From NCBI GenBank assembly GCA_945861645.1, contig CAMAVZ010000009.1, positions 1-62,532 of the forward strand: DNA of 62,532 bases, written 5' to 3'. Made by a program: the position numbers and the translations under genes. How positions within the stretch are numbered: position 1 is the first letter of the stretch; every line of letters starts with the position of its first letter. Positions 1 through 62,532 of the stretch are shown here, piece after piece. Under the pieces are notes generated by a model. It did no database searches. It worked only from the letters and a program-made list of their open reading frames with translations, and was not told the DNA's origin. The DNA is from Opitutus sp. GAS368 (GTDB lineage: Bacteria; Verrucomicrobiota; Verrucomicrobiia; Opitutales; Opitutaceae).

Positions 1-1
1 C

Positions 2-1480
2 CCGGCGATCATTGAAGCGCAGGAGAGTGGGGTCCCGCTGCTTGTTTTAACGGCAGATCGTCCCCCGGAGATGCGGGCATGCCACTCGGGCCAAACCATT
101 GATCAGCAAAAACTCTACGGCAGTCAGGTAAATTTTTATCATGAATGCGCGGTTCCGGTAGCGAGTGTGGCGATGCTCCGCTATCTTCGCCAGACTCTAG
201 CCGAAGCGGTTGCTCGTGCCCACCAGCCACGACGGGGACCAGTGCATTTAAATTGTCCGTTTCGTGATCCGCTGCACCCCACGGATGAAGCACTGCCGCC
301 GGAATTAGCCACTTTGCTGACAAAATCCTTTTTCGCCGGATTAGCGGCACCCATTTCTTCCCGAGTCGCTGCTGCTGCAGTTGGTCGTTCGGCGCTCAGT
401 AAAAAATTCACCACCGAGGACGCCGGGCTGATTCTGGTCGGTTCGGTAGAAACCGCGGACGGTAAAGCTTTCGCCCAAAACGCAGGTCGGCTATCACGCG
501 CTTTAGGTTGGCCGGTTCTCGCTGATGGACTTAATCCACTGCGCATGCACGCGGGAGTCGCAGGGCACCTGGTAACATGCTATGATACCATTTTACGCCA
601 CGAAGGGAGCGCGGAAGCGCTACGCCCGAAGCGCGTAATTTGTTTGGGAGGTTGGCCCACCAGCAAGATTCTGCGGACTTGGTTGCAGCAGAGTGATCCT
701 GAGACGATTATGGTGACCGATCGCTCGGTTAATCTCGATGCTCTTCACCTACGGAGTCGGGTGGTAACGGCTGATCCAGCGCAGTGGATCCATGGGGGCA
801 CGGGGCGGCGCTCGTTGACTCCTTATGCGCAGCGCTGGCTGAAAGCTAATGAGCAGGTTAAAAACTTTTTCACGAAATATTGGCGCGCCAGCACGGATGC
901 CTTTGAGCCACGCTGGGTTCCGGTTCTGGCTCGGCAATTACCGGTTCGGAGTAAGCTATTTGTCGCCAATTCCATGCCCGTGCGGGATCTGGAATATTTT
1001 TGGCCGGCCACTAATCGGGGGCATGCCATTTATTTTAACCGCGGGGCTAATGGCATTGATGGGACTTTATCCACTGCCATGGGCGTAGCGTCGGGGCCCG
1101 GCTCGACGGTTTTGCTTACCGGTGATTTAGCTTTGTTGCATGACACCAACGGCTGGCTCTTAGCGGCTAAATTTAAAGGCAGCCTAACGATTGTGCTCAT
1201 CAATAATAACGGAGGCGGCATCTTCGAACATCTGCCGGTGGCGCAAATAACGCCGCACTTCGAGGATTTTTTTGCCACACCTCAGGACGTTGATTTCAAG
1301 CAATTGTGTTCGGCCTATGGCGTGAAACACGTGCTGGTACGCGCTTGGTCTCATCTCGCGATTCTTTTGGCGTCTTTACCACCAACGGGACTGCGCGTTT
1401 TGGAAGTGCGCACAGCTCGAAAAGCAGATGCCGCCCAGCGGCGAGCATTGTTTCAAGCCGCGGCAGAGGAACTGCGGTAA
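2..1480 (+). CDS. menD: 2-succinyl-5-enolpyruvyl-6-hydroxy-3-cyclohexene-1-carboxylate synthase (5'-truncated by window)
   Basis: Frame is open from nt 2 (PAIIEAQESGVPLLVLTADRPPEM). Motifs GPVHLNCPFRDPL, ANSMPVRD, NRGANGIDG and the TPP-binding GDLALLHD...NNNGGGIF are typical of MenD. Confidence 0.95.
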   Translation, partial: PAIIEAQESGVPLLVLTADRPPEMRACHSGQTIDQQKLYGSQVNFYHECAVPVASVAMLRYLRQTLAEAVARAHQPRRGPVHLNCPFRDPLHPTDEALPPELATLLTKSFFAGLAAPISSRVAAAAVGRSALSKKFTTEDAGLILVGSVETADGKAFAQNAGRLSRALGWPVLADGLNPLRMHAGVAGHLVTCYDTILRHEGSAEALRPKRVICLGGWPTSKILRTWLQQSDPETIMVTDRSVNLDALHLRSRVVTADPAQWIHGGTGRRSLTPYAQRWLKANEQVKNFFTKYWRASTDAFEPRWVPVLARQLPVRSKLFVANSMPVRDLEYFWPATNRGHAIYFNRGANGIDGTLSTAMGVASGPGSTVLLTGDLALLHDTNGWLLAAKFKGSLTIVLINNNGGGIFEHLPVAQITPHFEDFFATPQDVDFKQLCSAYGVKHVLVRAWSHLAILLASLPPTGLRVLEVRTARKADAAQRRALFQAAAEELR

Positions 1481-1525
1481 ATCTGGCGGGGGCCACGGCG
1501 ATCGTGGTCCCAGCGTCGCGGCGTC

Positions 1526-3409
1526 TTACAATTGAATCGGTAAACCCACTTCGATGATTTGCATCGGGGGGAGCTGATAATAATCGCGGGCTTGGCGCGC
1601 ATTTCGACTGAGAAAAGCATAAAAATGTTTTTGCCACTCAAGCATGTTCGTGTCGCCGCCGGTGACGATCATCTCGCGATTAAAATAGTAAGTGGCTTCG
1701 CTCAGCTTAAGGGGTACGCCCGCGCCGCGGACTTTTTGCATGAGCGATGACACGTCAGGTGATTCCATATAGCCATAACGACCGATGGCGCGCCAGACGC
1801 CGTTACCGATTTCCGTTACCGTGAAACGATCCGCGTCGGCGACGACGGGAACTTCATCGGTGGTAATGCTCAACAAGACCACGGTTTCATGTAGAACCTT
1901 ATTCGCTTTGACGTGGTGCAGGAGCACCAGCGGCGTGCCGGTGGGATTACCCGCCATGAAAACCCCCGTACCGCGCACGCGGGTTACATGCTCGCTGCAG
2001 GCGATTTTACTCAATTCGCTTTCCGTAATTTCGTTAGCATAGATGCGGCGAAAAATCTCCGCCTTTCCCAGTTTCCAGGTCGTCATGATTGCCAGTAAGC
2101 CGAGCGCGATGAAAACGGGGAGCCAGCCCCCATCAGCGAATTTATGAATATTCGCGCCAAAAAAAGTCACATCGAGAATGATAAATAATAGGCAAAGCAG
2201 AAACGCCTGCCAGAGGGGCCAAAGCCAAGCGCGCCGCATGACGACGAAAAGAATCAACGAAGTCACAATCATGGTAGCGGTAACCGCGATCCCGTAGGCC
2301 GCGGCGAGCGCGGAACTTGATTTAAATCCATAGACCGTGGCAATGGCGCCCAGAGCGAGGGTAATATTAACTAACGGCAGATAAATTTGACCGGGTTGAT
2401 CGGGATTCGTGTGTTTAATAGTCAGGCGTGGAAAATAGCCCAGTTGAATGGCCTGACGGATCAGCGAATAGGCCCCTGAAATAAGCGCCTGACTGGCAAT
2501 AATGGCTGCACAGATCGATAGTGCTAGAAGCGCAAGCCGCAGTGGTCCTTCGGGGGCCAGGGCGAGAAACGGGTTTCCCACTTGGCCGCCCTGCGCGATG
2601 ACATTAGCGCCTTGGCCGAAGTAGTTAAGGGTCAGGCCAGGAAGAACCACCGCGTACCAACCAGTGTTAATTGCGCGGCGTCCAAAATGCCCCATGTCGG
2701 CATAAAGTGCTTCGACCCCAGTAATCGCCAAGACGACAGAGCCGAGGAGGATAGTCGATTCTTTTGGATGCAATACCAGCAATTCAACCCCGAGCAAGGG
2801 ATTGAGCGCATGGAGCACGAAAGGATTTTGGATCACATGCCAAAGACCCAAGGCGCCCAAAACTAAAAACCAGAGCAACATGACGGGTCCAAAAATCCGC
2901 CCGATAAATTTTGTCCCCTGATATTGAAATGCAAACAAGCCCGCTAAAATAGCGATAGCGATCGGCACGATATAATGCTCTACGCCGGGCCAGACCTCCT
3001 TGATGCCCTCTGTCGCCGAGAGCACGGTCATGGCCGGAGTAATGATCGCTTCGCCGCATAGCATGGCTGCGCCGGTCAGCACCACGATGACGCCAAAATT
3101 GAGCACAGTTTTTCCCGGGCGGTCCAATTGACTGAGAGCGAGGAGCGCAAAAATCCCGCCTTCCCCACGGTTGTCAGCGCGCAAAACGAAGAGGGTATAT
3201 TTGAGGCTTACCACAAGCAGTAAGGACCAGAAAATCAGTGAGAGAACCCCCAAGATGGCCTGCGCATGTTCACCGGGAGGAAGCGCACGGAGGCACTCCC
3301 GAATCGTATAAAGTGGGCTGGTCCCGATATCGCCAAAGACGACTCCGAGCGCACCGAGCGTCAGAGCATTTCTAGCAGCAGCACTAACCTTGGGCGACTG
3401 GTTTTGCAT
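1526..3409 (-). CDS. kup: KUP/HAK/KT family potassium transporter
   Basis: LGALGVVFGDIGTSPLY, ADNRGEGGIFAL, GVEALYADMGHFG; about 12 TM helices plus a cytoplasmic C-terminal domain. Start uncertain (3409, 3421 or 3442). Confidence 0.95.
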   Translation of the reverse strand: MQNQSPKVSAAARNALTLGALGVVFGDIGTSPLYTIRECLRALPPGEHAQAILGVLSLIFWSLLLVVSLKYTLFVLRADNRGEGGIFALLALSQLDRPGKTVLNFGVIVVLTGAAMLCGEAIITPAMTVLSATEGIKEVWPGVEHYIVPIAIAILAGLFAFQYQGTKFIGRIFGPVMLLWFLVLGALGLWHVIQNPFVLHALNPLLGVELLVLHPKESTILLGSVVLAITGVEALYADMGHFGRRAINTGWYAVVLPGLTLNYFGQGANVIAQGGQVGNPFLALAPEGPLRLALLALSICAAIIASQALISGAYSLIRQAIQLGYFPRLTIKHTNPDQPGQIYLPLVNITLALGAIATVYGFKSSSALAAAYGIAVTATMIVTSLILFVVMRRAWLWPLWQAFLLCLLFIILDVTFFGANIHKFADGGWLPVFIALGLLAIMTTWKLGKAEIFRRIYANEITESELSKIACSEHVTRVRGTGVFMAGNPTGTPLVLLHHVKANKVLHETVVLLSITTDEVPVVADADRFTVTEIGNGVWRAIGRYGYMESPDVSSLMQKVRGAGVPLKLSEATYYFNREMIVTGGDTNMLEWQKHFYAFLSRNARQARDYYQLPPMQIIEVGLPIQL

Positions 3410-3551
3410 TGAGGAGGGCATTCTTGTCTTACCGCTGCGCACTCCAAGCAGTTTTACGGATTATTTAAATACAGCTTGACCCCGATTTGTAAAAAACAGG
3501 CAAACTAGCAAAAACGGTTGCTGCTCAGGGGTTTTCCCGTACATTACTCTC

Positions 3552-4385
3552 ATGCTTCCCGCTTGGAAAATCGTTAAAAAATACGACGACATCATCTATC
3601 AGAAGGCCGCCGGTATGGCCAAGATCACGATTAATCGGCCAGAAAAGCGTAATGCCTTCCGCCCGCAAACGATCGTAGAGATGCATGCAGCGCTCTTGGA
3701 CGCGCGCGAAGATCAAACAATCGGGGTTATTTTTCTGACCGGGGCCGGTCCCGCTAAGGACGGGAAATATGCTTTCTGCGCTGGCGGCGATCAGTCGGTG
3801 CGCGGTCACGGTGGTTATATCGATGGTCAAGGCGTACCGCGGCTCAACGTGCTCGAAGTGCAAAAACTCATACGATCGATGCCTAAAGTCGTCGTGGCCT
3901 TGGTTGCGGGTTACGCCATCGGTGGGGGGCATGTGCTGCACGTCATGTGCGACCTGACCATCGCGGCCGACAATGCGATCTTTGGTCAAGTGGGACCCAA
4001 AATGGGCAGTTTCGATGGCGGCTTTGGCTCGAGTTACCTCGCGCGCATGGTTGGCCAAAAAAAGGCCCGTGAAATCTGGTTTCTCTGTCGCCAATACAAT
4101 GCCCAAGAAGCTCTCACCATGGGCTTGGTGAACAAAGTGGTGCCCGTAAAAAAGCTCGAAGCGGAAGGGGTCGCGTGGGCCCAGGAAATACTGCAACGCA
4201 GTCCTCTCGCCATTCGCTGTTTGAAATCAGCTTTCAACGCCGAGTTGGATGGTCAGAGCGGCATTCAGGAACTCGCGGGTAATGCCACGATGCTTTATTA
4301 CATGACCGAAGAGGCGAAGGAATTTATGACGGCGCAGAAAGAAAAACGAAAACCGAAAGCGGCGAAGTTTCCTTGGCTGCCCTAA
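3552..4385 (+). CDS. menB: 1,4-dihydroxy-2-naphthoyl-CoA synthase
   Basis: [57 protein letters not shown]. Confidence 0.97.
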
Positions 4386-4424
4386 GCGATGCGCTAGCTT
4401 GCTGGGTGATTTTTTTGGGGGATG

Positions 4425-5597
4425 TTACTTTTTATTATCCACCGTCAGTTCCAGCCAGATAGCGTCGCGCAGATTTTCGCGCAAATAATCGTAGGTAACC
4501 TGACCATAGCCACCTTGTTCCCAGTTAGGTCCCCAAGAGTTTTTAAAGATAAAAACCGCATCTTTGATTTGCCCAGTGGCGGACTGACAGCCGACTAGCG
4601 TGACCGCGTGGCCGGTGGCTGGGTTTGCTGGCCGCGAGCCGATATAGCCGCGGGGAATCCGCCCAGCGGGCCAAGCTAGCCCGATCGGCACCGGTAAGCC
4701 GGCCTGCAGGGCGTGTATAATATTGTTAAGACGGGTAGGAGCATCGCGGCCGGGGAATTGATGGACAAATACGCGCTGGTACTGGCGCGCGGCTTGGATG
4801 ATCTCGGAACTAGGGTAGGGCCATAGACTGGCTGGCTGGCTCCACCGATTGGGCAAGCTTGCCTGCAAAGGGATGCCGTAAGTGCGAATAGCTTCCACTC
4901 CTTCAAATAAAGTAAAGCCCTCGTCGGGTTCTTCGTTGGTCGGTTCACGGGAGCCAGTGGGACGGACCTCGGACAGTCGCTGCAAAATTTTGCGGGTCGC
5001 CCAAATCAGATACTCTTCCGAAAACTTTTCTACCTGCCCAGTCAGTTCGGCGCGCTGAAACTCCAGAGCGCTCACGATGGCAAAGACAGCACAGCTAGGC
5101 CGGCGCCCCTGATTTTTAATCCCCAATTCAAATTTGAAAAATCTTGGACGCAAATCGACTGGTCCCAGGAGCGTCGCCAGTTGGCCAAATTTCACGAGCA
5201 ATTGATCAACCGGTGAAAAATTTACCGTCGAGCCCACTGGCAAATGGCGACTGGGCGCAGGCGTAGTTTTATTCACCGCCTCAGCGGCGGCGTCTAGGGC
5301 GGCGGCGTAATGAAAGCGCCCTTGCCAGTCAGGCGGGAGATCGCGCAGTCGAATAGAGGCCAAGCCATCGCGGTGGGCAATGAGGAGCGTGCGCGCATTG
5401 ACGGAACGCACCTGCACTTCTTGGTAAGTAGTGGCGCCCACGGTTAATGATTCGGGTGCGACGTGGGTACCCGCATTAAGCTCGGCGGCCTGAATGGATG
5501 GCCCCGTGGTGCCCGAACCCAATCCAAGCAAGCCAATCGATCCACGCAGAATTGCGCTCAAGCGAATAGCACGAAAGCGGGTGAGTAAGGGATCCAT
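4425..5597 (-). CDS. Papain-like C1 family cysteine peptidase, probably exported
   Basis: Catalytic motifs NQGRRPSCAVFA (Gln/Cys), GHAVTLVG (His) and FKNSWGPNW (Asn); basic/hydrophobic N-terminus. Confidence 0.85.
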   Translation of the reverse strand: MDPLLTRFRAIRLSAILRGSIGLLGLGSGTTGPSIQAAELNAGTHVAPESLTVGATTYQEVQVRSVNARTLLIAHRDGLASIRLRDLPPDWQGRFHYAAALDAAAEAVNKTTPAPSRHLPVGSTVNFSPVDQLLVKFGQLATLLGPVDLRPRFFKFELGIKNQGRRPSCAVFAIVSALEFQRAELTGQVEKFSEEYLIWATRKILQRLSEVRPTGSREPTNEEPDEGFTLFEGVEAIRTYGIPLQASLPNRWSQPASLWPYPSSEIIQAARQYQRVFVHQFPGRDAPTRLNNIIHALQAGLPVPIGLAWPAGRIPRGYIGSRPANPATGHAVTLVGCQSATGQIKDAVFIFKNSWGPNWEQGGYGQVTYDYLRENLRDAIWLELTVDNKK

Positions 5598-5648
5598 CAG
5601 CTAGCTTTTATCGTGAATCGGCGCGAAGGCAAAGAAAGGAAAGTAGCT

Positions 5649-5674
5649 AAAAAAAAGCGGCTCAGTTGAGCCGC
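5649..5674 (-). terminator. Rho-independent terminator of fba
   Basis: Minus strand GCGGCTCA-AC-TGAGCCGC followed by a T run. Confidence 0.8.
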
Positions 5675-5701
5675 AGCTAAGTCACCGGAAGATGTTCGAT
5701 T

Positions 5702-6652
5702 TTATTTGCCGAGACTAGCCCGAAGATCCGTGAGCTGATGAGCGGAACCAAGGAGGACGTTACGGCTCGCGATAAACTTAGCATATTCTTCGACGAAGAT
5801 TTTACCGGGCGGACGAAAATCAAAGTCCTTGGGGTGATCGCGAAAGAATTCCCGGTGCACGCGGGTCCAGACCAAGCGGCCATCGGTATCGATATTAATC
5901 TTAGTCACGCCAAGTTTAGCCGCTGGCAGATATTCATTCACGTCCACGCCCATCGAACCAGCGATTTGACCGCCGGCGGCATTGATGCGCGCCACTTCAT
6001 CTTGCGGCACGGAAGAAGATCCGTGCATGACGAGAGGGAAATTTGGCAAGCGAGCTTGGATTTTCTCGAGCACATCAAAATGCAGGGACTGTTTGCCCTT
6101 AAACTTAAAGGCGCCGTGGGAGGTGCCGATGGCCGCCGCCAAACAATCGCAACCGGTCCGTTGGACGAAATCTTCTGCCTCAGCGGGATCAGTTAAGCAG
6201 GCGTTACCTTCCTCGACCTTGATGTCCTCTTCCACGCCACCGAGCATCCCGAGTTCAGCTTCTACTGAGATACCTTTTTTATGGGCGGCCTCAACCACCC
6301 GTTTGGTGATTTCGATATTTTTCTCAAAAGGATCGTGCGAAGCATCAATCATGACGGAGCTGAAAAAGCCTGAGTTAATGCACTCGTAGCAGGTTTCTTC
6401 GTCACCGTGATCGAGGTGGACGGCATAAATAGCCTCAGGGAAAATTTCGCCCGCCGCGCGAATAATCGCCTCGAGCATGCGCTTATCGGTGTATTTACGC
6501 GCCCCTTTGGAAATTTGAATGATGAACGGCGCTTGGGAAGCGATCGCGCCCTTGAAGAGCCCCATGGCCTGTTCAGCGTTGTTAATATTATAAGCGCCAA
6601 CGGCATATTTACCGTAGGCGTGTTTGAAGAGTTGAGCGGTAGTTACGATCAT
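5702..6652 (-). CDS. fba: Class II fructose-bisphosphate aldolase
   Basis: YAVGAYNINNAEQ, VHLDHG, SVMIDASH, VEAELG, GTSHGAFK, PLVMHGSS, KINIDTD. Confidence 0.95.
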   Translation of the reverse strand: MIVTTAQLFKHAYGKYAVGAYNINNAEQAMGLFKGAIASQAPFIIQISKGARKYTDKRMLEAIIRAAGEIFPEAIYAVHLDHGDEETCYECINSGFFSSVMIDASHDPFEKNIEITKRVVEAAHKKGISVEAELGMLGGVEEDIKVEEGNACLTDPAEAEDFVQRTGCDCLAAAIGTSHGAFKFKGKQSLHFDVLEKIQARLPNFPLVMHGSSSVPQDEVARINAAGGQIAGSMGVDVNEYLPAAKLGVTKINIDTDGRLVWTRVHREFFRDHPKDFDFRPPGKIFVEEYAKFIASRNVLLGSAHQLTDLRASLGK

Positions 6653-6773
6653 GGCTGCGATCAAAGTAGCTAGTCTGCGCGAGCTCTCACAAGCCTATTT
6701 CCGGTCCGGCCGGTTAATATGACGTTACCGAAATTTAGCCGCGCCTTGCGCCCCCCATCAATGTAGTCGGGCC

Positions 6774-7757
6774 TCAATTCCTTGGCATGGCTGGATTGCT
6801 CGGCGCGCTCAAATTTTGCCGCATCCGGCGCGCGAGTTGGGCTTGCGCATCTTTTTCCTGCTGAATGGCGATCAAGGTATTCACTTGGCTGGGGGTCAAA
6901 ATCGCGCGCGACTGCTCAATCGCTTGAGGTGTGATACTTGCTCCAGCTCCAGACCCGTTGCCGTTGCCAAAAGCAACTCCGCGGGGCTGACCAACTACGG
7001 GGTTTGTCATGGCTGGGGGAGGCGGAATATTTCGGCTGAGTATTTCGACTAGGCTGCTGGCCTGCTGCGAAGTCATAGGGTCAGCCGAATAACTCAGGCG
7101 CTGCTGCATTCGCTCAACGGTCGCCCGCTGGGGCTGGGTTGACTCGTAATTTTGATACTGGGCATAGGCCGTGGCCCCGAGCGTACGCTCGATCTGGCGA
7201 TCGAGTTCCGCATTAGCATTTTGCACTAAGCTTCGCATCCGTTCGGCATTTTCCTGATTAGGCGTGAGGCCTTGGCTGCGCATGGCGGCGAGCACATCGC
7301 GCACCGTGCTTTGCTTATCGACTAAGAGTTGTTGCAATTTCCTCAACTGGTCCGGGGGCAGCGCTAATTGCTTGAACAGTTCAGCGTAGCGACTGTCGAG
7401 CATACCCCGATCGCGCAGGTTCATGAGCTGCTGCATTTCCGGAGTATCCATCATTTTAGCGAAATCCTCGGGCCCGCGCCGCGCTTTGCCGCCGCGTCGT
7501 TTATCTTTCGGTTCCGCTTCTACGGATACATCGGCGGTGGTTGATTCTGAAATGGCGGCATTATCCAATACGTCAGCGGTCTCGGGGGAGGCCGGCAGAG
7601 CGGCGTTCTCTTTCGCCTGCAGCGAATGGATCAGCGCTTCCGCCGCGGTCAGTGCCGTCTGTTGGTAATAAGCGTAAATACCGAGACTGATGCACCCGAG
7701 AGCCAGTACGGCGACCCAGCGCAGTCCGAAAAATGGAAGATTTTTCACGAGGCACAA
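6774..7757 (-). CDS. Hypothetical membrane-anchored helical periplasmic protein
   Basis: 327-aa ORF filling the gap between fba and topB; one N-terminal TM segment and a Gln-rich helical body. Confidence 0.7.
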   Translation of the reverse strand: MCLVKNLPFFGLRWVAVLALGCISLGIYAYYQQTALTAAEALIHSLQAKENAALPASPETADVLDNAAISESTTADVSVEAEPKDKRRGGKARRGPEDFAKMMDTPEMQQLMNLRDRGMLDSRYAELFKQLALPPDQLRKLQQLLVDKQSTVRDVLAAMRSQGLTPNQENAERMRSLVQNANAELDRQIERTLGATAYAQYQNYESTQPQRATVERMQQRLSYSADPMTSQQASSLVEILSRNIPPPPAMTNPVVGQPRGVAFGNGNGSGAGASITPQAIEQSRAILTPSQVNTLIAIQQEKDAQAQLARRMRQNLSAPSNPAMPRN

Positions 7758-7842
7758 CTCACCCGCTCAGGCGATAACCGCAAGCAGTTATCAAAGCTTA
7801 CTTTACGGTGTGCCCGTGCTCGCTCGGGGCTGGGGTAGTGGA

Positions 7843-10662
7843 TTAGCGTGGGGGGAATTCAAATTCTGCCTTGTCCTGTTTTTGCGAGAGGACGAGGTAG
7901 GCGCTGAATTTGTTGCCGCGCTTGGATACAAATCCCTCGATCAGTTCGCTGCGGCCGTCTTCGATGAGCTTGCGGATTTCATCGACGGGGATCTCGACGT
8001 CGCAAACTTTTCGGGCGCACTTAAACACCGCGCGGTTGTCCTGGCCGGGTTTGCGCACGTAGTAGGCGTCGTCAGTCATGACCAACTCACCGCCGTGCAC
8101 CTTGCTCTCGCCGATAATGGTTGCGCTGGAAAGGTCGAGCGGCACGCGAGCCTTGCGGGCGATGGGTTTGCCATCCTTGTCGAGCTTGGCCTTACGCGGC
8201 GGAAATTCCCAAGCCATTTTGGGGCCCTCGCGCTTTAAAAATGCATCAAAGGGCCGGCCTTTCTTGGAGATGAAGCCGGTAATGAGATCAGTCTTACCTT
8301 CAGCAACCATCTTGATCGCCTGCTCGGACGGGATCGACTTCTGGCACATAATGCGGCCAAGCCGGAAAGTCTGCTGCCACGCGGCGCCATCATGTTCGCG
8401 TAAGACATAGCTGCTGCCGCTCTCACACAATTCGGCCTTCGTGGCCGGATCAGTCCAGAACGGGATGAGGGTGGCGAGGTCAACCTTATCGCCGAAATCA
8501 AATTCCGTTTTCCACTTTTTCGTGACGACCTCCTGCTTGGTGGCCTTGTCCTTCTTGGTCTCTTCGACAAGCGCCAGCTTGATGACGGCGGAAAATCGAT
8601 TGCGGGTTTTGTTGGAGATGAAGCCATCGAGCGGACCAACCTGACGTTTTTCGACGAGCGCTTGGACTTCGGACTCCTCCATGCGCCGGCCGCCAATGAT
8701 TTTGTAAACCATGAGTTGGCCGTCGGCCGATTTGTAGCCGCGGAGCGTCTCACGCATGGGCTGGCCGTCGGTCGGGGAAATGATTTTGGTCACGCGCGAA
8801 GCGGAGTCATCTTCCTCAAAGCCCTTAACGCGTTCGACGATGCCTTTCGTCTCCTTAATAATTTCAGCCATGAACTGCTCGCGCGAAAATTTCCCGTGTT
8901 CCATCTGGCGAAGATTGAACTCCCACTCGCCGGTCATCGCGGGGCTGGTGATATCGGTAGCCTGCACGGCCTGTAAAAATTGCATCAGCTGCTCGGCCTT
9001 AGTGGTCGGCACCAACTCGCGCTGGGCGCGGTCCATGTATTTTTGATTAACCAAGCCCTCGATGGTATCTGCCCGGGTGGCGGGTGTGCCAAGACCCCGT
9101 TCTTTCATCGCGTCGGCGAGTTCGTCGTCGTCGACGAGCTTGCCCGCGCCTTCCATCGCGGAAAGGAGCGTGGCTTCAGTATAGCGTGGGGGGGGGCGGG
9201 TGCTTTCGGTGTGCAGGGTGGCGTCGAGCGTCTTCGCCTTGCTCTTGTCCTCGGGCGACATGGCGGGCAACGCCTTCGAATCCGGTGAATCGTCATCAAC
9301 CGTGGACTTACCGTAGACCGCCAGCCAGCCTGGCGAGGTCAGGACCTTGCCTTCGGTTTTGAAAGTGTGACCGCCCACGAAGCTGAGGCGCGTGGTGATA
9401 TCGAATTCCGCGACGGGGTGGAACGTGGCCACGAAGCGCCGCGCGATCATATCAAACAACTTGGCCTCCGCTTCATCGAGATGCTTGGCGGCGTGCTGGG
9501 TCGGGATAATCGCGAAGTGATCCGACACCAAGGCATTATTGAAAATGCGTTTATTCGGCTGCACCCAACCCGAATCGAGCACGCGTTGCGCGTGTACTTT
9601 GAGGTCGCCACCCAAATTACCGAGCGTCTCACGAACGAGCGGCATATAGTCCTCTGGCAGGGCGCGCGAATCGGTACGGGGGTAGGTGATCATCTTGTGC
9701 CGCTCATACAGCGACTGCGCAATCTGGAGCGTGCGCTTAGCCGGAAAACCGAAGCGACCGTTCGCTTCGCGTTGCAGCGTGGTGAGATCGTAAAGCTTGG
9801 GTGCAATCGAGGTGCTGGCTTTCTTCTCCTCGGACACCGCGGCCAGCGGCTGGCCCTGGCAGGCGGCGACGACTTGCTCCGCGGCCGCTTTCACCCAGAG
9901 GCGGTCGACGCGATCATGTTCATCGTCATTTTTCTTATAATCTGTGCGCTGGTAAATGCCTTCATAGGTACCCTTCGCGATCTCAAAATTGGCGGTGATG
10001 CGCCAGTAATCACGCGGCTTAAAATTCCGGATCTCTAATTCGCGGTTATAGACAATAGCGAGGGTGGGCGTCTGCACGCGGCCGACCGAGGCCACGTTGC
10101 CGGCGCGGGAGCCGAACATGCGTTTGGTCAGAGCACGAGTGCCATTGATGCCGATGAGCCAGTCACTTTCGCTGCGGCAGCGCGCAGCGTCAGCCAAACC
10201 CTGCATCTGCTTGGCCGGACGGAGGTGCTTGAAAGCTTCTTTGATACCCGCATCGGTCATCGAGGACATCCACAGGCGTTCGAAGGGTTTTTTGCACTTT
10301 GTCAGCTGGTAGATATAAGTAAAGATGAGTTCGCCCTCACGGCCCGCATCGCAGGCGTTGATCACGCTGGTCACATCTTTGCGGGCGAGCAGCTTCTTGA
10401 GTTGGTCAAAGCGGGTCTTCGATTCTTTGATCGGCATCAGCTGAAACTCTTCCGGAATGATCGGGAGAGTTTCCAACCGCCAGAAACCATATTTTTTCTT
10501 GTCGATATCCTCGGGCATTTGCAGGCCGACGAGATGACCCACGGCAGAAGAAATGACGTATTTATCATTTTCAAAATGATCACCTTGCTTGGGGATTTTA
10601 CCGAGGGCGCGAGCAAGATCAGCCGCGACGGAGGGTTTTTCAGCGATGATGAGACATTTCAT
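7843..10662 (-). CDS. topB: DNA topoisomerase III (type IA) with C-terminal repeats
   Basis: IIAEKPSVA, NACDAGREGELIF, SVGRVQTPTL, catalytic ITYPRTDS, GLGTPATR; C-terminal GFISKKGRPFDAFL / GFVSKRGNKFSAYL repeats. Confidence 0.93.
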   Translation of the reverse strand: MKCLIIAEKPSVAADLARALGKIPKQGDHFENDKYVISSAVGHLVGLQMPEDIDKKKYGFWRLETLPIIPEEFQLMPIKESKTRFDQLKKLLARKDVTSVINACDAGREGELIFTYIYQLTKCKKPFERLWMSSMTDAGIKEAFKHLRPAKQMQGLADAARCRSESDWLIGINGTRALTKRMFGSRAGNVASVGRVQTPTLAIVYNRELEIRNFKPRDYWRITANFEIAKGTYEGIYQRTDYKKNDDEHDRVDRLWVKAAAEQVVAACQGQPLAAVSEEKKASTSIAPKLYDLTTLQREANGRFGFPAKRTLQIAQSLYERHKMITYPRTDSRALPEDYMPLVRETLGNLGGDLKVHAQRVLDSGWVQPNKRIFNNALVSDHFAIIPTQHAAKHLDEAEAKLFDMIARRFVATFHPVAEFDITTRLSFVGGHTFKTEGKVLTSPGWLAVYGKSTVDDDSPDSKALPAMSPEDKSKAKTLDATLHTESTRPPPRYTEATLLSAMEGAGKLVDDDELADAMKERGLGTPATRADTIEGLVNQKYMDRAQRELVPTTKAEQLMQFLQAVQATDITSPAMTGEWEFNLRQMEHGKFSREQFMAEIIKETKGIVERVKGFEEDDSASRVTKIISPTDGQPMRETLRGYKSADGQLMVYKIIGGRRMEESEVQALVEKRQVGPLDGFISNKTRNRFSAVIKLALVEETKKDKATKQEVVTKKWKTEFDFGDKVDLATLIPFWTDPATKAELCESGSSYVLREHDGAAWQQTFRLGRIMCQKSIPSEQAIKMVAEGKTDLITGFISKKGRPFDAFLKREGPKMAWEFPPRKAKLDKDGKPIARKARVPLDLSSATIIGESKVHGGELVMTDDAYYVRKPGQDNRAVFKCARKVCDVEIPVDEIRKLIEDGRSELIEGFVSKRGNKFSAYLVLSQKQDKAEFEFPPR

Positions 10663-10816
10663 GTGGGGCCGAGCGGTTACGCTTCGTCCCCGACAATTTC
10701 AAGCACTACTTTTACGGACCCTCTTTATTACGAGCTGAAATAACCGCTAATTTACTCCAGAAAATCGAGCTTTTCAGTGCAAAAATATTCCAGCTAGATG
10801 CATCGAGCGCGGTAAA

Positions 10817-11911
10817 TTAGCCCAGCGCTTTGGTCGCCGCCAATTCCGCCAAGACTGCATCAAGGGCGGTGAGCAGTGCGGTCATCGTCTCGTCGGTCTC
10901 ATCCCCCATATTGGAAATACGGAAGGCGAGGCCCTTTAATTTACCATAGCCACCGTCGATGACGAAACCGTGTTTTGCTTTGAGCAATTTATTTAAAGCG
11001 CTGAGGTCGACCTTGAGCGTGTTAGCAAAGCAGTTCAGCGACACCGAGCCGTGGCCGGCGGCTGGAAAAAGGTGAAAGCCCTTGGCGAGAGCCCAAGTGC
11101 GCACCAATTGATTGAGCCGCGCATGGCGTGCATAGCGGACGGTCGCGCCTTCCGCCTTAATGTCGGCGAGTTTAGATCGGAGCGCGTAGATGAGGGAAAT
11201 TGCTGGGGTGCTCGGGGTCATCCCGTTTTCGTGGTTCTTCTGAAATTCAATGAAATCAAAATAATAACCACGGCCCGTGATGGTAGCCGCGCGAGTGAGA
11301 GCTCGTTGCGAAACCGAAAAAATTGATAACCCGGGTGGAAGCGCTAGGGCTTTTTGCGAACCAGTTATCATCACGTCGATGCCGAGTTCATCTTTCTTAA
11401 TCGGCAACGCGCTGAACGAGCTAATCGTGTCGATGATGCTGATGACCTCAGGGAACTCACGAATAACCGCCATGAGCGCGGGAAGATCGCTCATGCAACC
11501 GCAAGAGGTTTCATTATGAATCAGCGTAATCGCATCGTATTGCCCGGTCGCCAGCTCGACCCGAAGCGCGGCGGGATCGATGGGTTGGCCCCATTCAAAA
11601 CGGAGGCCGCTGGCGGCGAGACCGCAGCGCTGGGCGACATCGAGCCATTTGTCGGCGAAGGCTCCATTCATGCAGCACAGAACTTTTTTCTTCACGAGGT
11701 TGCGGAGGGATCCTTCCATGACGCCCCAAGCGCTGCTGGTGCTGAGATAAACGGCATCTTGTGTATAGAAAAGCGCTTGGAGGTCTGGCTGAATTGATTG
11801 ATAAAGTGCGACAAAGTCCGGACTACGGTGTCCGACCATGGGCTGCGTCATCGCGCGCAGGGTTTTTTCCGACACCGCAATCGGACCGGGAATGAAAAGT
11901 TTGTAGCTCAT
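10817..11911 (-). CDS. Class V PLP aminotransferase (alanine-glyoxylate / serine-pyruvate family)
   Basis: LFIPGP, GHRSPDF, HNETSCG, IDTISS, TGSQKALALPPG, FRISNMG. Confidence 0.9.
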   Translation of the reverse strand: MSYKLFIPGPIAVSEKTLRAMTQPMVGHRSPDFVALYQSIQPDLQALFYTQDAVYLSTSSAWGVMEGSLRNLVKKKVLCCMNGAFADKWLDVAQRCGLAASGLRFEWGQPIDPAALRVELATGQYDAITLIHNETSCGCMSDLPALMAVIREFPEVISIIDTISSFSALPIKKDELGIDVMITGSQKALALPPGLSIFSVSQRALTRAATITGRGYYFDFIEFQKNHENGMTPSTPAISLIYALRSKLADIKAEGATVRYARHARLNQLVRTWALAKGFHLFPAAGHGSVSLNCFANTLKVDLSALNKLLKAKHGFVIDGGYGKLKGLAFRISNMGDETDETMTALLTALDAVLAELAATKALG

Positions 11912-12002
11912 AGTAAATAGAAGCCAGAGTTGCATGTGGCAAAACCAGCCGCTAACAAAGACTCACAACCTTCCACTCCCTAGCGTCAAAGCCAATTTGT
12001 TC

Positions 12003-13202
12003 ATGCCCAATCGCTGGTTTCGTCATAAATTAGATGCGGGTGAGCAATTCGCCATCGATGTGATCATGGGGCGAAGTGAAGGCACGCGCGCCGCGCTCTT
12101 GGGCGTTGGTTTGCAGGGGTTGGCTTATGTTTTCAGCGGACTAGTCCAGTTACGTCTCTGGCTTTATCGTCAGCGAATTTTCCGTGATCAGCCGCTGGGC
12201 TGCCTGGTGCTTGTCGTGGGTAATTTAACTGTTGGGGGTACGGGTAAAACTCCCGTGGTCGAAATGTTTGCTAAGGCGCTTCGCGATCGCGGCCGCAAGG
12301 TAGCAATTCTCTCGCGCGGTTATAAAAGTAAGGCACCGCCGCTTTGGCAGAAATGGTGGTTTTGGCTCAATCATATCGCCGAGCCGCCGCCGCGGGTCGT
12401 CAGTGACGGCGTTAAAGTATGGTTGGATTCGGAGGTCGCCGGTGATGAGCCTTACATGCTGGCGAGAAATTTGCCGGGCGTGGTAGTCCTCGTAGATAAA
12501 AACCGTGTAAAAGCGGGCGCTTATGCGATCAAACAATTCGGCTGCGACACGCTCATTTTGGACGACGGGTTTCAGTATCTACCACTCAAAGGTCGGCTTA
12601 ATTTGCTGTTAATCGATAAGACTAATCCTTTCGGCAATGGCTTTACGCTACCCCGCGGAATCTTGCGTGAACCGATCAAGCACTTAGCCCGGGCCTCGTA
12701 TGTCTTGCTCACTAAATCAAAAGGCGTCCGCGATACCGAGCTGGAGGCGATGGTTCATAAATTTAATCCGGGGGTGGAAATCATTGAGTGCGCGCATCAA
12801 CCCCAATACCTGCAGCACATTGCTACCGGCGAGCGTTTGCCTTTGACTTCGCTGGCGGGCCGGAAAATCGGGGCCTTCAGCGGCATAGCCGCGCCCGAGG
12901 GCTTCGAGGCTTTTTTGCGTGAAGCCGGCGCTCAATTAGCCACCACCCGTCGTTTCGTCGACCACCACCGTTTTACACCCCAGGATCTGATAGACGTCTT
13001 TGCGGAAGCCCAAGCCGCGGGCGTTGAGTTAATGATCACCACGGAAAAAGATGCGGTGCGCATCAACGCGAACGAGAAAACTGCCATTCCCTGTTATTAT
13101 CTGCGCTTAGAAATTGATATTTTACGAGGGGCGGCGGATTTCCAGGAGGCGGTAAGTAAGATATGTTTCCCCCACGGTGAGACGTTCGGCCCTCGTCGCT
13201 AA
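12003..13202 (+). CDS. lpxK: Tetraacyldisaccharide 4'-kinase
   Basis: [45 protein letters not shown]. Confidence 0.95.
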
Positions 13203-13291
13203 GCACTCCAAAATTTTTGGGGAGAAAAGTTTCGTCGCCGACGGGATATTTTTCGGATTGTACGTTTTCTCGCCGTCGCGAAAGTAGCGCG

Positions 13292-14410
13292 ATGAGTGAT
13301 CCCCGTTATACCCAACTCGCCGAGGTGTTGACCGGCTTTTCGACCACCTTGAAAAAAGGTGAGCGCGTCCTGATCGACGCATTCGATGTGCCTGATGCTT
13401 TTACCATCGCCCTCGTGCGCGCGGCCCGAAATTGCGGGGCCATGCCCTATGTCAATGTCCAGCGGGCTCGCATTACTCGTGAACTGTTGCAAGGCGCGAC
13501 GGCGGAACAATACGCGGTGACCGCCGAGATTGAACTCCGCCGGATGCAGCAAATGCAGGCTTACATCGCCGTGCGCGGCTCGGAAAATATTTTTGAAACC
13601 TCCGATGTTCCCGCGGCACGGGCGCAAACCGTGGCCAAGACGCTTAAGCCTGTTTTGGACTACCGCGTTAACAAAACCAAATGGGTGGTGCTCCGCTGGC
13701 CATCCTCCGCGATGGCCCAGCAGGCCGGCATAAGTACGGCCGCTTTTGAGGATTTTTATTTCCGGGTCTGCACCTTTGATTATAAACGCTATGGTCCGGG
13801 CATGAAGGTCCTCGCTGATTTAATGAGCAAGACGGACCGCGTCCACCTCAAGGGTCCCGGCACCGATTTAAGATTTTCCCTCAAGGGTATTGGGGCGGTC
13901 CCGTGCGGTGGTGAACGCAATATCCCCGATGGCGAGGTGTTTTCTTGTCCGATCAGGGATAGCGTCGAAGGCGTTATTCAATACAACGCCCCCACCGTTT
14001 ACCTCGGAACTTCATTCGACAGTATCCGGCTGGTATTCAAACACGGGAAAATCGTCGAGGCCACGAGTAACAATACAAAACGCCTCAACGAGATTCTCGA
14101 TACAGATGACGGCGCGCGCTACATTGGTGAATTCGCCATTGGCTTTAACCCGCACATTCTCGAGCCCATGCGCGACATTCTCTTCGACGAGAAAATCGCC
14201 GGCTCCTTCCATTTCACCCCTGGGCAAGCTTACGAACAGGCGGGGAATGGTAACAAATCAGCCGTCCACTGGGACATGGTAAATATTCAGCGCCCCGAGT
14301 ACGGCGGTGGGGAGATTTGGTTCGACGGGAAACTTATTCGTAAAGACGGTCTCTTTACGTTGCCGGCACTTAAGCAGCTAAATCCTGATCAACTCCTGAA
14401 AAAAGGGTAG
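13292..14410 (+). CDS. M29 family aminopeptidase (AmpS/PepS-like)
   Basis: [45 protein letters not shown]. Confidence 0.92.
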
Positions 14411-14504
14411 GGATCCGGCCTACGCATCTTTTGATATTTTCTGGTTGAATCGGATACAATCACGCGGCGCTTGCTCGAAAATATTAATCGGCGCTTTTTC
14501 TTCC

Positions 14505-15497
14505 ATGCTCCCTGCTGCATCATTGTCCGCGTTTATTCAGGCACTGCCGAAGACCGAGACTCATCTCCACGTAGAGGGTGCGCTGCCCTATGAATTGTTG
14601 AGAAAATGGCAGCCGGATACCTACCAAGAATTTCCGGCATTTCGAGAACGCGGGTATCGCTACGAAAATTTTCCGGCTTTTGAAAAACAGCTTCTGGATC
14701 ATGCGCTGCCGTGGTTTATCAGCGCCGAGCGCTATTTTGAAGCAGCTCAGGTGATGTTCGCTCAGCATGTCGCGCAGAACGTTAAATACGTTGAGACAAG
14801 TTTTCACCTGCCGGTGACGCAGTTCATCAATATACTCGGTCAGGAAATTATTGCCGCGATCAAGTCCGCGGCCCCAGTTGGACTTGAGGTGCGCGTCTTT
14901 GCGGGCATGTTGCGCACGGATATTGCCGGGCCGCTGCGTACCACCATCGACGAACTTCATCGCTGGGATAATCTTGATGGAACCGACCTCCATGGCTTTG
15001 AAGGCCAGCCGACTGAACCTGATACCGCTAAAATCTGGGCGAAGCTACGCGCGGCCGGTAAAATAACGAAGTGTCATGCGGGTGAATTTGATGGTCCTGC
15101 CCGCGTGCGGGAAGCGATCGAGCAACTCGGGGTAACGCGGATCCAACATGGCATTCGCGCGAGTGAGGATCCTGAGGTCATGCGGCTGGCGGTCGATCGG
15201 GGCGTGACCTTTGACGTCTGTCCGATTAGCAATGTTGGCCTTAAAATTGTGCCCGATATGGCTCATCACCCCCTGCGTCAACTGACCACGGCGGGCATTC
15301 GCTGTACGCTCAGCACTGATGATCCGCTTTGCTTTGCAAATACGGTTAATGAGGAGTACTCAGCTATTTCCCATGGCCTCGGTTTTACGCGCAAGGAATT
15401 GGCGCGTTTCGCTCGCAATGGCTTTGAGGTTGCGAGTATGACCGCTGGGGCAAAACAGCCTTGGCTCGATCAACTTGACGTGATCCTGAACGGGTAG
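14505..15497 (+). CDS. Adenosine/adenine deaminase family protein
   Basis: [33 protein letters not shown]. Confidence 0.9.
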
Positions 15498-15525
15498 GGC
15501 ATCCTGGCTCCGGCAGGAAGGCAGC

Positions 15526-16485
15526 TTGCAGGCGACCGATAGTCCTGCACCATCCGCTCACTTGGAACCCACCGTTTACATCGTTCCTGAATCTATTCGT
15601 CGCGAGCGCGCCGACAAAGTACTGGCGCAAGCCTTTCCTGAACATAGTCGCTCCGCCTTTCAGCGGGCGTTAGAGGCCGGTCGCGTCAAAGTTGATGGCC
15701 AGGTAATTGAGCAGAGTCAGGAGGTTAAAGCTGGACAGAGCATCGCGTGGTCATTTCCCGAAGTAGTCCAAGCGGAGATCCGCGGGGTAGACATCGCCCT
15801 CAAGATTATTTTTGAAGACCAGCACATGATCGTGCTCAACAAAGCCGCGGGCATGGTAGTCCATCCCGGAATTGGTACGGGCGAAGATACGATGGTGCAT
15901 GCGCTCCTCGCGCATTGCGCCGGTGGTTTGAGCGGCATCGGCGGCGTAGAACGCCCGGGTATCGTCCACCGCTTAGATAAGGAAACCTCCGGTCTGATCG
16001 TAGTCGCTAAAAACGATGCGGCGCACCGCGCCTTAGCTGATCAATTTGCCTCGCGCACGTTGCGCAAAGAATATGTCACGCTGGTAGCCGGAGTCCCTAA
16101 AAAAGATAGTGGCTGCATCGATCAAAGTATCAGTCGGCATCCCGTACATCGGCATCGCATGACCACCGGCGAAGGGGGTCGGCTGGCACGCACGGATTGG
16201 ACCGTAGAAAAAAAATTCGCGAATCAAGCGGCATTCATGCGCTGCCGTATTCACACTGGGCGCACGCATCAAATCCGAGTACACCTTAAGTCGCTGGGCT
16301 ATCCCGTGCTGGGTGATACTACTTATGGCTGGAAACAAAATCCCGCATTGCCCGTGCCGCCGCGGGTCATGCTCCATGCTGAACATTTGATTTTTGCTCA
16401 TCCTACCAGCGGCAAGGTTATGGATTTAACGGCGCCCCTGCCGGCCGATTTCAAGAAAATGCTGACCGCGCTGCGGAAACTATAA
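15526..16485 (+). CDS. rluD: RluA/RluD family pseudouridine synthase with S4 domain
   Basis: NKAAGMVVHP, RPGIVHRLDKETSG, TGRTHQIRVH; N-terminal S4 domain. Confidence 0.88.
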   Translation: MQATDSPAPSAHLEPTVYIVPESIRRERADKVLAQAFPEHSRSAFQRALEAGRVKVDGQVIEQSQEVKAGQSIAWSFPEVVQAEIRGVDIALKIIFEDQHMIVLNKAAGMVVHPGIGTGEDTMVHALLAHCAGGLSGIGGVERPGIVHRLDKETSGLIVVAKNDAAHRALADQFASRTLRKEYVTLVAGVPKKDSGCIDQSISRHPVHRHRMTTGEGGRLARTDWTVEKKFANQAAFMRCRIHTGRTHQIRVHLKSLGYPVLGDTTYGWKQNPALPVPPRVMLHAEHLIFAHPTSGKVMDLTAPLPADFKKMLTALRKL

Positions 16486-16517
16486 CCACCAGTTGAGGGG
16501 AAATGGCCCAGGGTGAT

Positions 16518-17453
16518 TTACAAGCCAGCCAGTGCTTCCGCGGCTAGCCCCCAGCGTAAATTGTGCAGTGAGTGGTGAAAGCAATCGAGGTGAGCGTAGT
16601 CGGCCACCGTCAGCATGGTGATCAAAGCGGCCGGGAAGACATCGGCGCGCGCCTTCGACATCCCGGGCAGGGCTTGGCGGGCCACGAGATTGAGTGGGCT
16701 GATTTCGTCGAGCAAGTCAGCGATCGTTTCAATGCCGATCAGCTTTGGGCTTTCCGCGAACGACAAATTATGCCGAGCGCCCTTCAAGGTGCGCACGGTG
16801 TGCATACTGCCGCCGGTAAAAATCGCGGGCGGAGCGACGAGGGGAAAACGAAAACTGCTACGCTTAAGTTCGTCGCGCACGTGTAAGGCTAACGCCGTCG
16901 TTTCGGCGATCACCAGAGGGGCCGCGGGCTCTTTAATAAAACGCTCCGTGAGCCGAACGCACCCGAGTTGGAGGCTCATGGCTTGCGTGATTTTGCGTTG
17001 GACAAAACGCAGGCACTCAAGGCTACCCCCGCCAAGATCAAAGAGATAAAAATCATTGAAAGCGGCAAAGGCCGAATCGCTGCTCAAACCGAGTCCAATC
17101 ATATTCGCTTCTTCCTCGCCGGTGAGCATGCGAATATCATGCCCGGTCTCGGCGGCAACGCGGGCCCGAAAATCTGCGCCGTTCGTGGCATCGCGCACTG
17201 CGCTTGTGGCGACAAGAATAATTTTAACGGGGGCGTACGGCGCCGCAGTGGCGAGCAATGCTTGAATAGCCGTAAGCCCACTGGCCATTCCTTCCGCACT
17301 GAGCCGAGGGACCGCCTGGCTGATACCTTGGCTGATCCGTGTTTCGATCGTCTGACTCTGCAGCGATTCAATTTCACCTGCTGGCCCTCGATTAGCGACG
17401 AGGAGCTTGAGCGAATTGCTCCCGATATCGATGATCGCGACAGCGGGAGCCAT
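16518..17453 (-). CDS. Ppx/GppA family phosphatase
   Basis: IDIGSNS, ATSAVRDATN, GEEEA, DLGGGSLE, LGCVRLTE, RADV. Confidence 0.92.
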   Translation of the reverse strand: MAPAVAIIDIGSNSLKLLVANRGPAGEIESLQSQTIETRISQGISQAVPRLSAEGMASGLTAIQALLATAAPYAPVKIILVATSAVRDATNGADFRARVAAETGHDIRMLTGEEEANMIGLGLSSDSAFAAFNDFYLFDLGGGSLECLRFVQRKITQAMSLQLGCVRLTERFIKEPAAPLVIAETTALALHVRDELKRSSFRFPLVAPPAIFTGGSMHTVRTLKGARHNLSFAESPKLIGIETIADLLDEISPLNLVARQALPGMSKARADVFPAALITMLTVADYAHLDCFHHSLHNLRWGLAAEALAGL

Positions 17454-17455
17454 GG

Positions 17456-18178
17456 CTAGAGCACGAAATCTTTCGGCGCAATGAGCACGACGAACTCACC
17501 TTTAAGGCTCAGCTTGAGCAGTTGCGCTACGACATCGCCCGCCGAACCGGTCAGAAAGGTTTCGTGAATTTTAGTGACCTCTTTCGCGATGCAGATCACC
17601 CGTTCAGCCCCGAGAGTATGGACGATCTCCGTGACAAATTTATCGATGCGGTGACAGCTTTCGTAGAGCGCGATGGTGTAATCAAAATCACGATGCCTTT
17701 CGAGAAAGGCCGTGCGGGCGGCGGTCTTGGGTGGCAGAAAGCCAGCGAACAAGAAGCCGTTGGTGGGCAAGCCAGCGGCGCTGAGGACTGCGATTACGGC
17801 ACTCGGGCCGGGAACTGGGACGACGGGCAACTGGCGGCGGCGACAAGCGCGAACGATTCTAAAACCTGGATCACTCAAGCCAGGCGTGCCCGCATCACTC
17901 ACGACAGCGACTGATTTTCCTTGGAGAATGAGTTCAACTAACTGCTCGGCCGCCTCGGTCTCGTTGTAATCGTGATAGGGTACCAATTCTCGATGCAACC
18001 CGAGTCGCGTTAGCATGGCGCCGGTGGTGCGGGTATCTTCGCAGGCCACGATATCAACGGCTCCAAGAATGGCGCGGGCGCGATCCGTGAGATCGCCCAG
18101 ATTGCCGATGGGGGTAGACACCACATAGAGGTGGCCGGGCAAGGGGGTGAACGAAGCGTTGGCGGTCGGCGTGATCAT
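17456..18178 (-). CDS. rsmI: 16S rRNA C1402 2'-O-methyltransferase
   Basis: LYVVSTPIGNLGD, CEDTR, SDAGTPGLSDPG, PGPSA, KEVTKIHE. Confidence 0.95.
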   Translation of the reverse strand: MITPTANASFTPLPGHLYVVSTPIGNLGDLTDRARAILGAVDIVACEDTRTTGAMLTRLGLHRELVPYHDYNETEAAEQLVELILQGKSVAVVSDAGTPGLSDPGFRIVRACRRRQLPVVPVPGPSAVIAVLSAAGLPTNGFLFAGFLPPKTAARTAFLERHRDFDYTIALYESCHRIDKFVTEIVHTLGAERVICIAKEVTKIHETFLTGSAGDVVAQLLKLSLKGEFVVLIAPKDFVL

Positions 18179-18214
18179 GACGTCGCCGAGAATGGCGCGA
18201 GGCCGGCAGGAACC

Positions 18215-18367
18215 TTACTTGCCCATCCCGGGAATACGGCCTTCCCAGTCGGCGGGACGGCTCCACGGAATTGAAGAATCCTGCTTGGGTGGCACACAAC
18301 CGGAAAGGGCGGCGAAGGCGAGGATCGCGAGCAATGAAACCAAAAGGGATTTTCTCAAGTTAGACAT
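18215..18367 (-). CDS. Small lipoprotein (50 aa)
   Basis: MSNLRKSLLVSLLAILAFAALSG-C: basic N-region, hydrophobic core and lipobox LSGC; sits co-directionally between pgi and rsmI. Confidence 0.75.
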   Translation of the reverse strand: MSNLRKSLLVSLLAILAFAALSGCVPPKQDSSIPWSRPADWEGRIPGMGK

Positions 18368-18508
18368 ACTAGGTTTAGATACGAAATTATCCCCACTCTG
18401 CAACTGTCCTTTCGAGCAAGCTGACGCCGCTGAATTGGGGCGCGGCAGGGTACGCGCGGCGAGGGGACAATAAAATTAATTACGCAATAGCGATGGAGTG
18501 AGTGAGCT

Positions 18509-20098
18509 TTAAGGCACCTGCTGGTAGGTTGAGTCGGACCAAGGCTTGCGCGGGGTTTTGCTGACTTGGCGACTCGGATTGGCGGCCAAATGTTCCAGAA
18601 TTTTAAAAACAAGTTCTGCTTGGGCGAGCTGGCCAATGGTTTTTGCTAAACTCTCCGCCGTGAAGGCAACTTCTGGGGCTGCGGCCAAGGCCGCCTTGAT
18701 GGCCAGTTTCAGCGTGAGGACTTTACCCGCGGCGAGCTTACCCGCTTCAACGCCGGGTTGGTGGTAGGCATTGATCTTAATTAACGACGCATAAAATCCC
18801 ACCGCCCGCTCGTAAAGCGCGATCAGTCGCCCGATGCTCTGGGGCGAAACCGCATCGATCGTAATGGTGAGGGATGGGCGATTTTTATCACTGAGGGCTT
18901 CGCGCGTGCCGAGCAGAAAGCCTTGGAGAAAATCACCGCTGGTTACGCCGGGTTCAACTTCGAGCGCAGAATCGGTCGCGCGGTCTTTGAGTACTTCAAT
19001 GAAGGTGATAAAAAAATTATCCACGCCATCACGCAGTTGCTGCACATAAGCATGCTGATCGGTGGAACCTTTGTTCCCATAGACCGCGATCCCTTGGTGC
19101 ACAAGGTTGCCCGCCAGATCGCGTTCCTTGCCTAAGGATTCCATGACGAGCTGCTGCAGGTAACGGGAAAAAAGCAGGAGCCGATCTTTGTAGGGGAGTA
19201 TGACCATGTCCTTCGTGCCGTGGCCATCGGTCGCCCAATACCACATTAACGCCAACAAGGCGGCCGGGTTTTCTCGGAGCACGGGCTGACGGGTCGCGAC
19301 GTCCATCGCGGCCGCCCCAGCGAGTAATTGATCAATTTTGATGCCTTGGAGTGCGGCGGGTAGGAGCCCCACGGCGCCCAGGACTGAGGTGCGACCACCG
19401 ATCCAGTCCCACAGGGGAAAACGCGCGAGCCAGCCCTCGTGCTGCGCCAGTCGATCAAGTTGGGAATTCTCGCCGGTAACCGCGATGAAGTGGCGGGGAT
19501 AGTTGAGCCCCGCGGCGCGAAAAGCCGCCTGGGCTTCCACCATGCCGTTGCGCGTTTCGGCCGTGCCGCCAGATTTTGAAATTACCAGAACGAGCGTTTG
19601 CTTTAAGCGCCGGCCTAATTGTTTGAGCACGCAGTCCATGCCATCCGGATCCGTGTTGTCGAAAAAGACTAAGCCCATTTTATCGGGTCCAGCCTTAAGC
19701 CGGCCCAACGCGTGGCTGATAAACTGGGGGCCGAGCACCGAACCACCGATGCCGATGACAAGAACTGCTTTAAATTTCCCTGCCGCCCCGGTGATTTCTC
19801 CTCGGTGTATTTTACCGACTAACATTTTAATTGCTTCAATATTGGAGCTGATCGCAGTGCGCAATTCAGCCGTCGGAGCCAAATGCGCCGCCCGCAACCA
19901 ATAATGTCCAACCATGCGATTTTCATCCGGATTGGCAATGCCTCCGGCTTCCAAGGCCGCCATATCAGCCCAGGCTTGCTGTAAATGCGGCTGCATTTTC
20001 TCGAGGAAATCATCGGGAAATGGCATCCGACTAATGTCGAGCGACAAGCCGAGCTTCGGCTGGGTGTAGTAGAGCGATTGGAAACGAGCCCACGTCAT
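18509..20098 (-). CDS. pgi: Glucose-6-phosphate isomerase
   Basis: [56 protein letters not shown]. Confidence 0.96.
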
Positions 20099-20205
20099 AT
20101 CCTAAAATGATTAACTGAGTGTCGTGATGGCGGCTAGCTCCAAAACCGACATGTTTTTCGGGATTGCTAGGTCGGCGTGAGGCCGCATTCACTGAAGATT
20201 AAAGT

Positions 20206-21021
20206 ATGTCATTTGATCTCAAGCGCGTGTTGAAAGTGATGCTCTTCGCCTCGAACGGGCCGCTTTCGGTAAAAGATATCCAAACGGCCATCAGCCGTTT
20301 TCATGAGCAAGCCCTGGGCTTGCCCCTCCAAGGAGAAGATGCCCCCGCCGCTGAAGTACCCACCGATGGATCAGTTTCCGTGCCCAGCGAAATAATTGAC
20401 CCCGGGGAACCTTTACCCACACTGGTGGAGGATGACGAATATTATCGCGGTGTGCCGAGTTTGATTACGACCGCGCAAATTCGCGAAGCATTTGAGGTCA
20501 TCTCACTGGAGCTACAAGCGACCGAAAGTGAAATTGTTTTAGTGGAAGGCCACCATGGCTGGCGCTTGGTCACCCATCCGCGCTTTGCTCGCTGGGTGCG
20601 TCTGCTGCGCAATGAACCGCCGCCAGTCCGCTTGAGCGCCACCGCCCTCGAGACTATGGCCGTCATCGCGTATCGTCAGCCCGTGACGCGCGCGGAGATC
20701 GAGCATATCCGCGGGGTATCGGCGGAGGCTGGTTTAAGCAAACTCCTCGAGCGGGATTTGGTCTATGTGGTTGGTCGGGCGGACCAACCTGGGCGTCCTC
20801 TGCAATATGGCACGACGGAATCTTTTCTCGAATTTGTCGGCATTAAATCACTAGATGAATTGCCCTCATCCGATGTGCTTTCTCCCCGCCAAATCGACGC
20901 CTGGCTGCAAACTTCCAATGCACCCCAAGGGGCGAGCGATGCCGAGATGGGCCTCGATGAAACTGAGCAAAGCCAACTCTCTTTAGAAAGAGCTGACGCG
21001 CCGCCGGCGCCGGCGCCGTGA
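20206..21021 (+). CDS. scpB: SMC-Scp complex subunit ScpB
   Basis: LSATALETMAVIAYRQPVTRAEIEHIRGV, GRPLQYGTTESFLEFVGIKSLDELP. Confidence 0.93.
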   Translation: MSFDLKRVLKVMLFASNGPLSVKDIQTAISRFHEQALGLPLQGEDAPAAEVPTDGSVSVPSEIIDPGEPLPTLVEDDEYYRGVPSLITTAQIREAFEVISLELQATESEIVLVEGHHGWRLVTHPRFARWVRLLRNEPPPVRLSATALETMAVIAYRQPVTRAEIEHIRGVSAEAGLSKLLERDLVYVVGRADQPGRPLQYGTTESFLEFVGIKSLDELPSSDVLSPRQIDAWLQTSNAPQGASDAEMGLDETEQSQLSLERADAPPAPAP

Positions 21022-22052
21022 CCCCGCCTCTGCGCATTGGTTTCATCGGCGCGGGTGCCAATACTCGCAGCCGGCACCTGCCGGGCTTTCAGGAGATTCC
21101 GGGGGTGGTCTTGGCTGCCGTGTGCAACCGCAACGAGGAATCTAGTCGGAAAGTAGCTCAAGCATTTGGCATTCCCGTGGTGGCTCCTGATTGGCGTGCG
21201 ATGATTGATTCACCCACGATCGATGCCGTATGCATCGGCACATGGCCGAATCTGCATGCTGAATTGACGATTGCGGCACTCCGCGCCGGCAAGCATGTGC
21301 TGACGGAAGCCCGCATGGCGCGAGATTTAGGCGAAGCGTTGCTCATGTTCGCCGAGGCCCAGCGACATCCTCAACTTGTTGCCCAAATCGTGCCAGCGCC
21401 GATGTCCTTAGCTTTCGATGCTACCATTGTTAAATTAATCAATGCGGGAGTGCTCGGATCCTTACGCGAAGTGTTGGTGATGTGCACCAATAACACCCAA
21501 GCTGATAGCGCCTGGCCCAGTGGCTGGCGCCAAGATCCCCAGCTCAGCGGTAAGAATACGCTCGCCCTTGGGATCTATTACGAAATGACCCTGCGCTGGC
21601 TGGGACGCGGCGTGACTACCCTCAGCGCAGATGCGGCTATTTTCACGCCGCAGCGAAAAAACGCTCAAGGGGAACAGCAGACGATGACGATTCCTGAAAG
21701 GGTGACGGTGCTCGGTCGTTATGCCGATGCGGCCCGCTTTCTCGCTCATTTTAGCAGCGTTGAACTCACCGCACCGCGTAACGAAATTCGCCTCCATGGC
21801 AGTCGCGCCGGACTGCGATTAGATTTTATTACCAATCAACTGTGGCTCACGGAGGCAGCCGGACCAGAGCGATTGGTCGAGATCATGCCCGCGCCGGGCG
21901 ATGCTTGGCGGGTGGAGGCTGATTTTATCGCCAGCATACGCGAGGATCGACCCGTGACCTTAACCGACTTCGCCACGGGGGTCAGCTATATGCGTTTTAC
22001 CGAGGCCGTTTGGGCCTCGTGGAATGAGCAAGGTCGCTGGGTAACAATTTGA
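21018..22052 (+). CDS. Gfo/Idh/MocA family oxidoreductase
   Basis: IGFIGAG Rossmann motif, IDAVCIGT, AGKHVLTEARMA; 4-nt overlap with scpB. Confidence 0.9.
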   Translation: MTPPLRIGFIGAGANTRSRHLPGFQEIPGVVLAAVCNRNEESSRKVAQAFGIPVVAPDWRAMIDSPTIDAVCIGTWPNLHAELTIAALRAGKHVLTEARMARDLGEALLMFAEAQRHPQLVAQIVPAPMSLAFDATIVKLINAGVLGSLREVLVMCTNNTQADSAWPSGWRQDPQLSGKNTLALGIYYEMTLRWLGRGVTTLSADAAIFTPQRKNAQGEQQTMTIPERVTVLGRYADAARFLAHFSSVELTAPRNEIRLHGSRAGLRLDFITNQLWLTEAAGPERLVEIMPAPGDAWRVEADFIASIREDRPVTLTDFATGVSYMRFTEAVWASWNEQGRWVTI

Positions 22053-22055
22053 GTT

Positions 22056-22347
22056 TTAGAGTGTGCGGTGGACGAGATAAAACACCCCTAACCCTAGAGC
22101 CAATAGGCCGAATGCAGCCGCAAAGGAAGAGCTAGCAGCCTAATTTAGCCTTGGCTTGTGACGCAGCAGGATCGCGCTGGTATGGCGCGAGAATGGCCTC
22201 GGCCGTCGACTCTAGGCGTTCTGGACCGATCGGTCGTCGCGGCCAAGGTCGGCGGATCGAGTTCTGGGCGATCGCTTGATCAATCCGATCGAGCTGGGTC
22301 TGAGCGAGGGTGCATTGACGCTGTAAATCCGTAAGACGATTCGACCC
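22056..22347 (-). pseudogene. Degraded small membrane protein gene (no start codon, internal TAG, frameshift)
   Basis: Hand translation: (G)SNRLTDLQRQCTLAQTQLDRIDQAIAQ...AEAILAPYQRDPAASQAKAKLGC*LF, then a frameshift to FAAAFGLLALGLGVFYLVHRTL*. TAG at 22132-22134, frameshift near 22125. Confidence 0.6.
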
Positions 22348-22427
22348 AGAAAATAGGCAGTAACTTCAGCGGGGATTCGCTAGGATCAGCTCAAGGCGCA
22401 CCTTGGGGATCAGACGCTGCTGGAGTC

Positions 22428-22456
22428 AAAAAAAGGCGCACCGTGAAGGGTGCGCC
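22428..22456 (-). terminator. Rho-independent terminator of rplU-rpmA
   Basis: Minus strand GGCGCACC-CTTCAC-GGTGCGCC-TTTTTTT. Confidence 0.85.
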
Positions 22457-22478
22457 GCAAGACAGATGATTGATTCGA

Positions 22479-22718
22479 TTAGACGACGTTAACTTTGCGA
22501 TGAGCCTTATCGAACTCAACGGTGCCATCGCGCAAGGCGAAGAGAGTCCAATCGCGACCCACGCCTACGCCCTTGCCGGGATGGTGCTTGGAGCCGCGCT
22601 GACGCACGATGATGCCGCCGGCGAGAACTTTCTGACCGCCAAACAGCTTGATGCCGAGACGCTTCGCTGTGCTATCGCGACCGTTGCTCGATGATTTTTG
22701 ACCTGTTTTATGTGCCAT
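22479..22718 (-). CDS. rpmA: 50S ribosomal protein L27
   Basis: [24 protein letters not shown]...IIVRQRG...[14 protein letters not shown]. Confidence 0.97.
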
Positions 22719-22730
22719 GACAGTGGGTGC

Positions 22731-23045
22731 TTAAAGGGTGATAGACTCGATTTTGATGACCGAGAGTTCTTGGCGATGACCGCGTTTACGCTCCATGCCC
22801 TTGCGCTTCTTCTTTTTGAAAACGATGACTTTCTTGGCGCGCTTGTTTTCGAGGACCTTGGCCTTAACCGAGGCACCGACGAGGAAGGGGGTACCAACCT
22901 TAAAATTTTCGCCTTCGCCAGCGGCGAGGACTTCATTGATTTCAATCGTGGAACCGGTCTCCGTCTTGGGATAGCGATCGACGATGAGGATATCGCCCTC
23001 GCTGACCGAGAACTGCTTGCCCTGAGTTTTGATAGTGGCTTTCAT
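22731..23045 (-). CDS. rplU: 50S ribosomal protein L21
   Basis: [46 protein letters not shown]; directly upstream of rpmA. Confidence 0.96.
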
Positions 23046-23118
23046 AAGTTCAAAGGGCGAAATAAGGGGAGTGCCTAGCGGGTAAGCAAGAATTATTTTA
23101 TTCGAGAGCAAAACTTCT

Positions 23119-24534
23119 CTAACGTCCGCGCTTTTCGGGCTTAACGAAGAGGTAGTTAACTAAGAAACTTAGCCCAAGTACCCCGCTTAATGTGCGAATA
23201 TTCCGCATCGCCCCAACGACGGTTCTCAGCTCACTAGCTGCTGGTTCTTTGATTTTAATTAAAAACAGGCAGCTTAGTATGGATAAAATAGGCTGAACCA
23301 AGAAAGCAACGTGGTAAACAGTTAATGGAGAGTATTCTTGCGAAATTCCCCAGGCGAGTGCCTGTCCGCCAATAATGGGTGAAATGGCGGCGACCAGCGA
23401 GGTAACCGCTAAATTGAGCCCAATCGCCATACTTTTGGCCTCAGCGGGGATCAATTTCAGCAGGATAATAAACATGCCGAGAGCAAAGCCGGCACTCCAA
23501 CCGCCACCGATGAGCCACATGGGGTAAAGCATCCAGCTATTGGCGGGGGTCATGAAACAATATAAAAAATTCTGCAGCTGGCCGAGCATGAGACCGACGG
23601 TCATAACCGCCTTATTGCCATAGCGGTCCAGTAATTGTCCCCAGACGGAGAGCGAAAAAACTCCGCCCAGCGCCGCCAACGTGGCTAATAATCCGACTTG
23701 CGTGCCGGAAAAATCCAATTCCTCAAAAATAAAAACATGATAAAAAGGTCCAAAGCAATTCGCCGCGAAAGACCAAATTGAGCCGAAAACAATATAAAGC
23801 AGGAGGGACCGCGACTGAGCCACGATTCGGACCTGCTCAAGCAAAGGGCGCTCCGGTTTAATTAATTTTGGCTGAGCGGGGCGAACGCCTGGCATCTGGA
23901 AAAAATAATACAGCGAGATGAAGCGGGCAAAGCAGGCGACCCCAATGACGCCCTGAAAAGTGGCGATGGCGTAATGGCCACGGGAGAGGGCAAAGCCGAG
24001 AAGCAGGACAAAAACGAGCGTGGCCACTTGGGAATAGCGATTGCGCTGGGCAAAGTAGCGACCCCGCAGGCGCGGCGGCACTAGCTCATGCATCCAGCTA
24101 TTCCAGGCCAGACTCAGCGAGGCATTAAACAAACTAGCCAAGAAAAACCAGGGCAGCAGGAATTTCGCCACCGCGACAGGATCAGCGAGCGGCAAAGCGG
24201 GTAATTTCCAACCGAGCCAGCCCCAACAAACCAAATGCAGACTGGCGAGGGCAATGGCGGTGGGTTTGACCCGATACCAACGCGCCACAAAGGGAGAATA
24301 AAAAATTTGCAAAAAATTACAAACGAAGGGCAGCGAAGTCAGATTCCCAATGGTGGGCTTGGAGAGGGCAAAGCCCTTCGTAATGAGCGCCGTAATAAAA
24401 ATATTAACCGGCAGCGACATCGTCACAATCGGCACCGACAAGATGCCCTCCAGCGTGCTGGCGCGCAGCCCCAGTCGGAGTTGAGCCCGATGCAGGTGGG
24501 GCGGGACTGAGTTTGCTTGTAACATCGCGCGCAT
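23119..24534 (-). CDS. MFS transporter
   Basis: About 12 hydrophobic helices; [12 protein letters not shown] and [11 protein letters not shown] loop motifs. Confidence 0.85.
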
Positions 24535-24647
24535 GCTGAGTGACGGGAGGAGGACGTAAACCTGAAATTCTTTATTTTACGTGACGCTAAGCTTAGAGCC
24601 CAGCGATCGATCCGCGGCCCCCAAGCATCGGCCCGAGGCTGCTGCGA

Positions 24648-25415
24648 TTATTTGGCGACGGCGGGAGCCTGATAGTCACTGAGCAGCAAAGTAGCCGCGC
24701 CAAAATTTAATTTGAGCTGCATTTTGACCGGCAAATTACTGGCATCTTGGGCGATCCAGACTTTGATTTCACCGCCTTTTTTAAAGAGCCCCTTGGGGTT
24801 ATTTTCCATGCGCGGAATCAAAACCAGCGTTTGGTAAACGCCGAGCGGCGTGCGCACTTCTTCATAATGATCGGCGTAAATTGATAGGAGGTAGAACTCT
24901 CGACCGAATTGGACGAGGAGATCGCGTTTCATCCCAGGCTGCAGGTGCCAGTCACGCGTCTGGACCAGGGCGCTGATAAGATCGACGGGATTCCCCTCGG
25001 GTAGGGCTATTTTAGTCGAACGCTGCGGCCGAACCCGGTCGGTGTATTGGGCGGTCCGAGTCGTGTAATCGAAGATTATCTCAGTATCGGTCGCCCGCTT
25101 CGGATCAGCCCCGCTCTCTTGGACGCGGAGCATGCGGCCTGAGGCCTGCTCGATGACGACGGCCGCCTGGTTATCGAAAGCATAGAGCCGACGAACGATG
25201 CCGTTCGACTTGGTGTTGGTCGTAATGCGGATCACGTTCACGTCCGCCTGTTGCTCCGCATGCGCGGCAATCGTGAGATCACCAGCGTGCGGAAAAATCG
25301 CAAAACTCACCCGGTAGGTAAAAGACTCGCCATCGCGGAAAGCCGTCAAGGGCGCGGCGTAACCGATTCCAGCCAGCGAAAGGAGAAGAAAAATATTTTG
25401 GCTGAGCAAGCGCAT
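24648..25415 (-). CDS. DUF3108-like secreted protein
   Basis: Signal peptide; GESFTYRV, DLISAL, VRTPLGVYQT, IKVWIAQDASNLPVKM pattern typical of DUF3108. Confidence 0.7.
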   Translation of the reverse strand: MRLLSQNIFLLLSLAGIGYAAPLTAFRDGESFTYRVSFAIFPHAGDLTIAAHAEQQADVNVIRITTNTKSNGIVRRLYAFDNQAAVVIEQASGRMLRVQESGADPKRATDTEIIFDYTTRTAQYTDRVRPQRSTKIALPEGNPVDLISALVQTRDWHLQPGMKRDLLVQFGREFYLLSIYADHYEEVRTPLGVYQTLVLIPRMENNPKGLFKKGGEIKVWIAQDASNLPVKMQLKLNFGAATLLLSDYQAPAVAK

Positions 25416-25432
25416 CAGAAAAAAAGGTGCCC

Positions 25433-26434
25433 TCAGGTTGAGCCAACGTTTGTGGAGATGGGAAGCTCCATTTGATTTTGTTTTCCTATGGCCCAAGCCT
25501 CGATGCCGCGCGCCCGCAGGGTGGCGGCGAATTCTTGGGCAAAGCCGTGCAAGGTATAAACTATTTTGGGTTGAACCCGCTCAACGAGCGCCAGCAAATC
25601 GGGGAAATCGGCGTGATCCGAAAGCGGGAAGGCCTCATCACAGCCATAGCGGAATTTCGCCCTCGGATCGAGCGCCCAGCCGGTAGCGATGGCGGTGCGT
25701 TTGGGGTGAATCCACGTCAGCGGGGCGGTCGACGCGGTCAGGGGTGGCGCGATAATTACGTGACCAGCGTAGGCCTTCTCGTTGAGCAAACTATACGGCG
25801 GTAGTTTCATGCCCAGCTCTGCATAACGCTTGGTCAGGCGGTGCCCGTGAGCATGCAACATAACCGGCAGACCGGCGCCTCCGACAATTTGCAATAATTC
25901 CTGCGTCTTACCCAAGGCATAGCCATAAAGTACCGGGGTGATTTTGGCGGCCAGCGCCTCGCGACAAAAAGCGACAATCCGCTGCTCAACCTCGGCCGCT
26001 GGGGGTAAGACATAGCGCGGCAGTCCAAAGGTAGTCTCCATGATGAGTACATCCGCGCGCGGAGTTTCACACGGTTCCGCCGCGTGGCTCGCGCGAAGTT
26101 TGAAATCCCCTGTGTAAAGTAGCGTGCCTTGGTCCGTGGTGGCGTGCAGCATCGCCGACCCAAAGATATGGCCGGCGGGAAAGAGCTGAAACTCGGCGCC
26201 AAATTCCGCGGCCCAGGGCTGGCGGAAATCGAGGATCGTCTCGTGCCGCCGACCGGAGAGCCGCAAGCGCATGAGGCTGGCCGTCGTGCGCGTCGCGACA
26301 ATTTCGCGATGGGCGGCGATATGATCCCCATGCGCATGCGAGACAAAGGAACGCAATTGGACGGCGCGAGCGTCGAGCCACCAGCCGATTTGGGGCAAAT
26401 GGACCCCGTCTTTGAAACGAACTTCCCAGGACAT
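25433..26434 (-). CDS. MBL-fold beta-CASP nuclease (ligase-associated DNA-damage exonuclease-like)
   Basis: SHAHGDH, AGHIFGSA, YTGDF, ETTFGLP, YALGKTQE, LSDHAD, HGF. Confidence 0.85.
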   Translation of the reverse strand: MSWEVRFKDGVHLPQIGWWLDARAVQLRSFVSHAHGDHIAAHREIVATRTTASLMRLRLSGRRHETILDFRQPWAAEFGAEFQLFPAGHIFGSAMLHATTDQGTLLYTGDFKLRASHAAEPCETPRADVLIMETTFGLPRYVLPPAAEVEQRIVAFCREALAAKITPVLYGYALGKTQELLQIVGGAGLPVMLHAHGHRLTKRYAELGMKLPPYSLLNEKAYAGHVIIAPPLTASTAPLTWIHPKRTAIATGWALDPRAKFRYGCDEAFPLSDHADFPDLLALVERVQPKIVYTLHGFAQEFAATLRARGIEAWAIGKQNQMELPISTNVGST

Positions 26435-26475
26435 GAGAACGGCGCAGGAATCGCGTTAAGGCGGGCCCGAATTCA

Positions 26476-28803
26476 TCAGCGTCCGCCAGAGTTTTCGACG
26501 GCGCGATGTTTGGCAAATAACCAGCGGGCCAGGGCGGGCATGAGCAGCATTGCTCCGAGCATGTTGCAGAGGAACATAAAGGCGAGCAGGACCCCCATAT
26601 CAGCTTGAAACTTAATGGCCGAGAAAGCCCACGTGCCAACGCCAATGGAAAGTGCCAGCCCGGTGAATACGACGGATGTGCCCATGGTCGCGAAGGATTC
26701 GCCTAAAGCGTCCTCGAGTGATTTACCTTCGCGAATTTTCTCCAGCAGCGCCGAGCAAAGATAGATGCCATAGTCGACGCCGATGCCAACCCCCAGCGCC
26801 ACGACCGGCAGGGTCGAGGTTTTTAAGCCGATCTGCAAATAGACCATAATCGCGTAAGCCAGATCGGACACGATGATCAGTGGCAGCACGACGCAAACCG
26901 TGGCCCGCCAAGAGCGAAATGAAACCAGGCAAAGCAGAATAATCGCAATATAGAGCCACATTACCATGGGGAATTGGGCTGATTCCACCACTTCGTTTGT
27001 CGCGGCCATCACGCCGACATTACCGGTCGCGAGCTGGAATTTGACTGGCCCCGTAGCGTGGTTCGCCCGAAATGCTTTAACCGCTGCAATCACCCGCTTG
27101 ATGGTCTCAGCTTTATGATCCGTGAGATAAATCATGACTGGAATTACACTGCCATCGTTATTCAAGAGACCGGTTGAGGTTTCGACCGGCGAGACCGATT
27201 GGGCCAGCATGGCTTTATTTCGCGGAATAGTTCTCCACTTGAGACTGCCTTCGTTCCAACCGGCGGATATTGTTTTGGCCACGTCGGTGAGCGCGAGGGT
27301 GGACTTAACTCCAGGAAGATTGCGCATCTGCCAGCTAAATTGATCGATCAAGGCCATGACCTCATGGTCAATCACCCCATTGGGAATCGTTTCGGCAATA
27401 ACGGTGATCACATCAACTCCGATACTAAATTTGGCGGTGATCGCCGCCGTATCTTGATTGTAGCGCGAGCTTTGCCGGAGCTCAGGAACGCCGGCGTGCA
27501 TGTCGCCAATTTTAACCTGCTGGGACTTAATGAAGCCGAATGTCCAGCAACCCACCGTCACGGCAATAATGATTAAAGCATTAGGGCCGGTCGTAAATTT
27601 CACCAGCTTGCGCCACAGCGGTTGGAGCGCAAAACGACGCAGATTAACCCGTTTGCGGAAATCCGGCGCCATCGTCGTGTAGGTCAGCAAGACCGGCAGT
27701 AAAAACCGATCGGTGAGGATGATGAGGGTGACGCCAAGGCTGGCTGTGATCGCCAATTCTTGAATAATGGGGACTTTCACTAGGTAGATCGTGAGGAAGC
27801 CCACGGTGTCCGTGAGGATAGCGACGGTTCCCGGAATAAATAAATTGCTGAAGGAAGCGCGGGCCGCGAGCTGCTCGTCACGGCCAACATAAAACTCGTG
27901 CCGGAAGGATCGCAGCATTTGCGTCGCGTGACTCAAGGCGATCGCGAAGACCAGGAACGGCACTAAGATTGACAGGGGATCGATGCCGAAGCCGAAAAGA
28001 TAGAGCAGGCCCAATTGCCAGATCACGGCGCACGCGGAAGTGACTAACGGGAGAACGGTTAAAATCAGCGACTGGGAAAAATAATAGAGCAGCCCAGCGG
28101 AAATAATTATGGCGATACCGAAGAAAAGGAGCACGCCGCGCGCGCCATCGGTAATGTCGCCAATGACTTTGGCGAAGCCGATGATATGAATAGTGACCGC
28201 GGGGGATTGGTATTTAGCGCGAATCTTCGATTCCAGCGCATCGGCTACTTCCGCGTAGACAAGTTTTCGGCCTGTTTGCGGATCAACTTCCAGCAGCGAT
28301 ACGATAATAATCGCCCCCGTAAAATCATTGGCCACGAGCTGGCCGACGCGGCCTGATTTAATGATGTTTTGGCGTACGCGTTCAAGGCCGGCGGCATTCG
28401 GCACAAAATCAGCCGGTATAATATTGCCCCCTTGCAGACCATCTTCGACGACCTCGAGATAGCGGACATTCGGGGTGAAAATCGAAGTGACTTGCGCCCG
28501 ATCGACCCCCGGCAGGTAATACGATTCATCGGTGACCGCTTTGAGCGTTTGGAAAAAACTGGGCGTAAAAATATCGCCCTGCGACGCGTGCAGCGCGATG
28601 ACGATGCGATTAGCCCCGCCAAATTGCTCCTGATATTTGATGAAATTCCGAATGTACTCATGGTCGCTCGGCAGCTGTTTATTGAAACTGGCGTCGACGT
28701 GGGTCTTGCTCGCAAAAAAGCTGAGGAGGATGGTGAGGCCGGCAAATACCGCGACCGTGAGGTGACGGTGCCCGAAGATTATTTTTTCAATCGCGCGCAA
28801 CAT
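26476..28803 (-). CDS. RND/MMPL family transporter
   Basis: Two repeats of 1 TM + periplasmic domain + 5 TM; GVGIGVDYGIY motif; context of DUF1302/DUF1329/YCF48. Confidence 0.9.
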   Translation of the reverse strand: MLRAIEKIIFGHRHLTVAVFAGLTILLSFFASKTHVDASFNKQLPSDHEYIRNFIKYQEQFGGANRIVIALHASQGDIFTPSFFQTLKAVTDESYYLPGVDRAQVTSIFTPNVRYLEVVEDGLQGGNIIPADFVPNAAGLERVRQNIIKSGRVGQLVANDFTGAIIIVSLLEVDPQTGRKLVYAEVADALESKIRAKYQSPAVTIHIIGFAKVIGDITDGARGVLLFFGIAIIISAGLLYYFSQSLILTVLPLVTSACAVIWQLGLLYLFGFGIDPLSILVPFLVFAIALSHATQMLRSFRHEFYVGRDEQLAARASFSNLFIPGTVAILTDTVGFLTIYLVKVPIIQELAITASLGVTLIILTDRFLLPVLLTYTTMAPDFRKRVNLRRFALQPLWRKLVKFTTGPNALIIIAVTVGCWTFGFIKSQQVKIGDMHAGVPELRQSSRYNQDTAAITAKFSIGVDVITVIAETIPNGVIDHEVMALIDQFSWQMRNLPGVKSTLALTDVAKTISAGWNEGSLKWRTIPRNKAMLAQSVSPVETSTGLLNNDGSVIPVMIYLTDHKAETIKRVIAAVKAFRANHATGPVKFQLATGNVGVMAATNEVVESAQFPMVMWLYIAIILLCLVSFRSWRATVCVVLPLIIVSDLAYAIMVYLQIGLKTSTLPVVALGVGIGVDYGIYLCSALLEKIREGKSLEDALGESFATMGTSVVFTGLALSIGVGTWAFSAIKFQADMGVLLAFMFLCNMLGAMLLMPALARWLFAKHRAVENSGGR

Positions 28804-28804
28804 C

Positions 28805-29788
28805 TCAAGGAATCGTGAGGCGCGTTACGCCCGCTTCACCGACGGCCACAATCGCCCCGTCATTAGTCTCGACCAAATCAGCCACACTCGTGCCAAAGTC
28901 AGCAGGTTGCCAGGCTTGGAAGCTGCGGCCGGCATCACGACTGATAAAAAAATTTCCTCCTTGCCCGCCTAACACCAGCGGCCCGCGCTGAAGGCGAAGG
29001 CCGCCCATAATGAGAACTTTGACGTCAGTCGTCAGCGGCACCCAATGTTCGCCTTGATCATCGGAGCGAAAAATATGACCGCGTAGACCGTAGGTGATAA
29101 TTTTCTGCGCCGTCAGCGGCAAGACGCCAAAAAGGGAACCGTCATAAGGAACTTCCAATTTTCGCCAAGTCTCGCCCGTGTCAGCCGAAAGCAGGCATGA
29201 GCCGCTTTCACCCGCGAGGTAAAGTGTGCCATCGGGCCCAACGCTCATTCGATTATAATGCGCCTCCTCCGTGGTGGGATGGCCACTCTGCCAATGGAGG
29301 CCTCCGTCGATCGTAAAGGCGTATTTTCCGTAAGCGCCAACCGCAAAACCGCGCTGGGCGTTCAGAAATAAAACACTGAGGTAAATTGTAGCAAGTTGTT
29401 GGCCATCATCCTGTCGTTGCCAGGTTTTACCGCTATCGCGCGTTGCAATTATAACTCCATCGTGGCCGACGGCCCAGCCATGTTGGGCATCGGGAAAACT
29501 GACGCTGGTCAGCAGCGCGCGGGTCGGCGTGACTTGCTGGGTCCAATGGCGCCCGTGGTCAGACGAAATCAAAACATGCCCGTGATCACCAACCGCCACG
29601 AGTTGTTGGCCGGTATTTACGATGCTCAGTAATAAGCTCCGATCCGCCAAGGGAGCTAATGCCGCCGAGTCTGAGGCGTGAGCCATCGGCAGAAAAATAA
29701 GCACGCAGGATACCCGCCACCGGCGGGAGAATTTATTTAAGGACCGGAGGCGATTAAGTTGCCGTTGCGCCAACATTAGCATGATCAC
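28805..29788 (-). CDS. YCF48-related BNR/Asp-box beta-propeller protein
   Basis: Repeated SxDxGxxW boxes (SSDHGRHW, TRDSGKTW, SADTGETW, SDDQGEHW, SRDAGRSF), AVGDHG, GWAVGHDG. Start uncertain. Confidence 0.88.
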   Translation of the reverse strand: MIMLMLAQRQLNRLRSLNKFSRRWRVSCVLIFLPMAHASDSAALAPLADRSLLLSIVNTGQQLVAVGDHGHVLISSDHGRHWTQQVTPTRALLTSVSFPDAQHGWAVGHDGVIIATRDSGKTWQRQDDGQQLATIYLSVLFLNAQRGFAVGAYGKYAFTIDGGLHWQSGHPTTEEAHYNRMSVGPDGTLYLAGESGSCLLSADTGETWRKLEVPYDGSLFGVLPLTAQKIITYGLRGHIFRSDDQGEHWVPLTTDVKVLIMGGLRLQRGPLVLGGQGGNFFISRDAGRSFQAWQPADFGTSVADLVETNDGAIVAVGEAGVTRLTIP

Positions 29789-29826
29789 TTAAATAAATAT
29801 TTCATAATAGCTGAGCGGCAGGCAAG

Positions 29827-29854
29827 AAAAAGGGCGGCCGGTTGAGGGCCGCCC
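29827..29854 (-). terminator. Intra-operon terminator-like hairpin after the DUF1329 gene
   Basis: Minus strand GGGCGGCC-CTCAACC-GGCCGCCC-TTTTT. Confidence 0.7.
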
Positions 29855-29871
29855 GCAGAGGCTGAATGGCG

Positions 29872-31230
29872 TTAGCGCACGCCATCCTGCCGCAAGGTTG
29901 CCGGAGTGTAGTCCTGCGGCGCGCGGGTGAGGCCAAAATTATACATCTTAGCTTCGTTATCCAGGCCGATGGCCACATAACGACCTGCGATCAAATCGGT
30001 ATGCACCTCGAGCGTGCTCCAGAAAACTTGGGCTTCATAGTAATTGATGCAATGGGCCTCCGAGACGCGCCAGAGTTGGCCGCGGCCATCATATTGATCA
30101 ACGGCGAGCACCTGCCAGCTATCCTCGTCGATATAGAACGTGCGCTGGGCGTAAACGTGGCTGGTCCCCGCTTTCAGCGTGGCGTTAACCACCCAAACCC
30201 GGTGTTTCTCGTAGCGCGTAAGGCTTTGATTGATGTGTAGCGGCTTGAGGATGTCGCTATATTTGATCGAAGCGCTATGCAGCTTATAGGAGTTGTAGGG
30301 CACGATCATTTCTTTTTTGCCGACCAATTTCCAATCGTAGCGATCCGGTGCTCCATTGAACATATCGAATTGGTCGGAAGTGCGCATGCCGTCCGCGGCA
30401 GTGCCGGGATTGTCGTAAGAGACATTAGGCGCACGGCGCACGCGCCGTTGGCCGGAATTATAAAGCCAAGCCCGGCGTGATTCCTTCACTTGGTCGATGG
30501 TCTCGTGCACAACTAAGATTGAACCAGCGAGCCGAGCTGGAGCCATTACAGCCTGCTTGAAGTAGATTAAAACATTATCGAGGTCCTTCTCCTGCATGCC
30601 TTCGCGGGCATAATTGAAAAGAAACTCATCTTCGAAATCGACCAAGGTGTAACTGCCATTGCGCTGCGGTGCCGCTTGGCTAACAGTGCGATTGGCGGCC
30701 ACTCCGCGGTAGCGGGTGAGATGATTCCAAATCACCTCGAGCCCGTTCTGTGGTACTGGGAATGGGGTGCCGATAGTTGAACCCGAGATACCGTTGCCCC
30801 CTTCGGTGAGTGCGGCGGCGGGCGCATTTTGCTTGGTCGCATCGTAAATCCGCTGCGGATTAGAGCCGCTGCGATGCGACGGGTAAACGGGCATCGAGTA
30901 ATCCGAGTAGGCCTTCAGCAAAGCTAAATGCCCCGCGCTTAGTTCCGCCGTATATTTATCCGCATTGGCCGCGGTAATCGTGAATAACGGGGCTTCGTCC
31001 TTGTACGGGTCGGGATGATGCATTCCCACGGTGTAGCCAGCCGGAGGGGTGGTGATGCCGCCGGTCCAAGCCGGAATTGAGCCGTCGGCATTACCGGCCT
31101 TTTCACCGCCCAGCGGAGTGAGGTCGTTGCCGAGTCGGTTCGCGTCGCCCACGGAAATAGCGGCGAGAGCGCCCAGAGTAAGGGAGAGGAGGGTGCTGCT
31201 CGCGATCAAGTAACGGATTCCAGATTTCAT
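29872..31230 (-). CDS. DUF1329 family periplasmic protein (AupB-like)
   Basis: Signal peptide; LTPLGGEKAGNADGSIPAWTGG, PFPVPQNGLEVIWNH, AWLYNSGQRRVRRAP, YDWKLVGKKE, FYIDEDSW. Confidence 0.92.
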   Translation of the reverse strand: MKSGIRYLIASSTLLSLTLGALAAISVGDANRLGNDLTPLGGEKAGNADGSIPAWTGGITTPPAGYTVGMHHPDPYKDEAPLFTITAANADKYTAELSAGHLALLKAYSDYSMPVYPSHRSGSNPQRIYDATKQNAPAAALTEGGNGISGSTIGTPFPVPQNGLEVIWNHLTRYRGVAANRTVSQAAPQRNGSYTLVDFEDEFLFNYAREGMQEKDLDNVLIYFKQAVMAPARLAGSILVVHETIDQVKESRRAWLYNSGQRRVRRAPNVSYDNPGTAADGMRTSDQFDMFNGAPDRYDWKLVGKKEMIVPYNSYKLHSASIKYSDILKPLHINQSLTRYEKHRVWVVNATLKAGTSHVYAQRTFYIDEDSWQVLAVDQYDGRGQLWRVSEAHCINYYEAQVFWSTLEVHTDLIAGRYVAIGLDNEAKMYNFGLTRAPQDYTPATLRQDGVR

Positions 31231-31249
31231 GATAGTGGGGTGGGTAAAA

Positions 31250-33232
31250 TTAGAATGAATACTTCAAGTTGCAGGAGACGAAATCACGATCGCTGATGAG
31301 ATTATAGCGATCGGCACCAAAGAAATTAATATAACGCAGATCGAACGCCCAAGCATTTTGGAAGGTAAACTCTGCGCCGATGGTAAGCGATTTCCGCCCG
31401 TGCAGGAAATTGCCCAAGGGTAAGGGCGTGTTCCCGCCCACATCGTGAGCGTAGATCACGGTCGGGGAAATATTAACCCCGCGGAAGACGTTATTGTAAT
31501 CAAGGCGACCAACTAATTGATAACCCCAAGAAAAGCTGTCCGCGAAAGCCGAGGCAGGCTCAGACAAGGGAGCGATGTTCGAAGCATTATTGCCGGAATT
31601 AGTCATGTAGTTCACATCGCCACCCACCATCGTACCGGGACCATCAAAACGTAAGACGTTCTTGCTCGGGAGATCGGCGTTGACGAAGCCGGTCTCAGCC
31701 AAAAGGGTCGTCTGGGCTGAGCCGAGGATGCCTTTACCCACCCAAGTGGCGGTCATCTGCCCCGTCGTTACTTTGAGGCGGCGATAGCCGGGGACGTAGG
31801 TATTCAGCTTACCCAAGAAATTACCGATTTGATTATTGGTGCCAAAAGCAGGGTTAATTGAGGAGAATGCGGCGAAAAGTAATTCGACGTCATCAACCTG
31901 TAGCGGCTGACTTTTCCGGTAGCTGATTTCACCCTGCAGGGCGATGCCGTGCACACTTGTGTTGAAGCTGGCTCCAACTAAGCCGATGTCTTCGGGGAAT
32001 TCGATCAAGTAGCGGCCGGTACCTGCGGCAGTCAGGAAGCCGATGGTCCTAGCTCCATTTGCAATCGTGATCGTGGAGGGATAAAATGCCGCGTAAGGCG
32101 CTAATGATGGAGCCAAGGAGCCAACCGGAACACTGGTCAGAGCAGAACCCACCAGTCCGGGTAAAATGGCCGAGACGGTGGCAGCAGGAATTCCCGCTGC
32201 AATCATGGCCGGGGCCAGATTCGCGCTCGCCAAGCTGCTCGCGGTTGCTTGCACCAAGGCTGAACTGATCGCAGCACTCGGGGTGCGCGCTGAAATGACC
32301 GGCAGGCGACTGTGATAATTCATGGCGAACAAGCCGAATTCCGTGTCCTTCAACCCGCGCGCTAGCCAGCGAAGATTGACCCCGTATTGCCCGGAGAAAC
32401 CAGGCTCATTGTCGGTCCCACGGGGTACTGCGCCAAGATTAGCGGTGTCGGCGATGGCACCGAATCCGAGCATGACCTTAGTGCCGCCTTTGGGCGCAAA
32501 GTCGTTCGAACTAAAATATGTACCAGGAGGATCAATGCGGGTGCGATCCCAGCCGAGGAGGTAAAAAGCTTCTAACGACAAATCTTCGTTTAGACCTAAG
32601 GCGGCAGAAACCATGTTAACCGGACGAAGCGCTTCTTTAAGCTCTGAGCCGGGCGTGCGGAGTTTCGCCACATCAATTGGGTTGATGGAGTTGATCCCGT
32701 TGGGAATAAAGGTGCTTTCACCCCAGCTCAATACTTGGCGACCCACGCGAAGGGTGGCGGGCATTTCGCCAATCGTCTCCTTGAAATAAACGTAGGCATC
32801 GAGTAATTCCGCTCCGGTACTGACGATTTTATTGGCCTCATCGCTGAGCGCAGTCCGATCGCGGGCGCCGTTGGAATTTACTAAGTCATTGAAATAATAG
32901 CCGCGGACGAACAGCCCGGCGTGCTGATACTTAATAAGGAGATCGTGACTCGCCTTCATGAGGAAGGAGGCGACTCCACTGTTCCGGTAGTTCAAATTGC
33001 CATCGTCGTTGTTGTTCGAGCGCTGAAGACCACCGGAACCGAGCCCGTAGAACTGCGGATCGGCGGGATTAACGCGGTAAAGCCCGCCCACTGAAAGCGT
33101 GGTGTCAAAGTTGCCTTTGACGTCACCCAATTCAAAAACAAAGGCTTGGGCGCACGGCGCTTGGGCCAACAAAGCCAAACCGGCGATAGCCGATAGGCGC
33201 AGACAAGAAGAGACAGCTTTGCTTAGGTTCAT
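31250..33232 (-). CDS. DUF1302 family outer-membrane protein (AupA-like)
   Basis: Signal peptide; NNDDGNLNY, ELLDAYV, GRQVLSWGESTFI..GIN, NYHSRLP; C-terminal DRDFVSCNLKYSF beta-barrel signature. Confidence 0.92.
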   Translation of the reverse strand: MNLSKAVSSCLRLSAIAGLALLAQAPCAQAFVFELGDVKGNFDTTLSVGGLYRVNPADPQFYGLGSGGLQRSNNNDDGNLNYRNSGVASFLMKASHDLLIKYQHAGLFVRGYYFNDLVNSNGARDRTALSDEANKIVSTGAELLDAYVYFKETIGEMPATLRVGRQVLSWGESTFIPNGINSINPIDVAKLRTPGSELKEALRPVNMVSAALGLNEDLSLEAFYLLGWDRTRIDPPGTYFSSNDFAPKGGTKVMLGFGAIADTANLGAVPRGTDNEPGFSGQYGVNLRWLARGLKDTEFGLFAMNYHSRLPVISARTPSAAISSALVQATASSLASANLAPAMIAAGIPAATVSAILPGLVGSALTSVPVGSLAPSLAPYAAFYPSTITIANGARTIGFLTAAGTGRYLIEFPEDIGLVGASFNTSVHGIALQGEISYRKSQPLQVDDVELLFAAFSSINPAFGTNNQIGNFLGKLNTYVPGYRRLKVTTGQMTATWVGKGILGSAQTTLLAETGFVNADLPSKNVLRFDGPGTMVGGDVNYMTNSGNNASNIAPLSEPASAFADSFSWGYQLVGRLDYNNVFRGVNISPTVIYAHDVGGNTPLPLGNFLHGRKSLTIGAEFTFQNAWAFDLRYINFFGADRYNLISDRDFVSCNLKYSF

Positions 33233-33416
33233 AGAGATAAAACGCAGAGGTTCAGGATGAGGAAGCCTTTAGCGACATGGGCTACCGGCTTTGCTTAGGG
33301 GTAGCGGGTAATAGAGTGCTATAATTACGGAATCACAAGCGGTAAACACCAGTCCTAAAATAGCGAATACGCCAATCCCACTTTGACGCGCGAACTAAAA
33401 CCGCAACATTGGCACT

Positions 33417-36266
33417 ATGAACGCGGCGTCGCACATTCATATTAAAGGAGCCCGCGAACATAATCTGCGGAACTTAGAACTTCGAATTCCCCGCGGAAAG
33501 CTGGTCGTCTTGACGGGGCCGAGTGGTTCAGGAAAGTCATCGTTGGCCTTTGATACAATTTATGCGGAGGGCTACCGGAAATATGTGGAAAGCCTTTCCG
33601 CTTCGGCGCGCCAGTTGCTGGAACAGCTCAAGCGACCGGATGTCGATTTTATCCACGGACTTTCCCCGGTTCTCGCGATCGAACAACGCACGGGCGGCGG
33701 CTCTCCGCGCAGTACGGTTGCCACCGTCACGGAAGTGGCCGATTACGCGCGCCTACTTTGGGCATTCTGCGGTGAACCACGTTGTCCTAAGGACGGGGGG
33801 CAGGTTCAGAAACGCTCGCTGGACGATTGCGTGACCCAATTATTTCAGTCGGCCCCGGGCGAGCGCGCCATCTTGCTCGCCGCTTGGATGACGGCTAAGC
33901 CATCCGTCCTGCGCGAGGAATTACCCCGGCTTAGCCAACGCGGCTTTCAACGGGTGCGCATTGCGGGCGTGATTTATTCTTTGGATGACTGGACCCTCGG
34001 TGTAAACGGTTCGGCTGAGCTCACCGTGGAGTTGGTGGTGGATCGGGTGGTCATCACCGCCGATCAACGCAGCCGTTTAGCTGATTCTCTGGAGCTGGCT
34101 TTTCGCGAAGGGCAGAATCGGGTCAAAGTGCTGGTGCAAAAAACGACCGAGGATACTTGGCGGGAAATCCCGCTGAGCCAGAATTTAAGCTGCTCGATTT
34201 GTGGCGACATTTTTGAACTACTTTCGCCGCGGCATTTTTCATTTAATCATCGTGAAGGCGCGTGTCCCGATTGTGGCGGTCTTGGTCGAAAACTTGCGTT
34301 CAGCGATGAATTAATTGTTCCCCAACCGCAAAAATCAGTGCGGGCGGGAGCCATCAAGCCTTGGCGGATTGGCGGTCGCAATCTCATCATTCGACATAGC
34401 TCGATCCTGAAACAATTAGCCGAGCAATTGCCGTTTGATCCTGAGTTGCCCTGGCAGGATTTGCCGCCGCCAATTAAAACAACGATTTTGCATGGCGCCG
34501 GCGAGCGCTTGTTTAGTTTTCGCTTACGGCGGACGCAGAAGGCTGAGTTGAAACCATTTCTTGGGGTAATCGCGCTGCTGGAAGCCGGGCGACGGGAATC
34601 GCGCAGCGACGGTTACCGCGCTCGCTTGGCCACCTTTATGGGCAGTGCGGATTGTCCTTCCTGTCACGGCTGGAGACTTAATGCGCGCAGCGCGGCGGTG
34701 CAGTTGGCGGGCCGCAGCTTTGTGGAATTCATGGCGATGGACATGCAAAGGGCTTTTGAATTTATGCAGAGCCTTACCGCCGTATTGCCCCGCACCGAAG
34801 CGGTCGCCGAAGTCGTGGCCGCAGTGGAACAGCGTTTGCGCTTTTTGAATGAAACGGGGCTAGGCTATTTAACCCTCGAGCGAGAATATGCGACCCTATC
34901 GGGCGGTGAAGCCCAGCGCGTTCGGCTGGCCACGCAATTGGGGATGGGGCTCGTCGGAGTAATCTACGTGCTGGATGAGCCGAGCATCGGGCTGCATCCG
35001 CACGATAATCAGCGCTTGCTCGCCACGCTCCGGGAGCTGCGCGATCGGGGTAACACCGTCTTGGTCGTCGAACACGATGCGGACACGCTGCGGATCGCCG
35101 ATGAATTAATTGAACTCGGACCGGGCGCGGGGACCGAAGGCGGTCAGATCCTCTTTCAGGGCTCGCCTCAAGCCTGCGCGGAATTACCCGCGGCAAACTC
35201 ACGCACCGGAGCGTATTTGGCCGGGAAGCTGAGGATTATTAAAAATGCTCCGACCAAAAAACCCAACAACCGCTGGTTAATCGTGCAAGGAGCAACCGAG
35301 CATAATCTAAAAAACATCGAGGCTCGTTTCCCCGTCGGTCTCCTCACTTGTGTCACCGGCGTCTCGGGTTCCGGTAAAAGCTCACTGGTTAACGATATTT
35401 TGGCGGTCGCCGTCGCCCGCAAGTTAAACGGGGCAAAAAATCTCCCCGGGGCCCATCGCAGTTTGCGGGGGCTCGAGGCTTTTGAAAAAGCCGTCGTGGT
35501 CGATCAAGCGCCGATTGGAAGAAGCCCGCGCTCTAATCCGGCGAGCTTCGTCGGGTTGTTGGATTTGCTCCGCGAACTTTTCGCTAAATTACCGCTGGCG
35601 AAAGTACGCGGCTATAAAGCGAGTCGCTTTAGTTTTAATGTGCGGGGGGGGCGTTGCGAGCGCTGCCAAGGCGATGGGCAAATTAAACTCGATATGCAAT
35701 TCATGGCCGACGCCTACACACCGTGCGGTAGTTGTGATGGGCAGCGCTTTAATCGTGAAACGCTGGAAGTGCGTTTTCATGGGAAAAATATTGCCGATGT
35801 CTTCGCCCTCACGGTTCGGGAAGCGCTGGAGCTTTTTCGCCCGGTGCCGCGGATTATGGAAAAATTAGCCACGCTCGATGCGGTGGGGCTGGGTTATCTG
35901 CAACTCGGACAATCCGCGACCACGCTCTCTGGGGGTGAAGCGCAGCGCATTAAACTGTCCCTTGAACTGAGTAAGCGTGAGCAGGGTTTAACTCTTTATA
36001 TTCTGGATGAACCCACCACAGGGTTGCATTGGACCGATATCCAGCGACTCATGGATTTACTTTTTAAACTACGCGACGCGGGCAATACCTTGGTCGTAAT
36101 CGAGCATAATTTGGATGTCATCCAAATGGCGGATTGGGTCCTAGATCTCGGGCCCGGCGGTGGCCCCGCCGGCGGCGATATGGTCTATGCGGGTGACGTC
36201 GCGGGCCTGAAAAAAGCATCAGGGTCACTCACCGGCCGAGCCTTGCGGAGTGTTACTTTACGCTGA
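33417..36266 (+). CDS. uvrA: Excinuclease ABC subunit A
   Basis: GAREHNL, two Walker A motifs ([18 protein letters not shown]), LSGGEAQR twice, Zn fingers (CPDCGG, CERCQG). Confidence 0.96.
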
Positions 36267-37438
36267 TGTCGGACTTGCCGCTCATCGTTCATCTCGATGC
36301 GGATGCTTTTTTTGTGTCCTGCGAGCTGACTTTGCAGCCGGCCTTGCGCGGAAAAAAATGTGCCGTTGGTGGCCGCGAACGTGGCATCATTGCCTCCGCG
36401 AGTTACGAGGCGAGGGCTGGTGGCGTTTACACGCCCATGCCGACGACCCAAGCGCTTAAGCTTTGCCCCGACTTGATTTTGCTCCCGCCAACCGCTGGAC
36501 TATATGGTAGAATCTCCCAGCAATTATTCGACCTCTGCGAAACGCTGACTCCGTACGTGCAGCGCAATTCGATCGATGAGGGTTATCTTGATCTCGGGCC
36601 GTGTGGCTTCACGTCGACGGCGGAAATTGAACAACAGGTGCGCGCACTGCAGCAGCGTATCCTGGAGCAATTGGGCGTGACGGCTTCATTTGGCCTAGCC
36701 TCGAATAAGCTTGTCGCGGCAGTCGCGAGCAAGGCCTACAAGCCGCGGGGGTTCACGCTGGTCGCCCCTGGCAGCGAGGCTCAGTTTTTAGCGCCATTAA
36801 AAGTGAGTGTAATTCCCGGCATCGGAAAAATAACCGAAGCGCGCTTGGCCGATGCCGGGATTCGCTTGGTCAGTGACCTCATCGCGCAGTCGGCCGCCGA
36901 ACGGCAGCGCCTTTTGGGCGATGCCGGGCCGGCGCTGCTCGCGTTGGCTCGAGGTGAGGACACCGACTCGGTCGATCCGACTACGGCAGCGGCCCAGTCC
37001 TATTCTACGCAGGAAACTTTTAATCATAATAGTAGAGATTTTTCTCTCATCGAACGAGTAACGAAGCGGATGATCGATGAACTCATGCCTAAAATCAGAG
37101 CAGAGGGAAAACAGGCCAAAACTCTCACCATAAAAATTCGCTATCCTGGGATGGAGGATCGTTCCTCGGCCCGCAGCTTGGCGGTCGGCAGTGATCTGGA
37201 AACCGCATTTTATCCCCTCGTCTCGCAGTTGTTGAAAGCGGCCTGGACCGAGCCACGGCCATTGCGACTCGTGGGCGTGCGTTTTTCTGGTATCGAGCAA
37301 CCCAGCCGCCAGCTCGAAATTTTTGGTGAAGTGGCCGATAAAAAGCGCCGCTTGGCTGGGGTGCTGGATAAATTGAATGCCCGCGGACCGTTGCCCGCGG
37401 TGCATTCCGGCCATCAGCTCGGACCGCGGCCGTCGTAG
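36266..37438 (+). CDS. dinB: Y-family DNA polymerase IV
   Basis: HLDADAFFVSCE, SASYEAR, SIDEGYLD, SKAYKPRG, IPGIGK, LRLVGV. Confidence 0.92.
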   Translation: MSDLPLIVHLDADAFFVSCELTLQPALRGKKCAVGGRERGIIASASYEARAGGVYTPMPTTQALKLCPDLILLPPTAGLYGRISQQLFDLCETLTPYVQRNSIDEGYLDLGPCGFTSTAEIEQQVRALQQRILEQLGVTASFGLASNKLVAAVASKAYKPRGFTLVAPGSEAQFLAPLKVSVIPGIGKITEARLADAGIRLVSDLIAQSAAERQRLLGDAGPALLALARGEDTDSVDPTTAAAQSYSTQETFNHNSRDFSLIERVTKRMIDELMPKIRAEGKQAKTLTIKIRYPGMEDRSSARSLAVGSDLETAFYPLVSQLLKAAWTEPRPLRLVGVRFSGIEQPSRQLEIFGEVADKKRRLAGVLDKLNARGPLPAVHSGHQLGPRPS

Positions 37439-37452
37439 CCTCGTCGCGATGA

Positions 37453-37761
37453 TCAAGGGTGGTGCAGTAACGCGGTATAGCCGGGAAGTTTAGCCGCGGC
37501 TGGTTCATGGGCTAGAGCAACCGCAACCCTAACTGCCCGTTTAAAATCGTTATCATCCGCCTCATTCCAACGCACCTTAGCGCGAAAATATTCTCACCAG
37601 CAAAATTCCGAGAAGAAATCCTCCGGCTTTTTTTTCTCAACGAAGCCGCCGGCTTTCATAACGGCCCAGCCTAAGCCGCGGTTGATGTTACTCTGGATTT
37701 CGGCTAGGGTCGTGGGGAGAAAGCTGGCGGCCAGCCAGGAATACGATTCATGGTACCTCAT
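37453..37761 (-). pseudogene. ParB-like (ParBc_2-type) protein C-terminal remnant with internal TGA
   Basis: Hand translation: MRYHESYSWLAASFLPTTLAEIQSNINRGLGWAVMKAGGFVEKKKPEDFFSEFCW*EYFRAKVRWNEADDNDFKRAVRVAVALAHEPAAAKLPGYTALLHHP*. TGA at 37594-37596. Confidence 0.65.
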
Positions 37762-37885
37762 ACGCTTTTACGGCTTAAATAGAGTTCGAGGGGTCAAAAT
37801 TCTAGGGCACAATCAAATATCGCGGTCGGCGGGCTAGATTCCATTTGGAATCAGAGCGGCTCTGTGGATGCTGCCCTTTAATTAT

Positions 37886-38695
37886 ATGAACCCCATTGCG
37901 TCCAACCACGAGATCGATCAACGCATTGCCGCTGCCCTCGCTGCTGTGAGTGCAGAAACAGAGTTGATGCATCAGGAATTCGGGCGCGCGCGCAGCGAAC
38001 TTAAATCCGACGGCACGAAAGTCACGGCGGTCGACATCGCTATTTCTCAACATATTCAGACCACCATTGGGGCGTTGTTTCCCACCGATCAATTTTTTAG
38101 CGAAGAGCTGACTCCGACCGAAGCCGCCGTGCCTGTAACGGCCCGTTTCTGCTGGGTCCTTGATCCGATCGATGGCACCAACAATTACGTCAACGGGATC
38201 AGCCATTGCGCCATATCTCTCGCGCTGCTGGAACGGGGCGAGCCGGCTTACGGCGTGATTTATGATTTGGCTCGACGGGTGCTCATTCATGGTGGACCCG
38301 GGCGCGGGCTATTTGAGGGCTCGCGACCAGCGCGCGCTCGCGGCGAGGCACCGAATAGTCATAGTTTGATTGGGTTTCATTCACCGTCAGATAAGCGTCA
38401 TGCGATGGAGGGGAAACAGCTCATTGAGAATTTTAAAATTCGGGGCCTCGGCAGCAGCACCCTGCATTTAGCCTACGCGGCGATCGGGTTGCTCGATGGG
38501 GTCGTGGACCACAATAATAAGGTATGGGATATCGCGGCGGCTTGTGCTCTTTGCGCAGAAGCGGGCATTAAGATTCATTATCTGGAAAATCCGCCGTTCC
38601 CCATGCGAACATTTACCCTCCTGGCACCGCGCGTGCAATACGCCGCCGGTCTCCCGGCGATGGTCCAACGATTGCGCGAAGTAATTGGCCGCTAA
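37886..38695 (+). CDS. Inositol monophosphatase family protein
   Basis: FSEE, WVLDPIDGTNNY, GSSTLHLAY, WDIAA. Confidence 0.92.
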   Translation: MNPIASNHEIDQRIAAALAAVSAETELMHQEFGRARSELKSDGTKVTAVDIAISQHIQTTIGALFPTDQFFSEELTPTEAAVPVTARFCWVLDPIDGTNNYVNGISHCAISLALLERGEPAYGVIYDLARRVLIHGGPGRGLFEGSRPARARGEAPNSHSLIGFHSPSDKRHAMEGKQLIENFKIRGLGSSTLHLAYAAIGLLDGVVDHNNKVWDIAAACALCAEAGIKIHYLENPPFPMRTFTLLAPRVQYAAGLPAMVQRLREVIGR

Positions 38696-40050
38696 ACCTG
38701 GTAAGGCTGCAGCGGTACCGGATCGAACACCTTAGCTTGCGGTAATTTTTCGGCAAGTTGCGTGGCAAACCAGGCTCGGGCCGGTGGGTCGCCGTGAGTC
38801 AAAACGATCGAGCGGGGTTGGCACGCCAAAGCATATTCGAGCAATTCTTCACGCGAAGCGTGGCCACTAAACTCAAAGCGCTCAATTTGGGCGCGGATCC
38901 GCGCCTTAACATTAACGGCGGCAAAAAGAAATTCTTCGCCATTTTGCGCCGCCTGCAGATGGCCACCGGGGGTGTCCGGATCGCAGTAGCCGACGAAGCA
39001 GATACTATGCTTGGCGTTGCCGACGAGGCAGGAGGCGAGGGTATAAGAAGCGGTCTTTTCCACCATCATACCGCTGCTCACGACATAAATTCCTTGCGTG
39101 GGCGGTTCTTTTCCGGAGATGAAATCGCGGGGCGACTTTTTAATTTTTAGTTCCTTCAGAATCGTCCGCGTAAAGTGAACCAGGCCGGTTTTTTTGGAAA
39201 TATCATCAAGGTAATCGCAAAGATCCAGGCCGAGACCCGAGGCGAAAATCGGGGCGGCGCCTAAACGATTAAATTTTCGCGCATCGTGGAGGATCGCGAG
39301 TATTTCCTGCATCCGCCCAAGGGCAAAAACTGGAATCAACACCGACCCACCGCGCAACAACGTGCGATTGATTGTGTCGATCAAGCGAATCATCTCGTTC
39401 GCACGAAAGTTGCCCGGCGGTTTATCGGTAGCGCCATGCGTGGTTTCAGTCACGAGCGTATCGAAATGAACCCGCGGAAATTTCGCTCCATCCAAAATTC
39501 GTTGCGGAGAAAAAAGCACATCACCGGTAAAAAAAATGCGCCGATGTTTATGGACAATTTCCACGCCGCACGCCCCGGCGATGTGCCCAGCGGCATGAAA
39601 AGTGAATTCGATCTCATCCTGGGCCCCAGCAAATTTTTTCGGACTGTTCAGTGGGTGGGGCAACAAGCGCGGCGCAAGGCGATCAATCTCATCATGCGTG
39701 AAAAGCGGGTATTCCATGATGCCTTTTTCTTCACGTTCACGAACCATGACGTTCGAGGAATTATGCAACATCCGCTCGATGAGCATGCGACTCGGGAGCG
39801 TCATGAGCACCGGGGGGTTCGGTTGGTGCCGCATGAGTAGGGGCAAAGAACCAATATGATCCAGATGACAATGGGTGATGAAAATGAGGTCGAGCTTCAC
39901 CCCCACGAGCGGTCGCAGATCGGGGGCCGCGATGCGGCCGACTTGTTTAGGGTTGAGCCCGCTATCGATAACGAAATGGAAATCCCCGATCTGACAGTAG
40001 AGGCAGTTAGCCCCGATGCCCCCCGCACTGTTTAAATCGATGATCTTCAC
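38692..40050 (-). CDS. MBL-fold beta-CASP ribonuclease (CPSF/Ysh1-like)
   Basis: THCHLDHIG, AGHIAG, FTGD, IPVFALGRMQE, SSGM, FSGHAS, LTHGD. Confidence 0.9.
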   Translation of the reverse strand: MKIIDLNSAGGIGANCLYCQIGDFHFVIDSGLNPKQVGRIAAPDLRPLVGVKLDLIFITHCHLDHIGSLPLLMRHQPNPPVLMTLPSRMLIERMLHNSSNVMVREREEKGIMEYPLFTHDEIDRLAPRLLPHPLNSPKKFAGAQDEIEFTFHAAGHIAGACGVEIVHKHRRIFFTGDVLFSPQRILDGAKFPRVHFDTLVTETTHGATDKPPGNFRANEMIRLIDTINRTLLRGGSVLIPVFALGRMQEILAILHDARKFNRLGAAPIFASGLGLDLCDYLDDISKKTGLVHFTRTILKELKIKKSPRDFISGKEPPTQGIYVVSSGMMVEKTASYTLASCLVGNAKHSICFVGYCDPDTPGGHLQAAQNGEEFLFAAVNVKARIRAQIERFEFSGHASREELLEYALACQPRSIVLTHGDPPARAWFATQLAEKLPQAKVFDPVPLQPYQV

Positions 40051-40064
40051 GTGACGGGCGCGAG

Positions 40065-40448
40065 TCAGTCGGCCGGAATAATCATGTCAAACTTTGGGAT
40101 CCGGACAAAAATCCGAGCGCCGTGCGCATCGACTCCATGAAAACTACCGGAAGCCTGACTGTTACTGTTTCCTATATGGTAGCTGTTGTACGTAAAATGC
40201 GCGCCGGGGATGAGGGTGGGGGTCTCACCGACGATTTTGTCTCCCTCGACCACCGCCCGGGTTCCATCCGCATTTTCGATCACCCACTTCCGGCCGAGCA
40301 GGGTAACCGTACGATCAGAGCCATTATGAATCGTCAGGTAATAGATGAACGCGTGGGGGCGATCGGCTGGGAGGTGATCACCGCCGTAGCGATAAATGAG
40401 CTGATCTAAGTTAACTTTCAGACCAAGTAATTCATGCGCGACACTCAT
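40065..40448 (-). CDS. apaG: ApaG domain protein
   Basis: [36 protein letters not shown]. Confidence 0.88.
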
Positions 40449-40558
40449 CAGATGGCAGCAGTAGAAACGAAGCTATCCGCAAAATACATAAAAAAGTTCA
40501 TGCGGGGGGCAGGCTTTCGACTTGCGCCCTAAAACTCTGCCGCGCAGAAAAGCCCTCT

Positions 40559-42106
40559 ATGGAAAAGCTCGCTCTGCTGTCGGTCAGTGACAAACAAGGC
40601 CTGGTCGAATTTGCGACTGCCCTCGTACGCCAACAAGGGTATCGCTTGCTCTCGACTGGTGGGACCGCGAAGCTGCTGGCGGCGGCTGGATTGCCGGTGA
40701 CCGAAGTGGGGCAGCACACCGGGTTTCCCGAAATCATGGAAGGGCGCGTGAAGACCTTGCACCCTAAAATTCATGGCGGGTTATTATGCCGGCGCGACAA
40801 ACCCGAGCATCTCGCCCAGGCGGTGAAAAATGGCATCACCCTTATTGATTTGGTGGTAGTGAATTTATATCCGTTTGAACAGACGGTCGCTAATCCCCAG
40901 GTTTCCTTCGCAGAAGCGATCGAAAATATTGATATTGGCGGGCCCTCGATGTTACGCAGCGCCGCTAAAAACCACCCGAGTGTAACGGTAATTTGTGATC
41001 CCGCTGACTACGCGACCGTCTTGGCGGTGCTGGGCAAGCCCGTCGAATTATTGGCCCTGCGCCGTAAACTCGCGCTTAAAGTATTTCAGCGCACCGCCCG
41101 GTATGATGCGGCGATTGCCCGTTATCTCGAAGCGCAACAAGACGAACCCGATATCGAGGCCCTGAGTGGCTTCCCGGCGACGTATAATCTGGCCCTGACC
41201 AAAGCCCAAAACTTGCGCTACGGTGAAAATCCTCATCAGAAAGCGGCGCTCTATGGCACGTTCCAGCAACACTTCGAGCAATTACAAGGCAAGGAGCTGA
41301 GCTATAACAATATTTTGGATATCACGGCCGCGACTTATTTAATTGGTGAGTTTGAACGACCAACCGTCGCAATTTTAAAACACACCAATCCTTGCGGGGT
41401 CGCGAGCGCCGATACGCTGTTCGCTGCTTGGGAAAAAGCTTACGCAACCGACCGGCAGGCTCCCTTTGGGGGAATTATTGTCGTCAATAATACCTTACAC
41501 GGCGATCTAGCGAAGCTCATTGCGGAGATTTTCACCGAGGTGATCATCGCGCCGCATTTTAGTGAGGAAGCACGAGAAATTTTAGGGAAAAAGAAAAATT
41601 TGCGCTTGATGATCGCGCAGGAGGGACTGGGCGCCGATACGTTACAAGAAGTCCGCTCCGTCGTCGGTGGGGTACTGGTGCAGGACCGCAACCGCTTGTT
41701 GGGTAAAGTGAGCGACTTTAAAGTCGTGACCAAGCGCCAGCCCACGGCTGATGAATGGACCGCCATGCTTTTCGGCTGGAAGGTCGGCAAGCACGTCAAA
41801 TCGAACTCAATTGTCTATTGCCGCGGCGAACAAACCCTCGGGGTCGGCGCCGGCCAAATGGCCCGAGTGGACAGCTCGCGCATCGCCATCTGGAAAGCAA
41901 ATGAAGCGCAGCTGAACTTGCAGGGCTCCGTCGTGGCGAGCGAAGCATTGTTTCCCTTCGCTGATGGCTTGATTGCCGCGGCGGAAGCGGGTGCTACCAG
42001 CGCTATTCAGCCCGGTGGTTCCCTGCGTGATGAAGAAGTGATTCGCGCCGCCGATGAGCGGGGCATGGCGATGGTCTTCACCGGTATCCGCCACTTTAAG
42101 CACTGA
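40559..42106 (+). CDS. purH: Bifunctional AICAR transformylase / IMP cyclohydrolase
   Basis: [55 protein letters not shown]. Confidence 0.97.
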
Positions 42107-42167
42107 GATCAACTTACCTAGGGTACTTCTTGCTAGCGCCCCGCTTAAAATTGGGTAGCGTTAAACT

Positions 42168-43538
42168 ATGTTTGATCCGGTAGAAAAATTAAAGGAATAC
42201 GTCCGCCACGCGAGTGTTTCGGCTGATCCCCAATACCAGCAGGGGATGGTAGGAGCGCAGCAATTCGTGAGCAATTTGCTCAAAGAGATTGGCTTTAGCG
42301 TCGAAGTGGTCCCCACCGCCTTACACCCCGTAATTCTGGGTAAACGCGGCGATAATCCTGCCTGGCCGCACGTGATTATCTACGGCCACTATGATGTTCA
42401 ACCTGCGGACCCTTTAGCTAAATGGGAAACGCCGCCATTCGAACCAACCATTAAAGGGGAGCGGATTTATGGTCGGGGCACAGCTGATAATAAAGGTCCG
42501 CTCATGGTGCATCTGGCGGCGGTGGGGCGATTGTTGGAGAAAAATCCTAATCTACCGCTCCGGATTACCTTTATGATTGAGGGGGAGGAGGAGATCGGGA
42601 GTAAAAATTTCAAAACTTTTCTCGGTGAAAACAAAGAAAAATTGCGCGGAGATTTTGTCTACCTCTCTGACACGGGCATTCCTTCGCCAGACCAAATTGT
42701 AATTACCGTCGGACTGCGTGGCATGCTGGCTTTTGAAGTTGAATTCACCGGTCCTCAGTCGGAGTTGCATTCTGGCCTGCATGGCGGCGTAATCATGAAT
42801 CCGCTCCAAGCCCTCGCAGAATTTTGTGCATCACTCCATACTCCCGACGGTCGCGTAAATCTTCCTGGGTTCTATGATGCCGTGGTGGAACCGGAGGCCT
42901 GGGAGCGCGCCGAATTACTCAAATTAGGCTTAGATCAGCGCCCTTACGCTAAATTTTTAGGCATCAATGAATTTCATACGCCTCCGGGCTATAATCCTTT
43001 TGAGGCCATTCGTTTTCTCCCGACGCTGGAATTTAACGGCTTTAGCGGTGGTTATCAAGGAGCCGGCACCAAAACGGTCATTCCCAGTAAGGCTAGCGTC
43101 AAAATCACCTGTCGCTTGGTGCCCAACCAGACCCCCGAAAACACCAAGGAAATTATGTTCGCTGAACTGCGTCGCCGCTGCCCGAGAGGGGTGACGATGA
43201 CGATCAAAGAACAACATCACGCGACTCCTTACGTGGTGATTCCACCTGGACGATCAAACACTCCGCCCGATCAATCAGCTGTTTTAGCCCGGGGATTCCG
43301 CGCGGTTGAACATGCGGTTACAGCAGTTTGGGGTAAACCACCGCTCTTTCTGCGCGAGGGGGGCAGCGTGGGGTTGATCGCTGATCTTAAACAAGTACTC
43401 GGGCTTGATGCGGTGATGATGGGCCTTTTCCTACCAGAGGATAATCTGCACGCACCGAATGAAAGCTTTCATCTCGGGGTAATGAAAAAAGCGATCGACG
43501 CATCGGAGCGCGTCCTCGCGGAATTGGCTCAAAGCTAA
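42168..43538 (+). CDS. M20 family metallo-dipeptidase
   Basis: YGHYDVQP, GRGTADNKG, EGEEEIGS, LHSGLHGG, HAPNE. Confidence 0.92.
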   Translation: MFDPVEKLKEYVRHASVSADPQYQQGMVGAQQFVSNLLKEIGFSVEVVPTALHPVILGKRGDNPAWPHVIIYGHYDVQPADPLAKWETPPFEPTIKGERIYGRGTADNKGPLMVHLAAVGRLLEKNPNLPLRITFMIEGEEEIGSKNFKTFLGENKEKLRGDFVYLSDTGIPSPDQIVITVGLRGMLAFEVEFTGPQSELHSGLHGGVIMNPLQALAEFCASLHTPDGRVNLPGFYDAVVEPEAWERAELLKLGLDQRPYAKFLGINEFHTPPGYNPFEAIRFLPTLEFNGFSGGYQGAGTKTVIPSKASVKITCRLVPNQTPENTKEIMFAELRRRCPRGVTMTIKEQHHATPYVVIPPGRSNTPPDQSAVLARGFRAVEHAVTAVWGKPPLFLREGGSVGLIADLKQVLGLDAVMMGLFLPEDNLHAPNESFHLGVMKKAIDASERVLAELAQS

Positions 43539-43607
43539 AAGGGCCTTGGGGCCGTGGCGAAAAAACGCCTCACCCTGTTGGCCTTCTCTGCGTCGTTTTA
43601 CTGGCAC

Positions 43608-43635
43608 AAAAAAGCCCCAGCAAGAAAGCCGGGGC
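43608..43635 (-). terminator. Rho-independent terminator of the pal/ompA gene
   Basis: Minus strand GCCCCGGC-TTTCTT-GCTGGGGC-TTTTTT. Confidence 0.75.
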
Positions 43636-43658
43636 CTTGGTTCTTGCGCTAAAATAAA

Positions 43659-44195
43659 TTAGCGCTTAAGGACGACGAAATCGACGCGCCGGTCTTTCGT
43701 CCAGTCGCCTTCAGAGCCGCCTTGCTTCGCATCGATGGAGCCTTTCGAGAGGGTTTCCAGACGCTTTGCGTCGACACCGAGTGATTCGAGGTAGCGTTTG
43801 ACCGCGTTAGCGCGGCGATCACCGAGGCCGAGATTATATTCAGCGGTCCCGCGCCAGTCGCAGTGGCCAATGAGCGCGAGATTTTTATCACCATTATCAT
43901 TGAGCCATTTAACGGCGGCCTCAATTTTAGGGCGTTCGGCTGAAGCCACTGCTGATCGATCGAGCGCAAAATACACCGGCTCGACAACGCTCTTGCTCGC
44001 ATCATCAACCGAGCCACCATCGCGGGCGGAAAGGTTCGCGTTATCTCCGGGGACCGCGATTTGCTCCGGATTAATACCACTGGAACCAGTTTGCGTGGAA
44101 TCTGGCATCGCTCGTACTGGTTTTTTGGCGCACGCCGTAAAGAGCAATGCGGTGGCAGCGAGAATTAGACCGAGGATTTTGGAAGAATTAATCAT
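43659..44195 (-). CDS. pal: Peptidoglycan-associated lipoprotein (OmpA-like domain)
   Basis: Lipobox FTAC; VYFALD, GHCDWRGTAEYNLGLGDRRANAV, DRRVDF. Confidence 0.88.
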   Translation of the reverse strand: MINSSKILGLILAATALLFTACAKKPVRAMPDSTQTGSSGINPEQIAVPGDNANLSARDGGSVDDASKSVVEPVYFALDRSAVASAERPKIEAAVKWLNDNGDKNLALIGHCDWRGTAEYNLGLGDRRANAVKRYLESLGVDAKRLETLSKGSIDAKQGGSEGDWTKDRRVDFVVLKR

Positions 44196-44291
44196 GGGTT
44201 ACAATGTTATGAGTCTGTAGACTAATGGATATTCGGTAGTTACGCGCAAGAAAGAAACTCACGGCGGCGCATTCAGCCCCAGCGGCCAGCC

Positions 44292-44957
44292 TCAATGGTG
44301 GATAAGGCCAATTTCTAGCGAATAACGAGTCAGGCTTGCGACATCATGCAGATCTAACTTTCGCATTAAATTAGTGCGGTGATTATCAACCGTCTTGGCG
44401 CTGATCGCCAGTTTCTCGGCTATACCCCGCGTGCTATTACTTTCTGCCACGAGTTTGAGGATTTCCCGCTCGCGGCGCGTTAGAGCATCAATGCCACTCG
44501 CGGGTCCGGGATGTGCGACCACGTTGCGCAGCAAAGCAGCCACGCCAGGGCCAAAGTACGTGCCACCGCGAGCAATAGTTTCTAAGCCTTTTTTAAATTC
44601 ACTAAGTCCCGCTGTTTTTTCAACAAAGCCGTGGGCTCCCGCCTCAAGCATTTCGCGCACCAAAATCGGGCTTTCAAAGGCGGAAAAGATCAATACCCGA
44701 GTCTGTTTGAGCGGTTTGCTGATGCGCCGGAGGATATCGACCCCACTCAGACCTGGCAGACGGGCATCGAGCACAATGAGATCGGGCTTAAGCTCCAAAC
44801 ATAACTTACAGGCCTGCTGGCCATCGCCACATTCACCCACGATCCGGTAATTTAGGTTGCTTTGCAAAATTTCAGCTAACATTTCGCGAATGGCGGTTTG
44901 ATCTTCCACGATCACGATTCGTTGCGGTTGGGCGGGAGTAGTCACAAGCGGTCGCAA
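44292..44957 (-). CDS. NarL/LuxR family response regulator
   Basis: Receiver domain (VEDQ, PDLIVLD, GFVEK) plus Lux[13 protein letters not shown]...[17 protein letters not shown]. Confidence 0.92.
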
Positions 44958-45052
44958 TAATGGGGGAATAACCTGATAGCTAACTCAGGAATTAAATTTG
45001 TCCATGCAGGAATAGTCTGGGGCTATTTGCCGGCTATCGCTCCGGCGGCGGC

Positions 45053-45127
45053 TGGTGGGGCGACCGGGATTCGAACCCGGAACCAAAAGCTTAAAAGGCT
45101 TCTGCTCTACCATTGAGCTATCGCCCC
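45053..45127 (-). tRNA. tRNA-Lys (anticodon TTT)
   Basis: Minus strand GGGGCGATAGCTCAATGGTAGAGCAGAAGCCTTTTAAGCTTTTGGTTCCGGGTTCGAATCCCGGTCGCCCCACCA: full cloverleaf with encoded CCA. Confidence 0.97.
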
Positions 45128-45248
45128 CTCGCCAGCTTGCAGGGTTGAGATATTTTTTCAGTCAGCTGGCAACGCAAGAATTATTTACGTTTAGCTGATA
45201 TTGACCCCCCGACGCGTTTTCGTCCAAAATAGCCCCACGACGTTTATC

Positions 45249-45899
45249 ATGGGAACAATTCTCCAAACTCCGGATCAAAAAGATTCTGCACCCATGACAG
45301 ATAAAGTCCAAGAAGTAGCTTTGGATCGGCTGTTGGTCGACCGCTTTAGAGGCGGCGATGCCGGGGCGTTTGAACAGTTAGTAACTCGCTATTGGGATCG
45401 CATCTATGGAATGGTGCATCAACTGCTGCGCAATCAACAGGATGCCGAGGAGGTCACCCAGGACGCTTTTATTCGCGCCCACCGCGGATTAGTTAACTTT
45501 CGCGGAGACTCGGCCTTTTCGACTTGGCTCTATCAAATCGCGACAAATTTAGCGCGCAACCGCTATTGGTACTGGTGGCGCCGGAAACGCGATAAATCGA
45601 TTTCCTTTGATGCGCCGATGAGCGGGGACAATGACACCACGCTAGCCGAACTGATCCCCGCGGAACAAGAAACCCCGGAGGATGCTACGGTTACTCAAGA
45701 ATTTGTTAATCGGATCGCCGAGTGCATGGACAAACTCAACGAAAAGCATCGCGAGATTCTCATCCTGCGCAATGTTCGCAACCTCGCCTACGAGGAAATC
45801 GCGGAAATTCTCGGCATTAGCGTCGGCACCGTTAAAAGCCGAATCGCGCGAGCCCGGGAAAGTTTGCGCGAACAATTAGGAGAAGAATTCACCCAATGA
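45249..45899 (+). CDS. ECF (sigma-70 group 4) RNA polymerase sigma factor
   Basis: DAEEVTQDAF, FRGDSAFSTWLYQIATN, YEEIAEILGISVGTVKSRIARAR. Alternative start at 45294. Confidence 0.93.
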   Translation: MGTILQTPDQKDSAPMTDKVQEVALDRLLVDRFRGGDAGAFEQLVTRYWDRIYGMVHQLLRNQQDAEEVTQDAFIRAHRGLVNFRGDSAFSTWLYQIATNLARNRYWYWWRRKRDKSISFDAPMSGDNDTTLAELIPAEQETPEDATVTQEFVNRIAECMDKLNEKHREILILRNVRNLAYEEIAEILGISVGTVKSRIARARESLREQLGEEFTQ

Positions 45900-46555
45900 A
45901 AGACCATCGTTTTATTGAACTCGTAAATTTGTATATCGACCGGCAGATCACCGCCGCCGAAACCGCTGAGCTGGAGGCCGAAATACAAGGGCACCCCCGT
46001 CACCGCGCCATCTACCAGCAATATTGCCAAATCCACCGCGCCACAATGGATATTGGAGAAGGTTTTCGTCCGCAAGCTGCCGGCCAATCAACTCAAACTA
46101 CCTTTACCAATAGCCAGTCCGTCCAACGTGCGCGCGAACAGCGTCAGCGGCGCGTTCGCTGGGGCTATTATGCCAGCGGCCTAGCTGCTGCCGCGTGTTT
46201 CGGCTTAATTTTCGTACGCCTAAATTCAAAACCAGCCGGTGTGATCGAGGGGCTCGCAACTGCGCCGGCTTTAATCGCCCGACCCGCGATCACCCCACGA
46301 GCCGTCGAGTCGGTTGTGGTGCCGGTGATCCCAACTATGGCTCAGTCTATTTATGGCGCGAACGAAGCGCCCGCGCGGCCAATGCAACGTTCACTGCTGA
46401 GCCGCCAAAGTGAATCAATCCAGTACCCATCGCTATTTGCGGACGAGGTTTTCAACCCAAAGCAAAGCGGACCGTTGAGCAACTCACGGACTTTTCGCGG
46501 ACTGCCTACCCCTAATCAGCAGCTCGAGTTTACGGCTTTTCAGTTTCAGCGCTAG
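45896..46555 (+). CDS. Putative membrane anti-sigma factor
   Basis: ATGA overlap with the sigma gene; N-terminal ELVNLYIDRQI...ELE anti-sigma-domain-like helix, single TM (GLAAAACFGLIFV), extracytoplasmic tail. Confidence 0.7.
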   Translation: MKDHRFIELVNLYIDRQITAAETAELEAEIQGHPRHRAIYQQYCQIHRATMDIGEGFRPQAAGQSTQTTFTNSQSVQRAREQRQRRVRWGYYASGLAAAACFGLIFVRLNSKPAGVIEGLATAPALIARPAITPRAVESVVVPVIPTMAQSIYGANEAPARPMQRSLLSRQSESIQYPSLFADEVFNPKQSGPLSNSRTFRGLPTPNQQLEFTAFQFQR

Positions 46556-46557
46556 GC

Positions 46558-47169
46558 CTAGCCCAGGGCTTTTTTGATCAAGGACTCGGTCGAGGTGGTA
46601 GGTCCGAGCGTAACCCACGCTTGCCGGACAGCTTTATCCGCATCCACTGCGCGATAGCCCAGGGCCACTAACGCCAAGACGGCATCGCGAATTTTATTTT
46701 CAACTGAAGCCACGGGAGCCACCCCTGCGCCCGCTTGGGTCGCAGCCGCCCCTGCGAGCTCAGCCGGATTTAAATAATCGCGTAGTTCAATGACGAGGCG
46801 CTCGGCCGTTTTTTTGCCAATCCCGGGGCACTTCGAGAGTAAGCCGATATCACCTGCGGCGATGGCTCCTTTTAAAGTAGCGAGTGATAGCTTGCTGAGT
46901 ACGCTGAGCGCCATTTTGGGGCCAACCCCAGTTACTTTTTCAACTAAGAGCCGAAAAAAGTTGCGCTCTTCCTCTGTGCTAAAGCCATAGAGCGTTTGCG
47001 AGTCTTCGCGATAAACAGCCACGGTGTGCAATTTTGCCTGCTGCCCGAGCGAGGGCAGGCGCTCGGCTGTCGTTACAGGAATGTGCACTTCGTAGCCAAA
47101 GCCTCCCACCTCAATGGTGGCGGTGAGGGGAGTGGCGGCGACCAACTGACCAGTGATGCTGGTAATCAT
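46558..47169 (-). CDS. ruvA: Holliday junction branch migration protein RuvA
   Basis: MITSITG, VGGFGYEV, REDSQTLYGF, GVGPKMAL, PGIGKKTAERL, ALVALGY. Confidence 0.96.
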   Translation of the reverse strand: MITSITGQLVAATPLTATIEVGGFGYEVHIPVTTAERLPSLGQQAKLHTVAVYREDSQTLYGFSTEEERNFFRLLVEKVTGVGPKMALSVLSKLSLATLKGAIAAGDIGLLSKCPGIGKKTAERLVIELRDYLNPAELAGAAATQAGAGVAPVASVENKIRDAVLALVALGYRAVDADKAVRQAWVTLGPTTSTESLIKKALG

Positions 47170-47897
47170 TTCAATCCGAGCACGTCCTGCATATCGTACA
47201 ATCCGGGAGGTTGCCCCATGATCCAGTGGGCGGCGCGGAGGGCGCCACGAGCAAAAATAGCGCGATCACTTGCCTTGTGGGTGAGCTCCACGCGTTCACC
47301 GAGCGCCGCAAAAATCACGGTGTGATCCCCGACTACATCACCGCCGCGTAAAGCATGTACGCCCACTTCAGTAGGCGATCGCTCCCCGGTGAGGCCCGCA
47401 CGGCCGTGACGCAGAGCAGTCGCAGTCAACTGCCGCTCTACCAAAATAATATCCAATAAACGAGCGGCTGTTCCGCTAGGCGCATCCTTTTTAAAGCGAT
47501 GATGCATTTCCACTACCTCGGCATCGTAATCAGCACCGAGAATACCAGCTGCGCGTTGCGTCAGGGCAAAAAGGAGATTAACGCCGACAGAAAAATTTCC
47601 AGCCCAGACACAGGGTATTTTTGCGGCCATGCTGCGCAAATGCTCCTTTTCAGCTGGAGTATGTCCCGTGGTGCCCAGCACAACAGGTTTGTGATGAAGC
47701 TGTGCGAGCTCGAGCACTTGAGCCGTGGCCCCCGGTGAGCTGAAATCAATCATTACCTCACAGCGGGAGATCGATGCACTGAGATCATCCCCAGCGTCGA
47801 GACCGGCATAAATTGTCGCATTCATTTCACCAGCAACGCTGGCGATGACTTTGCCCATTCGGCCCTGGGCCCCGTTCAAGAGAATTTGGAGTGGCAT
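47166..47897 (-). CDS. dapB: 4-hydroxy-tetrahydrodipicolinate reductase
   Basis: GAQGRMG, GTTG, NFSVG, EMHHRFKKDAPSGTA, FARGAL. Confidence 0.96.
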   Translation of the reverse strand: MPLQILLNGAQGRMGKVIASVAGEMNATIYAGLDAGDDLSASISRCEVMIDFSSPGATAQVLELAQLHHKPVVLGTTGHTPAEKEHLRSMAAKIPCVWAGNFSVGVNLLFALTQRAAGILGADYDAEVVEMHHRFKKDAPSGTAARLLDIILVERQLTATALRHGRAGLTGERSPTEVGVHALRGGDVVGDHTVIFAALGERVELTHKASDRAIFARGALRAAHWIMGQPPGLYDMQDVLGLK

Positions 47898-47902
47898 GTG
47901 CG

Positions 47903-48793
47903 TTAGGCTCGGTAAGCGTCCAACGCGGCCAGAAGCGTTTTGCGATTGGCCGTACTTAAGGCGCAGAGTGGTAAGCGAACTTCCTCAGAGCTAATAATCC
48001 CCAAGCGAGCAAGGGCTACCTTCATCGGCACCGGGTTTGATTCAATGAAGAATGTCTTGAAGAGCGGGTAAAGTTTTCGGTGCAGAATACGCGCACGACG
48101 GTAATCACCGGCCAGAGCTAGCGCGGTCAATTGGGTGACTTCACGCGGGAAATAATTAGAGGCCACACTGATCACTCCTTTCGCCCCCACCGCCATGAAG
48201 GGGAGGGTGAGGCTGTCATCACCACTCAGCACAGTCACGGCATCGCCCAAAGTTTGCATGATTTGATCAACACGATCCACGCTACCGCCCGCTTCTTTGA
48301 TGTGGGCTACGTGGGGATATTTTGCTCGAAGCCGAGCGATCACATCTACGCTAATTTCAACGCCACAGCGACCGGGAATCGAATACAATATGATGGGCTT
48401 ATCCGTAACGTCAGCGATTCGGGCGAAGTGCTGGAAAAGCCCCTCTTGCGTCGGGCGATTATAATAAGGCGCAACCAGTAACAATGCATCGGCCCCTGCC
48501 GTCACCGCCGCCTGGCTGAGATCGATGGCTTCTTGGGTGGAATTGGAACCCGTTCCCGCAATAACCGGGACTCGCCCTCGGGCCGCCTCAATGGTGCCGG
48601 CAATGATGGCCAAGTGCTCTTCATGGGTGACCGTCGGGGACTCGCCCGTAGTACCAACAGGAATGAGGCCATCGATCCCGGCTTTAATTTGAAATTCGAC
48701 GAGTTTCTTCAATTCGTCAAAAGCGACGACGCCGCGCCGGAAGGGTGTAACGAGGGCAGTATAGGAACCGGTGAACTGGCGGGGACGTTTCAT
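47903..48793 (-). CDS. dapA: 4-hydroxy-tetrahydrodipicolinate synthase
   Basis: ALVTPF, GTTGESPT, AGTGSNST, PYYNRP, IKEA, SGDD, ESNPVPMK. Confidence 0.96.
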   Translation of the reverse strand: MKRPRQFTGSYTALVTPFRRGVVAFDELKKLVEFQIKAGIDGLIPVGTTGESPTVTHEEHLAIIAGTIEAARGRVPVIAGTGSNSTQEAIDLSQAAVTAGADALLLVAPYYNRPTQEGLFQHFARIADVTDKPIILYSIPGRCGVEISVDVIARLRAKYPHVAHIKEAGGSVDRVDQIMQTLGDAVTVLSGDDSLTLPFMAVGAKGVISVASNYFPREVTQLTALALAGDYRRARILHRKLYPLFKTFFIESNPVPMKVALARLGIISSEEVRLPLCALSTANRKTLLAALDAYRA

Positions 48794-48871
48794 GGGAAAG
48801 TTACCTTGAACGATGCAAAGTTAAGCTGTAGTAAAAGCACAGCTTAAATCTCGGTTCACGCAAAAAATTCC

Positions 48872-49966
48872 ATGAGTATCACGATTCACACTGAAATTGT
48901 TAACGATCTGCTCAAATTAGCGGTCGAGAGCGGTGCCAGTGACATCATTATCAAAGCGGACAAGTCGGGTTATCTACGCATCGGTGGGCGGTTGCGGCCG
49001 GTCGAAATGGAACCCATTTCAGCGGATCACGCGCAAGCCTTCGTCGACGAAAAAGTGCCGCCGGTTTTCAAGGAACGCTGGGCGCAAGAAGGGCAGGTGG
49101 ACTTTGCCTACGCGACCGACGGCATTGGTCGTTTTCGCGTCAACGCCTTCCATCAACGCGGACTCGTGAGTATAGTCTTTCGCCACATAAAAGATCGGCC
49201 GCCCACTTTTGCGGAATTAAATATTGAGTCGGATACTTTGACTAAAATGGCCTCCGCCAAGGACGGGATCTTGCTGATCTGCGGCGCGACAGGCTCGGGC
49301 AAAAGTTCCACTATGGCGGCGATGCTCAACTGGATAAACCAAAACTTGGACAAGCATATCGTCACCATCGAAGATCCGATAGAATACACCTTTAAGGATG
49401 AAAAATCACTTTTCCAGCAGCGGGAAATTGGCCTCGATGTGCCCAGTTTCGATTTAGCGATTAAATCAGTCCTTCGCCAAAATCCTGACATTATATTGAT
49501 TGGGGAAATGCGCGATAAAGAAACCTTTGAAACGGCAATTTCCGCAGCCGAAACGGGCCATTTAGTAATCTCGACGATGCATGCCTCGACGGTAAAACAA
49601 GCACTGACCCGTTTGTTTGAATTTTTCCCACCGGAGCAGATTGAACAGGCGCGGCGCCAAATAGCCGGTTCCCTGCGCGGTTTTGTATGTCAGAAATTAA
49701 TTCCCGCGATCGAGGGAGGCGGGCGCTTCGCCGCCCATGAAATCCTGATTGCTGACGCCATGGTCAGCAACCTAATCCTTGATGGGAAAAATGAAAAAAT
49801 CCAACAAATGCTCGAAACCAACAGCGATGCCGGCTCAAAAGCATTCAATAAAGATATTTATCGCCTGATCAAAGAGGGGAAAATCAGCAAGGCCGATGGC
49901 TTGCGCTTCTCCCCGAATCCCCAAGCTCTCGAAATGAACCTTAAAGGAATTTTCTTTAAGAGCTGA
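48872..49966 (+). CDS. PilT/PilU family type IV pilus ATPase
   Basis: RFRVNAF, GATGSGKSST, TIEDPIE, LRQNPDIILIGEMRD, AETGHLV. Confidence 0.92.
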   Translation: MSITIHTEIVNDLLKLAVESGASDIIIKADKSGYLRIGGRLRPVEMEPISADHAQAFVDEKVPPVFKERWAQEGQVDFAYATDGIGRFRVNAFHQRGLVSIVFRHIKDRPPTFAELNIESDTLTKMASAKDGILLICGATGSGKSSTMAAMLNWINQNLDKHIVTIEDPIEYTFKDEKSLFQQREIGLDVPSFDLAIKSVLRQNPDIILIGEMRDKETFETAISAAETGHLVISTMHASTVKQALTRLFEFFPPEQIEQARRQIAGSLRGFVCQKLIPAIEGGGRFAAHEILIADAMVSNLILDGKNEKIQQMLETNSDAGSKAFNKDIYRLIKEGKISKADGLRFSPNPQALEMNLKGIFFKS

Positions 49967-50868
49967 TGAAATATCGCGCCAGGGCAGTTGTATTGGCCTG
50001 CGGAATCGTAATCGCGAGAGCCGCAGCGACGCCTGGGCCCGCACTCGAAAATTCCCAACGCGAACTTAAGGAGCTCCAGGCTGAGGTTAAAGCGAAACCG
50101 AGCATACCCGCCAATTCCGAGCTAACGCAAGGCTTCGCCCAATTACCCACCGCCGGCGCCCCACCAGCCCCGCTTAAACCAGCAGTATCGGAGCGAACCG
50201 CCCAAGAATTGAAAAAAAGAAAGACCGTCGACAAAAATTGGCTGATCAACGGGGTCAATGCATTGGCGCGAGCAGCGTCGGCCGAGACGGTCGCCGGCGA
50301 TGGAGCGAGCAATTCGCTGCAGACAGCAAAAGACTCGGTGCCAGCACAGACTGCCGCCCAGAATTTATTGAAGGTTTATAGTGCTCAGCGCTCAGCCGAG
50401 CCCACTCAGGCGGTGAGTAAACATGCGACCATAGCTTCACGCGATCCCCTAGCGCCATTTTTGCAGGGCTGGCTTGCGGACTCGCCGGTTCGCGGCCTAT
50501 TTTTTGATGATTATGTTAAGAAAATAAATACAGAGGGAGCCGCGGTCTCCAGTGCACACGGTTCCCCCACGGCGCAATCTGGCGAGCTTCGATCGACGCG
50601 CGCTTCGACGAGCGCAGGCTTCCATAGCCCCCGACCGACCGAAGCTAATCCCTATCTCGCGCCGACCAAGGAATTGGTACTGCAAAACCGAGGAACGACG
50701 ATTGATTCGCCCCGCTTGACCAGCACGGTCGGTGATTCCTTCAGCCAGGCGCTCGCTACCGGACCGACCGCAGCAGCGCTGGGAGGGCCGCAACCCAGCG
50801 GAAAAGCCTCCACGCGACTCGCGCCTTCCGACGCTCAGAAATACTTCCCGCAGCAGAGGAAATTTTAG
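49966..50868 (+). CDS. Hypothetical exported low-complexity protein
   Basis: TGATG overlap with the pilT/U-like gene; signal-like N-terminus; Ala/Pro/Ser/Thr-rich with short motifs KNWLI, NPYL, KYFPQQRKF. Confidence 0.7.
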   Translation: MKYRARAVVLACGIVIARAAATPGPALENSQRELKELQAEVKAKPSIPANSELTQGFAQLPTAGAPPAPLKPAVSERTAQELKKRKTVDKNWLINGVNALARAASAETVAGDGASNSLQTAKDSVPAQTAAQNLLKVYSAQRSAEPTQAVSKHATIASRDPLAPFLQGWLADSPVRGLFFDDYVKKINTEGAAVSSAHGSPTAQSGELRSTRASTSAGFHSPRPTEANPYLAPTKELVLQNRGTTIDSPRLTSTVGDSFSQALATGPTAAALGGPQPSGKASTRLAPSDAQKYFPQQRKF

Positions 50869-50913
50869 GGCTTGGTTTTTAGGCAGTGGACCGGTTTAAC
50901 CGACCTTTCATCT

Positions 50914-51819
50914 ATGCCACACGCGCTTATTTTTGCTGGGCAAGGCGCCCAAAAAGTTGGAATGGGGCAGTCCCTTTACGACGGCTCAGCTGCCGCACGG
51001 GCGATCTACGATGAAGCTAACCAGATCTTGGGGTGGGATTTAGCCCAGATCAGCTTTAATGGCCCTGAAGCAGAATTGACCCAAACTAAAATCTGCCAGC
51101 CCGCGCTTTTCGTGCATGGACTCGCCGTTCACGCAGTTTTGCGTGAAAGAGGGTTATTGCCTGAAGTTAAATTCGCGATGGGTCTGAGTCTCGGCGAAGT
51201 CACTGCCTTGACCGCCGCCGGAGTGTTCAATTTTTCCACAGGGCTTAAGATCGTCGCCGAACGAGGGCGCCTTATGCAGCAAGCTTGTGAGAAATCCGTG
51301 GGCGGCATGGCAGCCATCATCGGCGAAGAACGGGCCAAAGTGAGTGAGCTTTGCCAAGCATTCGACCTCGAGGCGGCTAATTTTAATGCCCCCGGCCAGA
51401 TTATTGTTTCCGGCGAAAAAGCCCAAGTGGATGCACTCGTCGCAGCCGCCAAGGAACGCGGGCTAAAACGTGTGATGCCCCTGAACGTGGCGGGAGCTTA
51501 TCACAGCCGCTTAATGGAACCAGCTCGCGCGGAATTTCAGACTTATCTCGCCGGCGTGACTTTTCAGCGTCCTACTTGTGCCGTGCTGACTAATACCACC
51601 GGCCAAGTTGTTGCTGAGCCCGAGGCGATTCGGGCTGCCTTGGTCAAACAAATTGTTTCTTCGGTGCTTTGGGAGGACTGCATGCGCCATTGCGTCGCCT
51701 TGGGCGCGACTGAATTTATTGAATGCGGGCCGGGCGCAGTGCTCGCGGGACTCGCGCGCCGCACTGAGAAAAATTGGCTGGTTAAAAGCTTTGCCGAATT
51801 AACTGACCTCCCTGCTTAA
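50914..51819 (+). CDS. fabD: Malonyl-CoA:ACP transacylase
   Basis: FAGQGAQKVGMG, QPALF, GLSLGE, NAPGQ, VAGAYHS, ECGPG. Confidence 0.95.
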   Translation: MPHALIFAGQGAQKVGMGQSLYDGSAAARAIYDEANQILGWDLAQISFNGPEAELTQTKICQPALFVHGLAVHAVLRERGLLPEVKFAMGLSLGEVTALTAAGVFNFSTGLKIVAERGRLMQQACEKSVGGMAAIIGEERAKVSELCQAFDLEAANFNAPGQIIVSGEKAQVDALVAAAKERGLKRVMPLNVAGAYHSRLMEPARAEFQTYLAGVTFQRPTCAVLTNTTGQVVAEPEAIRAALVKQIVSSVLWEDCMRHCVALGATEFIECGPGAVLAGLARRTEKNWLVKSFAELTDLPA

Positions 51820-53622
51820 GTGAAAGACGCCCCGCTCACACGTAATTTTTGCATTATTGCCCATGTTGATCATGGGAAGACAACGCTGTCTGATCGACTG
51901 CTAGAATTCACCAGCACCATTACTAAACGAGTGATGACGGATCAGCATTTGGATTCGATGGACCTCGAAAAGGAACGGGGCATCACGATTAAGATGCATC
52001 CCGTGACCATGAATTATCCGGCGAAAGATGGTCAGATTTACAAACTCAACCTGATGGATACGCCAGGGCATGTTGATTTTGCGTACGAAGTTTCCCGTTC
52101 GCTCGCCGCCTGTGAAGGGGCCCTATTGCTGATCGACGCCGCCCAAGGGGTGGAGGCACAAACCGTGGCGAATGCACATCTCGCCTTTTCTCAGGGACTC
52201 AAGGTTATCCCAGTCATTAATAAAATCGATCTGCCCAGTGCAAATCTCGAACTTTGCATTCGTCAGTTAGAGGATATTTTAACCATCCCGGCCGAAGAGG
52301 CAATTCTCGCGAGCGGTAAATCGGGGATTGGCATTGAAGATATCTTGGAAGCGATTGTGCAGCGGGTGCCGGCCCCACGTTGGACGAACTATCCAACGAC
52401 CCGCATGCTCGTATTTGACTCCAAATATGACTCGTATCGTGGGGTTATTTCACACGTTCGCGTTTTCTCGGGTACATTCAAAGCAGGGGAAATCATGATG
52501 CTGATGAGTTCAGGTCAAAAATCTGAAATTAAGGAAGTCGGCATGTTTCACCCTGGCATGATCAAGTGCCAGGAATTGGGCCCCGGCGACGTGGGCTACA
52601 TTGTGAGCAATATCAAGAGCGTCGATGAAATCAAAGTAGGGGATACCGTTACGCACGCTAATAAACCAGCATCCGAGATGTTACCCGGCTACAAAGAAGT
52701 TCGTCCGATGGTTTATTGCGGTCTCTATCCACTGGAATCGAATGATTACGAAAAGCTGAAGGTCGCGCTTAGTAAATTGCGCCTTAACGATTCATCACTG
52801 CTTTATTCTAATGAAAGCTCCGTCGCCTTAGGGTTTGGCTTTCGCTGCGGCTTTTTGGGCTTACTGCATATGGAGGTCGTGCAAGAGCGCATTCGGCGTG
52901 AATACGATGTAGAGATCATTTCCACCTATCCGAGTGTCGTTTATAAGGTCAAGAAGCATGACGGCGAGGTGATCGATGTAGATAACCCCATTAACTTACC
53001 TGACCCGGGTACGATTCTCGAGATCAGTGAGCCGACGATTAAGGCGGCCATTCACACCCCGAATGAATTCCTCGGAGACATCTTAAGTTTGGTCATGGAA
53101 AAGCGCGGCACTTGCGACCAGACTGCTACGCTCGATGGCGCGCGTGTCATGTTGACCTGCACGCTCCCGCTCAATGAAATATTGGTCGATTTCAATGATC
53201 GGCTAAAGAGTATTACACGTGGCTACGGTTCGATGGATTATGAATTCGGCGAATATCGGATATCGGATCTCGTGAAGATGGATATCATGGTGAATAATGA
53301 TCCAGTAGAGGCCTTTGCTTCTATCGTGCATCGCAGTAAGGCTGAAGGGCAGGGGCGTAGCCTCTGCGAAAAGCTAGCGGACATCATCCCCGCGCAAATG
53401 TTTAAAATAGCTGTCCAAGCCGCGATTGGGGGCAAGATTATCGCGCGTGATAATGTGCGCGAAATGCGCAAAGATGTTACGGCTAAGTGCTACGGCGGTG
53501 ATATCAGTCGTAAACGCAAATTGCTCGATAAGCAGAAAGAAGGTAAAAAGAAGATGAAACAAATTGGCCGCGTTTCGATCCCACCTGATGCTTTTATTCA
53601 GGTGCTAAAAACCAACAGTTAA
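51820..53622 (+). CDS. lepA: Translation elongation factor 4
   Basis: RNFCIIAHVDHGKTTL, DTPGHVDF, NKID, GFRCGFLGLLH, KCYGGDISRKRKLL. Confidence 0.97.
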   Translation: MKDAPLTRNFCIIAHVDHGKTTLSDRLLEFTSTITKRVMTDQHLDSMDLEKERGITIKMHPVTMNYPAKDGQIYKLNLMDTPGHVDFAYEVSRSLAACEGALLLIDAAQGVEAQTVANAHLAFSQGLKVIPVINKIDLPSANLELCIRQLEDILTIPAEEAILASGKSGIGIEDILEAIVQRVPAPRWTNYPTTRMLVFDSKYDSYRGVISHVRVFSGTFKAGEIMMLMSSGQKSEIKEVGMFHPGMIKCQELGPGDVGYIVSNIKSVDEIKVGDTVTHANKPASEMLPGYKEVRPMVYCGLYPLESNDYEKLKVALSKLRLNDSSLLYSNESSVALGFGFRCGFLGLLHMEVVQERIRREYDVEIISTYPSVVYKVKKHDGEVIDVDNPINLPDPGTILEISEPTIKAAIHTPNEFLGDILSLVMEKRGTCDQTATLDGARVMLTCTLPLNEILVDFNDRLKSITRGYGSMDYEFGEYRISDLVKMDIMVNNDPVEAFASIVHRSKAEGQGRSLCEKLADIIPAQMFKIAVQAAIGGKIIARDNVREMRKDVTAKCYGGDISRKRKLLDKQKEGKKKMKQIGRVSIPPDAFIQVLKTNS

Positions 53623-53634
53623 CCCCCGTCTCGC

Positions 53635-54960
53635 TTGTTTAGTTTCTTTTACTCCGAAGAGAAAAAGTTAAGGAAAAGCGCCGGCCATTGGCTTGAGCTT
53701 GCCGATCGCGTGTATAAATTTCGGCGCGACCAACTGACAGCGAAACAAATGGAGCAATTGTTGAGCGCAACCAAGGCGGTCCAGAGTGAAGTCAAAGGAT
53801 CAGCCGGGATTAAAGAATTAGAAAAAGCCTTGGGCACGCTGGAGCTTATTTTACGCGAAACGGGCGGTCGGATTTATCCCAGCTCATCGCTGGTGGAGAA
53901 TGTCGAATTTTTCCTAGTCGCCGCGATTGTTATTCTCGGCCTGCGCGCCTATATCGTACAGCCGTTTAAGATTCCGACCAACTCCATGTGGCCCAGCTAC
54001 TATGGCATGACGGCCTCGGCCGTATATCCCGAAGGCGGCGCCCCCAATTTATGGCATCAGGCCATTCGGCTCGTGGGTCTTGGGGCGACCAATTATGCCG
54101 TCACCGCACCAGCAACTGGCGAGGTGCTCTTCCCGGTTTATGCCTCCACTTATGATGGCACTCACTATAGTTTTCGCCCAGCGTTCGCGGAAACGAGCGG
54201 GCGCAGTCTCTTAATATTTCCTACCCGTTGGCGGGAATATACTTTTTCGGTAGCGGGTGCACAAGCGACGATCAAGGTGCCGGCGGAATTTGATAATGAT
54301 TTCCAGGGAGTACTTGATGAAGCTTTCAAGGGTAAATCCGCTAATCTCTATGACGCGCTTCGCTTAGGAGCTGCCACGCATAAACCCCTGCAGACATCTA
54401 CGGTCCAATTGCAAAGCCGTGCGACTACCGTGTATTGGATTCCCATCGGGAAACAGGTTCAAAAGGGTGAAAAAATATTATCTTTTGATGTCCTAACTGG
54501 CGATCTGCTGTTCGTCGATCGCCTCAGCTATCATTTCGTCCAACCTCAGGTGGGCGCTGGTTTTGTGTTCAAAACCGAAACTATTGATAGTCCTGAGATG
54601 AAGGACCAGGCGGGTAATCAGATCCGCCAATATTACGTTAAACGCCTCGTTGGGACCCCTGGGGATATCTTGGAAATTAAGGAGCCCGCGCTCTGGCGCA
54701 ACGGTCAGCCCATCACCGGATCGACTGCCTTTGCCAAAAACGCGACCCGTGACGGCAAATATCCTGGTTACAACAATACCGGAAATTTATCCGCCATGGG
54801 CACTTTCACGGTACCAGCTGATTCTTATTATGCGCTGGGCGATAATTCACCCCGCAGCAAAGACAGCCGATATTGGGGGTTTATACCGGAAAAGGGCGTG
54901 GTAGGCCGCCCGTTGTTTATCTATTATCCATTCACCAGTCGCTGGGGTCTGGCTAATTGA
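53635..54960 (+). CDS. lepB: Signal peptidase I
   Basis: PFKIPTNSMWP (Ser), YVKRLVG (Lys), GDNSPRSKDSRYWG; follows lepA. Confidence 0.93.
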   Translation: MFSFFYSEEKKLRKSAGHWLELADRVYKFRRDQLTAKQMEQLLSATKAVQSEVKGSAGIKELEKALGTLELILRETGGRIYPSSSLVENVEFFLVAAIVILGLRAYIVQPFKIPTNSMWPSYYGMTASAVYPEGGAPNLWHQAIRLVGLGATNYAVTAPATGEVLFPVYASTYDGTHYSFRPAFAETSGRSLLIFPTRWREYTFSVAGAQATIKVPAEFDNDFQGVLDEAFKGKSANLYDALRLGAATHKPLQTSTVQLQSRATTVYWIPIGKQVQKGEKILSFDVLTGDLLFVDRLSYHFVQPQVGAGFVFKTETIDSPEMKDQAGNQIRQYYVKRLVGTPGDILEIKEPALWRNGQPITGSTAFAKNATRDGKYPGYNNTGNLSAMGTFTVPADSYYALGDNSPRSKDSRYWGFIPEKGVVGRPLFIYYPFTSRWGLAN

Positions 54961-55056
54961 TACTTAATCCCTCGAGAACAGTCATTAAGGGATGTAATAA
55001 CGCACAATATATATTATGTCTAATATATAAATGCTTAATTATTGGCTGTGGCCCAT

Positions 55057-55992
55057 TCACCTTAATCCAAGAAAGCGCTCTATCTCCTGCAGACAATACG
55101 GCCCAGCATCTTCCAAGATATAGTGACCAGCCTCTGCAAGATAATCAGCTTCCGCGCTCGGTAACAGTACCCGCCAGCGGTTATAGTAATGATAATTAAA
55201 GCAGAAATCTTTAGCGCCCCAAAGTATCCGTACGGGTTTATCGCGCAGTAGCTGTAATTGAGATTCGATGATTTGCAGAGCGCCAGCACTGGGATGGTGC
55301 TGACCAGTGGGAATATCCTGCACAAATCGATGCGTCGCGATTCGATTATGCCAATTATTATAAGGATAGAGATAGCCACGTTTTACCATACGGTTCAGAG
55401 GTTGAGTAACTGCCATCCACGTGGCCGGCCAAGCAAAGGCATTAAAAGTACGCACAAGCCATTCCCCTAGCCTGGGCAATCGACAAAGGCGGATGCGCCA
55501 CGGCACGACCGTATCGGCAAAAGCCGCGGTGTTGAGAATAATGACCCGACCGAGTTGTTCTGGTTTGAGCAGGCCGGTACCGAGTCCGATAGGACCACCC
55601 CAATCGTGCACAATCAGGTGGATTTTTTGTAGATTTAAATGATCAAGTAACGCACGGAGATTTTTAATGTGCTCGGCTAAAGCATAATTAAAATTCTGCG
55701 GTTTATCTGATAATCCGCAGCCAAGGTGATCTGGCACGATGCAGCGAATTTTACCGCGCAGCCCGAGCACGACATTTCGATAATAGAACGACCAAGTCGG
55801 ATTGCCGTGCACCATCACGACGGCTTCATCACCTTCGCCTTCGTCCAGATAACTTAACTCGCCGCGACCGGTAGCAAAACGTTTAGGTTCAAAAGGGTAA
55901 AGTTGCTGCAGCCATGGCGGCCTCGGCGCGGTTGTTCTAAGCGCCTCATGGGGTGATTTGCGGTCGCACTGGGGATTGACGGTATTCACCAT
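55057..55992 (-). CDS. oleB: OleB-like beta-lactone decarboxylase (haloalkane dehalogenase-like alpha/beta hydrolase)
   Basis: HGNPTWSFYYR, PDHLGCGLSDKP, HDWGG, NTAAF, AGHYILED; directly downstream of oleA. Confidence 0.8.
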   Translation of the reverse strand: MVNTVNPQCDRKSPHEALRTTAPRPPWLQQLYPFEPKRFATGRGELSYLDEGEGDEAVVMVHGNPTWSFYYRNVVLGLRGKIRCIVPDHLGCGLSDKPQNFNYALAEHIKNLRALLDHLNLQKIHLIVHDWGGPIGLGTGLLKPEQLGRVIILNTAAFADTVVPWRIRLCRLPRLGEWLVRTFNAFAWPATWMAVTQPLNRMVKRGYLYPYNNWHNRIATHRFVQDIPTGQHHPSAGALQIIESQLQLLRDKPVRILWGAKDFCFNYHYYNRWRVLLPSAEADYLAEAGHYILEDAGPYCLQEIERFLGLR

Positions 55993-57020
55993 TCGACCCC
56001 CAGCATCAAACTGTTGATGCCGCTGCCAATACCGAGTAGGGCTACTTTATCACCCGCTTTAATCGCGCCTTGCGCTGCGGCTAAAGCCAAGGCGGTCGGG
56101 AGAGCCGCTGAGCCCGTGTTCCCGAGCGTCTCGAATGTGGAGAAATCTTTAGCTAAATCGAGGTCGAGTCTTTCGAATAATTTTTTCCGATGGGTCTGGC
56201 CAACTTGGTGACAGATAATCCGATCAGGCGTGGAGCGATTCCAGCCCGTTTCCTTTGCAAAAAGCTGCCAGGTGTCATGCGCTACTTCCACCCCCGCGAG
56301 CAATAATTGCTCCGAGTCGGTCTGCATGGCCAGACCATCGCCCGCGGTGTCCCCTTGGCAAAGTGCGCTATGTTGCGTCGCGGCTAAATAAGCGCCCGCC
56401 AGAAGGCGATGCTTCGGACCCGTAGGTAAAAGATCTTCATGGCAGACAATGGCGCCCACGGCGCCGGAGCCGATGGTCAGATTAGCGAAAAATGGTTTGA
56501 TCGCATTTCGATCCAGCGACGCCGTTAATAAACGGTCTAGCGTCTGCTCAACCAAGGGGCGGCCATTCTCCCCTGCCACAACGAGCCCGCAGCGGATGTG
56601 TCCGGCCTCGACCATCGCCCCGAGCGTGACCAGGCCGTTGAGGAAACCTAGGCAGGCATTAGATAAATCAAAAATTTGCGTGTGCGCCCCAAGCCCAATT
56701 TTATGATGAGCAAAAGCGGCCGTCGCCGGTTCGAGCATATCGCGGGAGACGGCACAGTGGATGAAGGCTTCAATGTGGGCCGACTTAAATTGCGATTGCG
56801 CGAGGACGGCGCGGCCAGCTTGCGCGCTAGCCTCAGACGGCCGGGTACCCGCTGGCCACATCCGCCGCTCTTTGATCCCCGTCATCAGCTCAAGCCGACC
56901 GGCGGGTAATTTTAAACGCTCATAAAGTGGCTGCAGGCGGGCTTCGATCTGGTGGGAGGTCCAGATTTCATCGGGCAGCACGGCCACCAACGATTCAATA
57001 CAAGCGTGACGAAAATGCAT
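55986..57020 (-). CDS. oleA: OleA-like head-to-head acyl condensing thiolase (KAS III fold)
   Basis: GIKERRMW, SRDMLEPATA (OleA Glu), NACLGFLNG (Cys), FANLTIGSG, HQVG (His), GNTGSA (Asn), GIGSGIN. Confidence 0.85.
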   Translation of the reverse strand: MHFRHACIESLVAVLPDEIWTSHQIEARLQPLYERLKLPAGRLELMTGIKERRMWPAGTRPSEASAQAGRAVLAQSQFKSAHIEAFIHCAVSRDMLEPATAAFAHHKIGLGAHTQIFDLSNACLGFLNGLVTLGAMVEAGHIRCGLVVAGENGRPLVEQTLDRLLTASLDRNAIKPFFANLTIGSGAVGAIVCHEDLLPTGPKHRLLAGAYLAATQHSALCQGDTAGDGLAMQTDSEQLLLAGVEVAHDTWQLFAKETGWNRSTPDRIICHQVGQTHRKKLFERLDLDLAKDFSTFETLGNTGSAALPTALALAAAQGAIKAGDKVALLGIGSGINSLMLGVEW

Positions 57021-57026
57021 GGGCGC

Positions 57027-57839
57027 TTATTGATCAGGCCGCATCGCTAAGCGGATGATATCTTTGTCAAAGAAATTTGCCCCTAAACCGGCATCGACCA
57101 CCAGGGTCGTCGCATTGCATCCACTGCTGCGCTCGCTCAGAAGAAAAACCGCGGCGTTTGCCACTTCCTGCGTAGCTAAGTTGCGCTTCCGGAAAGTTAA
57201 TTTTTCCGCATACAGGTAACTTTCGACATAGCCAGGAATACCGGCCGACGCACTGGTTTTAAGCGGGCCGGCGCCGACCACATTAAAGCGAACCTCGGTA
57301 TCAGCGCTAAACGATTTGGCTAGGAAACGACTGCAAGATTCTAAAGCGGCTTTGATCGGGCCCATGTAGCCATAGTTATCGGGCGTCACTTCCAGTGAAG
57401 AAATCCCAATGGTTACGACCGAAGCGTTGCGGGCCAACCGCGGTTTGAGTGCTTGAGCCAATTCGACAAGAGAAAAAGCCGAGATAGCGTTGGCCTGCAA
57501 AAAATCCTTCCGCTTCGTTTCGTGAAAAGCTTTAAACCCTGCGCTATAATTAGCGAAGGCGATGGAGTGGACGACCCCTTGGAGTGGGGCGATCCCCGCG
57601 GCTTGCAACTCTAGCGCCAAACGATCGCAAGCGCCTTCCCCCTCAACATCACAAATAAAAACCGCGCGATCAGCTAAGAGCGCCGCGAGTGACTCTTTGC
57701 GCGCCGAGGATCGAACACTGTAGACAACCCGAGCCCCCTGCTCTTCTAAGGTTTTAGCTATTTGCCAAGCGACGCTTTTCTTGTTGGCGACGCCCATCAC
57801 TAAGAAAGTTTTCCCGGCCAGCTGGAGAAAATCACTCAT
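57027..57839 (-). CDS. FabI-like enoyl-ACP reductase (SDR)
   Basis: [47 protein letters not shown]. Confidence 0.85.
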
Positions 57840-58288
57840 GCTGATCCCTCAGGAGTTTTCCAAGCGACGGCGAAATCAACGCTCAAGACGCGCTTAGTCC
57901 CGTTTTTGATATTGCCGGACATCATATAAAATCCGCCGGCTATTTCCTTAATCAACACTTCAATGGTGGTAATATCTCCCGGATAGACGAGACTACGAAA
58001 GCGGACATTTGCCACTTTAGCCAAGAGCGGTACCCCCGGGGGTTTGCCTTGCCCCGCAAATTTAGTCGCCAGCAGTAAGGCGCCCGCTTGGAAGACTGAT
58101 TCGCAAAGTAAAACCCCGGGCGTGATGGGTGCGCCCGGATAATGCCCTTGATAAAAAGCTTCGTCTGCACGCCAGGTGCGCTGGGCAGTGAGCGTATCAG
58201 CGGCCTGGCTAATAATTTCGTCCACGAATAAAAAAGGCGGACGATGGGGAATGAGCTGAGTAACGGTCGGCACGGGATAATTAAGCAA
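57836..58288 (-). CDS. FabZ-like 3-hydroxyacyl-ACP dehydratase
   Basis: [40 protein letters not shown]. Start may be the GTG at 58273. Confidence 0.88.
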
Positions 58289-59738
58289 CGGTTGTTAGAG
58301 CGGCGGGGGCGCGCTTCATGGCCACTAAAAATTTATCAATTTGATTGGACACGATTACACCATAATTAATGGTCCCCAACCAGCCCGACATGATAATCCC
58401 AACGGACCCGGCGTGATAAAGTCCGCGGAGCTGAGCCGGCAAATCCATGGAGATTTTGAGGCCTTCGAATTTAGTACCGAACGATGTGCCGGCCCAATGC
58501 CGCGTGTAGTACTCGATCGTCCGCGGCGTAGCGGCTTCTTGCCAATCGATTTTAGCGCGCACGTCGGGAATATAACGTTCGAGCGCGGTAATTGATTCGT
58601 CGATCAAGCGTTGTTTTTCCGTCGCGTAGCCTTCGGGGGATAAATTATTCCAATCTTCGTAACGAGCATTGATTGATACCACCACGGTGTAGCGGTCGAG
58701 GCCCGGCCGAGTATCAGGATAATACATCGAAAAAGTGCGACTGGTCGTGTGCAGATCGACGAGCTTTTCGCTCGAGAAGGTCGGTTCGTCGGAAGTGAAA
58801 ACCAGATCGCCAATATGGGGCAAAGTCTCCCCTTTTCTAATGCCCAGATAAACTTGGCAAGAACTGCTATTAACGCGCACCGCTTTGGCGGCGGCGACAA
58901 ATTCTGGAGTGAAATTCTCCTCCCCAGCCAACCGGAGCACCGTGTTCTTGATATTTGCGTTGGAGAGTACCGCCCGGCACCGAATCGTGCGGCCATTGGC
59001 CACGACCCCCACCACCTGGTTGGTCCCACCCTGCGCGGTCGTCAGGATTTTTTCCACGGTCACATGTTTGCGAATCTCCACGCCATTTTGCTTAAGTTCG
59101 GCCGTCATTTTCCGAATGAGCACATCGGAGCCCCCCTGAAAAGTATAGACGCCTTTGCTCATGAAATTTGAGAAAACGATGCCAAAGGTAATCGCGGGGT
59201 CGGCCAGCGTCGAGCCATTGGCGTACGCGATGGGTTCCATTAACAATCGCTGCACATCGGGCCGCCCAGGGAAGTAGCGTTCAAACATTTGCCCAGTGGT
59301 CTCAGGATTATTATCGTAAAAATTCATTCCCCGCAGATCGGTAAAAAACTGCTCTACCGTTTCAGCGGTGACCTTAAATTTTTCGACCAACTGCCGAGTA
59401 AAATCCTCCCGATCGAAGGTCGTATCCAGGGTGAATTGCGGATTAATAAACCGCACTCTTTTTAATTGCACAATCGACTGGGCGATATCCTGGCTCCAAT
59501 ATTTGCGGATCGATTTGATCATGCCGATGGGGAACCCGTGCAGCGAGATATCGAAAATATGCCCACCCTTGCGCGTGAACCATGTGGCTAAACCACCCAG
59601 TTGATAATGATGCTCCAGCAGTAGCACTTTGTGGCCGCATTTGGCCAATACATTAGCGCTGGTGAGGCCACCCAAGCCGCTGCCTATCACCACGATGTCG
59701 TAGTGATCTTCAATTCCTTTAAGCCAGTCGTAAGCCAT
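58281..59738 (-). CDS. Phytoene dehydrogenase-family FAD oxidoreductase
   Basis: [42 protein letters not shown]. Confidence 0.88.
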
Positions 59739-59786
59739 ACGAAGATCAATTAAATTCCGCTCCCACCAAAGCGCAACGCGGAAAAA

Positions 59787-61211
59787 TTAACCTCGGGTCG
59801 ACCCTTGCAGTACGTGATAATTGGCCATCGAAATACCGCTGAGCATGGCTCCAACAATGCCTAAAAAACCTTGATCAGTACCGCACAAGTAAAGATTCGA
59901 CAAGTGAGTCCGGCCGTCACGAATTTTTCGGGGTGAGCCGTAGATGGCGCCGTTGAGGTGACCGGTGAACTTTTTAATTGTGCGAGGAGTAAACATATCG
60001 GTGGCGAGTTGCGCTGCGGCCAGCAGCTCCGGCGCCACGACTGGCAAGAACCGCTGGGCGCTGCGGACTACCTCAGGAAACCAGCGCTGCTTGTCTGCTT
60101 GATAAATCTCCTCTGGCAATTGCGCCCAACGAGCATAATTCGCCAGACAGGTTACGCGAAAAATTCCCTCCGACAAATTACGCCCAGCGTAATCGAAATT
60201 ATTGGGAAAACAAATAACCCCACTGCGTAGATCAACCTGCTCGCGCGCATGAACGTACTCGAAACGCTCCGCGTCATTGAAAAATATAATGGTATCATCG
60301 CCCCACCCCCACTCCGCGGGTTGACGCCGAAACACACTGATCGTTTCGACGAATGATAAATTTCCGGTATTTGCTTCGGCTGCTCGCGTCTGCGGTGGCA
60401 CGCAGAGGTTCATCGTCTCCGCAAAACCAACCGAGGAGATCACTTGGTGCGCAGTAATTTCTTCGCCATTATCCAGGACGAGCTGAGCCGCCCGCCCCTG
60501 TACTTCTTTAATCTGAGCCACCCCGCATTGCATGCGACGTTCCCCGCCTGCCTGCCGGAATTTATCGAGTAACACTCGTAAAATAACGCGCACCCCGTCT
60601 AACGGTCGCGCGAAACCTTCGAGATAGAGCGCCTTGAACATAATGACGAATTGGCCGAAATCCATGTCGCGCTCTTCGGCGCTCCCATAATACATCACCG
60701 GGCAGAAAATCATGTCAGTGAGCAGCGGATCCGTAAGATGGCGGCTGACTACCTCGCGAGCCGACCGCGGTTGGGCGTCAAGCGCGACATCATCATACGT
60801 TCGCACCAACTGAACCAAGGCACGCCAACCGGCGGCTTGGGCTGGGAATTTTTCAACCACTTCGGCGTCTAAGACAGCGAATTCATTCGTGAATTTCAGC
60901 GCACAGTCACGAAAAGCGATGCGGGATTGTTTTTGCGGACAGAGCGCAAACTCATCGCGGTCAATGCGCAGTTGCCGCAGCAATTTACTTAATGGGGTCC
61001 CTTTCACCCCTGGCGATACGTAGTTAGTCAGCGCATGCAGACCGACGTCATACTTGCGGCCCGCAAAACTATAAAAACTATTCAGCCCGCCAGCGGCATT
61101 GTGCCGCTCAAAGATACAGACTTTTTTGCCAAAGTGGGCCAAACGAATGCCCGCCGCCAAGCCGGACATCCCGGCGCCAATAATGGCCACATCATAATGA
61201 GAATCTTTCAC
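59787..61211 (-). CDS. Phytoene dehydrogenase-family FAD oxidoreductase (second paralog)
   Basis: YDVAIIGAGMSGL, FERHNAAGGLN, YDVGLH, FTPRT..FTGHLNGAIYG, NLYLCGTDQGFLGIVGAMLSG. Confidence 0.88.
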   Translation of the reverse strand: MKDSHYDVAIIGAGMSGLAAGIRLAHFGKKVCIFERHNAAGGLNSFYSFAGRKYDVGLHALTNYVSPGVKGTPLSKLLRQLRIDRDEFALCPQKQSRIAFRDCALKFTNEFAVLDAEVVEKFPAQAAGWRALVQLVRTYDDVALDAQPRSAREVVSRHLTDPLLTDMIFCPVMYYGSAEERDMDFGQFVIMFKALYLEGFARPLDGVRVILRVLLDKFRQAGGERRMQCGVAQIKEVQGRAAQLVLDNGEEITAHQVISSVGFAETMNLCVPPQTRAAEANTGNLSFVETISVFRRQPAEWGWGDDTIIFFNDAERFEYVHAREQVDLRSGVICFPNNFDYAGRNLSEGIFRVTCLANYARWAQLPEEIYQADKQRWFPEVVRSAQRFLPVVAPELLAAAQLATDMFTPRTIKKFTGHLNGAIYGSPRKIRDGRTHLSNLYLCGTDQGFLGIVGAMLSGISMANYHVLQGSTRG

Positions 61212-61257
61212 TTCAGGTGGGGCGGCGATTCATTCGGATGTGCCGTGACTCGCGGCT

Positions 61258-61303
61258 AAATAAAAAATCGGGTCGGCTCGCCCCAAGAACGGCCCTACCC
61301 GAT
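61258..61303 (-). terminator. Terminator-like hairpin downstream of the ACP gene
   Basis: Minus strand ATCGGGT...ACCCGAT stem followed by TTTTTATTT. Confidence 0.5.
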
Positions 61304-61328
61304 GGCTGGTTCAAGACGCTGAATCGAC

Positions 61329-61583
61329 TCAAGCCTTCGTTGGAAATTTCGGCGTCAAGTATTCGGCGCAGCTCTCCAATGAGGCCAAATGACTGTAATC
61401 GGCTTCTGGCACTTCGATGCCATGGCGCTTGCGGAGTTCCATCACAATATCGAGAAAATCCATGGAATCGAGCTGCAGTTGATCGCGCAGGCGAATCTCA
61501 GGTTTGATGGCACTGAGATCTTCGTCCGGTGCGATGTCGGCGATGATGTCGATCACTAGCTTCTGGCAGTCTTCTTTCGTCAT
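61329..61583 (-). CDS. Acyl carrier protein
   Basis: 84 aa, acidic, LQLDSMDFLDIV phosphopantetheine motif. Confidence 0.93.
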   Translation of the reverse strand: MTKEDCQKLVIDIIADIAPDEDLSAIKPEIRLRDQLQLDSMDFLDIVMELRKRHGIEVPEADYSHLASLESCAEYLTPKFPTKA

Positions 61584-61596
61584 GGGTAGAGGCGGA

Positions 61597-62532
61597 TTAA
61601 GCGACGAAGCGTTTGATAATCAACGTTGAATTAATGCCCAGCATGCCGAAAGAATTATTAAGAATGACATCCACCCGCGTCGCTTTTTTTGGCTGATTAA
61701 TAACTAAACCGGGTATATTACACAGATAATCAAGGTTATCCACGTTTATTGTTGGGTGGATAATCAGATCATCAAAACTCGGTAAATTACCGGCCAATTC
61801 CAACGCCCCGGCGGCCCCCATCGTGTGGCCGATAAATCCCTTGGTGTTGTTGATATGCGGCGGACTGCTGCGGCCTTTAAAAACCTCGGCGATGGCAACG
61901 CACTCCTGGATATCGCCCTGCGGGGTTGAGGTAGCGTGCGTATTTATCAAATCGATGTCCTCAATGGTCATGCCCGCATTGGCAATCGCCTTACGGACAC
62001 ATTCAGCCTGACGCTCGGGATTGGGGAGAACGTAATCGGTGGCGTCGGAGTTAACATGATAACCGGCAATTTCGCCGTAAATTTTGGCGCCGCGAGCTTG
62101 GGCATCCTCGAGTCGCTCGATGGTATAAATGCAGCCGCCCTCAGATATCACGATGCCGTTGCGGGCTTCGTCAAAGGGACGACTGGCTTTCTTGGGGTCC
62201 TCATGGGCAGCCAAGGCATTTTGACTTTTGAAGCCCGCGAAAATGCCGAAGGTTTGCGGGCTTTCGCTGACTCCTCCGGCCAACGCAAAATCCACTTCCC
62301 CCAAACGCAGCATTTGGGCGGCGTGAATCAGCCCCATATTGCCGGCCGCGCAGGCCGCCCCGATGGTGTAAGCTGGTCCGGTAATGCCTAAATTCAGAGA
62401 GACTTCACCCGCGGCATTATTCGCCACGGTGCGAGGGTTATGATGATGCGACCAGAACTTCGTGTCGTATTTAAATTGTGAAATATTATAGACTTCATTC
62501 TCGGTCTCCACGTTACCGTGCTCAGTGACGCC
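61597..62532 (-). CDS. FabF-like beta-ketoacyl-ACP synthase (5'-truncated by window)
   Basis: Frame is open to the window end (GVTEHGNVETENE). AACAAG (Cys), HATST (His), GHTMGAAG (His), NSFGMLGIN. Confidence 0.92.
   Translation of the reverse strand, partial: GVTEHGNVETENEVYNISQFKYDTKFWSHHHNPRTVANNAAGEVSLNLGITGPAYTIGAACAAGNMGLIHAAQMLRLGEVDFALAGGVSESPQTFGIFAGFKSQNALAAHEDPKKASRPFDEARNGIVISEGGCIYTIERLEDAQARGAKIYGEIAGYHVNSDATDYVLPNPERQAECVRKAIANAGMTIEDIDLINTHATSTPQGDIQECVAIAEVFKGRSSPPHINNTKGFIGHTMGAAGALELAGNLPSFDDLIIHPTINVDNLDYLCNIPGLVINQPKKATRVDVILNNSFGMLGINSTLIIKRFVA

Follow-up and report, generated by a model that had tools for sequence, protein, structure and literature searches.

The window, the whole stretch of 62,532 bp that was analysed, is one entire contig, and its minus strand carries eight ORFs between 55057 and 62532 in the order KS, ACP, crtI1, crtI2, FabZ-like, FabI-like, oleA and oleB. 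The original prediction had described these as eight tightly packed genes, and we confirmed every ORF at its coordinates with a family match:

61597..62532, minus strand: KS, module ketosynthase, FabF-like; C-terminal 311 of 412 aa, first 101 aa on contig C102
61329..61583, minus strand: ACP, dedicated acyl carrier protein, 84 aa (PF00550, 34.8 bits)
59787..61211, minus strand: crtI1 flavoprotein, 474 aa; CrtI fold, very divergent
58281..59738, minus strand: crtI2 flavoprotein, 485 aa; CrtI/CRTISO-like
57836..58288, minus strand: FabZ-like 3-hydroxyacyl-ACP dehydratase, 150 aa (PF07977)
57027..57839, minus strand: FabI-like enoyl-ACP reductase, accessory copy, 270 aa (adh_short_C2)
55986..57020, minus strand: OleA, head-to-head condensing thiolase, 344 aa (NF006720)
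55057..55992, minus strand: OleB-type alpha/beta hydrolase, 311 aa (PF00561)

Neighbouring genes of the operon overlapped by up to 8 nt or were separated by up to 117 nt, and oleA and oleB overlapped by 7 nt. The last 149 bases of the window were shared with the start of contig C102, onto which the KS frame extended up to the ATG that completes its 412 aa. Since a divergent galE-like gene lies beyond the KS start on C102, the operon consists of exactly eight genes. Metatranscriptome contigs from four studies matched it at 95-99% identity, and two contigs of 3.3-3.5 kb spanned several gene borders, a weak hint that the operon is transcribed.

The catalytic residues of the six proteins other than the flavoproteins had been claimed to be intact, and we found them all by alignment or translation. 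The KS had N- and C-terminal ketoacyl-synt domains and scored 255.8 bits as a partial protein with the fabF model TIGR03150; its catalytic Cys aligned in GAACAAGN and the His residues in NTHATST and GHTMGA. Two segments noted earlier as atypical, EHGNVETENE (within TEHGNVETENE) and WSHHHNPR, proved to be real and to form a family signature (TEHGxVETENE, WxHHHNPR) that recurred in the module KS at four loci of other lineages, while alignment found it in neither the genome's own FabF nor its third KS. The protein was 63-69% identical to the KS of Pirellulales, Chloroflexota and Desulfobulbia loci. The ACP had a PP-binding domain that fell under every ACP equivalog cut-off, and the serine of its DSM motif was visible in the translation. 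The FabZ-like protein, a FabA-fold domain with the catalytic His and Glu aligned, scored 93.1 bits, below the FabZ equivalog cut-off of 113. Its nearest solved sequences were the anammox amxFabZ entries 7qv0, 8ayc and 8ayb (codes confirmed in PMC10139942), at 71.5 bits a marginal lead over canonical FabZ at 69.9. The best FabI equivalog score of the FabI-like protein was 168.9 bits against 370, and its Y-x6-K motif aligned with solved FabI; no close paralogue was found in 5 complete relatives, where the next match was 27-28% identical (E 1e-8).

OleA scored 429.6 bits with NF006720, above the cut-off of 285. Its best solved matches, 3fk5, 3row and 4kti, were alike in score (E 1e-58) and are labelled 3-oxoacyl-ACP synthase III in the PDB, although we take them to be Xanthomonas OleA; the Cys, His and Asn aligned with 3fk5. 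OleB matched PF00561, with haloalkane-dehalogenase-like models under their cut-offs, and the Asp of HDWGG and the His of GHY aligned. The remaining genes of the set, oleC (NF006754, 624.5 bits against a cut-off of 478) and oleD (OleD models as top matches, 322.6 bits), were adjacent on contig C5.

The cluster is an accessory synthase and not the primary FAS, since a full housekeeping FASII is encoded elsewhere in the genome: fabD at 50872-51819 of the window (TIGR00128, above cut-off), fabG-acpP-fabF on contig C12, fabH on C52, an lpxC-fabZ fusion on C25 and, as the housekeeping enoyl reductase, FabV on C103. Besides this genome (G000), FabV was present in 4/4 complete relatives tested. The original prediction had also set a pfa locus supplying OleA against its own proposal, and we found no PfaA above cut-off in this MAG, which is 84% complete. 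The proposed dedicated, dissociated synthase thus agreed with its genomic predictions, while its self-sufficiency did not hold, since the operon is without a ketoreductase or acyltransferase.

The two flavoproteins were 24% identical, and both contained Amino_oxidase and NAD_binding_8 domains. With the crtI_fam model they scored 81.1 and 55.8 bits, far below the cut-off of 238.1. The top NCBIfam match of crtI2 was carot_isom (104.7 bits, cut-off 586.9), and its profile matched 4rep (6e-23) and 4dgk (6e-19), whereas crtI1 matched solved structures by sequence in the FAD Rossmann part only. AF2 models (pLDDT 89 for crtI1, 85.9 for crtI2) matched 4rep in Foldseek with a TM of 0.74 each, the best match for crtI1, and this fold fits a desaturase, isomerase or saturase alike. 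Of 251 Verrucomicrobiota genomes, 66 had crtI1 and exactly these 66 had crtI2, even where the two genes lay far apart. Family names alone speak for the notion that these are ordinary carotenoid or isoprenoid enzymes located here by chance. We consider it extremely improbable, given scores far under every carotenoid equivalog cut-off, a cluster without carotenoid genes and the strict co-occurrence of the flavoproteins, both mutual and with OleA. According to the available part of PMC4790861, CrtI could likewise not be replaced by its anammox homologues kuste3336 and kuste3607.

We fetched 80 loci with the crtI2 profile and compared their gene content. All six core genes were present in 19, KS-ACP-crtI1-crtI2 in 31, crtI2 with a FabZ-like gene in 53, and at least one ole gene at no less than 35% identity in 37. 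Module loci came from Opitutales, Pirellulales, Chloroflexota/Dehalococcoidia and Desulfobulbia with ole genes in differing arrangements, in line with the earlier expectation that the architecture was probably not unique to this genome. Three loci from other phyla (L064, L071, L088) had a 246-aa FabG-type KR between crtI2 and the dehydratase, and L071, with the order oleA-KS-ACP-crtI1-crtI2-KR-DH-ER-PPTase, comes close, by its predicted products, to a self-contained synthase joined to OleA. The units KS-ACP-crtI1 and crtI2-(KR)-DH-ER were kept even if the halves were separated or divergent (L054, L076, L028), which points to flavoprotein work inside the elongation cycle. The flavoproteins might instead act after OleABCD in a CrtI-like manner, desaturating the finished hydrocarbon or a ketone/lactone precursor in the membrane, with KS, ACP, DH and ER making the chain only. 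The characterised close structural relatives (4rep, 4dgk, 5mog) all act on long hydrophobic hydrocarbons, and we know of no CrtI-family member that is ACP-dependent or acts on acyl-ACP. However, the retained units oppose such a late role, anammox clusters place homologous flavoproteins with ACP, FabZ and FabF, and a private synthase replacing Pfa would be left without explanation; we therefore judge it distinctly unlikely.

The association with OleA was measured in 503 genomes from three samples, namely Verrucomicrobiota (251), Planctomycetia (151) and Desulfobulbia (101), the last of which we take to include Desulfotalea psychrophila. OleA was present in 208 of the 213 genomes with crtI2, and the other 5 had no OleA match. 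By sample, Verrucomicrobiota had crtI2 in 66, OleA in 65 and both in 63 genomes; Planctomycetia had crtI2 in 65, all 65 with OleA; and Desulfobulbia had crtI2 in 82, OleA in 81 and both in 80. In family f19, crtI2 occurred in 2/40 genomes and OleA in the same 2. These counts bear on a possible role in phospholipid synthesis, in which the module would replace FabA/FabB anaerobically by providing the unsaturated fatty acids of the membrane and would lie next to oleA/oleB by chance or through shared regulation. No FabA-type protein was detected beyond the three FabA-fold genes per genome, and some 16:1/18:1 isomers of D. psychrophila carry the isotopic signature of its polyunsaturated hydrocarbons (available part of PMC2649909), both of which favour a phospholipid role. 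It is nevertheless quite improbable in view of the near-constant presence of OleA, its confinement with the module to the same two f19 genomes, an ole linkage recurring across four lineages in differing gene orders, and the membrane fatty-acid desaturases (PF00487) encoded in the genome.

The distribution of PfaA-like synthases (E <= 1e-120) was nearly the reverse. They were found in 57/60 OleA genomes without crtI2 (Verrucomicrobiota 2/2, Planctomycetia 55/57, Desulfobulbia 0/1), as compared to 13/208 genomes with both crtI2 and OleA (1/63, 2/65 and 10/80, respectively). In genome G127, pfaA lay ~7 kb from oleA. None of the 63 Verrucomicrobiota genomes with module and OleA had a PfaA above cut-off. 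These complementarity counts and the FabV result are new here. The patterns are not perfect, and the 5/213 crtI2 genomes without OleA, the 13/208 with a PfaA-like gene and 3 OleA genomes with neither module nor PfaA-like gene count against a module that replaces Pfa. The Planctomycetia split probably follows a few orders and, since kin are not independent, the independent events may be only a handful. Even so, the near-exclusive exchange speaks for a module with the function of Pfa. This exchange weighs against a special but not polyunsaturated chain for OleA (of defined length, a monoene or cis/trans-isomerised), with the flavoproteins as isomerases or saturases of the CRTISO/RetSat kind and few double bonds. 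Such a product would suit the carotenoid isomerase match of crtI2, the name all-trans-retinol 13,14-reductase that JGI gives some homologues, and the FabI-like reductase, from which many cycles would be fully reduced; the literature examined also gave no product for any Opitutaceae. On the other hand, Sukovich et al. in 2010 are said to have found C31:8/C31:9 olefins in an Opitutaceae strain and in planctomycetes. D. psychrophila, which according to the available part of PMC2649909 lacks pfa genes and has phytoene-dehydrogenase-like genes in its FASII clusters, was reported to make C31:8 and C31:9 hydrocarbons. We thus regard a chain with few double bonds as unlikely, if still worth weighing.

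Taken together, the accessory ACP-bound synthase on balance probably takes the place of Pfa, delivering special and probably polyunsaturated chains to OleABCD. Because it occurs almost only where ole genes are found without a large PUFA synthase, in three bacterial groups, the module is the leading candidate for a route to polyunsaturated hydrocarbons in such bacteria. From the directly observed gene content, intact motifs, accessory status, conservation, co-occurrence and complementarity we infer the following chemical steps, product and ACP-to-OleA transfer. The dedicated KS would elongate chains on the dedicated ACP, with housekeeping FabD and FabG lending malonyl loading and ketoreduction, and some cycles would be completed by the FabZ-like dehydratase and FabI-like reductase. 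The obligate crtI1/crtI2 pair would introduce double bonds or shift their position in an O2-independent way, through dehydrogenation or through a FAD-dependent isomerisation of enoyl intermediates such as the FabA-type domains carry out in Pfa. OleA would condense two resulting chains, after which OleD, OleC and OleB would complete the synthesis of a long olefin, probably polyunsaturated and of the C31:9 or C31:8 type. Several observations count against this scheme: no KR, AT, PPTase, thioesterase or acyl-CoA ligase was found among the operon's eight genes, and the desaturases mentioned above are encoded in the genome. Moreover, E. coli expressing anammox clusters gave no polyunsaturated fatty acids, with many proteins poorly expressed (available part of PMC4790861), and none were detected in anammox bacteria (PMC10139942).

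As compared to the OleABCD pathway of Xanthomonas, Shewanella and Micrococcus, the genome shares an OleA above the family cut-off with residues aligned to 3fk5, a dehalogenase-like OleB, and OleC and OleD, but here oleAB are split from oleCD and end an operon that opens with a private KS, ACP and two flavoproteins. In the Pfa-Ole systems (Shewanella, Photobacterium; Geobacter-type pfa-ole clusters; Shulse and Allen Type I), the available parts of PMC3098273 and PMC4882568 indicate the same genomic role, that of an O2-independent ole partner that is often adjacent. Among OleA genomes Pfa and the module are nearly mutually exclusive. Unlike Pfa, the module is not a megasynthase, having no PfaA above cut-off, CLF, tandem ACPs or FabA-type DH domains, and is built from individual, dissociated proteins to which two CrtI-fold flavoproteins are added.

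The idea of phytoene-dehydrogenase-like FASII clusters goes back to Rattray et al. 2009 on Desulfotalea and Kuenenia (PMC2649909, available part), which matches the mention of such clusters in the original prediction; that work appeared before Ole was known and suggested that a C32 acid is decarboxylated. The clusters of Kuenenia stuttgartiensis and D. psychrophila share with ours an extra FabF, an ACP, a FabZ and amine-oxidase-family flavoproteins, without pfa. According to the same source they further contain radical-SAM enzymes, methyltransferases, multiple paralogues of FabF, a CoA ligase and a membrane protein, all of which our operon lacks. The module is common in Desulfobulbia (82/101 genomes); the 120 homologues listed did not include D. 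psychrophila by name, the likeness to its clusters is one of parts list, and DP2405 and DP2406 are at most putative orthologues. Anammox 'Cluster I' (amxACP, amxFabZ, FabF2/FabFmut, PDH, B12 radical SAM) likewise has a dedicated ACP, a phytoene-dehydrogenase homologue and a dedicated FabZ, whose solved entries are closest to our dehydratase by a small margin over canonical FabZ. In contrast, our operon has one KS with no KS/CLF-like pair, lacks radical SAM and contains a second flavoprotein as well as an enoyl reductase and ole genes, and by count its dehydratase has Ala where the amx-specific tunnel Ile69 aligns. The flavoproteins resemble the CrtI/CRTISO/CrtD phytoene desaturase family in their FAD Rossmann motif and in the fold as a whole (TM 0.74 to 4rep), but they score 81 and 56 bits against 238, the crtI1 sequence match is limited to the FAD-binding part, and their genomic context is fatty-acyl, not isoprenoid.

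The MAG under study comprises 2.30 Mb in 116 contigs and is 84% complete, with the window forming the entire contig C9. Eight minus-strand ORFs were found to occupy positions 55057-62532, spaced from 8-nt overlaps up to a 117-nt gap. The original prediction had described eight genes with intact catalytic motifs, and both points were borne out: all the ORFs were present, Pfam and NCBIfam families could be assigned, and the catalytic residues were in place in KS, ACP, DH, ER, OleA and OleB.

Operon at window positions 55057-62532, genes in transcription order
Gene 1, minus strand: FabF-like ketosynthase, KS (Pfam, NCBIfam)
Gene 2, minus strand: carrier protein of 84 aa, ACP (Pfam, NCBIfam)
Genes 3 and 4, minus strand: crtI1 and crtI2, flavoproteins of the amine-oxidase/CrtI family (Pfam, NCBIfam)
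Genes 5 and 6, minus strand: FabZ-like dehydratase, DH, then FabI-like reductase, ER (Pfam, NCBIfam)
Gene 7, minus strand: OleA (NF006720, 429.6 bits against a cut-off of 285)
Gene 8, minus strand: OleB-type dehalogenase-like alpha/beta hydrolase (Pfam, NCBIfam)

The KS Cys-His-His, DH His/Glu and ER Tyr/Lys residues were located by alignment and the ACP serine by translation. The Cys-His-Asn set of OleA was conserved in the alignment to its best solved match, 3fk5. The OleB-type protein, whose gene is translationally coupled to oleA, had dehalogenase-like matches below their cut-offs and no OleB-specific model among the matches; its HDWGG and GHY motifs aligned. Homologues 83-89% identical bear the names of Oleiharenicola, Lacunisphaera and Opitutae MAGs, which assigns the genome to the Opitutaceae.

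At its end C9 shares 149 bases (window 62384-62532) with C102:1-149, and since this overlap lies inside the KS gene the two contigs are neighbours. The KS frame runs on in C102 to an ATG, giving a protein of 412 aa, beyond which lies a divergent galE-like gene. At the other border the operon meets a convergent lepB-lepA-fabD-pilT unit, and close relatives retain this entire arrangement. Predicted promoters and terminators in the operon did not rise above shuffled sequence in number (3 against 6.8 and 13 against 10.5). Contigs 95-99% identical to parts of the operon came from four metatranscriptome studies; in one run, contigs of 3461 nt and 3273 nt spanned oleB to crtI2 and crtI1 to past KS, and an RNA-library contig from a close relative (95-99% identical) extended ~1.1 kb beyond the window end. 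These are assembled contigs, in which strand and level are not visible, uncovered bins and depths are uninformative and the source RNA libraries can hold DNA, and they offer a weak hint of operon transcription.

Two further regions of the window were recorded. Some 22 kb away from the operon, a minus-strand set of six genes (24651-33232) encodes DUF1302, DUF1329, BNR/YCF48-like, MMPL/RND-type transporter and DUF3108 proteins and an ORF without family match; it looks like a putative export system for a hydrophobic compound. An Mmp-like membrane protein is mentioned for FASII clusters in the available text of Rattray et al. (2009, PMC2649909). At 45201-46555 an ECF sigma factor gene is followed by a 219-aa ORF without family match, which may encode an anti-sigma factor.

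We compared the operon with the housekeeping FASII genes of the same genome. Second copies of acpP and fabF lie on C12 (fabG-acpP-fabF) and of fabZ on C25 (an lpxC-fabZ fusion), while fabH is on C52. The housekeeping enoyl reductase is FabV, encoded at C103:3694-3927 where the gene is cut by the contig end; its signature domain scored ~130 bits in this genome and in 4/4 complete relatives, in which the protein is intact at ~400 aa. Because FabV is present, the FabI-like protein is not the sole reductase and the operon is not the primary FAS; the primary-FAS alternative, named in the original prediction as refuting it, therefore fails. No close paralogue of the FabI-like protein was found in the MAG or in five complete Opitutaceae, the next best match being 27-28% identical (E ~1e-8). 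FabK was also considered as the housekeeping reductase and rejected, with only partial NMO matches of 20-40 bits in the relatives and none in the MAG.

Family searches found neither a ketoreductase (KR) nor a malonyl transferase among the eight genes. At a distance of 3.2 kb, a plus-strand fabD (50872-51819) that exceeds its equivalog cut-off sits within a pilT-unknown-fabD-lepA-lepB unit, which is convergent to the operon and syntenic in close relatives. It was the sole fabD that the acyltransferase region of the PfaA model detected in this genome, and it probably loads both ACPs. The unknown gene of this unit is a 300-aa ORF without family match (49966-50868), 31-58% identical in close relatives. 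A third FAS-like set was noted on C27 (~17.8-20.8 kb; fetched locus L012:154-3141), consisting of a 256-aa fusion of an ACP (PP-binding) with a dehydratase (FabA fold), a ketosynthase (419 aa) and an SDR (280 aa); a FabA-fold gene equivalent to the fusion was found in four complete relatives.

The remaining ole genes form an adjacent pair on C5, oleC at 18829-20514 and oleD at 20469-21563, so the Ole set is complete but split. OleC exceeded the cut-off of NF006754, and the OleC equivalog was its best specific match at 504.7 bits against a cut-off of 900; likewise the OleD equivalog was the best specific match for OleD, below its strict cut-off (322.6 against 580 bits). According to Cabello-Yeves et al. 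(2017), Opitutae MAGs typically carry oleABCD.

We then surveyed crtI2 as a marker of the six core genes (KS, ACP, crtI1, crtI2, DH and ER), hereafter the module. At E <= 1e-30 it matched 195 representative clusters among 1.84 billion proteins, many of them fragments, and with so few clusters crtI2 is a narrow family. It was present in 60/61 Opitutaceae genomes (60 genera) at 67-87% identity. Within a sample of 251 Verrucomicrobiota genomes it occurred in 49/49 other Opitutales genomes, in none from other families of the same class and in a few families elsewhere. A profile scan of species genomes gave at least 587 loci, of which the best 80 were fetched for synteny; these came from Opitutales, Pirellulales and other Planctomycetota, Desulfobulbia, Chloroflexota/Dehalococcoidia and Lentisphaeria.

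Gene content of the best 80 of at least 587 crtI2 loci
All six core genes: 19/80
KS-ACP-crtI1-crtI2: 31/80
crtI2 followed by dehydratase: 53/80
One or more ole genes (>= 35% identity): 37/80
crtI2 alone: 24/80

The module thus recurs in several phyla, often with ole genes, in agreement with the expectation that the architecture would not be unique, and the KS segments that had been singled out as unusual proved to be a signature of module KS proteins across phyla. The position of the ole genes differed among lineages: oleA-oleB lies 3' of the module in Opitutaceae, oleA at its 5' end in Chloroflexota, oleD upstream of it in Planctomycetota and oleC-oleD ~8 kb downstream in Desulfobulbia. Where the module was split or inverted, the sub-units KS-ACP-crtI1 and crtI2-(KR)-DH-ER were unbroken. 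That the flavoproteins act on the finished hydrocarbon appears quite unlikely in view of these sub-units, in which each flavoprotein gene stays with carrier-protein or chain-cycle genes. Seven of the 24 crtI2-alone loci had at least 8 kb on both sides, so the module is dispersed in some lineages. In the sister family f3, crtI1, crtI2 and oleA are all kept although hundreds of kb separate them, as in the complete genome G111 (C1 positions 1488599, 2265950 and 2782991). In annotated loci of other phyla a 246-aa FabG-type KR lies between crtI2 and DH; one Chloroflexota locus (L071) reads oleA-KS-ACP-crtI1-crtI2-KR-DH-ER-PPTase. When these KRs were searched in the MAG they matched housekeeping FabG only (39-44% identity), which argues that the Opitutaceae module is a reduced form borrowing FabG and FabD. 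Other genes were seen around these loci: L071 carries, on the opposite strand after the module (14175-17395), genes for DUF362, condensation-domain and SRPBCC/polyketide-cyclase-like proteins, and L088, from a MAG labelled Pseudomonadota, has an Mrr-type restriction endonuclease gene (11077-12039) between crtI2 and the module KR.

The crtI2 query, an OleA model and a PfaA model, PfaA being the marker of the Pfa PUFA megasynthase, were run on the same three genome samples, with PfaA-like matches defined by E <= 1e-120.

Co-occurrence of crtI2, OleA and PfaA-like proteins
Columns: sample; genomes; crtI2; OleA over cut-off; both; PfaA-like in OleA-without-crtI2 genomes; PfaA-like in crtI2 + OleA genomes
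Verrucomicrobiota; 251; 66; 65; 63; 2/2; 1/63
Planctomycetia; 151; 65; 122; 65; 55/57; 2/65
Desulfobulbia; 101; 82; 81; 80; 0/1; 10/80
All three samples; 503; 213; 268; 208; 57/60; 13/208

These counts are a strong pattern rather than a statistic, since the sampled genomes are related and represent few independent events. In Verrucomicrobiota, crtI1, searched with its own profile, occurred in exactly the same 66/251 genomes as crtI2, including those where the genes are far apart, and in family f19 crtI2 was found in 2/40 genomes and OleA in the same two. The two genomes with OleA only (G127 and G293) were two of the three with PfaA over the TIGR02813 cut-off (1695 and 1617 bits), and in G127 oleA and pfaA lie ~7 kb apart. 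No PfaA over the cut-off was found in the 63 Verrucomicrobiota genomes with module and OleA, where the one PfaA-like match was a 607-bit PKS passing the E-value threshold (G295), or in five module genomes of other phyla. In Planctomycetia 37/55 PfaA-like matches exceeded the cut-off, and the split between module and Pfa probably follows orders; the exceptions were two OleA genomes with neither crtI2 nor a PfaA-like protein (G316, G369) and two crtI2 genomes that also had the latter (G307, G384). Seven Planctomycetia genomes had a PfaA-like protein without OleA. In Desulfobulbia all 10 PfaA-like matches fell in crtI2 + OleA genomes, two of them over the cut-off, and a single genome had OleA only (G545). 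For the MAG itself, the idea that a pfa locus supplies OleA failed: the best PfaA match in the 84% complete genome (16% is missing) scored 112 against 1010 bits and was FabD.

Taken together, we consider it probable that an accessory, carrier-protein-bound synthase replaces Pfa as the supplier of OleABCD, with the two flavoproteins setting the double bonds; here we infer every chemical step. The same exchange with Pfa speaks against the reading that the module makes a special chain for OleA that is not polyunsaturated, which we regard as unlikely. crtI2 without OleA was seen in three Verrucomicrobiota genomes of family f3 that had no OleA match (G129, G251, G274) and in two Desulfobulbia genomes (G298, G495), next to 208 genomes with both; a role in membrane fatty acids is very unlikely. 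With 49/49 other Opitutales genomes of the sample carrying it, the module belongs to the core of the whole order, and its product is therefore likely to make up a major part of the membrane in bacteria that abound in fresh water and soil.

FASII clusters with two to three phytoene-dehydrogenase-like genes are described for K. stuttgartiensis and D. psychrophila in the available text of Rattray et al. (2009, PMC2649909), which also reports that D. psychrophila lacks pfa genes and makes C31:8 and C31:9 hydrocarbons, and proposes a novel anaerobic PUFA route, before Ole was known to its authors. The C31:9 of anaerobes is ascribed to pfa-like clusters beside ole genes in the accessible parts of Shulse and Allen (2011, PMC3098273) and Yoshida et al. 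(2016, PMC4882568). According to Javidpour et al. (2016, PMC4790861), the anammox homologues fail to replace CrtI, and neither PUFAs nor ladderanes were obtained from anammox genes in E. coli, where these were poorly expressed. Dietl et al. (2023, PMC10139942) and a 2026 preprint (10.64898/2026.05.19.726425) still describe the phytoene dehydrogenase homologue as having no demonstrated function. Among the titles and abstracts listed in full-text searches outside subscription papers, none reports a tested function for the cassette or an exchange with Pfa. Desulfotalea was not named among 120 matches listed for Desulfobulbaceae crtI2, which include Desulfocapsa, Desulfopila and Desulfosediminicola. 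C31:9 is reportedly made by an Opitutaceae strain and by Planctomyces maris, a finding credited to Sukovich et al. in 2010. The origin of C31:9-type hydrocarbons in pfa-less bacteria, strict anaerobes included, is now testable in Opitutaceae and Pirellulales, which are cultivable and partly genetically tractable. The same holds for the role of phytoene-dehydrogenase-like flavoproteins in FAS-like clusters, including the anammox ladderane candidates. A small, dissociated, O2-independent and megasynthase-free set for polyunsaturated chains would be useful for engineering PUFAs or hydrocarbons.

crtI1 and crtI2 are 24% identical to each other, and their folds were predicted with confidence (pLDDT 89 and 86, respectively). 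For both, the best Foldseek match was the gamma-carotenoid desaturase 4rep (TM 0.74, E 1e-23), followed by CrtI, plant PDS and amine oxidases. By sequence, crtI2 reached 4rep and 4dgk, and crtI1 matched solved proteins in its FAD-binding part only. A carotenoid role for the flavoproteins is scarcely credible beside their company of KS, ACP, DH, ER and OleA. The CrtI family spans desaturases, redox-neutral isomerases and saturases, and fold and sequence comparison of crtI1 and crtI2 did not separate these three activities. More tentatively than the replacement of Pfa, we suggest that the module could be a new O2-independent route to methylene-interrupted polyenes on a carrier protein, in which an in-cycle CrtI-fold pair would replace the isomerising FabA-type domains of Pfa, and that it could be the ancestral core of the anammox ladderane cluster. 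A shift from trans-2 to cis-3 might then fall to one flavoprotein and a shift from trans-2 to cis-2 to its partner; alternatively, the flavoproteins might dehydrogenate the chain. If true, this would reveal a function, long sought, for the 'phytoene dehydrogenase' genes of anammox ladderane clusters.

Anammox Cluster I, a ladderane candidate, is defined by a B12 radical SAM protein and a KS/CLF-like FabF pair (available text of 10.64898/2026.05.19.726425 and PMC10139942), neither of which is among the eight genes of the operon. Against the PDB, the module ACP and KS had no special anammox likeness, and the KS was nearest to ordinary FabF. The closest solved sequences to the module DH were those of anammox amxFabZ (PDB codes confirmed in the accessible part of PMC10139942), by a margin of 1.6 bits over canonical FabZ, and the amx-specific Ile69 aligned with Ala by manual count. 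Relative to the CrtI family, both flavoproteins fell below the TIGR02734 cut-off of 238.1 bits (81.1 for crtI2 and 55.8 for crtI1), while the predicted models point to a CrtI-type FAD fold common to the two.
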